From contig CBDCXV010000009.1 of the NCBI GenBank assembly GCA_965223905.1, forward strand, positions 416,001 through 480,000: a stretch of 64,000 bases of DNA, in the 5' to 3' direction. This DNA comes from Candidatus Latescibacterota bacterium. GTDB lineage: Bacteria; Latescibacterota; UBA2968; UBA8231. Every line of letters starts with the position of its first letter. Position 1 is the stretch's first letter. The notes beneath the pieces are model-generated. The model had not been told where the DNA came from, made no database searches, and saw only the letters and a list, made by a program, of their open reading frames with translations. Shown piece after piece: positions 1-64,000 of this stretch. Both the position numbers and the translations under genes were made by a program.

Positions 1-60
1 ATCCAAACGCGCAGGCCCCCCGGTGCGTTCCTGCCGGGGCTTCGGCAATCCCGGTCCTGC

Positions 61-1371
61 ATGCGGCCGACCTTGCGACTGGAGAACCCCATCGATACGC
101 CCCGCACCCTGGCGGCCCGGCGCTCCCCGGCCTTTTTCCCGGGTGCCGGCGGTTTCGGATGGCTGCTGGCGGTGCTCGGCTGCCTCACGGGACCGGGGTC
201 AGGCGCCGGGGCCGCCGCTGGCGCCGAGCCGCTGCTGGAGGGTCGGGTGCTTCTGTCTTCGGGCGCCCCGGCGGCCGGGGCGCGGGTGCGGCTGTTCGCC
301 GAGCTGGGGCGTTCGCTGGGCGCCACCGCGGATGAGAGCGGCTACTTCGCCTTTCCCCTGAAGGCACTGCGCAAGGCCGCGCCCCTTCCGGCGCGCCTGC
401 GCCTGGGTCAGAACTACCCCAACCCGTTCAATCCCTCGACGATCATCCCGTATCAGCTGCCGGCCCCGGCGCGGGTGCGCCTGGAGGTGTTCAACATCCT
501 GGGGCAGCGGGTGGCGACCCTGGTGGACGGGGAGCGGCCGGCCGGTTTTCACACGGCGATCTGGGACGCGACCGACGCTTCGGGGCGGGGGGTGGGCTCG
601 GGGGTGTATCTGTACCGGCTTCTTGGGGGCGGGGAGCGTCTGACGCGGTCGATGGTGCTGCTGGACGGCCCGGTGGTTGCGGCGGGTGGAGGGGGTTCGG
701 GCGGGGCGTGGGCTTCGGCCCGCGGCGAGGGGCCGTTCTACGGGCTGACGGTCTGGGGACCGGGGCTGGTCCCCTATGTCGACCCGGCCTTCCGGGTGGG
801 GGCCGGTCCGGTCGAGATCCAGGTTCAGCCGCTGTCATCCCTTCCTCGCGGCAAGGTGGCCGCCGGGGGCCTGCTGGGGGACGTCAACCGGGACGGCCGG
901 GTCGATCTCGCCGACGCCCTGCTCATCGCCTCCTACAGCGAGGATCCGACCCTGTCCCTTGCCAACGGCGACCTCACCCTGGGAGACGTCAACGGGGACG
1001 GGCAGGTCGACCTGGCCGACGCCCGGCTCATCGAGGCCTACCACGCCGATCCGTCCGACCCGTCGCTTCCGGAAGGGATCGGCGCTCCAGTGGGGACCGG
1101 TACCCAGGCGCTGATGCTCTACTGGACGGACGCGGACGGCGACCGCATTCAGCGCTCCCGCCTGGACGGCTCCGGGGTGGAGGACGTGGTCGACAGCGGC
1201 CTGATCAACCCGCGCGGCCTGGCCGTGGATCAGGCGGCCGGCAAGCTCTACTGGACCGACTACGGCAGCGACCGCATCCAGCGGTCCAACCTCGACGGCT
1301 CCGAAGTGGAGGACCTGTCCACTGTTTTGGTATTTCATACCATTTCCTACCCAACCGTAAAGTTTCTGTAA
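61..1371 (+). CDS. Secreted protein: FlgD-Ig/T9SS-like domain, dockerin/EF-hand pair and YWTD (LDL-receptor class B) repeats; 3'-truncated at island boundary
   Basis: QNYPNPFNPST...WDATDASGRGVGSGVYLYRL; two GDVNxDGxVDLADA motifs; only two YWTD repeats, then an abrupt switch to AT-rich codons at ~1322 and a stop. Confidence 0.8.
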   Translation: MRPTLRLENPIDTPRTLAARRSPAFFPGAGGFGWLLAVLGCLTGPGSGAGAAAGAEPLLEGRVLLSSGAPAAGARVRLFAELGRSLGATADESGYFAFPLKALRKAAPLPARLRLGQNYPNPFNPSTIIPYQLPAPARVRLEVFNILGQRVATLVDGERPAGFHTAIWDATDASGRGVGSGVYLYRLLGGGERLTRSMVLLDGPVVAAGGGGSGGAWASARGEGPFYGLTVWGPGLVPYVDPAFRVGAGPVEIQVQPLSSLPRGKVAAGGLLGDVNRDGRVDLADALLIASYSEDPTLSLANGDLTLGDVNGDGQVDLADARLIEAYHADPSDPSLPEGIGAPVGTGTQALMLYWTDADGDRIQRSRLDGSGVEDVVDSGLINPRGLAVDQAAGKLYWTDYGSDRIQRSNLDGSEVEDLSTVLVFHTISYPTVKFL

Positions 1372-1431
1372 TCGACTGTATTTAAATCGTTTACGGCTTA
1401 TACGTAGTTTCCTGACGTTTCATAAGATCCC

Positions 1432-1460
1432 TTGACATGGCGGTAATTTTGTGATAACGT
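1432..1460 (+). promoter_or_regulatory. Sigma70-type promoter for integrase
   Basis: TTGACA-17 bp-TAACGT with extended -10 TG. Confidence 0.6.
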
Positions 1461-1502
1461 GGGACATAACTCACGGACGCCAACAAGGAAGAACATCGAC
1501 CC

Positions 1503-2672
1503 ATGCAACGTCCCAAAATGCTCTCGGCAACCTTCGTGCGAAACGTGAACCGGTCCGGCCGCTACGGCGACGGGCGCGGCGGCTTCGGGCTCTCGCTGCT
1601 GGTCAAGCCTAGGGAGGACAACGGGCGGCTGTCCAAGACGTGGAGCCAGCGGCTGCGAATCGACGGGGAGCTGACCAACGTCGGGCTCGGGCCGTATCCG
1701 CTAGTGACGCTCAAGGAGGCGCGGGACAAGGCGCTGACCAATCGCCGCGCCGTCGAGCAGGGCTCAGACCCCCGAGCCCAACGCGCCGCCTCCCGCGTTC
1801 CCACCTTCGCCGCCGCCGCCGAGGCCGTCATCCGGATTCACGCCGAGACCTGGAAGAACGGGGGCCGGTCGGAGGACAACTGGCGCAAGAGTCTCGGCGA
1901 GTACGCCATGCCGAAGCTCGGGCGCAAGCCGGTGGACAAGATCACCACGTCGGACGTGCTGGCCGTCATCACGCCGATCTGGTCGTCGCGGCGGGAGACG
2001 GCCAAGCGGGTGCGCCAGCGCATCTCGGCGGTGATGAAGTGGGCGGTTGCCGAGGGCCACCGCGAGGACAACCCGGCCGGCGACGCCATCCAGGCGGCCT
2101 TGCCGAAGAACGAGACGGTGAAGGTCCACTACAAAGCCTTGCCGCACGGCGAGGTAGGCGCGGCGCTGCGCACGATGCGGGGCGTCGACACCTGGCCGCT
2201 GAAGAAGCTGGCTCTCGAGTTCCTGGTGCTCACGGCGACGCGCTCTAATGAAGTCCGGGGGGCGCGCTGGGACGAAATCGACGGGGAGGCGTGGACGATC
2301 CCGGCCGAGCGCATAAAAAAGGGCCGGGAGCACCGGGTGCCGCTGGCTCGGCGAGCCCTGGCGGTGCTGGAGGAGGCGCGCACCTACGACGACGGCTCGG
2401 GGCTGGTGTTCCCCAGCTCGCGCGGCGGCAAGCAGTCGGACGGGTCGCTGTCGCAGTTCGTCAAGCAGCTGGGCATTGCCGCGGTGCCGCACGGGTTCCG
2501 GAGCAGCTTCCGCGATTGGGCCGCCGAGTGCTCGGCCGCGCCCCGGGAGGTCTGCGAGCTGGCCCTGGCCCACGTCAACGACGACCGGACCGAAGCGGCC
2601 TACCGGAGAAGCGACCTGTTCGATCTGCGCCGCAAGTTGATGGAGGATTGGGAGGCGTATCTGGACGTGTGA
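1503..2672 (+). CDS. int: P4-like tyrosine integrase with N-terminal arm-binding domain
   Basis: GLGPYPLVTLKEAR arm domain; catalytic R (TATRSNE), HGFR, LAH, and Y (AAYRRSD). Confidence 0.93.
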   Translation: MQRPKMLSATFVRNVNRSGRYGDGRGGFGLSLLVKPREDNGRLSKTWSQRLRIDGELTNVGLGPYPLVTLKEARDKALTNRRAVEQGSDPRAQRAASRVPTFAAAAEAVIRIHAETWKNGGRSEDNWRKSLGEYAMPKLGRKPVDKITTSDVLAVITPIWSSRRETAKRVRQRISAVMKWAVAEGHREDNPAGDAIQAALPKNETVKVHYKALPHGEVGAALRTMRGVDTWPLKKLALEFLVLTATRSNEVRGARWDEIDGEAWTIPAERIKKGREHRVPLARRALAVLEEARTYDDGSGLVFPSSRGGKQSDGSLSQFVKQLGIAAVPHGFRSSFRDWAAECSAAPREVCELALAHVNDDRTEAAYRRSDLFDLRRKLMEDWEAYLDV

Positions 2673-2688
2673 TCCTTCATGCGTTTCC

Positions 2689-2717
2689 GGGGGAAACATC
2701 GGTTTTCCCCCTTTTTT
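2689..2717 (+). terminator. Rho-independent terminator after integrase
   Basis: GGGGGAAAC-ATCG-GTTTTCCCCC stem followed by T6. Confidence 0.7.
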
Positions 2718-2970
2718 AGCCGCGCTGGCGCTTGGCTGAAAAATTTATTTCCGGGGTGCACCGGTGGTGCATGGGTGAACCCCAAATTGCGGCAAAATGC
2801 AACACCTTCCTCTCCTGAACCTCTAAGAAAACAGTTGTACATGAACACTATCATGCACACCTTCAAATTCGGGATTTTTCTCTTGCCCAATCGCCAAACG
2901 ACCGCTCCTTTTCACTCGGTAGCACAAGCCGTAAAGGCGTTTCAGAAAAGTGGAGGAAAGGAGCATTGTT

Positions 2971-3192
2971 ATGGACATCCTTCGTCTTCCGGTTGTGGTC
3001 AAAAAAACCGGTCTCAGCCGCACGACGATCTGGCGCATGATGAAGCGGGGCGAGTTCCCCCAGCCGGTCGATCTCGGATCTCGCGCCAGAGGCTGGGTGA
3101 GTTCGGAAATCACGGAGTGGATCGAAAACCGAATCGCGGCCCGCGACCGGAAAAAAGGGACCAATGGACAACCCGCCCGTCGTCCTGAGTGA
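2971..3192 (+). CDS. alpA: AlpA-family regulator / excisionase
   Basis: ILRLPVVVKKTGLSRTTIWRMMKRGEFPQPVDLGSRARGW matches the AlpA pattern; upstream GGAG. Confidence 0.9.
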   Translation: MDILRLPVVVKKTGLSRTTIWRMMKRGEFPQPVDLGSRARGWVSSEITEWIENRIAARDRKKGTNGQPARRPE

Positions 3193-4114
3193 ACTGCCGC
3201 GGTCGCTGACCGTTTCGGACACGGTGCGTGGGCTCATGGACGCCAGCGTCTCTGAGAACACGCGCCGTGCCTACCGATCCGCCCTGAACAAATTCGGCGA
3301 CTGGCTCTCCGGGGCTCCGGTCACCGACGAGGCCATCGCCGACTACCTTGCGGGTCTGCACGAGGCCGGCAAATCGCCGCAGACCTGCGCCCAAGTCGTT
3401 GCCGCGCTCAAGTTCGCGGCCAAGCTGCACGGGATGACCCCGCCCATCGGCCCGGTGACCAACCGGGTCCTTACCGGGATCCGGCGCTCAGGCCGGGGCC
3501 GAGGGCGCGGGCAAGTCCAGGGCGTGAGCTTCTCGCAATCCGACGCGGCGGCATCCTTCGCCGTGACCGGCGGCTCCCTGGCCGATTCGCGCGATGCGGC
3601 GATCCTCGCCGTCGCCTCCGACGGCATGCTCAGGGCCAGCGAGGTGGCCGCGCTTCAGGTCGACGACATCACCTGCCAACCCGATGGCAGTGGCACCGTG
3701 ACCATCCGGTCGAGCAAGACCGACCAGGAAGGACGCGGAGCCGAGCTGTACCTGGGGGCGATCACCGTGGGCAGGATCAAGGCATGGCTGGAGAAAGCCG
3801 GCATCCGGGAGGGGCCGTTGTTCCGCCGCGTCTTTTTGAAGGGCAGCCGCGTCGGCGACCGGAAAATGAACGTGTCCAGCGTCCGGGAGATCATCAAGAA
3901 ACGATGCGCCGCCATCGGCATCGTGGGGCAGGTCTCGGGCCACTCGCTGCGCGTGGGCGGGGCGCAGTCCCTGGCCGCCGGCGGGGCTTCCTTGCCGGAA
4001 ATGCAGACCGCCGGGCGTTGGGAATCGCCGCAGATGCCCGGCCACTACGCTCGGGGTCAGCTGGCGGCCAAGGGAGCCGTGGCGCGGATCAAGTATTCAC
4101 AGGGCGGACCATGA
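3164..4114 (+). CDS. Cre-like tyrosine recombinase (copy 1, intact)
   Basis: SENTRRAY N-terminal SAM-like domain; RDAA, LRASE, SKTDQ, GHSLRVG, GRW, Y (W in place of second His, as in Cre). Confidence 0.9.
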   Translation: MDNPPVVLSELPRSLTVSDTVRGLMDASVSENTRRAYRSALNKFGDWLSGAPVTDEAIADYLAGLHEAGKSPQTCAQVVAALKFAAKLHGMTPPIGPVTNRVLTGIRRSGRGRGRGQVQGVSFSQSDAAASFAVTGGSLADSRDAAILAVASDGMLRASEVAALQVDDITCQPDGSGTVTIRSSKTDQEGRGAELYLGAITVGRIKAWLEKAGIREGPLFRRVFLKGSRVGDRKMNVSSVREIIKKRCAAIGIVGQVSGHSLRVGGAQSLAAGGASLPEMQTAGRWESPQMPGHYARGQLAAKGAVARIKYSQGGP

Positions 4115-4192
4115 AATGGCATCGGCCCGGATTCCTTTTAGCCTTTATACCCCCGGGGAAATTTCCGCCCGCGCCAACAGTGGAGAAAAGAA

Positions 4193-4318
4193 ATGCGTTT
4201 CGAGATTTACCAGGACGATGAGCTCGCTACCCAATCAAACCCCGTCACCGGAGCCCTACAGGCGCTCGAAATTGTGCTCGACGGCGTGCTCGGATTAGAG
4301 GAGTTGCAGGGGAAATGA
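4193..4318 (+). CDS. Small hypothetical protein (41 aa)
   Basis: MRFEIYQDDELATQ...; GGAG RBS; ATGA overlap with next ORF. Confidence 0.35.
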   Translation: MRFEIYQDDELATQSNPVTGALQALEIVLDGVLGLEELQGK

Positions 4319-5170
4319 CCCGCACCCAGTGCGAGGTGTGCAAGGCCATCTCCTCCGCTGTTGCCGACTTGGGCTCACCTATCCCCGCAGCGAGCGCCGA
4401 GCTTGATGTAGACGAGGAGGCCCTGAGCAGTGCCTGCACCGTTCACCGGAACAGGGTTGCCGCCGCCATCGCTGCCGGCAAGAACGTGATCGATTTGGCC
4501 GGGGAGCGTGGGAAGTGCCGAGGTGAAACTCCAAGCCAATCTGTACCAGGCTGCCGGGGACGAGGCCGCGGACAGGTCCGGGGCGTGACTTGGGCACAGG
4601 CCGACGCGGCGGTATCCTTCGCCGAGATGGGCGGGTCTCTGACCGATGCGCGCGATGCGCGATCATCGCCGTCGCCTCCGACGCCTTGCTCAGGGCCAGC
4701 GAGGTGGCCGCGCTCAGGTCGACGACACCACCTGCGAACCCGAAGGCACGGGCCTTGTCACCATCCGGTCGAGCAAGAACGACCAGGAAGGGCGCGGATC
4801 GGTTCAGTTTTTGGGGGCTCCCACCGTGGACAGGATCAAGGCATGGCTGGAGGGAGCCGGCATTCGGGAGGGACCGTTGTTTCGCCGCGTCTTTCTGAAA
4901 AACAGCCGCGTCGGCGACCGGAAAATGAACGTGGACAGCGTCCGGAAGATCATCAAGAAGCGGTGCGCCGCCATCGGCATCGTGGGGAAGGTCTCGGCCC
5001 ACTCGCTGCGCGTGGGCGGGGCGCAGTCCCTGGCCGCCGGCGGGGCTTCGTTGCCGGAAATGCAGACCGCCGGGCGGTGGGAATCGCCGCAGATGCCCGG
5101 CCACTACGCTCGGGGTCAGCTTGCCGCCAAGGGAGCCGTCGCGCGGATCAAGTACGGCGCGGGACCATGA
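4315..5170 (+). pseudogene. Cre-like recombinase copy 2: catalytic-domain duplicate fused to an unrelated CxxC N-terminus, frameshifted
   Basis: 4553-5170 closely resembles 3490-4114 at DNA level; frame changes near 4660 and 4718. Confidence 0.8.
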
Positions 5171-5211
5171 AAAATGGCCGTTTCAGGGGAGGGGTTGCGT
5201 TTACGTTCTCT

Positions 5212-5240
5212 TTGACATGCAAGCCTCCGTGGAGCAGATT
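5212..5240 (+). promoter_or_regulatory. Promoter upstream of tRNA-like gene
   Basis: TTGACA-17 bp-CAGATT. Confidence 0.5.
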
Positions 5241-5252
5241 CCGTTATACGGC

Positions 5253-5336
5253 GGGGGATTCAAAGGGTAGCTCAGCTGGTTAGAGCACCGGGTTGAGGTC
5301 CCGGAGGTCGTGGGTTCGAGTCCCACCCCTCCCCCC
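5253..5336 (+). tRNA. Atypical tRNA-like gene, anticodon GAG (Leu) on a short-variable-loop body
   Basis: D arm GCTC/GAGC, anticodon stem CCGGG-TTGAGGT-CCCGG, 5-nt variable loop, T arm GTGGG-TTCGAGT-CCCAC; acceptor stem irregular; no CCA. Confidence 0.75.
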
Positions 5337-5489
5337 GGTTTTTTCCCGTTCAGAGGTTGCCTCCCATATTCCCGAGTAATTCCCGAAATGAGAAAATGAT
5401 CTCCTAAGGCAGGGCTCTCAGAAAAAAATGGCTACCAATCCCGCGGAGTAGAGAAAAATCTGAAACTAAACCGAGGAGGAGGTTTGACA

Positions 5490-5621
5490 ATGAAAACAGC
5501 TTGGAAAGCAGTACGAATTATGCTGACTGTAGTTGGGGGAGCACTGCTGGAGGCAGATTCGCCGGTGGAGGAAATATTCTCCACCGGCGACATCCCGCCA
5601 AAACCCGGGTTTCTGAAGTAG
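5490..5621 (+). CDS. Small hypothetical peptide (43 aa)
   Basis: GAGGAGGAGG RBS then MKTAWKAVRIMLTVVGGALLEADSP... Confidence 0.35.
   Translation: MKTAWKAVRIMLTVVGGALLEADSPVEEIFSTGDIPPKPGFLK
5559..5590. repeat. Perfect 12-8-12 inverted repeat (lox-like architecture)
   Basis: TCGCCGGTGGAG-GAAATATT-CTCCACCGGCGA. Confidence 0.85.
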
Positions 5622-5764
5622 TCAGACTCCGATGCTGGGCCTATCCTCTGTGCCCCGTACATAACCCTGAAGACTCACACCCCCCTTCGCCTAAAAAAAA
5701 CGGGCAGCCGCGTGATCGAGGAAGATCAACGACTGCCCGCCCCCGCCCCCGCAGCAGCTGGCTA

Positions 5765-6247
5765 TTACCCCTCCTGACGCAGTTCCTCCCGCAGTTCCCC
5801 CAGATACGGGAACCGCTTTTCCTCGAGCTCGGCGGCCAGCTCCTGATTCTCGGCCCATTCGGGCGGCAGGACGGCGACCTGAGCGCCGACCAACCGGGTG
5901 TCCGCCGTCGCTTTTGCCGTCGGCCATGAGCTGGCGGGACAGGCATGAATCGCCTTGCCTTTCTTCGTAGCCTGAACCACCACGGCCAGGTGCCATCTGC
6001 CCCCTTCCGGGTGCTTCACCCCGACGACGTGGCCCTTGCGGACGACCAGTTCGGTGCCGTCGACCAGGGGCACGTGCGGGATCTCCACGAGGGTTTTCCG
6101 TACGCGCCGGAGGTAGGACTTTGAACGATCGTTGGCGTTTTTCCCCTGGCGTATCCCTGAGCAGGTGCCCGAGCAGGTTTTGGTGTGTGGCCGCGCTCTG
6201 AGCCGGGCGGGTGGAATGTTCTTTCTGCATACCGTGCACTTCTTCAT
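5765..6247 (-). CDS. Protein with N-terminal TraR/DksA-like C4 zinc finger
   Basis: CTVCRKNIPPARLRARPHTKTCSGTC. Confidence 0.6.
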   Translation of the reverse strand: MKKCTVCRKNIPPARLRARPHTKTCSGTCSGIRQGKNANDRSKSYLRRVRKTLVEIPHVPLVDGTELVVRKGHVVGVKHPEGGRWHLAVVVQATKKGKAIHACPASSWPTAKATADTRLVGAQVAVLPPEWAENQELAAELEEKRFPYLGELREELRQEG

Positions 6248-6294
6248 GTGCTCCTGTTCTCTTCCTGGTATCCTCCCGACCTTCCGTCGCCCCC

Positions 6295-6489
6295 TTATCC
6301 CAGCAGGGCGGAAAGGAAGCGGAGGAAGCGGTTGAGGATGCGGCCGCCCACCGATTCGGGTGGGTGGCGCTCGGTCCACTGCGCTTTGAGCCGCTCGTTT
6401 TCCTGGCGGCGTCGGTCGGCGGCTTCCTGGTCGAGAGCGGCGGCGGTCTCCAAGTCCCGTGGCGTAAGGGGGGTCCGTTCTTCCTCCAT
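6295..6489 (-). CDS. Hypothetical protein
   Basis: 64-aa ORF co-oriented in operon, GGAG RBS. Confidence 0.5.
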   Translation of the reverse strand: MEEERTPLTPRDLETAAALDQEAADRRRQENERLKAQWTERHPPESVGGRILNRFLRFLSALLG

Positions 6490-6843
6490 CAGGTCATCGC
6501 CTCCGGTTTCAGGGTCCAGGGTGTTCCTTCCCGGTCCCTACAAATTATCCGCCTTTCGGCCGGTCTCAAGGTCCCGGCCCGCTCGCGGCAGCAAGCTGGC
6601 GGGGGGATCCGGTGACTTGGTGGAGCTGCGCTCGCAGCTTCCGGTTCTCCTCCCGCAGGGCGCACACGCGCTCTCCCAGGGCCTGAACCGCGTCCCAGGG
6701 CCAGGGGGGATGCCGCTGCCCTGCCGGTCGGGGACATACCGCTTCTGCTCGTGCTTGGTATCCTCCCGATTGCGAGCCCGGCACTTGGGACACCGGGCTG
6801 TAGGATTCCGCCGACCGCCCGAAGGCGGCCGGCCCCCTCTCCG

Positions 6844-7452
6844 TTACTCAGGCGTCGGGTTTGCGTCGTGCTGGCGCTTGAGCCGGTCGCCTTCGTCGTT
6901 GTCGTAGCGTGCGCAGCCCTCGCCGTCGACGAACTCCCGCAGATCGTTGCGGCGGATGGCGTGGGCCAGCTCGCGCACCGCCTCGGCGGACCGATCGTTG
7001 GGCCAGTAGGTCTGGTTGACCCACCGCTCGATCTCGCCGGCGATCTGGCCGCGCTCGTGCGTCGGGTCTGCCGGGACGGCCGGGTCGGCCACCGAGCCGG
7101 GCAAGGGGGTCAGCGCCTCCCAGGCGGCGTCGCTGTCGTTCACGTCGGTATCCTTGCGCCACACCGACCCGTCGTCGCAGAAGGCGATGACGTGGCTGAC
7201 GATGCCCGGGCCTGCGTTGGATACGGTTTTCAAGACCGTCCTGCCTTCCGGGGCGGTCCCGAAGTATTTGCCGATGAGCCCGGTGAGGGTTTCGTCGCCG
7301 AGGCCGATGTCGCCGGCCACGGCGATGGCTTGATCGGGCGTGGGTATCTTCTGGCGGATGCCGCGCGGCCCGCGCTGGACGCACAGGTGTCCGGCGATGT
7401 CGTGCAACGCCACCACCAGTTCCCCGTTCCGGTTCCTGCCAAACAGTTCCAT
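6844..7452 (-). CDS. Hypothetical protein
   Basis: 202-aa ORF, GGAGG RBS, GC3-biased codons. Confidence 0.7.
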   Translation of the reverse strand: MELFGRNRNGELVVALHDIAGHLCVQRGPRGIRQKIPTPDQAIAVAGDIGLGDETLTGLIGKYFGTAPEGRTVLKTVSNAGPGIVSHVIAFCDDGSVWRKDTDVNDSDAAWEALTPLPGSVADPAVPADPTHERGQIAGEIERWVNQTYWPNDRSAEAVRELAHAIRRNDLREFVDGEGCARYDNDEGDRLKRQHDANPTPE

Positions 7453-7530
7453 GTGTCGAATCCTCCAAAAGCCCCCAAGGGGCGTTGTGGAGGCCGTAGC
7501 GAAGGGCCACGGCCTCCGTCCGGGTCGGGT

Positions 7531-9561
7531 CTACTCCTCGACGCTCCCAGGCCGAGCCGTGAAGCCCGGCGGCGTCCATTTGCGGATGCGGTCCTTGGCG
7601 TTCTCCGCCAGGGTGACCTCGCCGTCCGGGTTGCGGAAGATGGCTTGGGCGTGCTCGGCCAGTTCCTTCTTCTTGTAGCTCTTGAAGCCATCGGCCCATT
7701 CGCTGTCGCCGGCTGAGGCCATCGCCGCGAGGATGGCCTTCTTGGGGATGCGGGACCAGAACACGTCCGCCGACAGCCGGGCGTCGGCCAGCGGCGGCCC
7801 GAGCCGCTCGATGGCGGCTTCCAGCTCGACGGCCCCGGTCTCGATGCTCAACTGATTGGTGACCATTGCCGCGACGCAGAAGGCCAGCAGGTCCTGCTTG
7901 TCGTTCTCGCTGATCTCGCAAAACGCCTGCCAGCACTGCCCCACCATGCGCTCCGGATCGGTGCCCAACCACGGCTCGTGGCGCTTTTTCAGCTCCTCGG
8001 CGATCTCCTGAAACCGCGCCTCGCCGGGGTTGTTCTCGGCGAACCCGGCGTCCTGGTAGCGGTCGACCGGGTGCGTCGCGGTGACGGTCGCGGAAAACTC
8101 CAGCGCCTTGCGCCCGTAGCCGAGGTTGTCCCCCCCCAGCATCTGCCGGCCAAGCTGGAACACCAGCAGATCCACCGCGACCAGAGGCCGCTGGGCCAGT
8201 TCCGCCTTGACCATTGAGGTCCGGATGTGCTTCAAGTCGTCGGCCAGCGCCTGCGACACCCCGGCGTCCTTGCGGGCGTCGGCTTCCGGGTTGGACGCTG
8301 AGGGGGCCTTCGTCCGCGGCTTCACGGTGCCGTTGCCGCCGTGGCCGTTGCTGCCCGTTTCGACCACCGCCTGGGCGGCCGCCGCGTCGTCGGGACGGAT
8401 CAGGCCGCTTTCCGCCCGCACCGCGCCGCCGTTGGCCAGGTAGACGCACACGCCGGAAGCGGCCTTCTGCTCGGGCGTGAAGGCGGTCCGCTGCTCGACG
8501 GCGCCGGTGATCTCGTTGTGCTGCCGTTCCAGCCGGTCGTATTCGTCCTCGTCCCATTCGTCGCCGCCGTCGTCCTCGTTGTCGTCGTACGCCTCGTGCA
8601 AGGTGCCCATCTTCTCCTCGATGGCTTCCAGCTTGGCGGCTTCCTCCTCGGTCGGCTCCGGCTCGGGGGCGTGAAAGCGGCCGTAGCCGGCCAGCGCGGT
8701 GTAGTCGTACTCGAGGAGCACGTCGGCCCACTTCCAGCCCTCCTTTTTCAACTCCCCGGCGAGCTTGTTCAGCTTCTCGATCGCCAGCGAGCGCAGCAGT
8801 TGCGGGTCGTCGACGTAGACCCCGGCCTCGTCCCTTTCGGCGAACAGGTCGCGGGTGACGGTGCCGCCTGCGGCCTCGTACTCGGCGATGCCGACGAACT
8901 GCGCCGCCGCCGAACCGCCGTTCAGCTTGTCGTCGAGAAGCGTCGAGCGGATCGAGCGCGGGTTGACGTGATAGTGGCCCTCTACCGCCTTGAAACACGT
9001 CAACTGCGCCTCGGGGTCTGCCGACACGGTGAAGGCCATCAGGGCCTCCAGCGTCAGCTTCTCGTCGCGGTAGGCTTGCAGCAGCTCGGGGTGGACGCCG
9101 GCCAGCCGCAGCCGCTTCTCGACGGTCACGGGCGTCACCCCGAAGCGGGCGGCGATGGCCTCGACGGTGTGGCCGGCCTCGTGCAGCTCGCGGAAGGCTT
9201 CCACCTGGTCGGCGGGGTGCATGTCCGCCCTGACTACGTTCTCGGCAAGGCTGATCTCGGCGACCTCCTCCTCCTCCCCCATGATGAGACAGGGGACGGT
9301 GTAGGTGTCGCCGTCGATCTTGCCCTTGCCGGCCAGCCGCTGCAGGGCCTGAAAGCGCCGGCCCCCCGCGACCACGCCGTACGAGTCGTCGGCCTGAGAA
9401 TCCCCGGTGAGCAGCACCTGCAGGTTCTGGCGGACGCCGTGCGCGTCGATGGACGCTTCCAGCTGATCGTCCTCCTCCTTGGTCGCCGGCGTCGTGCGGA
9501 CGTTGGATTCGCTCAGATACAGCTTCCTGAACGGGATTGCTTCGATGTGGGATACGGTCAT
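7531..9561 (-). CDS. parB: ParB/RepB/Spo0J-family protein, long plasmid type
   Basis: SESNVR, GVRQNL, VAGGRRFQAL, SLAENVVRADMHPADQ, HTH, GGTVTRDLF. Confidence 0.9.
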   Translation of the reverse strand: MTVSHIEAIPFRKLYLSESNVRTTPATKEEDDQLEASIDAHGVRQNLQVLLTGDSQADDSYGVVAGGRRFQALQRLAGKGKIDGDTYTVPCLIMGEEEEVAEISLAENVVRADMHPADQVEAFRELHEAGHTVEAIAARFGVTPVTVEKRLRLAGVHPELLQAYRDEKLTLEALMAFTVSADPEAQLTCFKAVEGHYHVNPRSIRSTLLDDKLNGGSAAAQFVGIAEYEAAGGTVTRDLFAERDEAGVYVDDPQLLRSLAIEKLNKLAGELKKEGWKWADVLLEYDYTALAGYGRFHAPEPEPTEEEAAKLEAIEEKMGTLHEAYDDNEDDGGDEWDEDEYDRLERQHNEITGAVEQRTAFTPEQKAASGVCVYLANGGAVRAESGLIRPDDAAAAQAVVETGSNGHGGNGTVKPRTKAPSASNPEADARKDAGVSQALADDLKHIRTSMVKAELAQRPLVAVDLLVFQLGRQMLGGDNLGYGRKALEFSATVTATHPVDRYQDAGFAENNPGEARFQEIAEELKKRHEPWLGTDPERMVGQCWQAFCEISENDKQDLLAFCVAAMVTNQLSIETGAVELEAAIERLGPPLADARLSADVFWSRIPKKAILAAMASAGDSEWADGFKSYKKKELAEHAQAIFRNPDGEVTLAENAKDRIRKWTPPGFTARPGSVEE

Positions 9562-9643
9562 GGTTCGGTTTCTTCCTCTTAAGAGTCGGTAAGGGGGTAA
9601 AGCGGGAGGCCCCGAGCCGGCGACCTCCCGCCCTGAAAAGGTT

Positions 9644-10030
9644 TCAGCCTGTGGGGTGGTCGCGCTCCAGATGCTGAATAGCCCGCGCCTCGATCTCGAC
9701 AATCGAGTGCGGGTGGTCGGCCTCGTCGCGCCACGAGTGCGACGCCAGCCTGCCGGTGACGAACACCGGCGAGCCTTTGGTCAAGCAGTCGGCGCCGCGC
9801 TCGGCCTCGCTGTTGCGGACGATGACGTTGAAGTAGTGCGCCTCGTCCTGCCACTCGCCTTCGAGATCGCGGTACGAGCGGTTGACGCACATCCGGAAGG
9901 ACAGCCGCGACTGCCCGCTCTCGGTGATGCGATACTCGGGGTCCATGTGCAGCCTGCCGGCGATGCACACCTGATTGATGGCGGGCATGGGCAGGGCCGG
10001 ACGCGGCTCCTGTCGGGTTTCCTGTGTCAT
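9644..10030 (-). CDS. ssb: Single-stranded DNA-binding protein lacking acidic C-terminal tail
   Basis: NQVCIAGRLHMDPEYR...LTKGSPVFVTGRL OB fold; ends LERDHPTG. Confidence 0.88.
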   Translation of the reverse strand: MTQETRQEPRPALPMPAINQVCIAGRLHMDPEYRITESGQSRLSFRMCVNRSYRDLEGEWQDEAHYFNVIVRNSEAERGADCLTKGSPVFVTGRLASHSWRDEADHPHSIVEIEARAIQHLERDHPTG

Positions 10031-10098
10031 GGGGTTTCTCCATTGGTGAAGGGGGAGGAAGCCCACAGGCGAGCCTGTGCGCCCCCTCCTGAGTGAGA

Positions 10099-10707
10099 TT
10101 AGCCGGCAGCCCGGTATTTGGCCGGCAGCCGCCTGAAATCGCCGGGCCGATGGGTCACGTATTCGGCCCCGGCCTGTGCGGCCTGCCGGTAGACGTCGGC
10201 GATACTCGGCCCGGCCCCGTGCTCGCGGCGACCCAAACGCCACTTGTAATGGCGGTTGCGGCCCGCGAAGCCCTCGACGGCGGGGTTGGGGTCGACCTCG
10301 GTGATCTGCGCGACGGACAGGTAGACCTCCGCCGCATCGAGCAGCATATCCCGCACCTGCCTGTCGATGGGCCGCTTGGCGAAGTCCGTCACCCGGTACA
10401 GGTCCAGCGGGAAGCTCAACGGGGCCGGGTCATGGCACACAAGCCCGTTGCGCTGTTCGTCGAAGCGGGCGATCCACACCCGCGCCTCGGCGGGAAGCAG
10501 CCCGACCAGCAGGTTGCTGTTCTCGATGAATTGCCCGTTGTCGTAGGCGACCAGATGAACGCCGCCCGTATCGCAGAACAGGCCGGTGGCCCGGTTCGTC
10601 GCCAGCGCCGCAGGGCAGGAGCGGCACTTGGCGATCTGCCCGTGCTTGATGTCGGCGTCCCGGATCTCGACGGTGACCTCCAGCGCGGGGTTCAGGTTGT
10701 TGTCCAT
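10099..10707 (-). CDS. Hypothetical protein
   Basis: 202-aa ORF with GAGGAG RBS in operon. Confidence 0.7.
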   Translation of the reverse strand: MDNNLNPALEVTVEIRDADIKHGQIAKCRSCPAALATNRATGLFCDTGGVHLVAYDNGQFIENSNLLVGLLPAEARVWIARFDEQRNGLVCHDPAPLSFPLDLYRVTDFAKRPIDRQVRDMLLDAAEVYLSVAQITEVDPNPAVEGFAGRNRHYKWRLGRREHGAGPSIADVYRQAAQAGAEYVTHRPGDFRRLPAKYRAAG

Positions 10708-10783
10708 TTGCGTTGGTTCTCCTCAATGGGGGTGAAGGAAGGCAGGGGGGACCGCAGGCCGGCCCCGGCCCCCCCTTAATCCT

Positions 10784-10957
10784 TCATGCGCGGCGAGCCT
10801 TCCGGCGCTGGCCGGGGGTGGCGATCCCGTAGCGCCGGCAGAGACGGCCGAAGCTCGACGGGGCGATCCCGAGCGCGGCGGCCGCGTCGCGGGTGCGGTG
10901 ATACATCCGCGCGGCCCGCTCGATGCGCTCGGGGGTGTAGGCGGTCTGGCTGCTCAT
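10784..10957 (-). CDS. Small Fis-like HTH protein
   Basis: TRDAAAALGIAPSSFGRLCRRYGI; ATGA overlap with radC. Confidence 0.7.
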   Translation of the reverse strand: MSSQTAYTPERIERAARMYHRTRDAAAALGIAPSSFGRLCRRYGIATPGQRRKARRA

Positions 10958-11682
10958 ACGATCCCTGTCTCCTTCAACGACACGAAGTCGGACCGTGCGA
11001 TGATGATGTGATCGAGGACCTCGATGCCCATGATGAGCCCGGCTTCGCGCAGCCGGTGCGTCAGGTCGATGTCGTCCTTGCTCGGCGACACGTCCCCGGA
11101 GGGGTGGTTGTGGGCGAGGATGACCGACGCGGCGCACTTGGCCACGCCGACCCGGAACACTTCGCGGGGGTGGACGATGGACGCGCTCAGGGAACCAATC
11201 GAGACGACCTCCTTGTGGATCACCTGATTGCGAGCGTTGAGGTAGAGGCAGACGAAGAACTCTTTGGGCTCGTCCTTGATGTCGGCCAGCATCGGGATCG
11301 TCTCGGTGGGGGTGCTGATTACCGGCAGGATGCCGATGCCGCGATCCAGCGCCCGGCGGGCGATCTCGACGGCGGCCAGCAGGCAGGCCGCGCGGCGCTC
11401 GGTGACGCCGCGCAGGCCGGCGAGCTTGTCCACGGGCAGGTTGACCAGCTCGCCGAAGTCGAAACGCTCGACGATGGACCGTGCGTCCTCCTCGGACGCG
11501 CCCAAGGCGACGGTCAGCAGCTCGGAATCGCGCATGGACTCGGCACCGTCCGAAATGAGCCGTTCCCGGCACGTAGGAGCCGCCAGAGGGCCGTCGTACA
11601 CCGGGCCGGTCTCTGACACCCTGTCGGCCCCGTGCGCCGGACGGGCGCAGGTGACGCGGTCTGCGGGGGTGTGCATCTTCAT
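10954..11682 (-). CDS. radC: RadC-family JAB/MPN protein
   Basis: VHPREVF and HNHPSGDVSPSKDD JAMM motif, VLDHIII. Confidence 0.93.
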   Translation of the reverse strand: MKMHTPADRVTCARPAHGADRVSETGPVYDGPLAAPTCRERLISDGAESMRDSELLTVALGASEEDARSIVERFDFGELVNLPVDKLAGLRGVTERRAACLLAAVEIARRALDRGIGILPVISTPTETIPMLADIKDEPKEFFVCLYLNARNQVIHKEVVSIGSLSASIVHPREVFRVGVAKCAASVILAHNHPSGDVSPSKDDIDLTHRLREAGLIMGIEVLDHIIIARSDFVSLKETGIV

Positions 11683-11767
11683 GGCTATCCATTCTCCTTG
11701 ACAGAGGGTGATGGTGTGTTGTGGGAGGGGGGGACGTTGTGCGCGTCCTCCCCTCCCTTTTTGGTGC

Positions 11768-12547
11768 CTACTCCAACAGCCGGCAGGCGATGCGCTCCAA
11801 GACTTCGCGGACCGCTTTCGTCGGCTCGGCGTTGATGATCTCCTGCAACTCGGCGGCGACTGCGGCCCGGACCTCGCGGGAAACCTCGCCGCGCACTTCA
11901 TCGCGGATCCGCTGCCTGTGCCGGGTGGCCTCGGCGATGCGCTCCCGCTCCTCGACGATGCCCAGCGCCCGCCGCACCTGTGCTTTCCAGTGCTCGGCGT
12001 TGAGGGTGTGCAGCCCGTTCTCGTACTGCGCCCGCGCCGCATGGCGGAAGCGCCGGAAGTCGAACGGTACCCAGTTGGCGAAGTCGGCAGCCGCCGCCTT
12101 CAGGATGGCCTCGGCGTCCATGCCGTGCTCGGGGTGCAACTGAACCTCCAGCCGCTTGTCGAGAGGACGGGCGTCCAGTTCCAGCGCCACCCGCTCCAGC
12201 ACGTCGAAGCGGCCCGCCCGGTCATAGGCGTCGATGGCGTCCTGAATCCAACGCTTGCACTGCACGTCGTCGGCCATCTTCACGGCGGTATCAAACTCGA
12301 TGTCCTCCAGGTCGCCGCCGGTGCGGATCTCGGCAGCCCGCCGCAGCTTGACCTTGCCCCCGTCGAAGCGGAAGAAGTAGGCCGGCAGAATCCACGGTTT
12401 CGCCTCGACCGTCAGGGCGATGCACGCCATCTGATCGCCGGCCAGCTTGGCGGTGCAGTGCAGCTTGACGAGGGTGTCATACGACCGCTGCACGGCATCG
12501 CCTTGCCGGTTGTCGGCCCCGGCCCCGTTGCCGTTGGGATGCTTCAT
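11768..12547 (-). CDS. Hypothetical protein
   Basis: 259-aa ORF, AAGGA RBS. Confidence 0.7.
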   Translation of the reverse strand: MKHPNGNGAGADNRQGDAVQRSYDTLVKLHCTAKLAGDQMACIALTVEAKPWILPAYFFRFDGGKVKLRRAAEIRTGGDLEDIEFDTAVKMADDVQCKRWIQDAIDAYDRAGRFDVLERVALELDARPLDKRLEVQLHPEHGMDAEAILKAAAADFANWVPFDFRRFRHAARAQYENGLHTLNAEHWKAQVRRALGIVEERERIAEATRHRQRIRDEVRGEVSREVRAAVAAELQEIINAEPTKAVREVLERIACRLLE

Positions 12548-12560
12548 CGGTTTTCCTTTC

Positions 12561-12619
12561 CGGTTTCTTGAGCGCGGCAGGATTGCCGCGCCCTCGTCAG
12601 CCCGTCGATTCGGGGACCG
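12561..12619 (-). ncRNA. Type III hammerhead-ribozyme-like motif, copy A
   Basis: CGG-UC-CCCG(AAUCGA)CGGG-CUGACGA-GGGCGCGGC(AAUCCU)GCCGCGCUC-AA-GAAA-CCG. Confidence 0.7.
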
Positions 12620-12665
12620 TTAAAGGCTGCCGGTGCCCGAGAGGGGAAAGGCACCGGCAGCCCCT

Positions 12666-12876
12666 TCACGCGGGCCAGCCGCGCGGTTTCTTCTTCCCGG
12701 CGTTGCCCTCGATCCACGCCTTCATCCCTTCCCAATGCGGGGTGCGGCTGTCTGTCAGGAACTCGGCCACACCCTCCGCCTTGGTCCGGTTGGTGCTGGC
12801 AAAGCAGAGTCGTTCTTCGGCGTCGAGGACGCGCCACGTCCGACTGCCGCGAGTCTTGACCGCGAGGTAAGTCCAT
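12666..12876 (-). pseudogene. Small gene with 1-nt frameshift just after ATG (or read-through extension of upstream gene)
   Basis: 69 GC3-biased codons (YLAVKTRGSRTWRVLDAEERLCF...) out of frame with the TGATG-coupled ATG. Confidence 0.5.
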
Positions 12877-13313
12877 CAGCTGGCAGCCTTCGCGCCTACC
12901 GGCTCGCCGCAGGCGTGATGCAGCTTGGGGTAGATGGAGGCGCCGCACCGGGGGCAGTCCTTGGTGGCAGGGTCCAGCTTGCCGCCGTGAGAGCCGACAG
13001 CCTCCATCCCGGTCAACTCCTCCAACAGCGGCACCGCCACGTTGTACCGCTCGATCCTCATGGCGATGGCCAGCGCCGTCAGTTGCCCGCCGCCGATCCC
13101 GAGCAGGGCCAGCACGATGGGCGCCTCGCAATCCTCCTCGGCCCATCCCGGACCGTGATAGAAGCAGGTGAGCAACTCAGCCGGCAGACGGTCCTGAACC
13201 TCGGCGGACAGCCGCAAGCCGCCGTGTGAGGCCGTAGCGACGAGATCGACACCGGCGGCGAGGGTTTCGACGTGCTCGATCCGGCCCCACGGGGAGTGTC
13301 CGGGTTTACGCAT
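12876..13313 (-). CDS. DUF7007-like protein with C-terminal zinc ribbon
   Basis: SPWG...ATASHGG...EEDCE motifs; CPRC...HHAC. Confidence 0.65.
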   Translation of the reverse strand: MRKPGHSPWGRIEHVETLAAGVDLVATASHGGLRLSAEVQDRLPAELLTCFYHGPGWAEEDCEAPIVLALLGIGGGQLTALAIAMRIERYNVAVPLLEELTGMEAVGSHGGKLDPATKDCPRCGASIYPKLHHACGEPVGAKAAS

Positions 13314-13333
13314 GGGTTCTTATCTCCGGTTTG

Positions 13334-13389
13334 CGGTTTCTTGAGAGCGGCTCGTCCGCTCCCTCGTTAGCCCGTTGATTCGGGGACCG
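13334..13389 (-). ncRNA. Type III hammerhead-ribozyme-like motif, copy B (G5A core variant)
   Basis: CGG-UC-CCCG(AAUCAA)CGGG-CUAACGA-GGGAGCGG(ACGAG)CCGCUCUC-AA-GAAA-CCG. Confidence 0.65.
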
Positions 13390-13428
13390 TCCAAGCGCCG
13401 GTGCCTGTCAAGCACCGGCGCTTGGGTA

Positions 13429-13719
13429 TCAGTGCGAGACGTGCAGGCCCGCCTCGGCCATGCCCTCGATCAGGTGCTCGATCGCGGACGCGGGAACGTC
13501 CACGGAGCCGAGAAACGGCGAGTCCTCGGCGTGCTCCTCGATCCACTGCCGGCCCTCGTCGGTGAGCACGTCGACGCGGTAGAACGACCCCGAGTCTCGC
13601 ACCACCAGCACGTCCGGCGACTGCGCCACCATGCGCACCTCGGGCAGAACCTCGAAGCGAGGATCGCCGTTGTGGTCAAAGGAGGTCGCCCGCGCGACCT
13701 CGACGAGTACGGTCTGCAT
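13429..13719 (-). CDS. Hypothetical protein
   Basis: 96-aa ORF, GGGAG RBS. Confidence 0.65.
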   Translation of the reverse strand: MQTVLVEVARATSFDHNGDPRFEVLPEVRMVAQSPDVLVVRDSGSFYRVDVLTDEGRQWIEEHAEDSPFLGSVDVPASAIEHLIEGMAEAGLHVSH

Positions 13720-13736
13720 TTGCTTGTTCTCCCTTA

Positions 13737-13925
13737 TCAGGTAGTTGCCACGATGCCGCAGCGCCGGCAGCGGTGGCGGTAGACGCGGTCAGGCACGGAG
13801 ACGGCGATCCAGTCGCCGCCGTCCCGGCACAGGCACGACCACACCCAACCGGGACAGGTAGCCCGCTTGCGCTCCATCGCATCGAGGGAGCGCCGCAGGG
13901 TGACGTGTGGACGGGTGTCAGCCAT
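13737..13925 (-). CDS. Small Cys-rich hypothetical protein
   Basis: TGATG coupling; C...CLC...HRCRRC. Confidence 0.45.
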   Translation of the reverse strand: MADTRPHVTLRRSLDAMERKRATCPGWVWSCLCRDGGDWIAVSVPDRVYRHRCRRCGIVATT

Positions 13926-14068
13926 CAGCCGATAACCCGGTGCCAACGCAGGCGGAAGAAGAACCGCCGCATGTAGGTGTTGAATCCGGCGGGAGTAGGT
14001 CGCGCAGCTATCGGCCCGGTGAGAGCCACAGCCCGCTGATAGGCAAGCAGGTTGAATGCGTTAGCCAT
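13925..14068 (-). CDS. Small hypothetical protein
   Basis: 47-aa ORF overlapping neighbours at both ends. Confidence 0.4.
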   Translation of the reverse strand: MANAFNLLAYQRAVALTGPIAARPTPAGFNTYMRRFFFRLRWHRVIG

Positions 14069-14432
14069 TGCGACCGCACATGTGGACCGCGAGACGGGCA
14101 GCGGCCTCCTCGTAAGCGACGCGGGACAGGCTGTTGGTGTGGCCGCCCGCATCTTGCCAAGCGCACCACGCGGCATGTTCGGCCGCCACGGCCGCGCGGT
14201 AGCGAGCGACCGCAGAACGGATCTGGACGCGATACAGCGCCTTCCATGCGTCGATCCGGTACCGCTCCGCGTGCAGGCCGGCAACGGTCAGCCGAGGCAT
14301 ACGCGGGTGGAAGGACATAGGCACGCGCCGGACCGCCGCCCGCCCGGAGCGGAAGCGCAGATCGAGCTTTTCGTGATAGTCCGAGTCGGGGCGGCGATCC
14401 GCCGGCGGCTCAGTCTTGAAGGTCAGTGGCAT
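14061..14432 (-). CDS. Hypothetical protein
   Basis: GAGG RBS, in operon. Confidence 0.55.
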   Translation of the reverse strand: MPLTFKTEPPADRRPDSDYHEKLDLRFRSGRAAVRRVPMSFHPRMPRLTVAGLHAERYRIDAWKALYRVQIRSAVARYRAAVAAEHAAWCAWQDAGGHTNSLSRVAYEEAAARLAVHMCGRNG

Positions 14433-14510
14433 TGATTGGCCTCTTGTATGTGAAGGGAAACGAACAAGGCCGGAACCGATGACGTACACCGGTCCCGGCC
14501 CGCTCTCAGT

Positions 14511-15092
14511 TCAACGCTCGCTGTACCACGAGCCCCACGTCTCGCCGACACGCTCCGCATTGTCGCGGCAGTTGTCGGTCAGCTCAGTGGCAGCACGACG
14601 GGCCACAGGCTCAGAACGCCACGCCTGCTCGACAGCCCAACAGACATCACACCATCCCGCTTCATTGTGTTCAAGCGCCGAGCGACACGCGATCTGCCCC
14701 TCGACAATGCCGATCTGCAGGTAGTAGTCGCTCTCGTGATGAGAGCCTTGCAGGTGGTTGTGGACAGCCCGCTCAAGCCATTCGACGGCGCAGCGGTGAT
14801 CGGCGAAGCGGTGACCGTCAGAGTCGACAGGCCCCGCCTTGGCAGCCCACAGCTCGCTGTCGCCGTCAAGCTCGATGATGCCGCGCACGGTGTTATCGCG
14901 CCGCACCACTTTGCGTAAGGAGCGAGCCCGCAACGCGAGCGCGAGAGCCGCGGCGACCACTACATCAGGTTCGGTAGCGGTCAGGGCGCGGTAATCGTCG
15001 GCGAACACGGCGCCGGACTGCACCAGCTGGGCCACGCGACGCGCAGCAGCTCGCCGTTTGATCTGACGAACCACCACGGCCGCATCGCACAT
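14511..15092 (-). CDS. Hypothetical protein (start uncertain)
   Basis: Long ORF co-oriented in operon. Confidence 0.55.
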   Translation of the reverse strand: MCDAAVVVRQIKRRAAARRVAQLVQSGAVFADDYRALTATEPDVVVAAALALALRARSLRKVVRRDNTVRGIIELDGDSELWAAKAGPVDSDGHRFADHRCAVEWLERAVHNHLQGSHHESDYYLQIGIVEGQIACRSALEHNEAGWCDVCWAVEQAWRSEPVARRAATELTDNCRDNAERVGETWGSWYSER

Positions 15093-15103
15093 GGTAATCA
15101 GGC

Positions 15104-15277
15104 TCAGCGTCCCCACGAGGACACCGCCCGTTCTCTCTCCTTGGCAGACCATGCGTCGAGCGCAGGGCCATACGTGAGGATCGCGGCAATCAACACCATG
15201 CCGGCGAAGAGGATGGCGGACATGCCCACCACCCTGAACGCCGAATGCCACACGCGCCGAGTAGTGCATCGGTTCAT
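15104..15277 (-). CDS. Small membrane protein, first gene of leftward operon
   Basis: GGAGG RBS; hydrophobic VVGMSAILFAGMVLIAAILTYG. Confidence 0.55.
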   Translation of the reverse strand: MNRCTTRRVWHSAFRVVGMSAILFAGMVLIAAILTYGPALDAWSAKERERAVSSWGR

Positions 15278-15337
15278 TGTGCTTTCCCTCCGGTTGAGGT
15301 TGGGGTTGCATCGGTGTTTGAGTGTAGCCATACCGGG

Positions 15338-15366
15338 ATAATACAGTTTTAATCTACGTAGAGCAA
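15338..15366 (-). promoter_or_regulatory. Promoter for leftward operon
   Basis: TTGCTC-17 bp-TATTAT on minus strand. Confidence 0.6.
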
Positions 15367-15696
15367 GCCCTTTCCTCGCGCCGGTAGTTGCGTTCAGGTC
15401 GTTTCAGGTAAGCCCGTCCGGTTTCTTAATCGAAAACGACAGGCGAACATCGCCCGGACACACGCCGCCCGCCTCGCCGGCCCGGTTCGGCCTCGACCTC
15501 GCCGCACGGCCCCATCAGGCCCGATCCGGCCCCGATTCGGGACCGCTGGACGCACCGCCAGTGCGTCCAGCGAAGCAGGGATTCAGGAGGGGGAAGCGGC
15601 CATTTTCCGGCTCCGGCCCGGAATCCGGCACGGGAGGGGAGCCGGCGAGGGTGGAGCCTTACGCAATCCCCTGAAACTGTATGGTATCTTAGGGTA

Positions 15697-15718
15697 TGGG
15701 TGAACGTATGTTCACCCA
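15697..15718. promoter_or_regulatory. Palindromic operator 1
   Basis: TGGGTGAAC-GTAT-GTTCACCCA. Confidence 0.65.
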
Positions 15719-15952
15719 ATCAGAGAACACCCGATATTTATGTTTAACGCGGGTTCTCAACTATAATGAACCGACAGGGGAGCTATAGAAACAGATTAAG
15801 CGAAATGCGGACATAGATCCTATCTTCCACAAGAAGAGCGGGGGCCGGCCTTGGGAACCGGCTCGAACAGGCGCTTCCCCGGCTCCGATACCCCCGGTTC
15901 TAATTAAGATCCTAATGAAGGAACACGGACCCACAGGTCCACACCCCGAAGC

Positions 15953-15973
15953 ATGGGTGAACGTGCGTTCACC
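15953..15973. promoter_or_regulatory. Palindromic operator 2
   Basis: ATGGGTGAAC-GTGC-GTTCACC. Confidence 0.65.
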
Positions 15974-16091
15974 TCTTTTTTGGTTCGTATAACTCGAGGG
16001 CGAGCGGACGTAGTCGGCGAAGGATTATAGTCAACGACACCGCCAAAAAGGCTTGGCTAAACTGGCCATTGCAGAAAAGGCTGGTACGCTT

Positions 16092-16130
16092 AAAAAAAAG
16101 GACGGGCCCCCCAAGAGGGAGCCCGTCTTT
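16092..16130 (-). terminator. Rho-independent terminator (minus strand)
   Basis: GACGGGC...GCCCGTC stem with T8 tail on minus strand. Confidence 0.65.
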
Positions 16131-16678
16131 CACCCAACAGCACAAGGACCGGCGCTGCGTCAACAGCGATCCGGTCCACATCCATGATTGGAGGCCAAAC
16201 ATGAACGATTTGAAGGTAGTTCCCGAATGAAACACCGGGCAAGAGCGGTGGTACCAGGCCAGCAGGTATGACAAATACGATCTCCGCGGCCGGATTCCTT
16301 CACCGCGTCGGGATGATCCCCTTAATCAGGAAATCTGGGCGGCCATGGCTTCTCCCGACGCTGGACAGGGTCGTCCCGAAAAACCGAACCGGCAATGGAC
16401 GCAGCTCTTATGGGCTGCCGTCCGACGGTCCGTTTCCTGCTCCAATGCGCCGAATGAAGGATGGAGACACCCGACCTGAAAATTTTTTTTAACGGGATTT
16501 AGCCAGGAAAACAGGTTGCATTTGAAACTATAGCCTTTCAAGTCGTTTCAGGACTCGGAAAACCTGGCTGTTTCCCCGCTAAGAGCGTGTTGACTACCAA
16601 GGAAAACCACGGTTGCATAGGAGGTGTTAAGGTGACTTGACAAACCGTTCACCCTTTAAGTCATGGAGCGAAACAGGA

Positions 16679-16852
16679 ATGCCCCGGAAACCGTATTCCT
16701 TCACCGAGCAGGTCTGGTCCCGAGTCTCCCCGAAGCTGCTTCGGAGAGTGTATCAGGCGATAGAGAAAAACGAGTCCGTCGACTCGCTGGCCGCCTGGAT
16801 TCGCCTGGCCATCGTCGAGAAGCTCCACCGCGACGAGCTGATGCAGGTTTGA
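16679..16852 (+). CDS. Ribbon-helix-helix (CopG-like) regulator
   Basis: QVWSRVSPKLLRRV...SLAAWIRLAIVEKL; first gene of replication operon. Confidence 0.6.
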   Translation: MPRKPYSFTEQVWSRVSPKLLRRVYQAIEKNESVDSLAAWIRLAIVEKLHRDELMQV

Positions 16853-16862
16853 GGACTTCCTG

Positions 16863-18085
16863 TTGAGCAGAACCGACGACATAGACTGGCCCGCCTCGAT
16901 GCCGGAGGTAGCCGAACGGCTGCTTGGAAAACCGACGTCGATCCAGAACGGCGGCCATGAATGGCGGTATCGCCGAAAGGGTTCGCTGGCGGTGCATGTA
17001 GGCGGTGACCGGGCAGGCCGTTGGAAGGACCACGAAAGCGGGGATGCCGGCGGCGTGCTGGACCTGATCGAAAGGGAGCGCGGTTGCGATCACGCCGCGG
17101 CCATGAAGTGGCTGGAAGGCGAAGGGCTGATACCGGCCAAGTCAGACCGACGTCGACGTCGAACCGGGGCGGCCCCGACGGGGCCGCCCGCCAAAGCCGC
17201 TCAGAAGCCGGGTGAGCGCCTGTTTGCGGACTCCACCTCGACCCTGCCCGCACCGACGAAGACCGTCAGAAGATTGCCTACGCAGGCTGGATATGGAATG
17301 CGGGGGTTCCCGCCGACGACACCCCCGGACGCATCTATGCGTCGATGACGCGGTGGGTCTGGCCCGGCGTCGAGGTGACCGAATCTCCGAATCTGCCCGA
17401 AGCCGTGCGCTGGTTGTCCCGGGGAGCCGCAGAAGCCCGCGATCCCGAAACCGGCAGGCCCCTGCTGTGGCTGCCCCCAGGCGCCGCCGGCGCCCTGCTG
17501 TTCGCGTTCACCGACGCGGCCGGCCACGTCGTCGCCGTGCACTTCGAGGCCCTGACCGCGGCCGGAGAGCTTGTTCCCTATACCGACCGCGACGGCCAGC
17601 GACATAAGCGATACGAGCGGACTCGAGGGCGCAAGGACGACGGGTACATGCAACTGTCTCCTCGAAGACCCCATGAGCCTCTGCTTGTCCTGGTCGAGGG
17701 CCCTATGGACGCATTGGTGGCAACCTGGTTACAGCCCGGCGCTGTGGTGTGGTGCTGTGGGGGCCGCCTGAAGTTTCCAGCCGACCTGCCCGACGGCGGC
17801 TACGCCGTGCGCATCGAAGCAGACGGCGATGACCCCGGACGGACGGCAGCGGCCGAAGTGCGCGATGCCCTGGAGCTCGAGGGCGTATCAGTGGAGGTGA
17901 ATTGGCGGACCAAGGGAGACCTGGCAGAGGAATGGCCAGACACGCTGCACTACGAGCGTATTGAGCGTGCGGCCCTTCTGGAGATCGACGGGGAACTGAC
18001 CCGGGAAGAAGCCGAAGCCGCCGCCGCCCAAGCCTGGCCGACAAGCCGGCTGTGGGAATTATGGATGAAGCCCAGGAGCGAATGA
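16863..18085 (+). CDS. DnaG/TraC-type primase (N-terminal domain plus Toprim), split by a frameshift near 17150-17250
   Basis: KGSLAVHV...GRWKDHESGDAGGVLDLI in first ORF; LVEGPMDAL and ADGDDPG Toprim in second, whose frame is open back to ~17215. Confidence 0.75.
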
Positions 18086-19317
18086 AAGAAGCCCAACAAA
18101 ACGGAGAGGTTCCCACGACCGCCAAGCCTTGGCAGGACGAAGCCCGCGAATTCTTCAATGAGTGGGAAACGCGACGAAATGATCGCAACGCAGCTCCGCG
18201 GAGTTTGGAGCGGCTGCGCAGCTTGGCTTTCCCCCCTGAAAAACCCGCCCCGAGTGACGAACTATCGGACGTCGAAATCCTGGATGCAGCCCACAAGGCA
18301 TGGAAGGAAAACCCCGACGACCCGGCAGTTATTCGCAACCTGCTCAAACCGCCGCTGCTTCAACCGATGACCAAATGGCAAAACGCCACAGATCCGCCCC
18401 CCATTATGTGGCACGACCACCCGGATGACCGTTATGCCCACAGCGTAGTGTCAGAGGGGGAAGTCGGCATCCTGAGCAGTGCCGGCGGAACCGGCAAGTC
18501 CTACCTGTCCCTGGCGTGGGCTCATGCGGCCTGCGCGGCCTATGCGCAAAGGGAAGAATTTGGAACCGCCTGCGGTATGCGAGTAGCTGCCGGCCCGGTT
18601 GCCGTGATCAGCTACGAGGATACTCCGGAACGCATTGCGGTGCGCCTGAAGGCCATAGGCGGCGGCCCGATTCCGGGCGCCCTGCATGTGTGGGAGTATC
18701 CGAACCCCTTGTGGCACGCCGAGGCCGAACAGGGAGGCGGCAGTTTCCCGGCAAAGCAGTGGGGTGACTTGTGGGACCAGATCCGTCAGATCAAGGCAAA
18801 GCTGCTGATAATTGACCCGGCATCGGCCGCACTCGCCGACGTGTCTACCTCAGAAACCGGTCCAGTACGCGCCTTCCTGCGCGAGTTGGCCAAAGAAGCA
18901 AAACGGGCCGGATGCGGTGTTCTGATCGTAGGCCACAATACCAAAGCGGCCCGCATAGCCATAGCACAAGGCGACCTGGAGACGGGGGCCGCAGACCCGA
19001 TAGCCGGTTCGTCGGTGTGGTATGACGGTGCCCGCGGGGTGCTCCTGTTGGCGCGCGACCGGCTATCCAAGCCCGATCGCGTATTGGTTTCGGTCAAGTC
19101 CAACTACGGTGGCATGGGCTGGGGAGCCCGCCTGAAGGAACGGTTCAACGACGAGAAGAAGTTCGCCGGCCTGGAACTGGCAACTCGTATGGACTCCGAG
19201 GCAGTGGAGGGATGGTGCGAGGACGTGAGAAAAAAGAAGAAACCCAACAGACCGAAACCGTCCCCAGAGGACAATTCTGACCCCAATCCGAAACCGGAGA
19301 GGGTTACTGCCGCATGA
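18082..19317 (+). CDS. RepA (RSF1010-type, AAA_25) replicative helicase
   Basis: Walker A SSAGGTGKS, YED, Walker B LLIIDP, GHNTK, AGSS, KSNYG. Confidence 0.85.
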   Translation: MKEAQQNGEVPTTAKPWQDEAREFFNEWETRRNDRNAAPRSLERLRSLAFPPEKPAPSDELSDVEILDAAHKAWKENPDDPAVIRNLLKPPLLQPMTKWQNATDPPPIMWHDHPDDRYAHSVVSEGEVGILSSAGGTGKSYLSLAWAHAACAAYAQREEFGTACGMRVAAGPVAVISYEDTPERIAVRLKAIGGGPIPGALHVWEYPNPLWHAEAEQGGGSFPAKQWGDLWDQIRQIKAKLLIIDPASAALADVSTSETGPVRAFLRELAKEAKRAGCGVLIVGHNTKAARIAIAQGDLETGAADPIAGSSVWYDGARGVLLLARDRLSKPDRVLVSVKSNYGGMGWGARLKERFNDEKKFAGLELATRMDSEAVEGWCEDVRKKKKPNRPKPSPEDNSDPNPKPERVTAA

Positions 19318-21074
19318 AATCCAAACAGCGGAAGGTAGCTCGCGGGCAAAACGAAAACGCTCTACAAGCTGCCCTGGACTTCCCGGAAGAGGCAAGGGAA
19401 AAAGCCTTGCGTCCTGCGCAGCTGGCGAAGTGGAGCGCACTGGACCCCCAGGGTTTTCCCGATGCCATCGCTTTGGTGGCGTCCCTTCGCCAGCTAGGCG
19501 ATTGGCAAGCCCGGCTGCACGACTGGTGGGAACTGATGCGGTTTCCGGCGGAAGCCGAGCCTCCCTCTGGTCCTGGCCCGGTTCACGAAATCAATGGAAG
19601 GAAATTCGACTTGGAGTTCAGGGAGAGGGTGTACGTCCTCCCCCGCGAGGCCCTAGCGGATTTGTCCCGCGAAGACCCTGACCGAGCGGAACGATGGAAA
19701 ACGACAGTGGAAAAGATTTCCAAAACCACCATCGAGGAGCCGATCCACGACGAGCCGGATTGGGAAAAGGTCCTTCCTCAACCGCTTACCGAGGAAGATG
19801 GGGCGGATCTGGCCGAAACCCTTATGCGCCTCGAGACCCGATTTCGCGGGTTCATGTTGAAGAAGTTTCCCTGGCATCCCTTGCCCCCTGTGAATCCGAA
19901 AGGGGTCGCTGCGTGGACCTCCTTGGCCGAAAAAATGCGAAAGGCCCCCGTCAACGCAGATGGCTTGTCAATGCTTGCCCAGGTGAGCCAAAAGGGAGAA
20001 TTCGAACAGAGGCATAAAGTCCTGTGCAAATCCCTGGCGCCGGTGCGCACCGTGCGTCCTGTGGAAAAATCGGTTCTCCCCAACAAAACCCGATTTCCGG
20101 CACTTGGGTTTTCGCAGCAACCCGACTGCCAACTGTACCTGCCTGGATTGGATCCGGTTCCGAATCGGCTGCCTGTGCCCTGTATCCCCCTGATCCTTTT
20201 TGATGAAAACCCGGCATGTCAAGAGCTCTACCACGGCAGCGGTGTTCCGCTTCCTTTGCGGCTTTTCGTTGAGGTATTGCTGGCGTTCGGGGCTCGCCAG
20301 ACGGAGACCCCCCAACCACTGCTATGCACCTTGCGCCAGCTGGTTGATGGCCTATGGCCGAAGGGTTGGCGGCGGCGCCAGGATTGGCCCAGGCTGAAAC
20401 GCAGCTTGGATCTCCTGACCGTGTCCGGCGTCGAGTGGAATAATGAGAAAAAGGGTGGTATTTGGCGACCCATCACCGTGCGGAACGTGCCCCGCGACGG
20501 GGCGGCTTTGGATGACATAATACGGTTCGAGATTCTACTGCCACCCAATAGCCATCAAGGTCCCCTGGTGGATCGTAGCGTTACGCGGATACTCGGCTTG
20601 GGCTCGGCCCCGGCGTATCGGCTTTACCTGGCCGTCTGCTATCTGTGGGACCAGCGTGCCACGTACCGAGGTCGGTTGATCGATTCAACCAAACCGAAGG
20701 TTCTCCGCAACCAGGAAGGCCATCTGGTAAATGCTCATAACGAACCGATTGTTTCCCAAGGCCGTTTCACCAAAAACGCCACTCACAAGCGCGCCGTGAG
20801 GACGGGGGGGCGCGAACGAAATGAGGAGGGCATCAGCCGGGGGTACCCGGCTCTGACTGATCAGGATGTGGAAGCGATGGCCTATCCTGCCGGAAGCAGG
20901 GAAAAGCTGACGAGGCAAGCCCAAAGCAACCGCCGGGTTCGTGCTCGCCAAGCCGTTCACAGGATAGTGAAAGTGGGCGGCGCAATTCTTGAAGAGCTAC
21001 CCGACAACACGGTGCGGTTTCTGCCACCGCGCAGTCACAAGGCTGCCCACGATGCCCGCGCCAGGGCCGCATGA
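19314..21074 (+). CDS. Orphan protein, putative replication initiator
   Basis: 586 aa, ATGA-coupled to helicase, immediately followed by 22-bp repeats. Confidence 0.55.
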   Translation: MKSKQRKVARGQNENALQAALDFPEEAREKALRPAQLAKWSALDPQGFPDAIALVASLRQLGDWQARLHDWWELMRFPAEAEPPSGPGPVHEINGRKFDLEFRERVYVLPREALADLSREDPDRAERWKTTVEKISKTTIEEPIHDEPDWEKVLPQPLTEEDGADLAETLMRLETRFRGFMLKKFPWHPLPPVNPKGVAAWTSLAEKMRKAPVNADGLSMLAQVSQKGEFEQRHKVLCKSLAPVRTVRPVEKSVLPNKTRFPALGFSQQPDCQLYLPGLDPVPNRLPVPCIPLILFDENPACQELYHGSGVPLPLRLFVEVLLAFGARQTETPQPLLCTLRQLVDGLWPKGWRRRQDWPRLKRSLDLLTVSGVEWNNEKKGGIWRPITVRNVPRDGAALDDIIRFEILLPPNSHQGPLVDRSVTRILGLGSAPAYRLYLAVCYLWDQRATYRGRLIDSTKPKVLRNQEGHLVNAHNEPIVSQGRFTKNATHKRAVRTGGRERNEEGISRGYPALTDQDVEAMAYPAGSREKLTRQAQSNRRVRARQAVHRIVKVGGAILEELPDNTVRFLPPRSHKAAHDARARAA

Positions 21075-21086
21075 ATCAGGGAAAAA

Positions 21087-21362
21087 ATGTCCACCTACTA
21101 TGCGTACCCAATCAGCCCAAAGGACCTTTTTTGGGACCTGAAATCAGGATTTCCTCAGGATTGACTTGGAAAAACACGAGAAGGATGTGTTTCCAGCCAA
21201 TTTTGGGGGAGGTACGCATAGTAGGTGGACATCGTACGCATAGTAGGTGGACATGTGCTCTCCTGACGAAGGCCGATCCCCATATACCCCAGTACCCCCA
21301 GTACCTGGGGGTGCTGGGGGAAGGAAACGGCGCGCTTTGAAACGCGCGCCGTTCCTTCCCCA
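21087..21362. repeat. Putative origin: 22-bp iterons plus two GC hairpins
   Basis: GGTACGCATAGTAGGTGGACAT at 21211-21232 and 21233-21254 (tandem), inverted at 21087-21108; hairpins at ~21287-21320 and ~21319-21361. Confidence 0.8.
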
Positions 21363-21505
21363 GAGCCTCGTTGCCGGCCGCCGCCCGAAAAATCGCCTTC
21401 CGGCCACCCGGAAAGCAGCCGTAGGCGAGACGGGGCGTTGGACCCTATCTTTGATATGCTTGAGAGGGTGAGATTTGGAAAAATCTGGGGAAAAAACGAT
21501 GAGCC

Positions 21506-22345
21506 TCACTTCGGAGCAGGCGGCGGTGGATCGGGATCTGCACGATTTTCCTGTCCGGGAGGTTGAGTATTCAGAACTCTTCTCAGACGCCGAATTAGGT
21601 GTTCACCGAGTCGAAGACGTGATTCTTCTAGAACATGCAGCGCGAACTCTTGAAGGACCGATTCGTGAACTCGAACGCCGTGAAACTCGTATGTTAAGGG
21701 ATCTTCGGTATATCCTCGGGTCTCAGGTCGATCCAAAATCTTCTTTTGAGAATGCCACAGAACAACAACGTCTGTTTGTCTGTCAGCAATTGGAACCAGT
21801 AGCGGACCTATTACGTAGTCGCCACACCCTGGAAACTTTGCTCCCACTTCTGAGGATCTGTACCCAGTCAATACAGCATGCCCTTCATCGAAAGCGTTCT
21901 TTACTTGGTCTGTTATTGGAGGAGAAGGAGGGGTCCTCCAATATTCCTCCATCCTAATTCTCTGGGTTGGCCTCTCCAGCGCCACAACAGTCTGCAATCT
22001 CTGAATTAGGTGTTCACCGAGTGGAAGACGTGATTTTTCTAGAACATGCAGCGCGAATTGTTGAAGGCCCAATTCGCAAACTTGAGCACCGTGAAACTCG
22101 GAGGGGTTGGCATGTTCTTGTCCCAGTTTGATTGGCGCAGCCTTCCATTGGGAGTGCCACAGAACAACAGCAGCACGGTTGTCAGCAAATGGAATCAGTA
22201 GCGGGCCTTTTGCGTGGCGGCTACACCCTGGGAACACCTCTTCCACTTCTGATAATCTGTACCTGGGCAATACAACATGCCCTTCTTCGAAGGCGTACAC
22301 TGCTTGCTCTGTTAGTGGACGAAGAAGGGCATCTCCCCATTTCAT
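21506..22345 (-). CDS. Hypothetical protein with two tandem ~130-aa domains
   Basis: Repeated AFxEGH, FPGC, LWHSQ, EFHG, FALHVLE; open across both repeats only on the minus strand. Confidence 0.7.
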   Translation of the reverse strand: MKWGDALLRPLTEQAVYAFEEGHVVLPRYRLSEVEEVFPGCSRHAKGPLLIPFADNRAAVVLWHSQWKAAPIKLGQEHANPSEFHGAQVCELGLQQFALHVLEKSRLPLGEHLIQRLQTVVALERPTQRIRMEEYWRTPPSPPITDQVKNAFDEGHAVLTGYRSSEVGAKFPGCGDYVIGPLLVPIADRQTDVVVLWHSQKKILDRPETRGYTEDPLTYEFHGVRVHESVLQEFALHVLEESRLRLGEHLIRRLRRVLNTQPPGQENRADPDPPPPAPK

Positions 22346-23252
22346 GGGTAAATTTTCTTTCAGGTTGACCTAACGCGGTTAGTGGAAAAAGAGGAGGTGC
22401 TCTTGCTGCAACCAGGGTTCTTCACCCGCTTATTTCCGGAAAAGAAGCCCCCAAAAGAAACGTAGAGGGACGGTATGGGGCAACCTTTCCATTTAGGAAA
22501 GCAAACCCCCTCATCCACCCATGCCCTCCCCTGATCCGCGTTGGATCGGCTCGTCGCTCCAGAACTTTCAGCAGAACCCACGCCGGCAGCCCGCCACCAG
22601 AACGGGAACGACGACCCCGAGAATCGGTCCCAGTAAGCCCCCGATGGCCCCCACCATGCGGCGGCCATCCCCAGAACCGCGTAGCCGAAAACCAGAAGCG
22701 GCCAGCGGCGGTGTCCCGAATCGTCGCAGTCGATCCCCGACCTGAGCGCCACGAGCCCCGATTCGTCCTCGATTCACTTCCCCCCGTCACGCCGGCGACG
22801 AGCCGATTGAACGCGGTTGCGGGGCTTCCAGGGTCGCCCGGCGGCCTTGTCAGCCGGCGCTGAGCGTCGTTCCCCTGAAACAATCTGGACCGCTACGGGC
22901 ATGAAAAACCCCGTTTGCATCCGAATCGCCACCCGATTAGAATTGGTGCTGCCACATATCAACGAGAAACCCGATGTGCCGGGTTTTTCGCTGAATACAA
23001 CAGCCAGAAATTCCCGGCATAGGGGTAGCTCCCCGGTGCTTGGCGAATAGGCGGAACCACATCGTTCTCGTTGATGGTGGCAGGGCCCGGCAACCCTTTT
23101 TTAACAGCCGGGCTTCCTCTCATCCTTTCAGGAGGACGACCCATGCGCTGTGATCTCGCACCCCCCCCCTTCCGCACCACCGGCTGAACCCGCTCAACAG
23201 CTAGACGAGAGACCGGTCCCCTCCGGGATCCTTTCTCGCACGTCCCTACAAA

Positions 23253-23594
23253 ATGGAAACGGCTCCAAAAGCCTGGATGTACGTGAGCCTGTTCGGTGCC
23301 TTTATCGGCTTCGCGATAGGCACTTTTTCCGAATGGGTGGATGAGTGGATGCACAAGCTCCGAATGCTCACCGCGGCCCTGGGCGGCGCCCTCGGCGCCC
23401 TGGCCTACTTCCTGATCTGGGTCCCGTGGACCCTCGACGAAGTCTGCGGCCTTCACCCGCTCGGCTTGTTCCTGGCAGCCTTGATCGGGGGGCTTATCGG
23501 CTGGGTTCACGGGCCGAAAAAGACCGATGAAGAACGACGAAAGGAATCCGTAGAAGCCCACCGGGAGGCGCTGCGGAGAGACGGGCTGATGTAA
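23253..23594 (+). CDS. Small membrane protein (about 3 TM)
   Basis: Three glycine-rich hydrophobic segments. Confidence 0.65.
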   Translation: METAPKAWMYVSLFGAFIGFAIGTFSEWVDEWMHKLRMLTAALGGALGALAYFLIWVPWTLDEVCGLHPLGLFLAALIGGLIGWVHGPKKTDEERRKESVEAHREALRRDGLM

Positions 23595-23905
23595 TGGGGC
23601 AAGCCGAAGCCGATCAGAGACGGAAAGAAAACCAAGCCCGCCGGCAGATGCTGCCGCTAGCGTGGGAATTGAAGCACCAGTGGACGCAGGCCCGCCCGAA
23701 GATGGTGGAGGAGATGAGGGCGGGGGGGGTCTTGTTCCAGTTATTGGAACAGGCCGGGAACCGGGGAGCGGCGATGTACGACCGCCTGAGGGACAAGCAG
23801 GGGCTGAGCCACGAACAGGCGATGGAGCTGGTCTACGACGACCTTCAGAAGCTGCCGGAGGAGAACCAGAAGGAACTGGGGGGGCCGGTGCTCCCCTACA
23901 GCTAA
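23594..23905 (+). CDS. Hypothetical protein, weak TnpV-like resemblance
   Basis: TAATG coupling; G.L..LL...A..MYDRL...AMELVY. Confidence 0.55.
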   Translation: MGQAEADQRRKENQARRQMLPLAWELKHQWTQARPKMVEEMRAGGVLFQLLEQAGNRGAAMYDRLRDKQGLSHEQAMELVYDDLQKLPEENQKELGGPVLPYS

Positions 23906-24017
23906 AACGGCTACTAACCGGAAGCCTCTCCAAATTTGCAAGGGCTTGGTGAGGCGGGGGCCGCGCCCGCCCGGCGGCATCTTCCCCACCACTTCCCCAA
24001 GGAGAGGGAGGGAAGAA

Positions 24018-25187
24018 TTGACCACGAAAAAACGGGGCATCGAGCCGTACGAGCACACAGACAAGACCCGCGCGAACAACCCGGACGTCGGCCTGGTTAC
24101 CCCGTCGACGGATCCGGACGCGGACGCGAAGACCTACGCCCACGACCCCCACCTGGACCCACAGCTGTCCTGGGCCGGCAAGGCGGAGAACACCTCGTTC
24201 GAGGTGCCCACTGTCTCCCTGCACGTGCACGAGCGCATCGAGCCGCGCACCATCATCGAAGCCGTGCGCAAGGGCAACGGCCGCCCGGAAGATCAACTCT
24301 CGTTCTTCTCCCGGCCGGAGGAGAACCGCCCGCTCCGCGAGGCCATCGACTTCTACCGCCACCGACGCAACTGGAGCAACCGCCTGGTCGCCGGCGACAG
24401 CCTCCTGGTGATGAACAGCCTGCTGGAGAAGGAGGGCCTGGGCGGACAGGTACAGATGGTCTACATCGACCCGCCCTACGGCATCAACTACGGCTCGAAC
24501 TTCCAGCCCTTCGTCAACAAACAGGACGTGCCCTCCAGCGACAAGGACGAGGATTTGACCACCGAACCGGAGCAGATCCGCGCCTTCCGGGATACCTGGG
24601 AGCTGGGCATCCACTCCTATCTCTCCTGCCTGCGGGACCGCCTGTTGCTGGCCCGGGAGCTGCTGACGGAAAGCGGCAGCTGCTTCGTGCAGATCGGCGA
24701 CGAGAACGTGCACCTGATGGGCGCCGCGATGGACGAAATCTTCGGCAAAAAAAATCGCGTAGCGACCATCACGTACTTGACGACCGGGGGCAGCTCCGCC
24801 AAGACGTTGCCGGAGGTTGCCGACTATTTGCTCTGGTACGCGAAAGACAAGGACCAGGTGAAGTTTCGGCAGCTGTACGAACCGATCACACGGAGAGAAA
24901 CTATCGATTTTTTCAGTTCGTATGCGGGCATCGAGTTGCCAGACGGTCAGAGCCGCAAACCGACGCCGGAAGAGCGTTTTGATCCAGACAAGCACCTGCC
25001 GGACGGGACGCGGATTTATCGACGCATGAACCTCGCTTCCCGGGGTGCTTCGACTACAGGCCGTTCGGATCCTTACGAATATGAGGGCCGAGTCTTTGAT
25101 GTAAGTTCCGGGGAAAATCTTCAGTGGAGAGTTTCCCCGGAGGGACTAGACCGCCTTGCGGAGGCCACCGAGAACCAACACACTTAA
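24018..25187 (+). pseudogene. Type III R-M Mod-like adenine methyltransferase, 3'-truncated
   Basis: NRLVAGDSL, VQMVYIDPPYG; SAM-binding FxGxG half absent; no res gene. Confidence 0.85.
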
Positions 25188-25478
25188 AAAGGGAATTATA
25201 TACAATACAATCTTACCCACGGCCCCGGCGTAGGGGGGGGGCCGTGGCTATCGCTTGCGCCCGGATTCCTTCAGATACCGCCAGTCCTTCTTTGGCGGAT
25301 TCCGCATTATGGCGCGCGGGACGTTCTCCGGGGTGTCCGGGATAGGCTCCGGTACCGGATGCTCGGCAGGCGGCCTACGGGACGCTTGTCGGGCTGTTTG
25401 TCCTGCTTCTGCTTCCCTTGTTCTCTTTTCATATCAAGGCCATCAGGTAAACGGGCTTGCCCGTATATTCCCGCTTTG

Positions 25479-27647
25479 TCACTGAAGGGCCTTCACCTCT
25501 CCATACAATCTCCGCAGATGATCGTCGGACATGTCGATTATCGGCTCGTACATAAATGAGTTCACATGTATATTCTCTGGTGTCATCAAAGCGACACGAT
25601 CAAGTGTAGCGATCACCTCCAGTTCTTGGGGAAACCTCCTCTTGAATTCGTCCGTCATTCCGCGTGCCTGATTGGCCTCCAAAGTTGCCACCCATGCCGG
25701 ATTGCCAATACGACCAGTCATAAATCGCTCTGCACTCAACCTTATCGCGATGGCCAGTACAATCTTGTTTTCCAAGTTCATCCCGGCGCTTGCTACCAGG
25801 CAAGCTTCGGCCTCCTCTGTCAACAACTCCCACAGCAATTTACCGGGCTTCTTTGAGCCTCCCGTTTCCTGACATATTGCGATATATATGTCATCCAATT
25901 GCCCAACCGTAATCGTCTCGGATCCTGGCTTCCAATGCAGCATAGATGTAAGGCTATCATAGTTGGGGTCTTGCTCACCCGTCGTCATCTCAACGAGATT
26001 GCGCAGGAAGGGGATAGAGGCGATCTTTTTCTTCGGATCGTCAAAGAAATGAAGTTTCCAGTCGCGAGCAAAGATATTCCGGATACCCGCCGCCCTGGCG
26101 AGTGTTATTCCATTTTTGTGTCTCGACGCCATCAGGCAATTTGGGTAACCCACAAATCGGCTCTCTATAGTTCGAAGAAAGTCGAAGTTGTGTGTCATAA
26201 CAAGCAGCTTGAACAGCCCGTCTTCGCTAATGTCTTTAAGGTACTGAATAATCGCGTATTTATTTCGGTAGTCGAAAGAGTCCGCAAGGTCATCTACGAC
26301 GATCAACGTCTCTTGTCGGTTCTTCTTGCGTGTCTCGATCTCGAATATGACATTCAGTACGTATAGTGCCTTTCGCTCGCCAGTGCTTAACGATTGCAAT
26401 AGGTCGTTGCGCCTCAGGTCAGCGCTATCGGCTCCGTCGACATACGTGAACCCGAGGTCGATGATCGAGGTCTGTCCAAGCATCACTTCGGTTTTATTTT
26501 TCGCATCGAGCTTAAACGGCACAAAGAAACGGTCGTTGAATATTTCAATGACATTTTCCCACTGCGTTCTCTGAGTGCGGGCGATGTCCTCGATGTCTTT
26601 CCGGCGTTGGCGCGCAGCGTCATACTTGGTCATCCAATCGGCATATAACGCCTCGTGTGTTTTGAGGTACGACTTTAATATCTCCTGCTTCAGGTTCGCA
26701 GGATTGTTCAGCCGCGAAAGTATCGTGGCATCGTCTCGGACATACTTGTAGAAGTGTCTTAGTTCAGCGTTTCGTGTCAGTTGGCCAGCAACGTCGTCGA
26801 ATTTTCGGCGGAGGGCGGGGTCTGCAAAGATGTCGTCCTTTTCTTTGGAAATTATCTTTTCGAGCTCCTGTCTATCGGCGATCTCCCGGTTGCCTGTCGC
26901 TGCGTTTAGGCTCACGGTGTGCTTGGCAGCAAAGAAGCCGTTGTCAGCGAGGCTCTTCGCAATTTTTCCGGCGTTATAGTAGTCGAACATCCCCTTCTTG
27001 AAGTACGTTGATGCAGAGAGGAGCTCGTTGTATCTTTGGGCATACTCCTCAATTGCGTTTTTTAGGTTTTTTGTATCCAAGCCCTTTAAAACCTTATCAT
27101 TAAATATTTTGTCGTATTCGATTTCGGAGAACGGGGCGTCCGGCTGATCCTCGACCTCGCGCTTGACACGGATCAAGGCGGCGTCGAACTCCAATGCGGT
27201 GGGCATGATGGCGGAGGATATTTCGGCTGCCATGTCTTGCTTTGATCGGGACTGGTTTCGGACGGCGGTCAATAGCGTCTCTTTAGCCGATTCGGTCGCA
27301 CGGAGTAGGTCGTCGTATTCCTTCTTCAACGCGGCATTCAAGAGCAAGGTGGATGTTTGCTCGGTGACGCCGAGGCCCTCGTCGTAGGGGAGTACTACCA
27401 GTACAAGGGCACCCTCGATTTCGCGATTTCGCTCGTCGGTGATTTTCCTCGACGTGGTTCGCTTCGGGAAGATCCGGTCTCCGGATGGCTTTCGTTGGGC
27501 TGCATCTTCAAATGTCTTGGCCAACGAGGATTTCATAGCCCCGTTTGGCGCGTAAAGGGCGTAGGCTGGTGCGGTGGAGTAGTCTAAGTCCGTCTGAAGG
27601 CTCTTTATCCCGTAGCAATTCTTCAGGTCGATCTTGACGCGGTTCAT
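25479..27647 (-). CDS. RloC/PrrC-like (AAA_13) ABC ATPase with coiled coil and conserved C-terminal domain; putative anti-phage protein
   Basis: YAPNGAMKSS, LSTGE, IVVDDLADSFD, MTHNFDF; C-terminal TPENIHVNSFMYEP; lower GC. Confidence 0.75.
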   Translation of the reverse strand: MNRVKIDLKNCYGIKSLQTDLDYSTAPAYALYAPNGAMKSSLAKTFEDAAQRKPSGDRIFPKRTTSRKITDERNREIEGALVLVVLPYDEGLGVTEQTSTLLLNAALKKEYDDLLRATESAKETLLTAVRNQSRSKQDMAAEISSAIMPTALEFDAALIRVKREVEDQPDAPFSEIEYDKIFNDKVLKGLDTKNLKNAIEEYAQRYNELLSASTYFKKGMFDYYNAGKIAKSLADNGFFAAKHTVSLNAATGNREIADRQELEKIISKEKDDIFADPALRRKFDDVAGQLTRNAELRHFYKYVRDDATILSRLNNPANLKQEILKSYLKTHEALYADWMTKYDAARQRRKDIEDIARTQRTQWENVIEIFNDRFFVPFKLDAKNKTEVMLGQTSIIDLGFTYVDGADSADLRRNDLLQSLSTGERKALYVLNVIFEIETRKKNRQETLIVVDDLADSFDYRNKYAIIQYLKDISEDGLFKLLVMTHNFDFLRTIESRFVGYPNCLMASRHKNGITLARAAGIRNIFARDWKLHFFDDPKKKIASIPFLRNLVEMTTGEQDPNYDSLTSMLHWKPGSETITVGQLDDIYIAICQETGGSKKPGKLLWELLTEEAEACLVASAGMNLENKIVLAIAIRLSAERFMTGRIGNPAWVATLEANQARGMTDEFKRRFPQELEVIATLDRVALMTPENIHVNSFMYEPIIDMSDDHLRRLYGEVKALQ

Positions 27648-27892
27648 GTGAAGCACTCCATTGGGCCGGATTCCGAAAAAAATCTTGAGGAAGAAAGAAA
27701 AGGGGGCTCGCACTTTGCGGCGGCCTTCTTTTCAATATACGAAACTTCGAGTGCGGCCGTTATGCTCCGGCGGCACTCCGTGGGGAACATTTCGACCCGG
27801 AAAAACGCCAAGAACCGGGCAATCAGAAAAAGTAGCCAGGCCTGGGGGACGGGGACTTGTTCGAAGTTCGGCCGCGGTAGGCTCGCCCTACT

Positions 27893-27979
27893 TCAGGCAA
27901 TCAGGTCTTCGTACCGCAGCCGCCGTCCGTCCATCCGGGCGGCGGCCCGGTTCATCTGAATGATGGTGTCCTTTTCCCG
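27893..27979 (-). pseudogene. IS1595-family transposase C-terminal remnant
   Basis: DTIIQM...MDGRRLRYEDLIA*. Confidence 0.6.
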
Positions 27980-28500
27980 GGGTCTATCCGGGTTTTTCAA
28001 CGGCGAAACCTGAGAACATGACAAGGCCATAGGTCGTTCCCTATGCTTGGTGTATCCCCATCAAGCACTCCCCAGGAAAGGGAGGCGACCTATGACCGCT
28101 ATAAGTTCGTCTCCAAGATGTTCCAATTCAAGGGGTTTCGCGCTGTCGACGTGTGGTTCGAAGGACGCGGGGAAGAAGCGGCCGTCGTGGTTGCGGTGCA
28201 GCCCACAAGAATGGGTGCCGCTGTCCCCGGTGTGGGCGCCGGGGCAAGATCGTACCGGTCATGGAGCCCCGGCGCTGGCGCGACGTCCGGGTTTGCGGCC
28301 GTACCCTCTGGTTGCACCACGCCCCTCGAGAGATCCGCTGTCCGACCCACGGCCGGCACGTCGAGGAGGTTCCCTGGTCGGCCCCTTCGGCCCGGGTCAG
28401 CTACCGCTTCGAATATCTGGTGCTGAAGTACTGCCAGTGGATGCCGCAGGTGGTGGCCGTGCTCCTGCTGGGTCTGGCCCCATCGACGCTGTCCGATCAG
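27980..28500 (+). mobile_element. ISL3-family left end and frameshifted 5' transposase fragment
   Basis: CPRCG...RRWRD...REIRCPTHG.HVEEVPW zinc-finger region. Confidence 0.75.
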
Positions 28501-28920
28501 TTTTGCACCGTGCGTGTCGACGAAAGCCGTGGTCGGCGCAACTGGAAAAAGGATGCGTCGGCCAAGGAGGCGGTGTATGCGAATCGTCGGCGTATACGGG
28601 GAGAGCGAGGAAAGAGGCTTCAACGGCTTCGCGCCGAGTATGTGGAACGCAGTTTCGCTCATACGTACGAAACCGGGGGGCATGCGACGCACTCATCTAC
28701 GCGGCCACACCAACATCTACAAGCGTCTGTATTCATGGCGGCGCCTTCAATCTCGGGCTGGTGATGCGCAAGCTCATCGGAAGGGGAACGCCAAGAGGGC
28801 TTCATGGATTGATATCGGCTTTCGGGGTCTTTGGCGCTCGCATAAACAGTATTTTTAGCCGAATTGTCGGCTATTTGCGGTTGTTGGGTGGTCCATTTCG
28901 AGCCGCCTCTGTGTAGGGGA
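28501..28920 (+). pseudogene. IS1182/IS5-type transposase 3' fragment
   Basis: RAEYVERSFAH...RTHLRG...AFNLGLVMRKLIG across frames. Confidence 0.65.
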
Positions 28921-29041
28921 ATGTTTAGCCTGAGTACCCATATATCAAGGGAAGGAAACCATAACATTCGGCACACCTCCGGTTTCTGGAATTTCCCGGA
29001 TATTCAACGGCTTGCTAGGCTGTTCCCCATCAGTCCGGTTG

Positions 29042-30028
29042 CTACACGGTTTTGAGTTTTTTCTCTAAATATGATCGTAATTTGTTAATGGGTATAATTT
29101 CTATAGGTTGATTCTCTATAGCTTGGGAAGGAAAGCCAATTAAATATTTAGTCACAATTAACCCTTCATCGGCAGTTCCATCTTTGATAAGTTTCATCAA
29201 GATCTCGCGAACTTTGCGCAAATAATGGGCTGGTGGTTGATTTCTCCATACTTTAGCCTCTACAGCTATTTTTTTGGGTCCTACAACTGCCATAAAGTCC
29301 GTTCGGAAGCCGGTCCCTATGGTCTCTGTTGCATATTCGATATTCAGTTTTTCAAGTATATCTGCAATTTCTTTTTCAAGAGCAAACCCCTCATTAATAC
29401 TTGACATCTTAGAAGGTTCATCACTTGTGTCGCGACTTTTCCTTATTGCAAGTAGACTGGTAATAATACCTAAGCTTGCAATAAAAACTCCTGCCATGGA
29501 AGCCAGGATATTTTCGTCGATGGGTTCAAGTTGTCCTAATGTCTTGTAAAAGAAGACACTTACGGCACCTAACCCCGAAGTGGTTACTGCCATTACTTTG
29601 ATTATGTGTTCTCTATGATCTTTAGAAACAAACTCTATCTCACTTGATTTTTTCTTATTACCATTTTCTGCTTGATTCAGTTCATTGAAGACATGGTCTA
29701 GACGTTTTTCTAATTCGATCCTTTGAGGAGACGCAATGAGATCGTTATCAAAAACTGCAGCATAAAGTTGATTTAAAACCTGATCTTCTGAAAGGAGATT
29801 TAAAGAACTGACTTGGAATTCTCTCGCTTTTCCTTCTAAGATTCGTGATATATCCACTAGACAGGGTTGGTAATCTTCTAAGACCATTCGCCGCAGTATC
29901 GCTCTATGGACTGATGTGTTAGCAGCCTTTTCGCGCTCTTTTCTGGCACCTATAGTTTGACGATAGCCTAATAGGAATAAAGCAATAGAGACGAAAATAC
30001 CTATTGCCGTTTGCGTATATCCATCCAT
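29042..30028 (-). CDS. Membrane-anchored PD-(D/E)xK (Mrr-like) nuclease
   Basis: N-terminal TM, two central TMs, C-terminal LEKEIADIL...RTDF...AVEAK...GLIVT; strongly AT-rich. Confidence 0.75.
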   Translation of the reverse strand: MDGYTQTAIGIFVSIALFLLGYRQTIGARKEREKAANTSVHRAILRRMVLEDYQPCLVDISRILEGKAREFQVSSLNLLSEDQVLNQLYAAVFDNDLIASPQRIELEKRLDHVFNELNQAENGNKKKSSEIEFVSKDHREHIIKVMAVTTSGLGAVSVFFYKTLGQLEPIDENILASMAGVFIASLGIITSLLAIRKSRDTSDEPSKMSSINEGFALEKEIADILEKLNIEYATETIGTGFRTDFMAVVGPKKIAVEAKVWRNQPPAHYLRKVREILMKLIKDGTADEGLIVTKYLIGFPSQAIENQPIEIIPINKLRSYLEKKLKTV

Positions 30029-30069
30029 AGCTGGTTTCCAGTTTCGGCTAACGTTTTCCGGCTTGCGAA

Positions 30070-30222
30070 CCCGCAGAGCCGGCGGGCAAGGGACTTCATC
30101 AATTCCGCGTGGGGAATCTGGCGGAAGTAGTCCGACCGATCCGCGTCCACCACCTCCCGGTGGCCCGTGTTCAGCAGCCGATGCACGCGCCGTACGGCAT
30201 CCAGCGCGCTGCGGCCCGGTCG
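30070..30222 (-). pseudogene. Group II intron reverse transcriptase fragment
   Basis: RPGRSALDAVRRVHRLLNTGHREVVDADRSDYFRQIPHAELMKSLARR. Confidence 0.75.
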
Positions 30223-30264
30223 ATAAAGAACATCACCTGCGATCCTGTCTCCGAATCGAACCTC

Positions 30265-33200
30265 CTATCCCAACACCTCAACTACTTCCGCAATCACCGC
30301 CACCCCTTCATTGCCCTCTTCGACGACGATTTCCGCGAATTTCGGATTGATGGGCCGCAGCCGGATCGAACCCCCAAGCTCCCCATCATTTCGCACCCCC
30401 TGCTCAACCCGCTCATATCGCTTCACCGTGTAGCTGCCCCCGTGCTCCGGGTCGGTCGCATCCCGAAGTTGCGCCAGCACGTTCCGCCCCTGCCTGCTAC
30501 CTCCGGGATCACGACGGAACAGGCACCATGTCCCGTCCGGGATCTCCGGCTCCATCGAACGCCCCACGACCTTCCCCACGAACATCCCTTGGGATAATCC
30601 CCGCGTCGTTTCCAACTCCGCCCAGCCATCCGGATCCGGCACCTGTCCTTCGCTGAAGCCTCCGGCAGCTGCTCGAAGACTGTAAATGGGAACGCACGTG
30701 CGAAACATTTCGTCCTCTGAGGGTTCATCTATGCGCCGGAATGGCCCTTCGATTATCTCTGTTTCAACCGGCTCAGCAATCTCCGGCCCCTCTGCCACCA
30801 TATCCTCGGCCCGGGCCGCAAACCACTGATCCGCATCCTCACTGATCCGGTCAAGGGCGTCCCGCCCGATCAGGTTCCGTGCCAGCCGTTTGAAATGCTT
30901 CAGCATCGCCTGTGAATCGTCCAGGTCGGCTACCGTGATCTCCAGAACCTCGTGCCCCTGGCTCCGCAACTCACCACGGATCGCACGGTCCCGGTCCTGA
31001 GTTTCGGGGTTGCCATGGATGTGCTCAGATAGCCCGTCCAGATAGATGAAAATCTTTCGCTCTTCCTCATCCGGATCTTCGTAAGTCACATCCGGGGTGG
31101 TTGAATCGAGCGGCCTAGGCAGTAATCGTTGCTCCTGCCAGTGGCCATCCGGGAGGCCCGCAGCTAGAATCATTCGTCGCAGTTTCTCCTCGGCGACGTT
31201 TACCGGCTGGTCCTCCGAACCACCCCCACCGCCCAGAGGCAGCACGGCGGGGATCTCGTGCTCGACGTCGAGCCCGTCTCCCCACTCCTCGATGCGATCG
31301 AGAATGAGCTGCCGGTTCAGGTGTTCGTGGTAGAACGCATTGCGATACCGCTGCAGGCAGTCTATGCAGCTCCTCGCGCACTGCCCAGGGCATTCGGCCG
31401 CGACGCGCTTGGCCTCGGCCACGATTTCCTCAAAGCGCAGGCAAAGCTGCCACAATAGTCCCGACCCGCCCGGCATGGGATCGTAAAGCATGGCGTCGAC
31501 CTCGTCGCTGCCGATCTTGCCCACTACAAGCACTTGCAGATCCTCGTGCTCCATATCCAGGACCTCTGCGGCTGCGAACCGCAACCCTTCTGCAATGGAG
31601 AATGCCTCCTCCTTCGAGGCGCAGTCGGGCAATTTCAGGACATCCGCCGTGAGGTCGGCGTGGAACGCTGTCGCTGACGGGCGCCTTCCGCACCATTCCA
31701 GATGCTTCTCCTCGAAGTCTTGGCGCTGGGGCTGCGACGACATTGGCGACACGCTCTGCCCGCAAACTCGGCAGACGGGATATCCGAACTCGCCCCGTGA
31801 CCCGATGACGTTGCTGGCCCCCACATTGACGAGTGTCAGCCGCACGGCCCTACGCACATGCAGCGGCCGGGTCCCCCAGCGGAACGCCTGGCCTCCGTTG
31901 TGCTGCTCCAGCTCGCGTCCGTAGATCGCCACCCCCATCTGGAAGCGATTCTCTTCCTCGTCCGTGATACGAGAGCTGTGGACCAGTGTCACATCGCAGA
32001 TGGGGATACTCGTGATCCGGCTGGTCGTGGTGTCGCCGCTCACATCCCCTCGGGACTCCAAGACGGCCTGCGACTCCGGGCTAACCTCATAGGTGATCGC
32101 GTCGCGCCGGCCTTCACCCACGTCAAGGGCATAGCGCCGGGGCACGAACTGCTGCCCGTTGGCGTAGATTCGGTTCCCGGGTACGTACTCCCGCAGGGCC
32201 ACTCCGGGAGGGCGTGGCAGATCGAAGTCATAGATGCCACGGACCCAGCGAGGCACTTCTGCAAATCCAATCACGGTTCCCGTCTCGAGACCGTAACCGG
32301 GCAGGAAGCCCTCCGCCGCCAGGACCCCGTAGGTAAAGACATCGTCGATCCCCTCGGCCTGCTGCCGTTCACGCAGATCGACCGCCTTCATCCGCCGGAC
32401 GAGACGGTCGCAGCGGCGGTAGAATGACTGCTGCTCGTCGTCGAGGGCCCCGACCTTGCGGCGGTGGTCCTCGAGCATGGCCATCTGGTCCAAGGCCCAC
32501 CTCAGCCGCCGCCGCAGCCGGGCGATCACCGCTTCGAGCTCACCCGTCATGCCAAGGACATATGCCGCAAGTCGTTCTCCTGAAACGACCTGTTCATCGG
32601 CCACCGGCCAGCCCTGCTGAAACGCTCTTGATACGGCGTTTTCGATGTGGTCCTGGTGCTTCGTGATCACCGTGTGCAGGACGCTTACGTCGAGCGGCTT
32701 GCCGCGTACTTCTCCGGCGGCATTGAAGAGGTAGTCCCGGATCAGTGACGGAAAGGCCGTCTTGAGGGCAGGCTGGATCTCCTCCCGGTCTGTGTCGCTC
32801 AGCCCGCTGCTCGGCCTGGCCAGGTGGTGCAGCACCGTCACGACCTGGGCGTGGACGTGTTTGGCAACCATCAACTCGTTGGCCATGTTGAAAGCAGGTG
32901 GATCGATCCGCCCCCCGAGCATCTTCAGCGGTTCGGAGAAGTAAGCCCGGTCATGGCTGACATTTCGGCAGTAGGTCAGGTTCACGGCCATCCGGTGCCG
33001 CCGTCCGGCGCGGCCTGCGCGCTGCCAGTAGTTGGCCGCCACGGGCGGCACATTCCTCATCAGTACGGCATCCAAGGCGCCGATGTCGACCCCAAGCTCC
33101 AACGTCTGCGTGCACGCCAGCGTGTTGACAACCTCGCTGTCTCCCTTGAAGAGCTCCTCGATCTCCTCCCGCTCGCGGTGTGGCACCATGGCCGTGTGCT

Positions 33201-36200
33201 CGCGGGGGCGCAGCAAGATGTAGTCCTGATCGAGAAGCTGCAGGTCGTAGCTTTCCGGATCCTCCGCCACGTACTCCACGGTTCCGTCGCACCGCCAAGC
33301 CATGCACTTGTCCAGCGGAGGCCGTCGCACAGTGCGGCGTCGGCAGGTCATGCAGCGATATACGCCACTGTTGGGGGAAAGCATGAGTCTGTCAGCATCG
33401 AGCTGAAAGGTGCCGGGGCAATTGGGGAGGGCTCTGCCGTAGCTGCCCATCAGCGTCTGCGGCACGAGGAGGCGAGTGTCCTCCGTCAGGTAAGCCCACA
33501 ACTCCTTGAGGAATTCTTCCATATCATCCCCATCGACACCCCACTTCCGGGCGATGTCCATGACCGTCGTCCGGTGACCCGTGCTGGACAGCCACTGGAC
33601 AATCCGTCCCCGGTCGTCGGAGGGATCGCGGGTCAGCTTCAGTCCCCTGGGCACACCGCTCATGTCCGGAAGGTAGCCTCTCTCGATTTCTCGCATCCCA
33701 GCCTGCCAGTACTTGCTGAAGATGTGACCCGTGCGATCCAGCAGGACAGGCCGGCGTCTCTCCAAGTCCAGTAAGCCGCGGACGCCTTTGTTCAAGGTCT
33801 CCGCCGGAATCCCAATGCGGCCAGACCATTTGGTGACAAAGTCGTTCCGGGAATCGACCCCGAGGTAGTCTATTCGCATGCGGCCCCAAGGCTCTAGACC
33901 AATCTGCTGGCGAGCAGAGGCGGTGATCTCACGGAGGACGAGGATTCGCAGCAGGTACTGGCGTTCTTCCCGGTGGACCACGCCTCCGGCCTCCTTCGGG
34001 GCAACCGCCCATACCTCCGGCAACAAGGTCTGCGAAAGGGCGTCGTCTTCCTCCATCATGGCGTCCAATCTGTGGGTCAGGTCTCCGACAGACAGGCTGG
34101 TCGCAAGGCTTCTGGTCATCAGTGACCTCAGGCGGAACCGCCGGGCATGGTCGCGCATCCAGCCAGCTTGGAAGGCTGCGTCCTGTCTGTTATCGGCGAA
34201 GACCAGGAGCCGCTTCCGCTCGGCATGGTGGATCATGTCCTGGGCGAGCACGTGCACGTCGGCCACGTTGGTGGCCCGAACCGGCCGGACCGGCTCGCGG
34301 AAACTGCCCAAACGTTGTCGGCCCGTGGCCCCGCAGCAGACACACCGGGTGAGGTGACCCGGCCGTTTCTTCCGCTGGGGAATGGCGAGCAGGGGAATCT
34401 GGGGTCCGCCCTGACCGCAGGCTAGGCAACGAACGTGCGTGTCGGCGTGGGCGGCACCGCAGTACCGGCATAGATACAATTTGGCGAACCGGTGATTCTC
34501 TTCATCCTCTTCATCATCGGATTCGCTTATCAAGTGGTCGATCAGTAGCAGCCGCCGGCCTCCGCGCACCTGGTCAAGGGGCTCCCAGTAGATGGCGTCA
34601 CCACTTGCGATGCCGCCACCGGGCATGCGGGCCTCGTACTCGAATCCGCCCAGGCTGTGCTCGAAATAGTGCTGACCGCAGGTCGTGCAGGTGCTGACGC
34701 GGAATCGAAGCCCGTCACCATTATCCTCTTCAATTTCCTCTGCCGATAGGTGGAGAACCGGCTCGTCGCTCCCCTCGGCGAAGGTCACGACGGCAGCCGT
34801 TACCCCACGGAGGAACCCGTGCACGACAGGCCGCACCAAGGGCCGACTGTCCTTGCGGGCAGCCGCCCCCAGAGTCAGCCAAAGCACAAGTTCCTCCTCT
34901 CGGACTTCACGCCCAAGAGCTTCGGCAAGCTCTTCGAGGAGATCTCCAAGTGCCCTCGGTGTCTCGAGAAGCAAGGCTACCTGGTACAGCAACTCATTTT
35001 CGGAGAGGTGCGCGTGCAAGACCTCCTCCCAGGCACCGTCTCCGAAAGAAGTCTCGGTCAGTTTGCCCCAGACCTGCTGGAGGGCCTCTCCAGGTTCATC
35101 GGCGTCAACAGCCGCCAGCACCTCACTCAGGCGTTCTGCCGGCTCGCTCAAGGGCGACGGAATCTGCCGGTCTTCCGCCCAGGTGTCCTCCTCGTAGACC
35201 TCCTGAACCGTTGCCACGGAGTCCCGGTCCACCCCAAAGAACCGGCTGGCAAAATCACGAGCCCCATCCGGATCGTCCTCGTCCACGATCGTGGCTGAAG
35301 TGGCTACGCATGTCGTCTGGTCCGCATCCCGGTCACAGAAAGCCCGGAGACGCCGAACCAAACAGGCTGCCTCCGCACCCCCCGCGCCAGAAAAGGTGTG
35401 CGCCTCATCGAAAATCAGGTAGTCGAGGCGCGCCCCGTCGAACAACTCGACATCGCTCTGGCGAGTCAGAAGCAGCTCAAGCTGCTTCACATTCGTAAGC
35501 AAGAGGCGTGGCTGCTTGCCCGCTGTCCGCATCACTTCCCGGCTGCACACCTCTTCCGGGGGATGGATCGCAGCACCCTCTCCCCGCTGACGAGCCTCCT
35601 TCAAAGCAGCCTGATAGTCTGCCCTCGAGGAGCCGGATTTCAACCGACGTCCGGTCATGTCGGCCTCGTGCTCGGGCGTCTTGCCGATATACATTCCGAA
35701 GGGGATCCCCGTTCCCGCCAACAGCTCCCGCAGTCGGCCGAGCTGGTCCTCGGCCAGAGCGTTCATCGGGTAGACGATGACCGCGCAGATCCCCGATGGC
35801 GCCTTCTGATCGCGAAGCTCGAGACAACGGCTGATGATGGGGTAGAGGAAACACTCGCTCTTCCCGGAACCCGTCCCCGTCGAGATCAGGGTCGGATAGC
35901 CCTCCACAATAGACCGGATGGCAGCTTCCTGATGTCCGTAAAGCGTCGGATAGGGAACGAGCTGCCGCATGTGGCCATGGAGAACCCCCTCTCCCGTTAG
36001 CGTCGCGATCGAGGCACCCGGGATGAAAGCTCGGGAAAGGCTTACGTAAGGACCTTTGAGTAGAGGGGTCTGACGGGTGGTATCCAGGGACAGGAGATCC
36101 CGCATCTGCCGATGCAGCCCCTCATCGGCGAAAGGGTAGGCAGTCAGCTGGTAACGGAGAAAACTCTGCACAACCCTTTCGGTGTAGGAAAGAGGATTCA

Positions 36201-36207
36201 GGGCCAT
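30265..36207 (-). CDS. Giant DEAH helicase-DUF1998 (DrmA/DrmB-like, YprA family) with C-terminal Vsr/DUF559-like nuclease and S24 peptidase domain
   Basis: TGTGSGKS, DEAH, ATSAT, TLELGVDIG, QRAGRAGRR; LYDPMPGGSG plus Cys cluster; TPD...YLDG..H; AAAG, GRSM, TVKR. Confidence 0.88.
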   Translation of the reverse strand: MALNPLSYTERVVQSFLRYQLTAYPFADEGLHRQMRDLLSLDTTRQTPLLKGPYVSLSRAFIPGASIATLTGEGVLHGHMRQLVPYPTLYGHQEAAIRSIVEGYPTLISTGTGSGKSECFLYPIISRCLELRDQKAPSGICAVIVYPMNALAEDQLGRLRELLAGTGIPFGMYIGKTPEHEADMTGRRLKSGSSRADYQAALKEARQRGEGAAIHPPEEVCSREVMRTAGKQPRLLLTNVKQLELLLTRQSDVELFDGARLDYLIFDEAHTFSGAGGAEAACLVRRLRAFCDRDADQTTCVATSATIVDEDDPDGARDFASRFFGVDRDSVATVQEVYEEDTWAEDRQIPSPLSEPAERLSEVLAAVDADEPGEALQQVWGKLTETSFGDGAWEEVLHAHLSENELLYQVALLLETPRALGDLLEELAEALGREVREEELVLWLTLGAAARKDSRPLVRPVVHGFLRGVTAAVVTFAEGSDEPVLHLSAEEIEEDNGDGLRFRVSTCTTCGQHYFEHSLGGFEYEARMPGGGIASGDAIYWEPLDQVRGGRRLLLIDHLISESDDEEDEENHRFAKLYLCRYCGAAHADTHVRCLACGQGGPQIPLLAIPQRKKRPGHLTRCVCCGATGRQRLGSFREPVRPVRATNVADVHVLAQDMIHHAERKRLLVFADNRQDAAFQAGWMRDHARRFRLRSLMTRSLATSLSVGDLTHRLDAMMEEDDALSQTLLPEVWAVAPKEAGGVVHREERQYLLRILVLREITASARQQIGLEPWGRMRIDYLGVDSRNDFVTKWSGRIGIPAETLNKGVRGLLDLERRRPVLLDRTGHIFSKYWQAGMREIERGYLPDMSGVPRGLKLTRDPSDDRGRIVQWLSSTGHRTTVMDIARKWGVDGDDMEEFLKELWAYLTEDTRLLVPQTLMGSYGRALPNCPGTFQLDADRLMLSPNSGVYRCMTCRRRTVRRPPLDKCMAWRCDGTVEYVAEDPESYDLQLLDQDYILLRPREHTAMVPHREREEIEELFKGDSEVVNTLACTQTLELGVDIGALDAVLMRNVPPVAANYWQRAGRAGRRHRMAVNLTYCRNVSHDRAYFSEPLKMLGGRIDPPAFNMANELMVAKHVHAQVVTVLHHLARPSSGLSDTDREEIQPALKTAFPSLIRDYLFNAAGEVRGKPLDVSVLHTVITKHQDHIENAVSRAFQQGWPVADEQVVSGERLAAYVLGMTGELEAVIARLRRRLRWALDQMAMLEDHRRKVGALDDEQQSFYRRCDRLVRRMKAVDLRERQQAEGIDDVFTYGVLAAEGFLPGYGLETGTVIGFAEVPRWVRGIYDFDLPRPPGVALREYVPGNRIYANGQQFVPRRYALDVGEGRRDAITYEVSPESQAVLESRGDVSGDTTTSRITSIPICDVTLVHSSRITDEEENRFQMGVAIYGRELEQHNGGQAFRWGTRPLHVRRAVRLTLVNVGASNVIGSRGEFGYPVCRVCGQSVSPMSSQPQRQDFEEKHLEWCGRRPSATAFHADLTADVLKLPDCASKEEAFSIAEGLRFAAAEVLDMEHEDLQVLVVGKIGSDEVDAMLYDPMPGGSGLLWQLCLRFEEIVAEAKRVAAECPGQCARSCIDCLQRYRNAFYHEHLNRQLILDRIEEWGDGLDVEHEIPAVLPLGGGGGSEDQPVNVAEEKLRRMILAAGLPDGHWQEQRLLPRPLDSTTPDVTYEDPDEEERKIFIYLDGLSEHIHGNPETQDRDRAIRGELRSQGHEVLEITVADLDDSQAMLKHFKRLARNLIGRDALDRISEDADQWFAARAEDMVAEGPEIAEPVETEIIEGPFRRIDEPSEDEMFRTCVPIYSLRAAAGGFSEGQVPDPDGWAELETTRGLSQGMFVGKVVGRSMEPEIPDGTWCLFRRDPGGSRQGRNVLAQLRDATDPEHGGSYTVKRYERVEQGVRNDGELGGSIRLRPINPKFAEIVVEEGNEGVAVIAEVVEVLG

Positions 36208-36274
36208 ATGTTATCTTGTCTCTTGTCTTTGAAAGAAGGTCGGGATCGCAAACTCGACGTTCGTTCGTTGTTTT

Positions 36275-39200
36275 TCACTGGAAGTTTCCATTCTCCCCCA
36301 GAAGGTTGCGTGCGTGCAGTTCACACTCCATCCAGGACACGTCCAGATCTTCTGCAGATTGCCAGTCATAGAACTTTTTTCCAAGACGACTCCTCACGTG
36401 CAGGGGATTCGACTTGGAAGGATCTAAATTCAGCCCCAGATCCGAGAGGTCTAATGTCTCCGGCAGCTCCCAATTCAGATCTTCTCCATACATAAGCGCT
36501 GCAATAGCCAAGACAGACTGACGGAGTTCCGGTTCATCTGACTGACCAGTGCGCCAGAGCCCCTTGCTGCGTAGCTGTCTTCTGGTTTGGCTGTTGCGGT
36601 ATTTTTCAGTGGGCCACTCACATTGATCCAAGATATGGCACATATCCACTTCATCGAGACCGTAGAGCCGGGCAACAGCGGCATCCAGAGCAGACAGCCT
36701 GCGAAGGCGTTCATACCTGGAGATTGCCCACTGGCGCCGCCACCCTTTCTCATTCCTGAAGCCGAGCCATACTGGGGCGTGAGCAATGCTGCAACACGAC
36801 AGACCAAGCACGGATAAAGCCAAGTCCCGTTCAACAAAATGACAGGAGCTACGGCGTGGAAGCGGGTTCTGCTCAAACAGGTGGTAATCGAGATGGAGAC
36901 CGACCAACCGATTCCTCGTCACGAAGTCGAACACGAAGGAGTTCATGCATGCGGCAAGGACCAGAGAAAGAACCTCATCCTCACACCAGAAGATGGCAGC
37001 CGTATCTCCCGTGGGGTATCGCCAGATGGGAGTGGCGATGGATGACCGTGCATTTGTTGCTGAGCCGACGCGCATGTGTGACACCTTTAGACCGTCGAAA
37101 TACCTTTCTCGGCCTTTTAGCGTTGCCACGCCTACAAGAAACTGGGGCTCAACCTGCTTGGCGTCCCAGGAAATATCGCGCCACACTGCGCCTCGTCCCT
37201 TCCCGCTCACCCAAGCCTTCTGGCTGTAGTCGAACTGCCCAATCATCCGCCCTTCGTACAGGGGCAGCGCCACATCCTCCACTCGCTCCTCGTCGATCCA
37301 CTGGTTCCCATCCCGGGACAGGATGATGCCCTCACAGATCTCTACCCGCTTGGCCCCCGGGGGTGCCGGGGAGGTCGGCGTCCTCGGCTTCCACTCTCCT
37401 TTCAGCCAGCGGTTATACTCGTCCGGCTGGTAGCCCTTTTCCTCCCAGTGGGGGCGCGGGAGGAACAGGCCGGAGTCGCTCGTCATGTCGAATTCTCTAG
37501 CGTACTCAATTTGCCAGCCTCCTGGCCCATCGTCACCCAGCAGGACCGAGTTGGCATAAATCTTCTCGAGAATCTCCAGATCGCGGGACGACTGGATCTC
37601 CAGGATTGACGAAGACTTCGGAGAGAACTGTTCTACTTGCCGACGCTCATACGGTGTCACGTGCGCCTCGGCGGTCTCCCAGTCATCGAGTCGCCGGCGC
37701 ATGAAAGCCGTCCTAATAGCCTCCGTTCGGCCAGACTTCTCGATAATGACCGGATTGAACTTGAAGCGGCTGTCGATGTCGAAGACCTTGTCGCGGTTCT
37801 CGAACCCGAACAGCCACTCCCACCGACACTTATCGAGGAAAAGTGACCTCAGTGGCTCTGTCCCGTGGTCTGAATAGAGCCCCGAGGGCACGATGCAACC
37901 CATGCGCCCCCCTTTCCGCAGCAGGGCATGACCCCGTTCCAGAAACAACTTGAACAAATTGACGTCTGCCGAACCCTGGTAACGATACGCGTGCTCGGTA
38001 TCTGCGTACCCCTTTGACTTTGCCCTGGAAGCACGCCATTCGGCGTGCATTTCGGCGTTCTTTTTGCCACGTGTCGGGGAGAAGCGGTGGGTAGAAGTGT
38101 CAGCAGTGGCCGGATCGCCGAAGGGGAATGCGGCATACTTGAAATAATTCGAATGGCTGCGGATGTCGGCTTGGTAGTCGAGCCAACGGGTTTCCAAGGT
38201 CTCATCCGCAAAATACTCGGTCTGCTTGCGCAGCGCTTCCTGCTTGCCATAGCTCCGGTAAAGCGGATCGACGTTGGAGAAGAATTCCTTCGAGTTGGGC
38301 TTGGCCACTTCCCACGGGGGATTCCCAAGGATAGCGTCGAAGCCGCTGTTACTCGTGCAGAAGACATCCGGGAACTCCAGCTCCCAGTGAAAGAAGCGTT
38401 GTTTGGCTGCAACCCGCTCTGCAATGATTCTAGCCCTGTCCTCAGGATGACCGAAGCTCGAGGGCGGTGGGGCGGCATCCAGGGAGTTAGGTGGCCAGTA
38501 CCAAGAGGCACACCAAAGGTCGAAGGCTTCTTTCAAGGAGCGCCAGCCCGGGGCTCCGAGGAACTCCAGGCGATAGCGACGGGTCTGCTCACTTGCGTTG
38601 TGCACGGGCATGGAGTGAAGATCTTCGAGGACCTCCACCATTTCGTCGTGTACTCGGGCTGGCTCATCGGCGTACTGCTCACCGAGCTGCCACTGGCCCG
38701 TCATGCTCGCCAGGAAGTCAGGGACTAAGGTTTCCTTGAAAAATGCCTTTAGGACCTTGCCACGTAGGTTCTTCCCAAAGTGCACGCCGTTACTGTGTGT
38801 CTTGTCGCCACCCTCGCGGTTTTTCCAAGCCATGGCCGGGTAGTGCAGGAACTGGTCGAACCAGGCACCTACCAGTGAGTTTCCGCATTTGATCTTGTGG
38901 TCGAGGAAAGAAAAGGGCAGCTCCCGGTCCATCGTTTCAAGCCACAGCGCCAAGCGGCACAACTCCACGGCCAAGGGGTCCAGATCGACTCCGTAGATAC
39001 AGTGCTCGACCACGTAGCGCCTCAGGATCGCCTTCATCCGAGGCTCGAAATCACCCTCACCCGGGGGACTTGGCAGTCGAAGACCCTGCAGCGACTCCTC
39101 ATCGGCGGCCGCCTCTTCGAGTCCCAATAGCTGGTCAACCGGACGGCGCCAGTCACCGTCCAGCCGATCGTGCTCATGCAGGGCATCGTAGAGAGCCTCG

Positions 39201-41203
39201 GTCAGAAACCTGACGGCTGCGACAAGGAAAGAGCCCGAACCACAGCTCGGATCGCACACCTTCAGTTCGAGGATCTCCTCGGGTTTTCTGGCGGTCCACT
39301 GCTCAGGGGGCGCATCCTCATTTGGCCTGTGATCAACCAAGGGCGGCATGTATGCCAGCGGGCGCAGGGTGCGATGGACCGTTGGAACAGCCAGTTGCGG
39401 CCGTGTGTAGAAGGTGCCGGAACCTTTCCGGGTGCCGCCCCAGCGCACCAGGAACCATTCCCCCGGCTGCACGACCCGTTTGGTCAGTTGCCGGGCCTTC
39501 GATTCCAGCTGTCTCTCAAAGGCAAGCTGCTTCTCAGGTGTCTGCCTTCCCCCGGGCTTCCGGACGAGCCCCGAGGCCAGAGCCGCCCGGCGGGCCCAGG
39601 TCAGAGCCCTTTGCCGAGATGCCTCCCCCACCGAAGCCTGCTCCTCGCTGATATCCAGGTCGTCCTCATCACTCGGTTCGGCCTCTTGATCCGCAGACTC
39701 CCCGTCTTCCTCACCTGAGTCCTCGGTTTCCTCTTCCGTCAACACCTCCTCCGGTATCTCCTCGTCTCCCAGGGTACGGGATTCCTTCATCGCCTCGAAG
39801 AGCTGTCGAATCTGGCGATCCTCCATAGCCTCCAGACCCGACAAGGGCAGGGCAGGCTCATTGCCCACAGCAAGGAAGAGGACCGGGTCGTCCTCCGGCG
39901 CGGTACGCAACTCGTAGTCCAGGAGACCTTCGTAGAGTACTCCGATGTACTCGGTGGACAGCCCGGCGAAATCGACGGGCACCATCGTGCGCGTTGTCGC
40001 CCGCCCCTGCCGAACCCGTACCTGCGTACGCATCAGTAGTTCCAGCATTTCGAAAACAATTCCGTCGGGCATCAGCTGCAACTGGGGATCGAAGCAGGCA
40101 TTCTCGAACACGGACAGTGCCCTGTTGACCGGGTCGGGGTCAGCCGGTTTCCCCGGTGCGAACAATTCACCCCCATATGCCGGCACCCCCAGGGACGGAT
40201 GGTCGGCCCCTTTGTGGATAACACGGAACAGGCCTAGGACCCGCGGCCAAGCGCCGAAGCGGTGACTCAGGCGAGAGTGGCCTCGAACGGCTACCTGCTG
40301 CAGGGCCTCGAAGAGACCCTGGAGACCATAGCTGTTCTCGTACGTAGGCTCGGAGCGGGGCAGAAGCTCCCGTGTCTCTGCAAACAGGATGACGACCAGC
40401 CGCATTACGACCCGAACGGCAGCACGGTAGATGTCTGCGCTGTCAATGTCGTTCGCGTTCTTCGACAGGGCAGGTCCGTGGGCGCGCACTAATGCTTCGA
40501 CCGCCTCGCGCACGCGCTCCCCCATCAACGCCGACAGCTCCGACTGCCCCTTGCGGCTGTCCTGGACAGCCGTAACCAACGGCACTGGTTGATCCTTTTC
40601 CGCGCTGGCCAACAGCGCGGGCTGCAGGAGCGTCCGCAAAGCTTGCAACTGGGGGCCGGGCTCACCCTGCTCGAACCAGAGCTCCGTGTCCCACTCGCAC
40701 GCCGCCTCGAAGTCGAGGCCGGCATACAGCAGCCGCCACTGTCGTCCGTTTGTCACCAGGGCCAAGGGCCGATGCGCCTTGCGGAGCCACTGGATGCAGT
40801 CACTTATGACCTTTCTTCCGCGTCCCAATCCCAGAATGGCCGAGTTGTCGAAGAAGACGGGCAACGCGCCGCCCCGGTGCGCCGTCCATACATGTCTAGG
40901 CTTCAGCCCTTCACCAGTTACGAGGGGTTCCGTCCATTCCGGCAGCACCGCCGACCCCCTTGCCCAGATGCCATCACCTCCCTCGAACCCACACAGCTTT
41001 TCCAACACCCAGGAAACGAACTGGCCCGCCTCCACGTCGCCGGACTCCCTCCTGTTTAACTCCCGGCGTAGCTGATCGAAGCGGTACCTGGGCAGATCCG
41101 GTGCCGCATAGTCGTTACTGATCCAGTTGACCACATCCGGAGACAGGAGCAGTCCGAAGTGCCGGAGACTTTCCCACCAGGTGCGTGTGGATGTCGCGTT
41201 CAT
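36275..41203 (-). CDS. drmMI: DrmMI-like / type IIG (Eco57I-like) adenine methyltransferase
   Basis: LVTNGRQWRL, GTFYT, DPSCGSGSF, YGVDLD, FHWELEF, GNPPW; ATGA-coupled to drmD. Confidence 0.82.
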   Translation of the reverse strand: MNATSTRTWWESLRHFGLLLSPDVVNWISNDYAAPDLPRYRFDQLRRELNRRESGDVEAGQFVSWVLEKLCGFEGGDGIWARGSAVLPEWTEPLVTGEGLKPRHVWTAHRGGALPVFFDNSAILGLGRGRKVISDCIQWLRKAHRPLALVTNGRQWRLLYAGLDFEAACEWDTELWFEQGEPGPQLQALRTLLQPALLASAEKDQPVPLVTAVQDSRKGQSELSALMGERVREAVEALVRAHGPALSKNANDIDSADIYRAAVRVVMRLVVILFAETRELLPRSEPTYENSYGLQGLFEALQQVAVRGHSRLSHRFGAWPRVLGLFRVIHKGADHPSLGVPAYGGELFAPGKPADPDPVNRALSVFENACFDPQLQLMPDGIVFEMLELLMRTQVRVRQGRATTRTMVPVDFAGLSTEYIGVLYEGLLDYELRTAPEDDPVLFLAVGNEPALPLSGLEAMEDRQIRQLFEAMKESRTLGDEEIPEEVLTEEETEDSGEEDGESADQEAEPSDEDDLDISEEQASVGEASRQRALTWARRAALASGLVRKPGGRQTPEKQLAFERQLESKARQLTKRVVQPGEWFLVRWGGTRKGSGTFYTRPQLAVPTVHRTLRPLAYMPPLVDHRPNEDAPPEQWTARKPEEILELKVCDPSCGSGSFLVAAVRFLTEALYDALHEHDRLDGDWRRPVDQLLGLEEAAADEESLQGLRLPSPPGEGDFEPRMKAILRRYVVEHCIYGVDLDPLAVELCRLALWLETMDRELPFSFLDHKIKCGNSLVGAWFDQFLHYPAMAWKNREGGDKTHSNGVHFGKNLRGKVLKAFFKETLVPDFLASMTGQWQLGEQYADEPARVHDEMVEVLEDLHSMPVHNASEQTRRYRLEFLGAPGWRSLKEAFDLWCASWYWPPNSLDAAPPPSSFGHPEDRARIIAERVAAKQRFFHWELEFPDVFCTSNSGFDAILGNPPWEVAKPNSKEFFSNVDPLYRSYGKQEALRKQTEYFADETLETRWLDYQADIRSHSNYFKYAAFPFGDPATADTSTHRFSPTRGKKNAEMHAEWRASRAKSKGYADTEHAYRYQGSADVNLFKLFLERGHALLRKGGRMGCIVPSGLYSDHGTEPLRSLFLDKCRWEWLFGFENRDKVFDIDSRFKFNPVIIEKSGRTEAIRTAFMRRRLDDWETAEAHVTPYERRQVEQFSPKSSSILEIQSSRDLEILEKIYANSVLLGDDGPGGWQIEYAREFDMTSDSGLFLPRPHWEEKGYQPDEYNRWLKGEWKPRTPTSPAPPGAKRVEICEGIILSRDGNQWIDEERVEDVALPLYEGRMIGQFDYSQKAWVSGKGRGAVWRDISWDAKQVEPQFLVGVATLKGRERYFDGLKVSHMRVGSATNARSSIATPIWRYPTGDTAAIFWCEDEVLSLVLAACMNSFVFDFVTRNRLVGLHLDYHLFEQNPLPRRSSCHFVERDLALSVLGLSCCSIAHAPVWLGFRNEKGWRRQWAISRYERLRRLSALDAAVARLYGLDEVDMCHILDQCEWPTEKYRNSQTRRQLRSKGLWRTGQSDEPELRQSVLAIAALMYGEDLNWELPETLDLSDLGLNLDPSKSNPLHVRSRLGKKFYDWQSAEDLDVSWMECELHARNLLGENGNFQ

Positions 41204-44200
41204 GCCGGACCTCCCGGCAGAATGATTTCCACCGTGATGGGAAGGACCTGAGCTTCCCCTCGCATCGTGTACCGTCTTGGGATCAGCTCTCCTGTGATGT
41301 GCCTTCGTTCCCGGACCAGTTGCTCCCTCACTTCCTCGTAGTGTCGCTTCCTGCGCTTGACCTCTTCCTCCCGGTTTGCGATATCCTGCTCCAGGTCCTC
41401 GAGCCGTCGCTCGGCATCGAACAGCTCTCCCTGAGCCCGCCGTACCTGCAGTTGCTCAATTTCCCGATCGAGTCGCGCCAAGGTGCTGCTTTCGATCATT
41501 GCCGAGACTTCCCCCTGCCGGCTTTGGTAGCGCCGGTTCTCATCATCGAGGGCCTGAGTGCGGTCTTGCTCCAGCTGAGCATTGAGTTGCTGTGCAAGCT
41601 CCGCAGCACCCTCCTGAATCCAAGCTCTGATGTCTTCGCTGACCTCCAGCCACAACTCGCGGGCAAGCTCGACATCGCCATGTTGTGGGGGTCCGTAAGT
41701 TGATCGCAGCTGGAGGGCTGGAAGGTGTTCCAAGGGTGTGTCGAGGCGGCCCTGACGGACCGGAAACCGCACCGTCCTGACCCAGTGATGAAAGGTTTCT
41801 CGCAGCTCGTTGATTGCCAGGTGCTCGACTGTGAGGTGTAGCAGTGCGTCTGCCTCCGGTACGGGGCCCCGGAATACGCCCCAGCGAGAAGAGGCCAATT
41901 CGATCCCGCCAGGAAACCGTTGTCGAGTCAGCGAGGAAAGGGCTTTCTGCAACATCGGGTGGGATAGGTGCATCAAAACGGTGTCCCGCCGCGGACGGAA
42001 CACTGGCAGGCCGTTGGCAGCATGCACGAACACCCCGGGGTCGAACGCCAAGCCCCGCAGTGGTCCAATTCGCCCGCCCTTGGCCGGTAGCCGGATCGTG
42101 TCGTCGATTACGGATGTCCAACTTGGTGGCTGAGGTTCGACTATCGCTGAGCGGCCCAGTTGATCCGGCCCGCTGATGCGAGGGCCGCCCGTCCCCAGAG
42201 CCATGGCGCTGTCCAACGTTGCCCTCAGGCTTATCGGTTCAAGGTCCAACTCACCCGCGATAACGGCCAAGTCGGCCTCAGGATCCACTCCTTCGCCCTC
42301 GTCGTTCATGTCCACTCGCTGGTCTCGCGGGATTTCGGTTCGCCTCCGTACCACCTCGACGCGAACATCCAACTCACGCTGCACCTTATCGAGCGACTCC
42401 CCCTCGATCAGTCTCCGGAAAGTGATCTCGTCGAACACTTCACCCGTCGTCCCCAGGTCTTCCCGGATCGAGTCCACCTTGCGCACTACGAGATCCAGAA
42501 AGACCAGATCCTCATCCTCGCCGCTGACAAAGTGCCAGACCGTTACGTCCCGGGCCTGTCCGTGGCGGTCGAGGCGGCCGTTTCGCTGTTCGAGGCGGGC
42601 AGGATTCCAAGGAATGTCGTAGTGAAGCAAATAGCGCGCGGTTTCCTGGAGGTTCAAACCCTCGGAGGCCGCATCGGTCGCCAGGAGAATGCGCACCGGA
42701 TCGTCAGGGTCGTTAAAGGCTGCCTTGATCTCCTCTCGTTCGTCGTCGTCCATGCCACCGAAGAGCCGCAGGACCCGTTCGTCCGAATCCAGATCATTCC
42801 GGAGTCGAATCAGGAGATAGTCGAGGGTGGTCTTGTACTCCGTGAACACAACCAAGCGCTCGTCGTTGCGCCATTCCCCGTCTATTCGAAGTTGCTCTTC
42901 GATCAGCACAAGCAAGGCGTCGTAGCGGGAATCCTCTCCAGGGATGGTACTTCTTGGATCTTCGGCCTTGGAAAACCCGAGTCCTTCGACGGCTGCCTGC
43001 ACGGCTGCCATCTCGACACTCAGTTGCGAAGCCATGGGACGCATCCACGCCCCGATCGTGGACGCGGCCGTCTGTTGCCGGCTCTCAGCTTCTCGGTCGT
43101 CGACGGTTTCCTCCGCTACGACCTTTCGAGCGGCCAGGACCTCCCCCTCTCCCACTTCTTCGTCCTCAGCAAGGCCCGCCTGCAGCCTCAACCAACTCTC
43201 CGAGAACGCCATCGGGCATGACAACAGACGCTTCCCGAAGACCTCGATGGCGAATGTCCCGGCAAGCCGACGTCGTTTCGATTCCCTAAACACCAAGTCT
43301 CGCACCTTCAAGCGCAGCGCGGAGAAGGCGCTTGCGAGCTGCTTCTCATGGCGTCCCAGCTGGACCAGGAGCGCTTGAGGCGGCAGGCGCTCGCAGAACC
43401 GCTTGGGATCGCTGCGTTCATTGATCTCCCTCTTGAGCCGGCGGACCAACACTTCCTGAACCCGTGCACGTTCAGCGGGGCCCAACTCGTCGTTCTGGCT
43501 GAACCGTACTGGATCCAGCATCTCCAGTAGCCCGGTAAATGACCGCGTATGTCCGTTGTGAGGTGTCGCCGTCAGGAAGAGACGGTGCTCGAACATGGGC
43601 GCAACCTGGCGAAGCATGGCACACAGTTCGCTCTCTTCCCCGAATGGAGAAGGCGTCAGGTTGTGAACTTCATCGACGATCAGCAGATCCCAGGGCAGGC
43701 GAGCGGCCTCGGGTTCATGCTGACTCGCAGATCGGAACTGCTCGAGGATATCCGGTTGTTTGAGGTAATGGTAACTGCAGATAATCCGGGAATGGCTGCG
43801 CCACGGATTGGCGTCCATTCCCATCCGGCGCCGCATTTGGGTGGTTGCGTCCCGATCAACGACATCGAACTGTAACGCGAACTTCTCCCACATCTCATCC
43901 CGCCACTGCAGCCGCAGGGACGCCGGAGCCATAATCAGAACACGGCGGATCTGCCGCCGCAGTAACAGCTCGCTGAGAATCAGCCCCGCCTCGATCGTTT
44001 TGCCGAGGCCTACGTCGTCGGCAATCAGCAAGGACACGCGGGGCATCCGAAGAGCCTTCAGCAATGGCATAAGCTGGTAGTCCTCGATCTGGACAGCTCC
44101 GTGGAACGGCGAGGATACCGGCAGGCGCACCATTGGCCCCGAACCGTCCGGGTCGATGAACGGGCTGCGCGCCGACCACCGACACGCCCGGACGAGGGCC

Positions 44201-44475
44201 AGGAGATCCTCCGCCTTCATCGGTTCCGAGGACAACGGATCCGGCAGGGCCGCGGGCCGCTGAAGCTGGGCGAATGGCTCCCGTTCCCAGAGAATGGTCT
44301 CCTCCATGGGGTGGTCGCCGTCATTGTATTCCAGGTCAACTATATGGAGCCGGCCATCAAGCCCATCGTGAGGACGCACGCCGCTAACTACGCCTCGGCG
44401 GTTCCGGACAGTGGCGATCATACCGACACGGGGGACCTGAGCAGTAGTGTTGGAAGTTGGATTACGCAAGGCCAT
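41200..44475 (-). CDS. drmD: DISARM-type SNF2 helicase DrmD
   Basis: VRNRRGVV N-terminus, LIADDVGLGKT, DEVH, TATPHNG, EGLNLQ, PWNPARLEQRNGRLDRHGQ. Confidence 0.85.
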   Translation of the reverse strand: MALRNPTSNTTAQVPRVGMIATVRNRRGVVSGVRPHDGLDGRLHIVDLEYNDGDHPMEETILWEREPFAQLQRPAALPDPLSSEPMKAEDLLALVRACRWSARSPFIDPDGSGPMVRLPVSSPFHGAVQIEDYQLMPLLKALRMPRVSLLIADDVGLGKTIEAGLILSELLLRRQIRRVLIMAPASLRLQWRDEMWEKFALQFDVVDRDATTQMRRRMGMDANPWRSHSRIICSYHYLKQPDILEQFRSASQHEPEAARLPWDLLIVDEVHNLTPSPFGEESELCAMLRQVAPMFEHRLFLTATPHNGHTRSFTGLLEMLDPVRFSQNDELGPAERARVQEVLVRRLKREINERSDPKRFCERLPPQALLVQLGRHEKQLASAFSALRLKVRDLVFRESKRRRLAGTFAIEVFGKRLLSCPMAFSESWLRLQAGLAEDEEVGEGEVLAARKVVAEETVDDREAESRQQTAASTIGAWMRPMASQLSVEMAAVQAAVEGLGFSKAEDPRSTIPGEDSRYDALLVLIEEQLRIDGEWRNDERLVVFTEYKTTLDYLLIRLRNDLDSDERVLRLFGGMDDDEREEIKAAFNDPDDPVRILLATDAASEGLNLQETARYLLHYDIPWNPARLEQRNGRLDRHGQARDVTVWHFVSGEDEDLVFLDLVVRKVDSIREDLGTTGEVFDEITFRRLIEGESLDKVQRELDVRVEVVRRRTEIPRDQRVDMNDEGEGVDPEADLAVIAGELDLEPISLRATLDSAMALGTGGPRISGPDQLGRSAIVEPQPPSWTSVIDDTIRLPAKGGRIGPLRGLAFDPGVFVHAANGLPVFRPRRDTVLMHLSHPMLQKALSSLTRQRFPGGIELASSRWGVFRGPVPEADALLHLTVEHLAINELRETFHHWVRTVRFPVRQGRLDTPLEHLPALQLRSTYGPPQHGDVELARELWLEVSEDIRAWIQEGAAELAQQLNAQLEQDRTQALDDENRRYQSRQGEVSAMIESSTLARLDREIEQLQVRRAQGELFDAERRLEDLEQDIANREEEVKRRKRHYEEVREQLVRERRHITGELIPRRYTMRGEAQVLPITVEIILPGGPA

Positions 44476-44564
44476 TTTTCGCCCCCTATGTTCGCCGTAG
44501 GCCAAGGATTCGGCAAGAAGGAAAACTCCGATGCTGGCGCTCTACTACCTGTTTTCGGAATCCC

Positions 44565-46293
44565 TGCGCGCGAGCTCACCGGCATGGACGAGGTGCTGGC
44601 GGAGGTGGGCGTAGGGATCCCGTTGGAGATGCGGCGGCGCCTGGTGCTGGTCGGCAACCGCATTTCACCGAGAAACCCGGCCACAAAGGCGGACGGCACG
44701 GTGCTGCGCACCATGTGGGGATCGCTCACAGCAGGTCGAGTTTTCCGCGGAGTGCCGCACCTCCGACTACGAGCGCCGCATCCGGACCGCCTACCCGATT
44801 CATCCCGAGATCATCTTCGACCGGTGGCGCGCACCGTCTATCTCGGCTCCGCGCCGACTACCGCGGCGGCGCACCGCGGCATCGACGACTCCCGGGTCAA
44901 GCTCGGCTGCGTCATGCCGGGAGAATCCCCCGCGGTCTTCGGCGACGCCCTGCGCAGGCCCGCGGAGGCGACCTACCTCTACCAGGACGGCCCGAGGCAG
45001 TGGTACGCCACCCAGCCGACGGTCACCAAGCTTGCCGAGGACCGGGCCGAGCAACTGGCCGGCAACCCTGATGTGGTCGCCAGGGAGTTGGAGGAGCGGC
45101 TGAAGAAGGACCTGCGCAGCACCGGAGACTTCGATTCGCATCCACACCCTGCCCCGCTCGGGAGCGGACGTGCCGGACGACCTCGACGCGCGGCTGGTGG
45201 TGCTCTCCGCAGAGCATCCCTGTTCGCGGGACCCTGACAATGCGGCGGAGACGGCGGCCCGGGAAATCCTGGAGTCGCGCGGCAGTACGCCGAGGCTGTT
45301 CCGCAACACCCTGGTCTTCCTGCGCAGTGGACAGGGTGCGGTACCTGGACCTCGACGAAAGCCCTGCGCCGGTACCTGGCCTGGGTGTCGATCCTCGACG
45401 AGAAGGAGGAGCTTAACCTCGACCCGCATCAGGCCCGGCAGGCGGAAACGCAGCAAAAAGCAGCCGACGATACGGTGACCGCGCGGCTGCCGGAGGCGTA
45501 CCAGTGGCTGCTGGTTCCGGGGCAGGAGAGACCGGATGCCGCGGTCTCCTGGCAGGCCATCCGTCTGACCGCGGCCGGTGCCTTGGCGGAACGGGCAGGC
45601 AGGCGGCTGCGCAACGAGGAATTGCTGGTAGCCGGACTCGGGGCGGCCATCCTGCGCAAGCACCTCGACGAGGTGCCCTTATGGCGCGGGGGGGATCACG
45701 TGGCGGTGCGGCAGCTCGTCGAGGATTTCGGCCGCTACCTGTACCTGCCCCGCCTTCGCGGCCCGGAGGTCCTCACTCGCGCCGTCCAGGACGGGGTAGC
45801 CCTGCTGACCTGGGAGTCGGATTCCTTCGCCCTTGCCGAGAGCCACGACGAGGCCGTTGAACGCTACCGCGGTTTGCAGGCGGGACAGTCGGTCGGAGTC
45901 TCCCCCGAAAGTCCGGCCCTGCTGGTCAAACCGGACGTTGCCCGCCGACAGCTCGACGCGGAGGTGCCTCCCACGCCGGCGCCGGTTCCCGGGGGTCAGG
46001 AGGGGCCGCCACCTGGTCCGGACGGGACTGAGCCGCCCCCGCCGCCACCTGAGAAGAAGCCGCGGAGGTTTCACGGCGCCGTTACTCTCGACGCTACGCG
46101 GGTGGGCCGGGACGCCGGCCAGATCGCCGACGAGGTGATCTCCCATCTCTCCGGCCTTGTCGGGGCCGAGGTACGGGTCACCCTGGAGATCGATGCCGAG
46201 ATCCCGGACGGAGCCCCGGAAAACGTCGTGCGAACGGTCACCGAAAACAGCCGCACCCTGAAGTTCGCCAGCCACGGGTTCGAGGAGTCCTGA
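44565..46293 (+). pseudogene. DUF499 AAA+ ATPase remnant (5'-truncated, internally deleted, frameshifted)
   Basis: VLVGNRISP...TMWG; ARTVYLGSAP; VKLGCVMPGE; RNTLVFL; C-terminal RTVTENSRTLKF..GFEE. Confidence 0.8.
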
Positions 46294-46347
46294 TACCGGG
46301 CCAAGAGAGCGACAGGGCTGGTCGCCACGACGCTCAAGGTCAAGGTT

Positions 46348-47208
46348 TTACCAAGGACGAAGCATCTCGCCTCTATGATGAATGGGGTGCGGAGCATTAT
46401 GATGACCACACTGTCGACATAGGTATCGTTTTTCTGACTCCTCCTGAGACCTTTCCTTCCTCAGGAGGTCCTCGTCGGTGTGGCTGTCAATCGCCTCGCG
46501 GAGCCATCGCAGCAGGTCCGGTTTCGGTAGTGCCTCCGCCTCTACGGTGGTCTACGTTGTTGGATTTGCTGGAAGGAAAGAATCCACTTGCTTGGAGGTG
46601 ACGGCAATCCGTTTCACCTCTACATCACCTTTTCCTCGAGCGGCAAATTCTTTGGCAACGGCATTGGGAGAGTTCCGCCTTGTCAAGACAAAATCGCCGA
46701 CGTAAAGAAGAATCCACGGTTTGCTGTCAAGGCCAAGGGACGCAGCGTTTCGGAGGGCCTCGGTTACCGACCAGGGCAACGAGAGACGGCTCGCATTCGA
46801 TACCTCCCACAGTTCCAAGCGGTTTTCCAAGCAAAGGGTCTCGATGATTCCGGCCAGAGGTCGCGATTCGACCCACACCTGCAAATGCTCGGGCTGCGTG
46901 GAACGCAGATTGCGCCGGTAGTTCTCGGCGTTGAGGTAGTCATGTGCCTCGTTCCAGCCCAACGTCTGTCGGAATCGCGGACCGTCCACGACGGCGTCGT
47001 ACCCAATTTGCCCATCTCGTTGCAGCTGTATCAGGTAGCGCTCAAGGTTCTGGTACTCGAAGGAGGTGTTTTCAAAATCCAGTTCGGGCCTCGACACCAG
47101 GGCGTAATGCACTTGACGAACCGTCATCGGTCCGTGCTCGGCCATCAGGTGCTCGATGGCAACGCGAACCTCCTCGATCTCGGTAGGGGTGCGCCGTTTT
47201 CGTGGCAT
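46348..47208 (-). pseudogene. Topoisomerase VI-A/Toprim-like phage-type protein with in-frame TAG at 46552
   Basis: MTVRQVHYALV, QPEHLQVWVE, LYVGDF; frame continues after the stop as TVEAEALPKPDLLRWLREAI. Confidence 0.6.
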
Positions 47209-47336
47209 CAGAAACTCCGTGAGAAGGCGGGGAAGAATCAGCCTGGGGAGCCGGCGTTTTCCGCCAGCTCGCGGTGGGGATGGCACGGTGCTCTCTTTAC
47301 CCCCCCCCCCTTGGGAATTGTCGTAGCCTGACAGAC

Positions 47337-47664
47337 GTCGAGTTGGAAACCGCCGTCCGCCCTGAAGCTCAGGCGATCCGCAGGTTTTCTACTCAGCCTT
47401 TCCCAGGCGATAGCCAACGCGAGACTCGTTGAAGAGGTAGGTGGGGTTTTTCGCGTCGTCGCCCAGCTTGCGGCGGAGGGTTTTCACGGCGGAGCGCACC
47501 GGCCGCTGGTCGGCGGAGTTCATCGAGCCCCAAACCCGTTGAAGCAGATACTCGTAGGTGGCTACCCTGTCGGCGTTGAGGGAAAGCTCCACCAGCAGCC
47601 GGTACTCGATGTCGGTCAACCGCACCGGCCGTCCCGGCCACGGTCACCTGTCGTTCGGCGTAGT
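47337..47664. repeat. ~330-bp direct repeat, copy 1 (3' end of hybrid kinase and downstream flank)
   Basis: Starts GTCGAGTTGGAAACCGCCGTCCGCCC; matches 58692-59018. Confidence 0.85.
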
Positions 47665-49765
47665 TGATGGTCAAATCTCCCAGCACACAGGGTTCCGTCG
47701 GCTCGGCCCCACCGGGTGCCGCCCGACGGCGCAGGACCGTCCGGACCCTGGCCGCCAGCTCCGTCGGCGAGAAGGGCTTGACCACGTAATCGTCGGCCCC
47801 CGCGTCGAGGGCCTGGGCAATCACCTTGTCCTGTCCGTAGGCGGAAAGGAAGATGACCGGCACGTCGGCGTTCTCGAAGATGCCCTGCATCAGCTCGATT
47901 CCGTCGACCCCCGGCAGCACGAGGTCCAGCAACACCAGGTGGGGATCGTGCTCCTCCATGAGGCGGGACACCTCCTCCGGGTCGCTGGTTGCGATGGGCG
48001 CGTAACCTGCCTTCGAGAGGGCGTCGCGAACCGTCCGCAGCGTCTGCGGGTCGTCGTCCACCATCAGGATGCGCGTCCGCTCCTTCCCGCTCTGCCCGCG
48101 GCGGGCGGAGGTCGGAACCGATCCGGCCGGAGCGACGGACCCGGCCACCTCGACCGTGGGAATGGTGAAGGTGAAGCGGGTCCCCTGGCCGGAGCCGCCG
48201 CTCTCGGCCCAGATGCGGCCCCCGTGGGCCTCCACGATCCCCTTGCAGATGGCCAGGCCCAGGCCCGACCCGCCGATCTCCCGCGCCCCGTCCTCCCCGT
48301 CGAGGCGGGGGAACTTCCGGAACAGGTGGGGCAGCCGCTCGGTTGACACTCCCCGGCCCCGGTCGGTAACGGAGACCGCCACGTGGACCCCCTCCCTCAC
48401 GGCGGATACCAGGATGGGTGCCGTCTCGGGCGAGTGCCGGGCGGCGTTGAACAGCAAGTTGCCCAGGACCTGGACGAGGCGCCGCCGGTCCGCCATCAGC
48501 TGGGGAAGGTCGGGGGCCAGTTCGATCCGCATGTTGGTTCCGGCCCCGCTGTTCAGGAAGGTGTTGCGGGCCTGTTCCACCAGGCCGGCCACTGACGTCG
48601 GTTCGGGGTCGACCCGCAAGGTGCCCGTCTCGATGCGGGCCACGTCCAGCAGGTCTTTTATCAGGCCGCTCATGTGGTCGGCCTGATGGTTGATGATGCG
48701 GAAGAACTGGACCATCTCGGCGGCGCTCATGGCGGAGGGGTCGCCCAGCACCGTGGCGACGGAACCCTTGATGGAGGTCAGCGGGGCGCGCAGCTCGTGG
48801 CTGACCATGCTCAGGAACTCGGCCCGCAGCCGTTCCGGCTCCTCCAGCGGGGTCAGGTCCTGCAGGGTCACGACGAAGGACTCGACTGCCCCCTCCTCCG
48901 AGTGAATGGGCGTGGCGTTGACCAGCGTGGTGACGCTCCGTCCGTCGGGGACCTGGATGACGATCTCCTCGGCCCGCACCGTCTCGCCCGTGCTCATCGC
49001 CTGGGCCAGGGAGACCTCTTCCAGGGAGACCTCCCGCCCGTCGCCGCGCCGGAGGGTCAGAATTTCGAGGAGTTGCTCGGGCGATTGGTCCGGCGTCCGC
49101 AGGCCCTCGACGATCCTTGTCGCCTCCCGGTTGAACGACACCGGCACTCCCGTCCTGGCGTCGAAGACCGCCACGCCCACCGGGGAGGTGTTGATCAGGG
49201 TCTCCAGGTCGGTTCTGGCCCGCTGTTCGTCCCTGTATCTGCGGGCGTTGGCTATGACCAGGGCCGCCTGCGACGCGAACAGGACCAGGGTCTCCTCGTC
49301 TTCAGGGGTGAACTCCTCGCCGCTTTCCTTCTCGGCCACGAAGATGTTGCCGGCCCGCTCGCCCCGGTGGAGGATCGGCGCCGCCAGAAAGGAGACGACG
49401 GGACCCACCGGCAGGGGCGGTCGCAGCTCCGGCAGGCCCATCGACCGGATGTGGCCGAGCAGGTCCGGGAGCCGCAGGGGTGCCGTAATGCGGCCGAGGT
49501 ACTCGAAGAGCCGCATCCCCTCGGGCAGGTCCCAGAGCTGACCAGCCTCCCCGGCCGTCATCCCGGACGAGAGGAAGTCCTGTAGACGACCCGAATCGTC
49601 GAGGAGCGTAATCACCCCGTAGCGGGCTCCCGTCAGCGACCGGGCCGAGTCCAGGGCCCCATTCAGCACCGAGTTGAAGTCGAGGCTCTCGTTGATGCGC
49701 AGGCTGGCCTCGCTCAGGCGCGACAGGCGCTCCCGCAGGGCCGCATTCTCTCGTTCAAGTTCCAT
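47389..49765 (-). CDS. Hybrid sensor kinase GAF-PAS-HisKA-HATPase-REC-OmpR wHTH; +1 frameshift near 47635
   Basis: SHELRAPL, GSGLGL, VDDD, LLDL, KPF; wHTH continues in another frame; extra G relative to paralogous copy. Confidence 0.88.
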
Positions 49766-50332
49766 AGGTTGGCTCCATGTTCCTCTTCTGGTTGGGCGCC
49801 CGCCGCCCCTGGGGTTTCCCGTGGTTGGAAAGGCGGCCGGGGGCAAAGCCTTCCAACCGCATCGGCCCGGCCGTTTCCAGTGTGCTGGCCGGGGAAATTT
49901 CTACTACCCTGGAAAAAATTCCACCAAAATATCACAAAAACGGGCCGAAAACCCACTTTTATTTCACAGCATGGCAGTACATTCAAATTTCGGAATGAAT
50001 TCCCTCGCCCTGCACGTTCAGGTCCCTCAGGCCAAGCCTATCCCAATCAGTTTCAATCCGTCGTCCTTGATAGGGATATCATCATGCAGATCGCCGGAGG
50101 GCGCCCTGTTCCCACGGCCTTGAATACGAGGGTTTTGATAGGACGGCGTAAACGAGATTAGGACTGGCACCTTACCCAAGGGTAGTGGTCTACTGGACGC
50201 TCTAAGGAAACCAATGCGCTTACTATGTAGCTCTTTAAACGCTTGTGCCATAGTTCATACTTCTCCTTGCGCGCTGTTGACACTGCCCGGCTCCACAGGG
50301 GAGCCATAAACTCTCACGCAGGAGAAGGCGGG

Positions 50333-50677
50333 ATGCCAATTCCTTGGCCTGCAGTAATCAAAGCTGGAGAAAGCGCAATCGTCCTGATCGGAAAGTTGTT
50401 GGGTCGATCTCAAAAATCCGCTCAAAAAGACGCACTAATAATAGCACTAATAGCAAGTATACCAGTAATTGCTAAGGAATTAATCCCTGAATTAGTAAAG
50501 GCCGTAAGGGATCTTCTAAAACGAAAACACCCTGCATATCATGATATTAATGCAGATGTATGTCATGCCTATGATGATTGCACAATAGGCTCAAAAATCA
50601 AACCTGAACATCGTCAGACAGGGACTGGAGATAAAGAGTTGTGTGCTGAATGCAGAGATAGGATATTGGGGGCATAA
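50333..50677 (+). CDS. AT-rich hypothetical protein with C-terminal Cys/His cluster
   Basis: GGAG RBS; hydrophobic N-half; CH...C...CAEC. Confidence 0.6.
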   Translation: MPIPWPAVIKAGESAIVLIGKLLGRSQKSAQKDALIIALIASIPVIAKELIPELVKAVRDLLKRKHPAYHDINADVCHAYDDCTIGSKIKPEHRQTGTGDKELCAECRDRILGA

Positions 50678-50683
50678 CTGACA

Positions 50684-50959
50684 ATGTCAGAATCAGAATG
50701 CACTAAACTTCAGCCTGAACCGGAGACGGCTGCCCGGATTCTTGCTGCTGTTCTTTTAGTTCTTTCAAAAACAAATCATAAATGCGCCTTAACTGTATTC
50801 CAGGCAGCAAAGCGCTTTCACCCGTCTCAGGATCTATCTCCAGAACTCTGTTCCATTCTGCATCTTTCGCGGGATCTTGTAAAGGCTCTACGTGGGAATG
50901 GTGGGAGCTTGGGTCCTGAACGACTGTGGAAACAGATTGAGGATCTTTCTTCTTCATAA
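50684..50959 (+). CDS. AT-rich hypothetical protein
   Basis: 91-aa ORF 6 bp after previous. Confidence 0.55.
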   Translation: MSESECTKLQPEPETAARILAAVLLVLSKTNHKCALTVFQAAKRFHPSQDLSPELCSILHLSRDLVKALRGNGGSLGPERLWKQIEDLSSS

Positions 50960-51156
50960 TAATCTCATATTTGGAAAGAGGAAAAGAAGCAGAAATGAAC
51001 TTACCAATTAAGGATGTGGAAAAAGCTATCCCCTCATAGAAAGTTGATGAGATGAAATACTTGATTCTCTCGTAAAAACCGCCCTCTCGCAGCCCCGGTA
51101 ATCAGGGATTCTTGGTATATTTGGTGTATACTAATCCGTCACATACTTCCTCTTTA

Positions 51157-52706
51157 CCCTCTGGTTGCATAAAAGTGGGCTATTTCCCCTGCTGCTTGAG
51201 CACATAGTCACTTGCGGCGCCTCTGGGAATTGGGTATCGATGATATCGACCAAAACATTATCGACCCCATTCCTGGAGGACACCGCAAGTGAAGTACAGC
51301 AAACAAGCGGTTTTTGCCCGTTTTTACAAACTCCCCCGACTTCGTTTCGAAGATCAACAACTTACTTCCTTTGCCGGAGCGATCGTCTTTTTTCTGCTGT
51401 TTCAGCGGCTTAACCTGAAAGCCCGATTGAAGCACTGCTTCCGCCCCGCTAAACGCTCGGCGATCTTCGGCCCCCATGTCGTTGTGTTGCTGCTCGTGGT
51501 GCATCTCCTATTAGGTTTCCGGCGGTTGCGAGACGTGGACTACTACCGGGACGATCCGGTGGTGCAGCGCTTGTTGGGATTGCGTCGGCTACCGGACGTG
51601 TCCACCATCAGTCGCACCCTGGCGTCCCTGAGCCCCTCGAATGTGGCCCACGTGCGCCAGCTGTCCTCGACCCTGGTGATACATGCGCTCCAGCGTGAGC
51701 AGTTGCCTCGTCTGACCCTCGACTTCGACGGGTCGGTGGTATCCACGCGCGCTCATGCCGAAGGTACCGCCGTCGGCTATAACCCCAAAAGGAAGGGGGC
51801 CCGCAGTTACTACAACCTGTTTTGCACCGTGGCCCAAACCGGGCAATTTCTCGATGTCCTGCACCGTCCCGGCAATGTCCATGACAGCAAGGGGGCTCAT
51901 GAGTTCATGATGGACACCTTCGACCGGGTCGGCGCCCTGGGTACCCACCCCGTGCTCGAGGCCCGTCTGGACAGCGCCTTCTTCAGCCAACACACCCTCA
52001 CCCTCCTGGATTTGTATGGCGCCGAGTACACCCTCAGCGTGCCCTTCGAACGCTTCCCCGAGCTCAAGCACAAGGTCGAGTCACGAAAACGCTGGCGCTA
52101 TCTGGACAAGGAACGGTCCTATTTCGAAAGTGCGTGGAAACCGGCAAGCTGGGCGGCCTCGTATCGGTTTGTCTTCGTGCGCCGCAGGGTCAAACGACAG
52201 ACCAAGCAACCGTTGCAGCTGGATCTGTTTCAACCTCGACAATTCGACCATGACTACCGGGTCGTGGTGACCAACAAAACGACCTCGGCAGGTAACGTCG
52301 TCCTCTTTAACGGGGGGCGCGGCGCTCAGGAAGGGGTCTTCGGGGAGGCCAAGCAACAGGCCGGGCTGGACCTGATCCCCACCCGGCGCTTGCTCGCCAA
52401 CCAGATGGTCACCTTGTGCGCCATGATGGCGCACCATCTGGGACGCGAAATGCAGATGATCGCCCATTCGTCAGCAACCTATTCGCGCGCCAAACGGCCC
52501 GCTGCGTGGACCTTCCAGACCCTGGACACCTTGCGTCATCGTTTCATCCAACGCGCCGGCCGGCTGACTCAGCCCAAGGGCGAGTTGACCCTGACGATGA
52601 ATTCAAACCCGCAAGCTAAAGAGGATCTGTGGCATTTCCTCGAAATGCTAAAAAATGCGGCCTGATATAAACGGCCACCATCAGACAGGTTTATGCAACG
52701 TTAGGG
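51157..52706 (+). mobile_element. IS1380-family insertion sequence
   Basis: IRs CCCT-nnn-GTTGCATAAA at both ends; TTTA target duplication at 51153-51156 and 52707-52710. Confidence 0.9.
51289..52665 (+). CDS. IS1380 transposase
   Basis: LTSFAG, LDFDGS, HRPGNVH, RLDSAF, RGAQEGVFGEAK. Confidence 0.9.
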   Translation: MKYSKQAVFARFYKLPRLRFEDQQLTSFAGAIVFFLLFQRLNLKARLKHCFRPAKRSAIFGPHVVVLLLVVHLLLGFRRLRDVDYYRDDPVVQRLLGLRRLPDVSTISRTLASLSPSNVAHVRQLSSTLVIHALQREQLPRLTLDFDGSVVSTRAHAEGTAVGYNPKRKGARSYYNLFCTVAQTGQFLDVLHRPGNVHDSKGAHEFMMDTFDRVGALGTHPVLEARLDSAFFSQHTLTLLDLYGAEYTLSVPFERFPELKHKVESRKRWRYLDKERSYFESAWKPASWAASYRFVFVRRRVKRQTKQPLQLDLFQPRQFDHDYRVVVTNKTTSAGNVVLFNGGRGAQEGVFGEAKQQAGLDLIPTRRLLANQMVTLCAMMAHHLGREMQMIAHSSATYSRAKRPAAWTFQTLDTLRHRFIQRAGRLTQPKGELTLTMNSNPQAKEDLWHFLEMLKNAA

Positions 52707-52723
52707 TTTACTGGATGGGGCTG

Positions 52724-54253
52724 ATGTTTCGCAAGAAGGAATCGCAACGCACCCTGTTCGAGAGCCGCAACCTGGTGCCTGCGGCCAAGCAGCGGCGCCT
52801 GCAGGCGAGCTGGGCGGAGACCTTTCGCACGCGCGCCTTGCCGCTGATCGATGAAGCGCAGTTTGCGTCCTTGTATTGCGACGACAACGGTCGTCCCAAC
52901 CAGCCGGTGGCGACGGTCTTGGGCGTGCTTCTGCTCAAGGAGATGTTCGCTCTGACCGACGCCGAGGCGCTGGAGCAGCTGGAGTTCAGCCTGTTGTGGC
53001 AGCACGCCCTGGAGCTGACCCCGGACGAGGCCCACCTGGCGCAGAAGACGAGGACTAACAACGTCCTGACGCTGCACAACTTTCGCGCGCGCTTGCTGAC
53101 CCATGATCGCGGCCGGGCGGCCTTCGAGGCGACCACGGATCGCATTCTCCAGACGTTGGGTACGAAGGTCACCCGGCAGCGTCTGGACTCCACCCACGTG
53201 CTCAGCAACATCGCGGTGTTGTCGCGTCTGGGGCTGTTGTGTGAGACCCTCCGTCACTTTCTGAAAACCCTGGCCGCGGAGCATCCGCGCCTGTACGGGC
53301 GGGTGCCGAAGCGCCTGCGCCTTCGCTACCTGAAGGAGGACGGCAGCGCCACGGCCTACCAGGACGCGCCCTCCGGCACGGGCAAGAGGCGGCTGCCGGT
53401 GTGCACGCGCGACCTGTATCGTCTCCATCAGCTGTTTGCGGGCACCGCGGCGGAGGGCTTGGCGTCCTGGGCGCTGCTGCAGCGCCTGCTGTGGGAGCAG
53501 TGTGAGGTGATCGCGGACAAGCAACGCCCCTCGACCGAGGACGACGACGCCGGCGAAGGCGGCGTGCCGGTGGCGCTGAAGGCGCCTGAGCACGTCGGCA
53601 GCGACTCGCTGCAAAGCCCCTATGATGCCGAGGCCACCTACAACGGCCGCAAGGGCAAAGGGTACGAGGTGCAGATCGCCGAGACCTGCGTCGAGGCCGA
53701 CGACGACAAGACCGACGACGACAAGACCGACACCGTGAACAGGATCACCCACGTAGCGGTGACCGATGCCTGCGCCAGTGACGAGCACGCGACGATGCCG
53801 GTGCTGGAGGCCCTCGAAGAGCGCGGGCAGCGACCCGACGAGCTGGTCGCCGACACCGCCTTCGGCTCCGGCGACAATGCCATCCACGCCGAACGCCTGG
53901 GCACCGAGTTGGTCAGCCCGGTCAAAGGCCGGCAGGTGGACGTCGAGGTGCGCCCCGATACGGTGACCCGGGCCGACTTCCTCGTCGATGCCCGTCTCCG
54001 GGATCCGGCCATCTGCCCGGCCGGACACCTGGCCATGGCCAGCGGCGCCTTCCGGGAGCGCTATCGCATTCGCGCCGGCATCGAGGCCACGGTCTCGGAG
54101 CTGAAACGAAGACACGGACTGGGCGCCCTGCGCGTGCGCGGGCGTTGGCGCGTGGAGCTGGCCGTCTACCTCAAAGCGCTGGCCTGCAATATCAAGAGAA
54201 TGGTGCGGGCGCTTACGCCCAAACCCGAAGTCATAGCTCCGGCGATGGGCTGA
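52724..54253 (+). CDS. IS1182-like transposase (likely internal deletion near 54035)
   Basis: LYCDDNGRP (DUF772-like), RLDSTH, SPYDAEA, ADTAFG, YRIRAGIEATVSELKR. Confidence 0.85.
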   Translation: MFRKKESQRTLFESRNLVPAAKQRRLQASWAETFRTRALPLIDEAQFASLYCDDNGRPNQPVATVLGVLLLKEMFALTDAEALEQLEFSLLWQHALELTPDEAHLAQKTRTNNVLTLHNFRARLLTHDRGRAAFEATTDRILQTLGTKVTRQRLDSTHVLSNIAVLSRLGLLCETLRHFLKTLAAEHPRLYGRVPKRLRLRYLKEDGSATAYQDAPSGTGKRRLPVCTRDLYRLHQLFAGTAAEGLASWALLQRLLWEQCEVIADKQRPSTEDDDAGEGGVPVALKAPEHVGSDSLQSPYDAEATYNGRKGKGYEVQIAETCVEADDDKTDDDKTDTVNRITHVAVTDACASDEHATMPVLEALEERGQRPDELVADTAFGSGDNAIHAERLGTELVSPVKGRQVDVEVRPDTVTRADFLVDARLRDPAICPAGHLAMASGAFRERYRIRAGIEATVSELKRRHGLGALRVRGRWRVELAVYLKALACNIKRMVRALTPKPEVIAPAMG

Positions 54254-54477
54254 AAAAGGGAACGGAGGTCCCTTTCGGCGCCGGAAAAGGCCTTATAAGC
54301 CCGATTCGAGGCCATCGGACGATAGAGCGCTGAAGCAGCTTAAATAGCGGCGCATTCTCGATTCTTTTTCATGTGGGTAAAACTGAAGTTTCAAGAAAAA
54401 TCTCTGTCTTGAAAACGGGGTTGTTACGAGGGAGTCAAGAGTCGTTTCCCAGATGCTTTGATTGCGAATATAAAAAG

Positions 54478-55074
54478 ATGAAATCATTTTTCCTGGCTAC
54501 GCTTCTCCTCGCTTCGCTCGCTTTTGCTGATCAGTCCCTGGTGGGCACTTGGGAACATGAGAGCGGACAGAGTACTCTGACAATACGGGATGACGGAACC
54601 ATAACCCTGGTGACCAGTATCGATGCCGGGGAAATCCTGATCCCCACAGAATTGGGATTCAGGGACAACCCCGATGTAGAGGAAACCCTGGCGGATCTGA
54701 TCGAGGGCAGGAGCTTCCAGGTATCTCTTGCAGGAACATGGAGAGTGCGAGGGAGCAGGCTTTTGACGGTCTATCAGACTGCGGATGTATCAGGGTGGAG
54801 GGAACTCGTTGACGACATTATGGAGGTCGCAGGTCCGGCTATCGAGGCCCGGCATGAGGGGTCCACCGAAGAGAAGAGAGACTTCGCTGTGTCCGGTTAC
54901 AGAGGGCTGCTGGCTTCTCTGTTCTCGGTTGATGATACTTTTTTGCTCGGAGAAGAAACCTTCGCATCCTGGAGCATCCAGGACGGCCTTCTTACCCTTG
55001 GTGGCAAGGTCTACAAGATGGTGGTTCCTACATCCGTTAAGTCGGTATCTTGGGGAGAACTTAAGAGACGATAG
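54478..55074 (+). CDS. Secreted protein with C-terminal SWGxLK motif
   Basis: Signal peptide MKSFFLATLLLASLAFA; ends PTSVKSVSWGELKRR. Confidence 0.75.
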   Translation: MKSFFLATLLLASLAFADQSLVGTWEHESGQSTLTIRDDGTITLVTSIDAGEILIPTELGFRDNPDVEETLADLIEGRSFQVSLAGTWRVRGSRLLTVYQTADVSGWRELVDDIMEVAGPAIEARHEGSTEEKRDFAVSGYRGLLASLFSVDDTFLLGEETFASWSIQDGLLTLGGKVYKMVVPTSVKSVSWGELKRR

Positions 55075-55417
55075 TGCGGAGCGGACAAGGGTTCATCCTC
55101 GGATCGACAGAGACAAATGGGCCTACTATACAACAGATACGATCAAAAAAGGAGAACATGCATGACATTAACCGCAGAGACATTGGCCCTGACTCAGGCG
55201 TTGCCTCAAGGGGTCAAGGATTTCCTCATCGGGCGAAGCTCTTTCCATCGACAGCACCCCCAGATCGTATCCCTCAGGAGCACCTCGCCCCGCAGTTCCG
55301 GAATCTCCCAGGCACACCGATCCGGACTGAGACCTCCAGCGACACCGGCTTGCAAACCCCGAGGGATCAGCCAGGGGAGGTCTCGATGCCCTCATCCCCC
55401 CTCCTCGATCACCCGCA

Positions 55418-55753
55418 ATGGCTTTCCGTCCATACGTAACCAGAGAAGAATGGGAGGAATTCAAGAAAGAGTCGGAAGAAGCCATTTACGGCTTGATCGG
55501 CAATCTCCAAGCCTTGTGGTATTGCTGGGCAATATCCCTCGACCTGGAGCCCGACGACTACAAACCCATGATGAATGCACTGGACGAGGCCATAAGCGAT
55601 CCAGACCAAGCTATGGATGTTGACCACCCTGTCTCCGTCGAGGCTTTCACGGAAATCCTGAAAGATGTGAAAAAGGGTATCCGCAAGAGCAAAAAAGCCT
55701 TAGAGGCTATGGACGACGACGAACCGGGATTCTTCGGAAAACTGTTTGGGTAA
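55418..55753 (+). CDS. Hypothetical acidic protein
   Basis: 111-aa ORF ending PGFFGKLFG. Confidence 0.6.
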   Translation: MAFRPYVTREEWEEFKKESEEAIYGLIGNLQALWYCWAISLDLEPDDYKPMMNALDEAISDPDQAMDVDHPVSVEAFTEILKDVKKGIRKSKKALEAMDDDEPGFFGKLFG

Positions 55754-55823
55754 GAAAATCGGAACTCGGGTCCACCCTTACCGGCCTCCTTACATGACAG
55801 CAGAACACCGCCGGTTTTCCGGA

Positions 55824-58376
55824 ATGTCCCGGATTTTCCACGGCCTGTTAATCCTGGCAGCAGCCGTACCCGGCTGGTCGGCCCCGGCTCCACCGGATTG
55901 GATCCTGATCGACCCCAGCGACGAGCCCGGGTTCTGGGTGGTGACCTGGCCTTCGGTTGCCGACGCCGACGGCTACCAGATTTACCTGCAGATCGGGGCC
56001 GCCGACGTCGAGGGGGACCAGGCCCCCGAGCCGGTCCTGGCCCGGTGGGGCTACGTCGAACAACAGGACGGGGTGATCCGGGTCAAGATCGCCGGCCTGT
56101 CTCAGGAGACGTTCTCCTTCGGGGTGGCCACCGTCAAGGACGGGGTCGAATCGGAAATCACCTGGCCGGCACAGCCTTCTTCGGCACTCGCGCCACCGGA
56201 TTCGGTTTGGGTCGAAGAATACGGAGAAGGTATTGTAGTTCTTGCCTGGACTGCCGTGCCGGGAGCCGATGGGTACAGGATTTACGGAGAGGTCTTAGTG
56301 ACCGTTGCATTGAATGCTCAAGGGGAAATCGTACTCCTTGAAAGCCCAGAAGTAGTTTGGGTGTCGTGGGGCTATGTGGACCAGCAGGATTCGGAAATAA
56401 TCCGGGCTACCATTCCGATCCTGGATGAGGGGCCGCCCGCGCTTGCCGTAGCCGCAGAAAAGGACGGGGTGAAATCAGAAATCGCCTGGCCGCCGGCACA
56501 TCCGGACTTCAACCGGGATGGCCAGGTGAACCTCCTCGATTTCTTCCTGCTCGCCGACGCCTTCGGGAGCACCCTCCGGGGATTCGACCTCGACCGGGAC
56601 GGCCGGGTCGACCTGGACGACTATTTCCTGTTCGCCAATGCCTTTCAGACCGGCCACTGGCAACCGGAGAACGCAACGCCCGAGCGAAGCGCCGCAACCG
56701 AGACGGTGTACATGAATGGCCGAATCCATACCCAGGACCAGGATCTGCCCTGGGCCGAGTCGCTAGTCACCAGAGGCGACCGAATCGTCCTCGTGGGCTC
56801 TGACGAGGACGCCCTGCGGTATGCCGCTCCGGACGCCAGGTTTGTAGACCTGCAGGGCCGATTCGTGATGCCGGGGATAATCGACGCACACACCCACCCC
56901 GGCTTGATCAGCATCTGGGCCGACCTGTCGGGACTGGATGAACCCGTTGGAGAGAACGAAGAGCCCGCCACACCCGACAGGATGCCGTCCAGGCCGCGGG
57001 AGGCGACGCTGGCCTGGGTGCAGCAGTACGCCGACGATCACCCGTTCACTCTCATGATCACCCAGGCGGCGTGGGACGTCGCCGCCTACCTGCCTGACGG
57101 CCCCCACAGAAGAGACCTGGATGAGATTTCCAGCGTAAGACCCATTCTGTTGTACGACAACTCGGGGCACAGCTTCTGGGTCAATTCCGCCATGCTCCGG
57201 ATCCTGGGCATCGACAGGAACACCCCGGATCTCAGCGAGAACCTGTCGCATTTCGTGCGCGACGAGACCGGAGAGCCCACCGGCTGGCTCAAGGAGTTCG
57301 TCCTGACGCCCTACATGGGTGACCGGCTGGTGCCGGATGCCGACAAACTGAAGGAACGGATGCTGAAGTACTTGAACTACATGTCGAGCAAGGGCGTCAC
57401 GACCTTGTGGGACGCCGGCAACTTCAACATGGACGACGCGGTGTACCAGGTCGCCCATGATATCGCGAGAGAAGGCGATCTGCCGTTGCGTTGGGAAGGG
57501 TCGTACCACATATGGGCGCCGGATCAAATCGACCTGGCAGCCGAATCCCTGCTCCGGCTGCGGGCAAGATACAGCCACGGCAAACTGCAGTTCAACACCG
57601 TCAAGATCCACTACGATGGCATGCAGGACATTCTGACCGCCGGCATGCTGGAGCCCTACGTCACAGACCCCGACAACTACGGCGGCGTGCTGTTCACGCC
57701 GCAACGATTGAGCCGCTTCATGCAGGAGCTGGACGGCCACGGCATCGATGTGCACCTGCATGCCGCCGGCGACCGTGCGACCCGGAATATTCTCGACGCC
57801 GTCGAGCAGGCGCGGGCCGCGCTGGGACGGCCTTTGGGAATCGAGGTCACGCTGAGTCACCTGTTCTCGGTCGCCGACAGTGATATCGAACGCTTTCCCG
57901 AGTTGAACGTACACGCCAATTTCACGCCGCACTGGTTCGGCGGAACGGTGTTCGGGGACGCCAGAGAGATCAACGTCGGTCCGGAACGGGCCGGCCGCTC
58001 TCAGCTCGTCGGGCATTTCGTGCGGCGACAGGCCAGTGTGTCGCTCTCCAGCGACGCCGTCCACAACCCGCGGCGGGTGAACCCCTTCATCGGCATCGAA
58101 ATGAGTATTACCCGAAGGGCGATAGACAAGGCTGACGCCGCCGCCCTGCCGCCGTTCGATGCCGGAATCTCATTGGAGCAGGCGCTGGCCGCCTATACCG
58201 TCAACGGCGCTGCGCAACTGGGATTGGAAGAAGAAATCGGCGCCATAAAGGCCGGCTTGCTGGCGGACTTCATCGTCCTGCCACAGAATCCGTTCGCAAC
58301 CGACGTGGAGACCATCCACGCCATCGAGCCCAGCGCCACAATTGTGGCCGGTGAGCTGCGAAGCGGTAGCCTGTAA
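55824..58376 (+). CDS. Secreted YtcJ-like amidohydrolase with two N-terminal FN3-like repeats and EF-hand/dockerin
   Basis: Repeated W..V..ADGY.IY; DFNRDGQVN/DLDRDGRVD; PGIIDAHTH, HAAGD, SSD, AYTVNGA. Confidence 0.85.
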   Translation: MSRIFHGLLILAAAVPGWSAPAPPDWILIDPSDEPGFWVVTWPSVADADGYQIYLQIGAADVEGDQAPEPVLARWGYVEQQDGVIRVKIAGLSQETFSFGVATVKDGVESEITWPAQPSSALAPPDSVWVEEYGEGIVVLAWTAVPGADGYRIYGEVLVTVALNAQGEIVLLESPEVVWVSWGYVDQQDSEIIRATIPILDEGPPALAVAAEKDGVKSEIAWPPAHPDFNRDGQVNLLDFFLLADAFGSTLRGFDLDRDGRVDLDDYFLFANAFQTGHWQPENATPERSAATETVYMNGRIHTQDQDLPWAESLVTRGDRIVLVGSDEDALRYAAPDARFVDLQGRFVMPGIIDAHTHPGLISIWADLSGLDEPVGENEEPATPDRMPSRPREATLAWVQQYADDHPFTLMITQAAWDVAAYLPDGPHRRDLDEISSVRPILLYDNSGHSFWVNSAMLRILGIDRNTPDLSENLSHFVRDETGEPTGWLKEFVLTPYMGDRLVPDADKLKERMLKYLNYMSSKGVTTLWDAGNFNMDDAVYQVAHDIAREGDLPLRWEGSYHIWAPDQIDLAAESLLRLRARYSHGKLQFNTVKIHYDGMQDILTAGMLEPYVTDPDNYGGVLFTPQRLSRFMQELDGHGIDVHLHAAGDRATRNILDAVEQARAALGRPLGIEVTLSHLFSVADSDIERFPELNVHANFTPHWFGGTVFGDAREINVGPERAGRSQLVGHFVRRQASVSLSSDAVHNPRRVNPFIGIEMSITRRAIDKADAAALPPFDAGISLEQALAAYTVNGAAQLGLEEEIGAIKAGLLADFIVLPQNPFATDVETIHAIEPSATIVAGELRSGSL

Positions 58377-58399
58377 GCGGCTGACCAGGCGACGACCGG

Positions 58400-58674
58400 A
58401 CGATTCGCATGTTGCTGAATCGCTCCGCGAGGATCTCGTCGGCCGCCTGCTCGAACGCCGGATAATCCTCATCGGAGATTCCGTCCAGATCCGCGGAGAT
58501 ACGGGCAAGGGCGCGGGCAACATCGGTCATGCCCTCGAGGAAGTCCCGGCCGTCGACGGACATGTCCACCTCGGTCAGGTCGGCGAAAAGACTGTCCCCA
58601 TCGACCCGGTAGGCGCCGGTCCCGTGAGCGGTGAACTGGGAGGAACCGCGTCTCCGGCCTCGGCCAGGAGTCAT
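58400..58674 (-). pseudogene. Fragment of a secreted-protein gene
   Basis: GTGAYRVDGDSLF... loosely resembles the 54478 protein; no credible start or end. Confidence 0.35.
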
Positions 58675-58691
58675 CCGATGCGCAATGACCG

Positions 58692-59018
58692 GTCGAGTTG
58701 GAAACCGCCGTCCGCCCCGAAGCTCAGGCGATCCGCAGGTTTCTACTCAGCCCTTCCCAGGCGATAGCCGACGCGAGACTCGTTGAAGAGATAGGCCGGT
58801 TTTTTCGCGTTGTCGCCCAGCTTGCGTCGGATGCTATTTACGGTCGAGCGCAACGACCGCCGGTCGGAGGAGGACTCCAAGCCCCAAACGCGGTGGAGCA
58901 GAAACCTCGTAGGTCACTGGCGTGCCGAGATGGACCGAAAGCTCCACCAGCAGTCGGTACTCGATGTCGGTCAACCGCACCCGCCGTCCGGCCAGGGTCA
59001 CCCGTCGTTTCCCGTAGT
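58692..59018. repeat. ~330-bp direct repeat, copy 2 (decayed wHTH remnant of hybrid kinase paralogue)
   Basis: Matches 47337-47664 with indels; cut off just before the Cre-3 stop. Confidence 0.85.
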
Positions 59019-59049
59019 CTAGGATGAAACATCATGTTCGGCTTTCCCT

Positions 59050-59991
59050 TCACCTGCCGTAGCGGATGCGAGCTACGGCCCCACGAGCAGCAAACTGGCC
59101 CCGCGCATAGTGACCTGGCATCGCCGGTGACCGCCAGCGGCCGGCTGTCTGCATTTCGGCAAGCGAAGCACCGCCGGCAGCGAGCGACTCAGCGCCGCCG
59201 ACGCGGAGCGAGTGACCCGAAACCGACCCCCTTACGCCAGCGGCCGTGCATCGGCGTTTAATGATCTGTCGGACGCTTAGGGTGCTTAGTTCCTTCTCGC
59301 CGCCGACATTTCCGCCTCGATGGAGGCGGCGAAACAGAGGCCCACAGGTAATCTTGGCCGCTTCCAGCCACGCCTTGACCCTGGCCACGGTAGGGGGGCC
59401 CAGATAGAGCACGACTCCGATCCCTTCCTGGTCCGTCTTGGAGTGGCGGATGGTAACGCGGCCGCCATCCGGTTCGAAAGCGAGATCGTCGACCTGGAGG
59501 GCTACCAACTCGGAGACGCGCAGCAAGCCGTCCGACATGACCGAGATGATCGCCGCATCGCGCAGCCCTTGGAGGGACCCTTCGCCAGCGGCGATAGCCG
59601 CGGCGGTTTCGGCTTGCGTGAAGTTCACGCCGGTCGCCTGCCCTCGTCCTCTTCCTCGCCCCTGGCGGCGGATCCCGGCAAGAACCCGGTTGGTTCGGGG
59701 ACCTACCGGCGGTGGAATGTCCTGCAGCTTGGCCCGGAACTTGAGCGCAGCGACTACTTGGGAGCACGTCGCCGGCGACTTCTCGGCATCGTACAGGGCG
59801 GCGAGGTAGTTGGCAACGACGGTATCGGTGACGGGATTGTCGCCGATCGCTTTGTCGAACCTCGCCAGCGCGGCCGTATAAGCCCGCTTGGTGTTGGCGG
59901 AAATGCTGGCCTGGACGAGCTCGAGGGCCTGACTTGAGACAGTGAGCGACGGCGCTTGTTTGACGGCGACTGGTGCGGCGTGGGTGCTCAT
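59050..59991 (-). CDS. Cre-like tyrosine recombinase (copy 3, intact)
   Basis: SANTKRAY, RDAA, LRVSE, SKTDQ, GHSLRVG, GRW, HYARG; clear paralogue of 3164-4114. Confidence 0.9.
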   Translation of the reverse strand: MSTHAAPVAVKQAPSLTVSSQALELVQASISANTKRAYTAALARFDKAIGDNPVTDTVVANYLAALYDAEKSPATCSQVVAALKFRAKLQDIPPPVGPRTNRVLAGIRRQGRGRGRGQATGVNFTQAETAAAIAAGEGSLQGLRDAAIISVMSDGLLRVSELVALQVDDLAFEPDGGRVTIRHSKTDQEGIGVVLYLGPPTVARVKAWLEAAKITCGPLFRRLHRGGNVGGEKELSTLSVRQIIKRRCTAAGVRGSVSGHSLRVGGAESLAAGGASLAEMQTAGRWRSPAMPGHYARGQFAARGAVARIRYGR

Positions 59992-60428
59992 TTAATGTGC
60001 CGATAAGCTGTCCTCTAGGAGGACCTGAGGTGTACTCCGTCAACTGACAAAAAAAATGGGGTGAAATAAGGTGCATTTCATGCTTCCTGGACCGGGGTTA
60101 TTTCCCGTACCGAGTACCGGTGCGGGATGGTGGCATTCCCCAGCGCTTAGTGAAAGCGACCCAAGTTATTAACTCGAAAGGTAACCGTTCAGTTCCCTGG
60201 AAGATTGGGGCCGAAAAGGCATGGTCTCGAACCGCCGCCAGCGGTTTTCGCAGAGGTGCCAGTCAACCTTGCTGTCGACGGTATCCAGCGCCCCGAAATC
60301 CAACTTGTGGCGAAGTAGCGCCCCCCCGGGCGGGAGTGCGCGAGCGTATAGTTAAACGCGACCTGATGGTTTTAAAATGCTAAAAAATGGTTTTTATAAG
60401 ATGGGTTAAACAAACTATTTACCAATTC

Positions 60429-60474
60429 ATTGTCAACATAGGGTCAAAAATATTGTCACCATAGGGTCAAAAAT
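60429..60474. repeat. Tandem 23-bp repeat in AT-rich region
   Basis: ATTGTCA(A/C)CATAGGGTCAAAAAT x2. Confidence 0.85.
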
Positions 60475-60699
60475 CCTGACGTATATGTCAAGTGCTTTTT
60501 TTCGCCCGAGCGACAAGCCGACCCGACGGAAAGCAGTCTGAGCGACGCAAGTTGTTTCCAATTTTCGCCCTCACGATCTCGCTGACGAGAACGGCGCCTT
60601 AAACGACGGTTTCCTTCCCCCCGGCCATACGGTAAACGTCGGATCGGCCCTCGATTGATCCCGCCCCGGGGCGCCCGTGGAATCGCCCCCCACCGTCGC

Positions 60700-61490
60700 C
60701 GCCATCCACCCCCGGCGGTGCTCGCCCGCATCGGCCGCGACCTGGTGAAAAACGGAGAGTCCCTCCACGTCTTGGAGGTGGTCAACGGCCGCCTCGTGCT
60801 GCCGCCCGCCGAATGGGACGTGGTAGGTGCCTGGCCGATCCTGGCGTGCTACCAGGTCGACATGCCCCAACCCGGCCTCGACCGACAGGCGCCCCGGCCC
60901 ACCGTGGCGGCCGGCTGGTATTGGTTCTCCTGACCTGGGAATCGGACTCGGGGCGATCCCCCTGAAGAGGGCGACCGCCGCCCGGGGGCAACCTTATCAG
61001 GCGAACTGGCCTCGCGCCCAGAGGCCCCCACCTCAGCAGCGAAGTCACTGGCCAGGGCGACGGTAAAGCGGCCAAAACCCGGTTCCTGCGTCAGCTCCGG
61101 AAGGTTTCCAGCCTGACCATTCTGTGGTATCTCCGCGACCCTTCCGGGGTCCACGGCGTACCGCAACGCCTCTGCGCCCATCCGCCCGATCCCCTGGTTT
61201 CCCAGCGCACCGCCGCCTGGGCGACCCTGCTGGCCGTTTGCGGCGTTCCCGAGGCCGTCGACACCCGCGACGGCTGGCGCCCACTTCGTCCACGCCCCCC
61301 CCGGTTGCCTCGTCGCCTGGAGGTCGAACGGCAGGCCAAGGTCGGGCCCGAGATCCGGGTCGACCTCTCCGAACTGGCCCGCGCCGACCTGGCGACCCGG
61401 GCCCCGCGCCTTCGGCAGCTTCATCGACGCCAGGGTGCCCGAGGCCGACGCCCGCCAGTTATGGGACCTGCCCACCCCCGGAATTGACCC
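60700..61490 (+). pseudogene. Probable decayed phage portal-like gene
   Basis: LARIGRDLVKNGES and C-terminal DLSELARADLATR-ARAFGSF across several frameshifts. Confidence 0.45.
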
Positions 61491-61675
61491 CCGGAAAATG
61501 GCCTATTTGGCCACATGCGGCCCGGTTCCTTCCAAGTCCCCCGGGTCGGAAATGGACGCCTCCAGGGGCCCGGATTACTAGCGATATCCCATCATATCGC
61601 AAGTAAGCCTTAGCAACACAAAACCGGAAAAAACCGCGTGAAAACGCACAAAATCCATCAAGGGGGGAGATCCCG

Positions 61676-64000
61676 ATGAAATCCAGCTACGCACCGTTCC
61701 CATACAGATGGGCAGGAATGCTCGTTTTTCTAGCCATGTTCTTTGTCCCCGGGGGTGCCCAAGCGCAGCCTGCCGCTCCTACCGTGACGGTGACATCCGA
61801 GGTGGGGGCGTTGAAGGTGTCGTGGGAAGCCGTTTCGACGGCCGTTAGATACACGGTGCAGTGGAAGTCTGGGGATGATGAGGAGTACAGCGAGACCGAG
61901 CGCCAAGCCAGGGTGACCGGTACGGCGCATACCATTCCGAACCTGAAGGCGGACACCGAATACGAAATGCAGGTAACCGCTTGGGACCAAAATGGCGACT
62001 ATGCCATGTCCCCCTCCGTCGCTGGCACGCCGAAGCCGGGCAAGGTGACGGGCGTGAAGGTGACTCCCGGGGTAGGGGGGACCAGCACGAGCCTCACGGT
62101 ATTGTGGAGTGCGGTCACGGGGGCCACTAGCTACAAAGTGCAGTGGAAGTCGGGGATGGAGGAGTACAACACCTCCGATCGCCAAGGCACCGAGACCGGT
62201 ATGAGTCATGGGATTGATGGACTGGTTGCGGGCACCCGGTACACGGTGCAGGTGACCGCCACGAACGATGGCGGCGACGCGGGCGACGGCGGCGACGGCC
62301 CGGCCTCCGATGAGGCCATGGGCACGCCCAAGCCGGGCCGGGTGGGGGACGTGACGGTGACGTCCGAGGAGGGGGCGCTCAAGCTGGCGTGGGCCAAGAT
62401 CACGGGGGCCACCAGCTACAAAGTCCAGTGGAAGTCCGGGGGGGAGCGGTACCACACGAGCCGCCAAGCCACGGAGACCGCGTCCGGTAAGGATAATGAA
62501 GAAATAACGCTAACCCTGAGGGCCGGCACCCAGTACACGGTGCGGGTGATCGCCACGAACGCGGGCGGGGACGGGCAGGCCTCCGACGATGCCATGGACA
62601 CGCCGAAGCCGGGCAAAGTGCAGAACGTGAGGGCAATGGCTGGGGCGACCCCGCAGCAGCTCACGGTATCGTGGAACGCCGTCACGGGGGCCAGTAGCTA
62701 CAAAGTGGAGTGGAAGTCGGGGTCGGAGGAATACGACGACGCCCGCCAAGTCACTGCGTCCGGTACGAGTACGACGCTTGGGGATGAGACGCCGGGAACC
62801 GACACGCCTCTGGCCGGCATCCCGCACACGGTTCGGGTGATCGCCACGAACCCGGGTGGCGACGGGCAGGTCTCCGACGATGCCACGGGCACGCCGAAGC
62901 CGGGCCAGGTGCCGACCCCGACGCCGAGCTCCGACCAAAGGAAGCAGGTCACGGTATCGTGGACCGAGGTCCCGGGGGCTACGATGTACACCGTGCAGTG
63001 GAAGTCGTCGTCGCAGCAGTACGACGCCAGCCGCCAAGCCACAACAACCGATTTTTCTCATGTGATCTACAATCTGCCGGCAGGCAGTTACATGGTTCGA
63101 GTTTTCGCCTCAAACGCGAGTGGCGACGGCCTGTCCTCCCTCGACGCCACAGGCACGTCGGTCGCTGCGGGTGAGAACCAGGTGACGGGGGTGCGGGTGA
63201 CTTCGGGCGTGGGGCAGCTCTCGGTGGAGTGGAACCAGGTCGCGGGGGCCACAAAATACACAGTGAGTTTGACGGAAGGTGGGAATACGGAGACATACGA
63301 GAGAACTCGTACGCGTACGGTGATTCCGGGTTTGATGAGCGGAACCGAGTATACGGTGACGGTGACGGCTGACGTGACCGACGCTGAAAATGAACCGGCC
63401 TCAGAGTCGGTCACAGGCACACCCCAGCCGGGCAAGGCGCAGAACGTGAAGGTGGTTCCTCACGACACCAATCCGCAGCAGCTCACGGTAACGTGGGACG
63501 CGGTCACGGGGATCTCCTCCTCAGCGGGATACAAAGTGCAGTGGAAGTCGGGGTCGCAGCAGTACGACAAAAGCCGCCAAGTCTCGGTGGACCAAGCTTC
63601 GGAGCCGACGACAACGATTGGGGATAATACGCCATCAACGGACACGCCTCTGGACGGTATCCCGCACAGGGTGCGGGTGATCGCCACGAACGCCGGCGGC
63701 GACGGCCCGCCCTCAACCGAAGCCACAGGCAGGCCGAAGCCGGGCACGGTGGGGGCCGCAGATGGGGCAGACGATGATGTGACGGTGACTCCCGAGGTCG
63801 GTGCGCTTGCTGTCAAGTGGGGCGTGGTCACCGGGGCCAGTAACTACAAGGTGCAGTGGACGGATGCAATAAGCCCATCTGAGTCCGATTACAACGAGAC
63901 CAACCAAGCCACGGCGACCGGTACGAGTCATACGATTAGGAGCCTTGGGGCGGGCACCTTATACACGGTGCGGGTGACCGCCACGAACGCCAGCGGCGAC
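61676..64000 (+). CDS. Large secreted fibronectin type III repeat protein (runs off window end)
   Basis: Signal peptide ending AQA; about 8 repeats of W..V.GA..Y.VQWKSG...Y.V.V.ATN..GDG; start and final codons share one frame. Confidence 0.9.
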   Translation, partial: MKSSYAPFPYRWAGMLVFLAMFFVPGGAQAQPAAPTVTVTSEVGALKVSWEAVSTAVRYTVQWKSGDDEEYSETERQARVTGTAHTIPNLKADTEYEMQVTAWDQNGDYAMSPSVAGTPKPGKVTGVKVTPGVGGTSTSLTVLWSAVTGATSYKVQWKSGMEEYNTSDRQGTETGMSHGIDGLVAGTRYTVQVTATNDGGDAGDGGDGPASDEAMGTPKPGRVGDVTVTSEEGALKLAWAKITGATSYKVQWKSGGERYHTSRQATETASGKDNEEITLTLRAGTQYTVRVIATNAGGDGQASDDAMDTPKPGKVQNVRAMAGATPQQLTVSWNAVTGASSYKVEWKSGSEEYDDARQVTASGTSTTLGDETPGTDTPLAGIPHTVRVIATNPGGDGQVSDDATGTPKPGQVPTPTPSSDQRKQVTVSWTEVPGATMYTVQWKSSSQQYDASRQATTTDFSHVIYNLPAGSYMVRVFASNASGDGLSSLDATGTSVAAGENQVTGVRVTSGVGQLSVEWNQVAGATKYTVSLTEGGNTETYERTRTRTVIPGLMSGTEYTVTVTADVTDAENEPASESVTGTPQPGKAQNVKVVPHDTNPQQLTVTWDAVTGISSSAGYKVQWKSGSQQYDKSRQVSVDQASEPTTTIGDNTPSTDTPLDGIPHRVRVIATNAGGDGPPSTEATGRPKPGTVGAADGADDDVTVTPEVGALAVKWGVVTGASNYKVQWTDAISPSESDYNETNQATATGTSHTIRSLGAGTLYTVRVTATNASGD

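Follow-up and report, generated by a model that had tools for sequence, protein, structure and literature searches.

No small ribozyme has been studied as thoroughly as the hammerhead, the core of which is usually taken as fixed; the G5A change, for example, is strongly inactivating. RiboJ insulators, and hammerhead aptazymes in which the Shine-Dalgarno (SD) sequence is buried in a ribozyme stem to give a ribosome-binding site (RBS) activated by cleavage, are synthetic designs.

Natural hammerheads also occur in clusters that flank genes in prophages and ardA; these were found to cleave both in vitro and in E. coli, and the role proposed for them is the processing of polycistronic RNA into gene-length units (PMC3088659). 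In its treatment of core insertions, the same study, by Perreault et al. 2011, describes a two-nucleotide insertion (2a/2b), located at another junction than the one considered below, that impairs cleavage under standard conditions; since saltern hammerheads with a two-nucleotide core insertion had poor activity under these conditions, rescue by high salt was tested by the authors (PMC3088659). The CChMVd hammerhead, as described in the work on its extra A10 at the stem II/core junction, tolerates this nucleotide with a moderate drop in the trans-cleavage rate (PMC3705267). The hammerhead alignments presented by Eckert et al. 2023 treat the GAAA that adjoins stem II as an uninterrupted block (PMC10085705). 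Our literature search found no description of extra nucleotides separating stem II from GAAA, although supplementary alignments, such as those of Perreault 2011, might contain some. Here we describe a hammerhead-like motif that carries two nucleotides at this point and stands between genes in the window, i.e., the whole 64,000-nucleotide stretch of Candidatus Latescibacterota DNA that was analysed.

Two cassettes between the genes of a mobile island

The minus (sense) strand carries two cassettes, each in an intergenic gap of a mobile island or operon that includes ParB-like, RadC and DUF7007 genes (Pfam), all of them typical of mobile elements. In both, a stop codon is followed by a GC-rich hairpin, a type III hammerhead-like fold, an SD sequence and an ATG. 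The features are listed in sense order; R1 is our own covariance model.

13429..13719, minus strand: 96-aa open reading frame (ORF) 5' of cassette B, stop TGA at 13431-13429; no Pfam match
13391..13425, minus strand: GC-rich hairpin of cassette B, arms CCAAGCGCCGGUGC and GCACCGGCGCUUGG, without a U-run
13334..13390, minus strand: motif copy B; R1 76.4 bits, R2 60.8 bits
13311..13327, minus strand: SD GGAG (13327-13324) and ATG (13313-13311) of the DUF7007 gene
12876..13313, minus strand: DUF7007 gene, 145 aa, between both cassettes; Pfam PF22653, E=2e-16
12666..12875, minus strand: 69 codons (68 sense codons plus stop) in frame past the TGA of the DUF7007 gene; no Pfam match
12625..12662, minus strand: GC-rich hairpin of cassette A, 13-bp arms GGCUGCCGGUGCC and GGCACCGGCAGCC, then UUUAA
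12561..12620, minus strand: motif copy A; R1 89.2 bits, R2 62.9 bits
12545..12558, minus strand: SD AAGGA (12558-12554) and ATG (12547-12545) of the 259-aa gene
11768..12547, minus strand: 259-aa gene of unknown family

The cleavage triplet, of the NUH type, is GUC in both copies, with its C at 12615 in copy A and at 13385 in copy B. Both copies have a stem I of CCCG/CGGG, closed by a loop that reads AAUCGA or AAUCAA, and a stem III of CGGU/ACCG, which amounts to 4 bp when the A-U pair adjoining the core is counted. In copy A, the core CUGACGA is followed by a 9-bp stem II, AA and GAAA; in copy B, the core CUAACGA (G5A) is followed by an 8-bp stem II, AA and GAAA. The two copies differ by a C-G to A-U change at the fourth pair of stem II. 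The first-pass annotation of this DNA had given the same succession of stop codon, hairpin, fold, RBS and ATG, with the same core and stems, and in all of this it matches the sequence. The AA insertion that it placed between stem II and GAAA is likewise present in both copies, so that GAAA does not join stem II directly; more exactly, it follows the C that closes stem II and precedes G12, and the two nucleotides therefore form a bulge at the stem II/core junction.

The stretch that continues the DUF7007 frame (12666..12875) has a GC3 of 0.83 and no ATG, GTG or TTG near its start, and its stop codon (12668-12666) lies directly 5' of hairpin A. Hairpin A has its arms in common with those of copies B, D and E. 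The sequence on the 3' side of the hairpin is UUUAACGG in cassette A and ACGG in cassette B. A reading of the two hairpins (12662-12625 and 13425-13391) as intrinsic terminators was rejected because they lack a U-run; neither was among the terminator-like sites of the minus strand.

Copies in the genome and in the genus

A 28-base degenerate word for the part shared by the two copies matched twice in the window and in none of 100 shuffles. The whole genome holds four copies of the motif, all on one strand (a reversed pattern gave none), and a genome of the same genus, G002, holds one. Copy C of the window genome has the core CUGAUGA. In four of the five copies of the genus, the motif comes with a hairpin that has the shared arms, and the two together measure about 95 nt. 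The order of cassette and 259-aa homologue is found again in the second element of the genome and in the same-genus genome; the copy 5' of the DUF7007 gene is present here and absent at the DUF7007 gene of the same-genus genome. Stem I, stem II and the hairpin on their 5' side are found in the centroid folds of all four genome copies, with Z-scores from -2.5 to -6.5; among the minimum-energy folds, only that of copy B contained stem III.

When R1 was run over 61 genomes of close relatives, 14 matched at E<=0.1, and the motif was truly present in the window genome and G002 only; inspection of the alignments revealed that the remaining 12 matches were hairpins or fragments without the core. Of 168 genomes in the phylum, 2 were found to have the 259-aa protein, and a search of 5.8 billion proteins gave 14 relatives; an alignment-based scan of metagenome contigs by this protein route yielded no confirmed match. 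In the genome collection, our first pattern matched seven stretches, about as many as expected by chance on a rough estimate, and only one of these, L031 (apparently G002), scored with R1; since this pattern needed GGUC and GAAACC, most copies of the phage type described below would escape the scan. A BLAST search of plasmids returned 37 weak records (E 0.2 to 7), and the two that were inspected (L042 and L043) resemble ordinary coding sequence and not the motif. GenBank phages had no match to either of the two phage copies used as queries, one AT-rich and one GC-rich.

Rfam models and a sister hammerhead

At the gathering score, Rfam 15 reported no hammerhead in the window or in 13 loci with the motif. 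Relaxing the threshold to E<=10 for stretches of 81 to 91 nt produced no match of the variant to any hammerhead or other ribozyme model; the weak matches obtained, to miRNA, sRNA and snoRNA models, merely reflect the GC hairpins. Over the genome, RF00008 (Hammerhead_3) matched nothing at E<=1, and RF02276 gave a single match of 19.2 bits, which is under its cut-off. A match to an already described Rfam motif, which the first-pass annotation had named as grounds for giving up its reading, was thus not obtained.

At 16 phage contig loci, the variant is accompanied by a second, sister hammerhead that has an AAUUAA loop I, as in the variant, and a canonical C-GAAA junction. This sister scored 33.4 bits (E=3.6e-06) against Hammerhead_3, for which the gathering score is 48.5. 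Its family has a 5-bp stem I and a bulge that usually sits two pairs further up stem II.

A wider family with a conserved core

Homologues were gathered by pattern scans and with R1, which yielded 102 copies (65 distinct) in 93 sources, namely, a metagenome contig and about 90 contigs of uncultured phages; most of these copies came from patterns that fix much of the core, and many are closely related, so that the counts do not represent independent events. The elements that carry the motif differ widely, from AT-rich phage contigs to the bacterial island of 62 to 69% GC, and the distinct sequences range from 35 to 69% GC, with stems that are wholly changed between members. Two copies, 300 to 2976 nt apart and flanking single genes, are held by 10 of 92 sources. 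Downstream neighbours are small ORFs of diverse kinds, an ATPase and PHROG 554; in the divergent metagenome contig L041, the upstream neighbour is a major head protein gene.

The three helices are supported by covariation. Across the 65 distinct sequences, 98.1% of cells are paired, compared to 77.7% after shuffling (none of 500 shuffles reached the observed value) and to 18 to 43% when the partners were slid. Changes on both sides were found at 13 of 17 pairs, spread over all three helices, and RNAalifold predicted the same helices. In the two copies of L041, each of the three stems shows compensatory changes, and the AA is retained. The absence of covariation and core conservation among homologues, named in the first-pass annotation as grounds for giving up the hammerhead reading, was therefore not encountered with the new covariance model.

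The family is defined by a 4-bp stem I, an AAUNRA hexaloop, an obligatory AA that separates G12 from the closing pair of stem II, and the core C3 U4 G5 A6 N7 G8 A9, G12 A13 A14, A15.1-U16.1 and C17. In the distinct sequences, conservation is higher in the unpaired core than in the stems: all 65 retain each of G12, A13, A14 and the A15.1-U16.1 pair, 64 of 65 retain C17 and 63 of 65 the closing pair G10.1-C11.1. One pair of stem II is U-G in 43 of 65. When the seven core bases were left free in the pattern, 79 matches were obtained, of which 77 had CUGA[U/A/C]GA, one had U4C and one was an unrelated chance match; CUGANGA is thus kept in 77 of 78 true members. Likewise, with a pattern that required only the 5' half plus GAAA, AA followed stem II in 87 of 87 stretches. 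Both the AA and the AAUNRA loop are invariant, though they lie outside the canonical core. The G5A change of copy B, at which CUGANGA is broken, had already been regarded as suspect and is the sole case among the 65 distinct sequences; copy B is probably a crippled or dead copy that retains only the fold.

Complementarity of 4 bp between loops I and II was present in 32% of the distinct sequences, versus about 21% (at least 4 bp) in shuffled loops. This is not clearly above the shuffles, so the tertiary contact usual in hammerheads is not evident here. The AA bulge may be an element of tertiary contact for the short stem I loop and not a defect.

Position of the motif before ribosome-binding sites

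Among the 78 copies with distinct flanks, 74 have an SD sequence and start codon 8 to 38 nt downstream (median, 18). An anti-SD word, CUCC or CCUC, occurs at most 12 nt upstream of stem III in 50 of these 78 copies, versus none in the control, and it is able to pair with the downstream GGAG(G). In minimum-energy folds, pairing between the SD and the upstream flank was seen in 33 of 78 copies; shuffled flanks gave 126 of 390, and flanks located 21 to 40 nt further upstream gave 14 of 78; as a measure of SD masking this is a weak result, and only the count of anti-SD words is clear. The SD sequences of the window's own copies are mostly unpaired. Copies of the window genome have the GC hairpin in place of the anti-SD word, with the exception of copy C, in which a hairpin arm contains CUCC; phage copies are entirely without the GC hairpin.

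Discussion

From the comparative analysis, it is on the whole likely that both cassettes belong to a conserved, uncatalogued subclass of type III hammerheads that processes polycistronic mRNA by self-cleavage. The option of a hammerhead variant, one of several left by the first-pass annotation, is partly supported in that stems I to III covary, the core and the AA are kept, no Rfam family matches and the motif lies close to the SD. The sister hammerheads in the phage contigs, the clusters known to cleave (PMC3088659) and the tolerated A10 of CChMVd (PMC3705267) also speak for this reading. Against it are the failure of every Rfam hammerhead model to match, the closed GAAA junction of published alignments (PMC10085705), the impaired cleavage caused by a two-nucleotide insertion elsewhere in the core (PMC3088659), the lack of a clear loop-loop contact, the short stem III of the window copies and the G5A of copy B. 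The variant probably cuts multi-gene messages just 5' of the RBS of the next gene. Self-cleavage after C17 (window position 12615 in copy A) would divide the operon transcript so that the ORFs on either side come to lie on separate RNAs. The RNA of the upstream ORF would keep the GC hairpin near its new 3' end, and in cassette B this hairpin may shield that end once the predicted cleavage has taken place. The RNA of the downstream ORF would have a 5'-OH at its start, followed by the ribozyme body in its folded state and an accessible RBS, and each cistron would gain separate stability and translation, which is the role put forward for the prophage and ardA clusters (PMC3088659). Since an arrangement of several hammerheads flanking single genes in mobile elements is already known, the novelty lies in the core variant and not in the arrangement.

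A hammerhead-derived fold that no longer cleaves, acting as a structured 5'-untranslated module that presents or insulates the RBS or stabilises the message, would be under selection for its shape and for contacts with protein or ribosome instead of for catalysis. That all Rfam hammerhead models fail to match, that copy B retains the whole fold despite G5A and that the motif is tightly tied to an SD and start codon are all consistent with such a module, as is the insertion of AA at a junction that is closed in the published hammerhead alignments of Eckert et al. (PMC10085705). However, a structural role leaves unexplained why the catalytic nucleotides are retained (CUGANGA in 77 of 78, C17 in 64 of 65) and why the core is kept across sequences of 35 to 69% GC with wholly changed stems, and the phage contigs that carry the variant have canonical hammerheads at equivalent sites. 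We consider this explanation unlikely.

Less probable still is a conditional ribozyme, in which the AA and loop I would dock a protein or small molecule, or in which activity would be sensitive to ions, so that cleavage occurs in certain states only. The AA and AAUNRA are invariant though not part of the core, no Watson-Crick contact between the loops is evident, and the saltern hammerheads with a core insertion, as reported for standard conditions, were poorly active (PMC3088659). Nevertheless, no partner gene is consistently adjacent to the motif, and the motif spans very different hosts and elements. A repeat acting at the DNA level (a recombination site, as the first-pass annotation had also proposed, a miniature mobile element or a replication-related hairpin) with only an incidental likeness to hammerheads might account for the hairpin-plus-motif unit of the genus and for the DUF7007-gene copy missing from the same-genus genome, but it is very improbable, because the many G-U pairs would become C-A mismatches on the opposite strand, the copies stand on the sense strand at a set position before an SD and start codon, the phage copies are without the hairpin, and the unpaired core is better conserved than the stems.

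Within the reading of the family as self-cleaving hammerheads, we tentatively raise a further possibility, which we hold as doubtful: that the AA bulge is the receptor of a new tertiary contact with AAUNRA, giving a distinct architecture, and that the phage copies are irreversible, cleavage-activated switches of translation. The receptor would be the purines that bulge from the 3' strand of stem II, and its partner the AAUNRA hexaloop of stem I. The sister family, in which a 5-bp stem I goes with a bulge shifted by two pairs, as if the two moved together, supports the idea of a receptor. In the phage copies, the helix of anti-SD and SD would extend stem III; self-cleavage would turn this RBS-masking helix from unimolecular to bimolecular, and once melted, it could not re-form.

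Searches discard candidates with a changed core, and a subclass of about 100 copies has thereby stayed outside Rfam. If the subclass cleaves, the stem II/G12 junction can accommodate a conserved two-base bulge, some other bracing of a very short stem I becomes likely, and the tally of bacterial and phage ribozymes rises. Should it prove inactive, it would be a plain example of a ribozyme fold retained for another purpose. The placement next to the RBS, often with an anti-SD word, bears on the function of bacterial hammerheads by offering a model of mRNA processing coupled to translation. In both the RiboJ and aptazyme designs and the family described here, the hammerhead is directly 5' of the RBS; theirs is engineered, and that of the family is natural.

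Compared to the type III hammerhead of Rfam (RF00008), the variant has the same order of stem III 5' strand, UH site, stem I, CUGANGA, stem II, GAAA and stem III 3' strand, as well as the same A15.1-U16.1 pair, GUC triplet and G10.1-C11.1 closing pair. It differs in the invariant AA between C11.1 and G12 and in a stem I that is always 4 bp with an AAUNRA hexaloop. With the clusters described for prophages and around ardA in Agrobacterium tumefaciens, the cassettes share the presence of several motifs per mobile-element operon, each between two genes (PMC3088659). Unlike the AA variant, those hammerheads have consensus cores; by the selection procedure given in that report, candidates with any core mutation were rejected (PMC3088659). 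The core insertions listed by Perreault et al. are A6a, U13a and 2a/2b, whereas that of the variant lies between stem II and G12 (PMC3088659). The plus-strand hammerhead of CChMVd, as characterized in its report, also has an extra nucleotide at the stem II/core junction, between A9 and G10.1; there, a single nucleotide on the 5' strand of the junction is found in one viroid, whereas the variant has two nucleotides on the 3' strand that are invariant throughout the family (PMC3705267).

Two hammerhead-like cassettes in the operon

The feature is a real, conserved element of hammerhead architecture. Both cassettes of the window lie in an operon on the minus strand and, read on that strand, have an identical order of parts; the layout of stop codon, hairpin, motif, Shine-Dalgarno (SD) sequence and ATG described in the first-pass annotation was borne out at both sites.

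12668-12666, minus strand: stop codon TGA of cassette A
12662-12625, minus strand: GC hairpin of cassette A, 13 bp
12620-12561, minus strand: copy A motif, 60 nt, five bases after the hairpin
12558-12554, minus strand: SD AAGGA of cassette A, with the ATG at 12547
13431-13429, minus strand: stop codon TGA of cassette B
13425-13391, minus strand: hairpin of cassette B
13390-13334, minus strand: copy B motif
13327-13324, minus strand: SD GGAG of cassette B, with the ATG at 13313

In copies A and B, the 5' strand of stem III is CGGU, and the C that follows it (12615 in copy A, 13385 in copy B) is the predicted cleavage position. Stem I (CCCG-AAUCRA-CGGG) is followed by the core, CUGACGA in copy A versus CUAACGA in copy B, and by a stem II of 9 bp or 8 bp with differing loops. 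The 3' part consists of AA, GAAA and CCG, the last of which forms the 3' side of stem III (ACCG) together with the final A of GAAA. The C-G to A-U change claimed earlier for stem II was located at its fourth pair (C-G in copy A, A-U in copy B). A 28-base word covering the common part had two matches in the window; none of 100 shuffles contained it.

Genomic context

In minus-strand order, the operon comprises a 96-aa open reading frame (ORF), a DUF7007 gene, 69 further codons in frame, a 259-aa ORF, RadC, a 202-aa ORF and a ParB-like gene. A tRNA gene (5264-5330) lies beside it, and an AAA_25 ATPase gene and a block of helicase and methylase genes are found elsewhere in the window; in our reading, the region is a mobile island that has integrated. 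The arrangement of DUF7007 gene, hairpin, motif and 259-aa gene is repeated in the second element of the genome and in a same-genus genome (G002); the 259-aa protein was detected in 2 of the 168 phylum genomes searched. Since G002 has the motif ahead of its 259-aa gene and lacks it ahead of its DUF7007 gene (L013 2140-2260, minus strand), cassettes are gained or lost singly between closely related elements.

Several further observations were made in the window. The DUF7007 ORF stops at TGA 12878-12876 (minus strand), and its frame continues for 68 sense codons to TGA 12668-12666. This stretch has a gene-like GC3 of 0.83 without an ATG, GTG or TTG near its start, and the same-genus homologue lacks the extension and ends in a different C-terminus; the stretch may reflect readthrough or recoding, the use of an unusual start codon, or an error in the assembly. 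Between the 259-aa gene and RadC lies a 15-bp GC hairpin (11723-11757) whose plus-strand score is terminator-like; read on the sense (minus) strand, the hairpin comes after the stop codon, lacks a U-run and resembles the cassette hairpins. Three consecutive very large genes, which look like a defence island adjoining the mobile-element genes, occupy 30265-44505.

Within 30265-44505, minus strand: 1980-aa protein with DEAD helicase, MZB and S24 peptidase domains
Within 30265-44505, minus strand: 1642-aa Eco57I/MmeI-type methylase
Within 30265-44505, minus strand: 1101-aa SNF2 helicase

The GC content of 26001-30000 and 50001-52000 is 49 to 52%, versus a window average of 61.6%, which suggests more foreign DNA within the island.

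Copies in the genus and in viral contigs

The genome holds four copies (A to D), all on one strand of contig 9. Copy C has the textbook core CUGAUGA, and copy D has a fully paired stem II of wholly different sequence. When the four were folded singly, every centroid contained the hairpin and both stem I and stem II (z-scores of -2.5 to -6.5); stem III, of just 4 bp, was recovered by minimum-energy folding for copy B only. A search of related genomes with R1, a covariance model built from these four copies, yielded one additional copy, in G002, and no convincing match in the 59 others, and matches to a degenerate pattern in the genome collection were confined to the genus. A GC hairpin without an anti-SD word (CUCC or CCUC) stands upstream of four of the five copies of the genus, A and B included; copy C has a different hairpin, with CUCC within its 3' arm.

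In the metagenome collection, the degenerate pattern identified a contig (L041) whose phage structural module contains two copies, one of them immediately 3' of a major head protein gene. Their stem III is UGGU/ACCA or CCAU/AUGG, their stem I is CUGG/CCAG or CCUG/CAGG and their stem II is unrelated, with AA-GAAA unchanged. A second pattern, designed from the invariant features and applied to uncultured viral contigs, matched 86 stretches, giving 88 matches with 50 distinct cores. Over all 93 sources, R1 returned 102 matches (65 distinct), some of them missed by the patterns.

Core conservation and predicted activity

When the search demanded only the 5' half plus a GAAA anywhere within 8 to 38 nt and left the AA free, 87 stretches were recovered, 86 with C-AA-GAAA and one with U-AA-GAAA and a G-U closing pair. 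With the seven core bases left free, 77 of 79 matches read CUGA[U/A/C]GA, one carried U4C and one was an unrelated chance match. The core is conserved over 35 to 69% GC, the stems having turned over, and such conservation across diverged stems is what a catalytic requirement predicts. We lean towards the reading that the motif is a self-cleaving element that would process mRNA, for which copy A is a good candidate. The CUAACGA core of copy B was confirmed, and its G5-to-A change is unique in the set of 65 distinct sequences; this copy is probably impaired. A hammerhead derivative that does not cleave is a distinctly less probable account.

Rare deviant copies were also observed: L132 904-953 (U4 to C), L073 3647-3699 (minus strand; a single A for AA and a disturbed CUGA block) and L118 6357-6435 (minus strand; an extra base in CUGANGA and a long stem II insertion). 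Like copy B, they are probably decaying. A metagenome stretch (L039 2151-2230, minus strand) closely resembles one L041 copy (M1) in stem I and loop but has CUUGGAAG instead of CUGAUGAG. Its score is only 18.3 bits, and it may represent a degenerate relic.

Position relative to ribosome-binding sites

An SD and start codon lie 8 to 38 nt 3' of stem III (median, 18) in 74 of 78 distinct-flank copies, and 10 of 92 sources carry two copies, 300 to 2976 nt apart. In phages, the genes that follow are mostly small ORFs without assigned function, an ATPase and PHROG 554. An anti-SD word occurs, in phage copies, within 12 nt 5' of stem III in 50 of the 78, versus none in a comparison stretch further upstream.

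L046 5620-5700, plus strand: example of the anti-SD word
L051 3790-3875, minus strand: example of the anti-SD word

In phage copies inspected by eye, this word pairs with the downstream GGAG(G) and extends stem III, so that the ribosome-binding site would belong to the extended stem; minimum-energy folds support the pairing weakly. A ribozyme whose cleavage is conditional is an unlikely reading next to that of a self-cleaving processing element. Copies of the ATAG type instead have a small hairpin downstream, with the SD in its loop and a 5' arm that overlaps stem III on its 3' side.

Covariation of the helices

In an alignment fitted to the model and containing many close kin, standard pairs filled 98.1% of cells over the 65 distinct sequences, compared with 77.7% in a shuffle control (0 of 500 reaching the observed value) and 18 to 43% for slid partners. 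The covariation of stems I to III that had been sought among homologues was found, with double-sided changes at 13 of 17 pairs and at least three per helix; the outer pair of stem I was fixed by the search patterns, and its two inner pairs, the whole of stem II and, apart from the core-adjacent A-U pair, stem III were left free. RNAalifold gave the same three helices, with 11 of 15 predicted pairs compensated. A repeat acting at the DNA level is a highly improbable explanation.

Relation to known hammerheads

At gathering score, the Rfam 15 models matched only the tRNA in the window and nothing in 13 related loci. Even at E ≤ 10, no hammerhead match was obtained for the 1.2-kb region, nor for shorter stretches around copy C (81 nt) and a phage copy (91 nt), and the cassettes thus corresponded to no motif described in Rfam. 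A canonical-junction hammerhead from one of the same phage contigs scored 33.4 bits (E = 3.6e-06) to Hammerhead_3 (RF00008), so that the AA variant, with its two extra adenines between the stem II closing pair and G12, drops out of the models entirely while ordinary relatives are detected. Because that score lies below the gathering score of 48.5, Rfam-based annotation would also overlook the sister family to which this hammerhead belongs. The AA variant fails both the Rfam threshold and the test that GAAA adjoin stem II, and it is therefore set apart from ordinary type III members.

The sister pattern (a 5-bp stem I and the same AAUUAA loop) had matches in 50 viral stretches (L044-L166; for example, L044 1687-1745, plus strand), 16 of which are on loci also bearing the AA variant, a co-occurrence that links the variant with ordinary hammerheads of type III. 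Sister copies have the ordinary C-GAAA junction, and in most of them the 3' strand of stem II carries an A/U bulge two pairs above this junction. The co-occurrence also hints that a bulge on this strand may dock with loop I; in the variant, with its stem I shorter by one pair, the bulge would have shifted to the junction of stem II and core.

A literature search covering main texts found no description of the AA variant. Two reviews consider the role of bacterial hammerheads still open (PMC6765202, PMC6155905). Hammerheads flanking single genes in prophages and around ardA cleave in vitro and in E. coli (PMC3088659). The core variations in the sections of Perreault et al. 2011 that were covered (A6a, U13a, 2a/2b, U3-A8 and others) include no insertion between stem II and G12 such as the AA variant has, and matches with any core mutation were dropped in that study (PMC3088659). 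Eckert et al. 2023 handle GAAA and the stem sides next to it as an uninterrupted block (PMC10085705). The CChMVd hammerhead, according to a review, tolerates an extra A10 at the same junction but on the strand opposite to the AA of the variant (PMC3705267).
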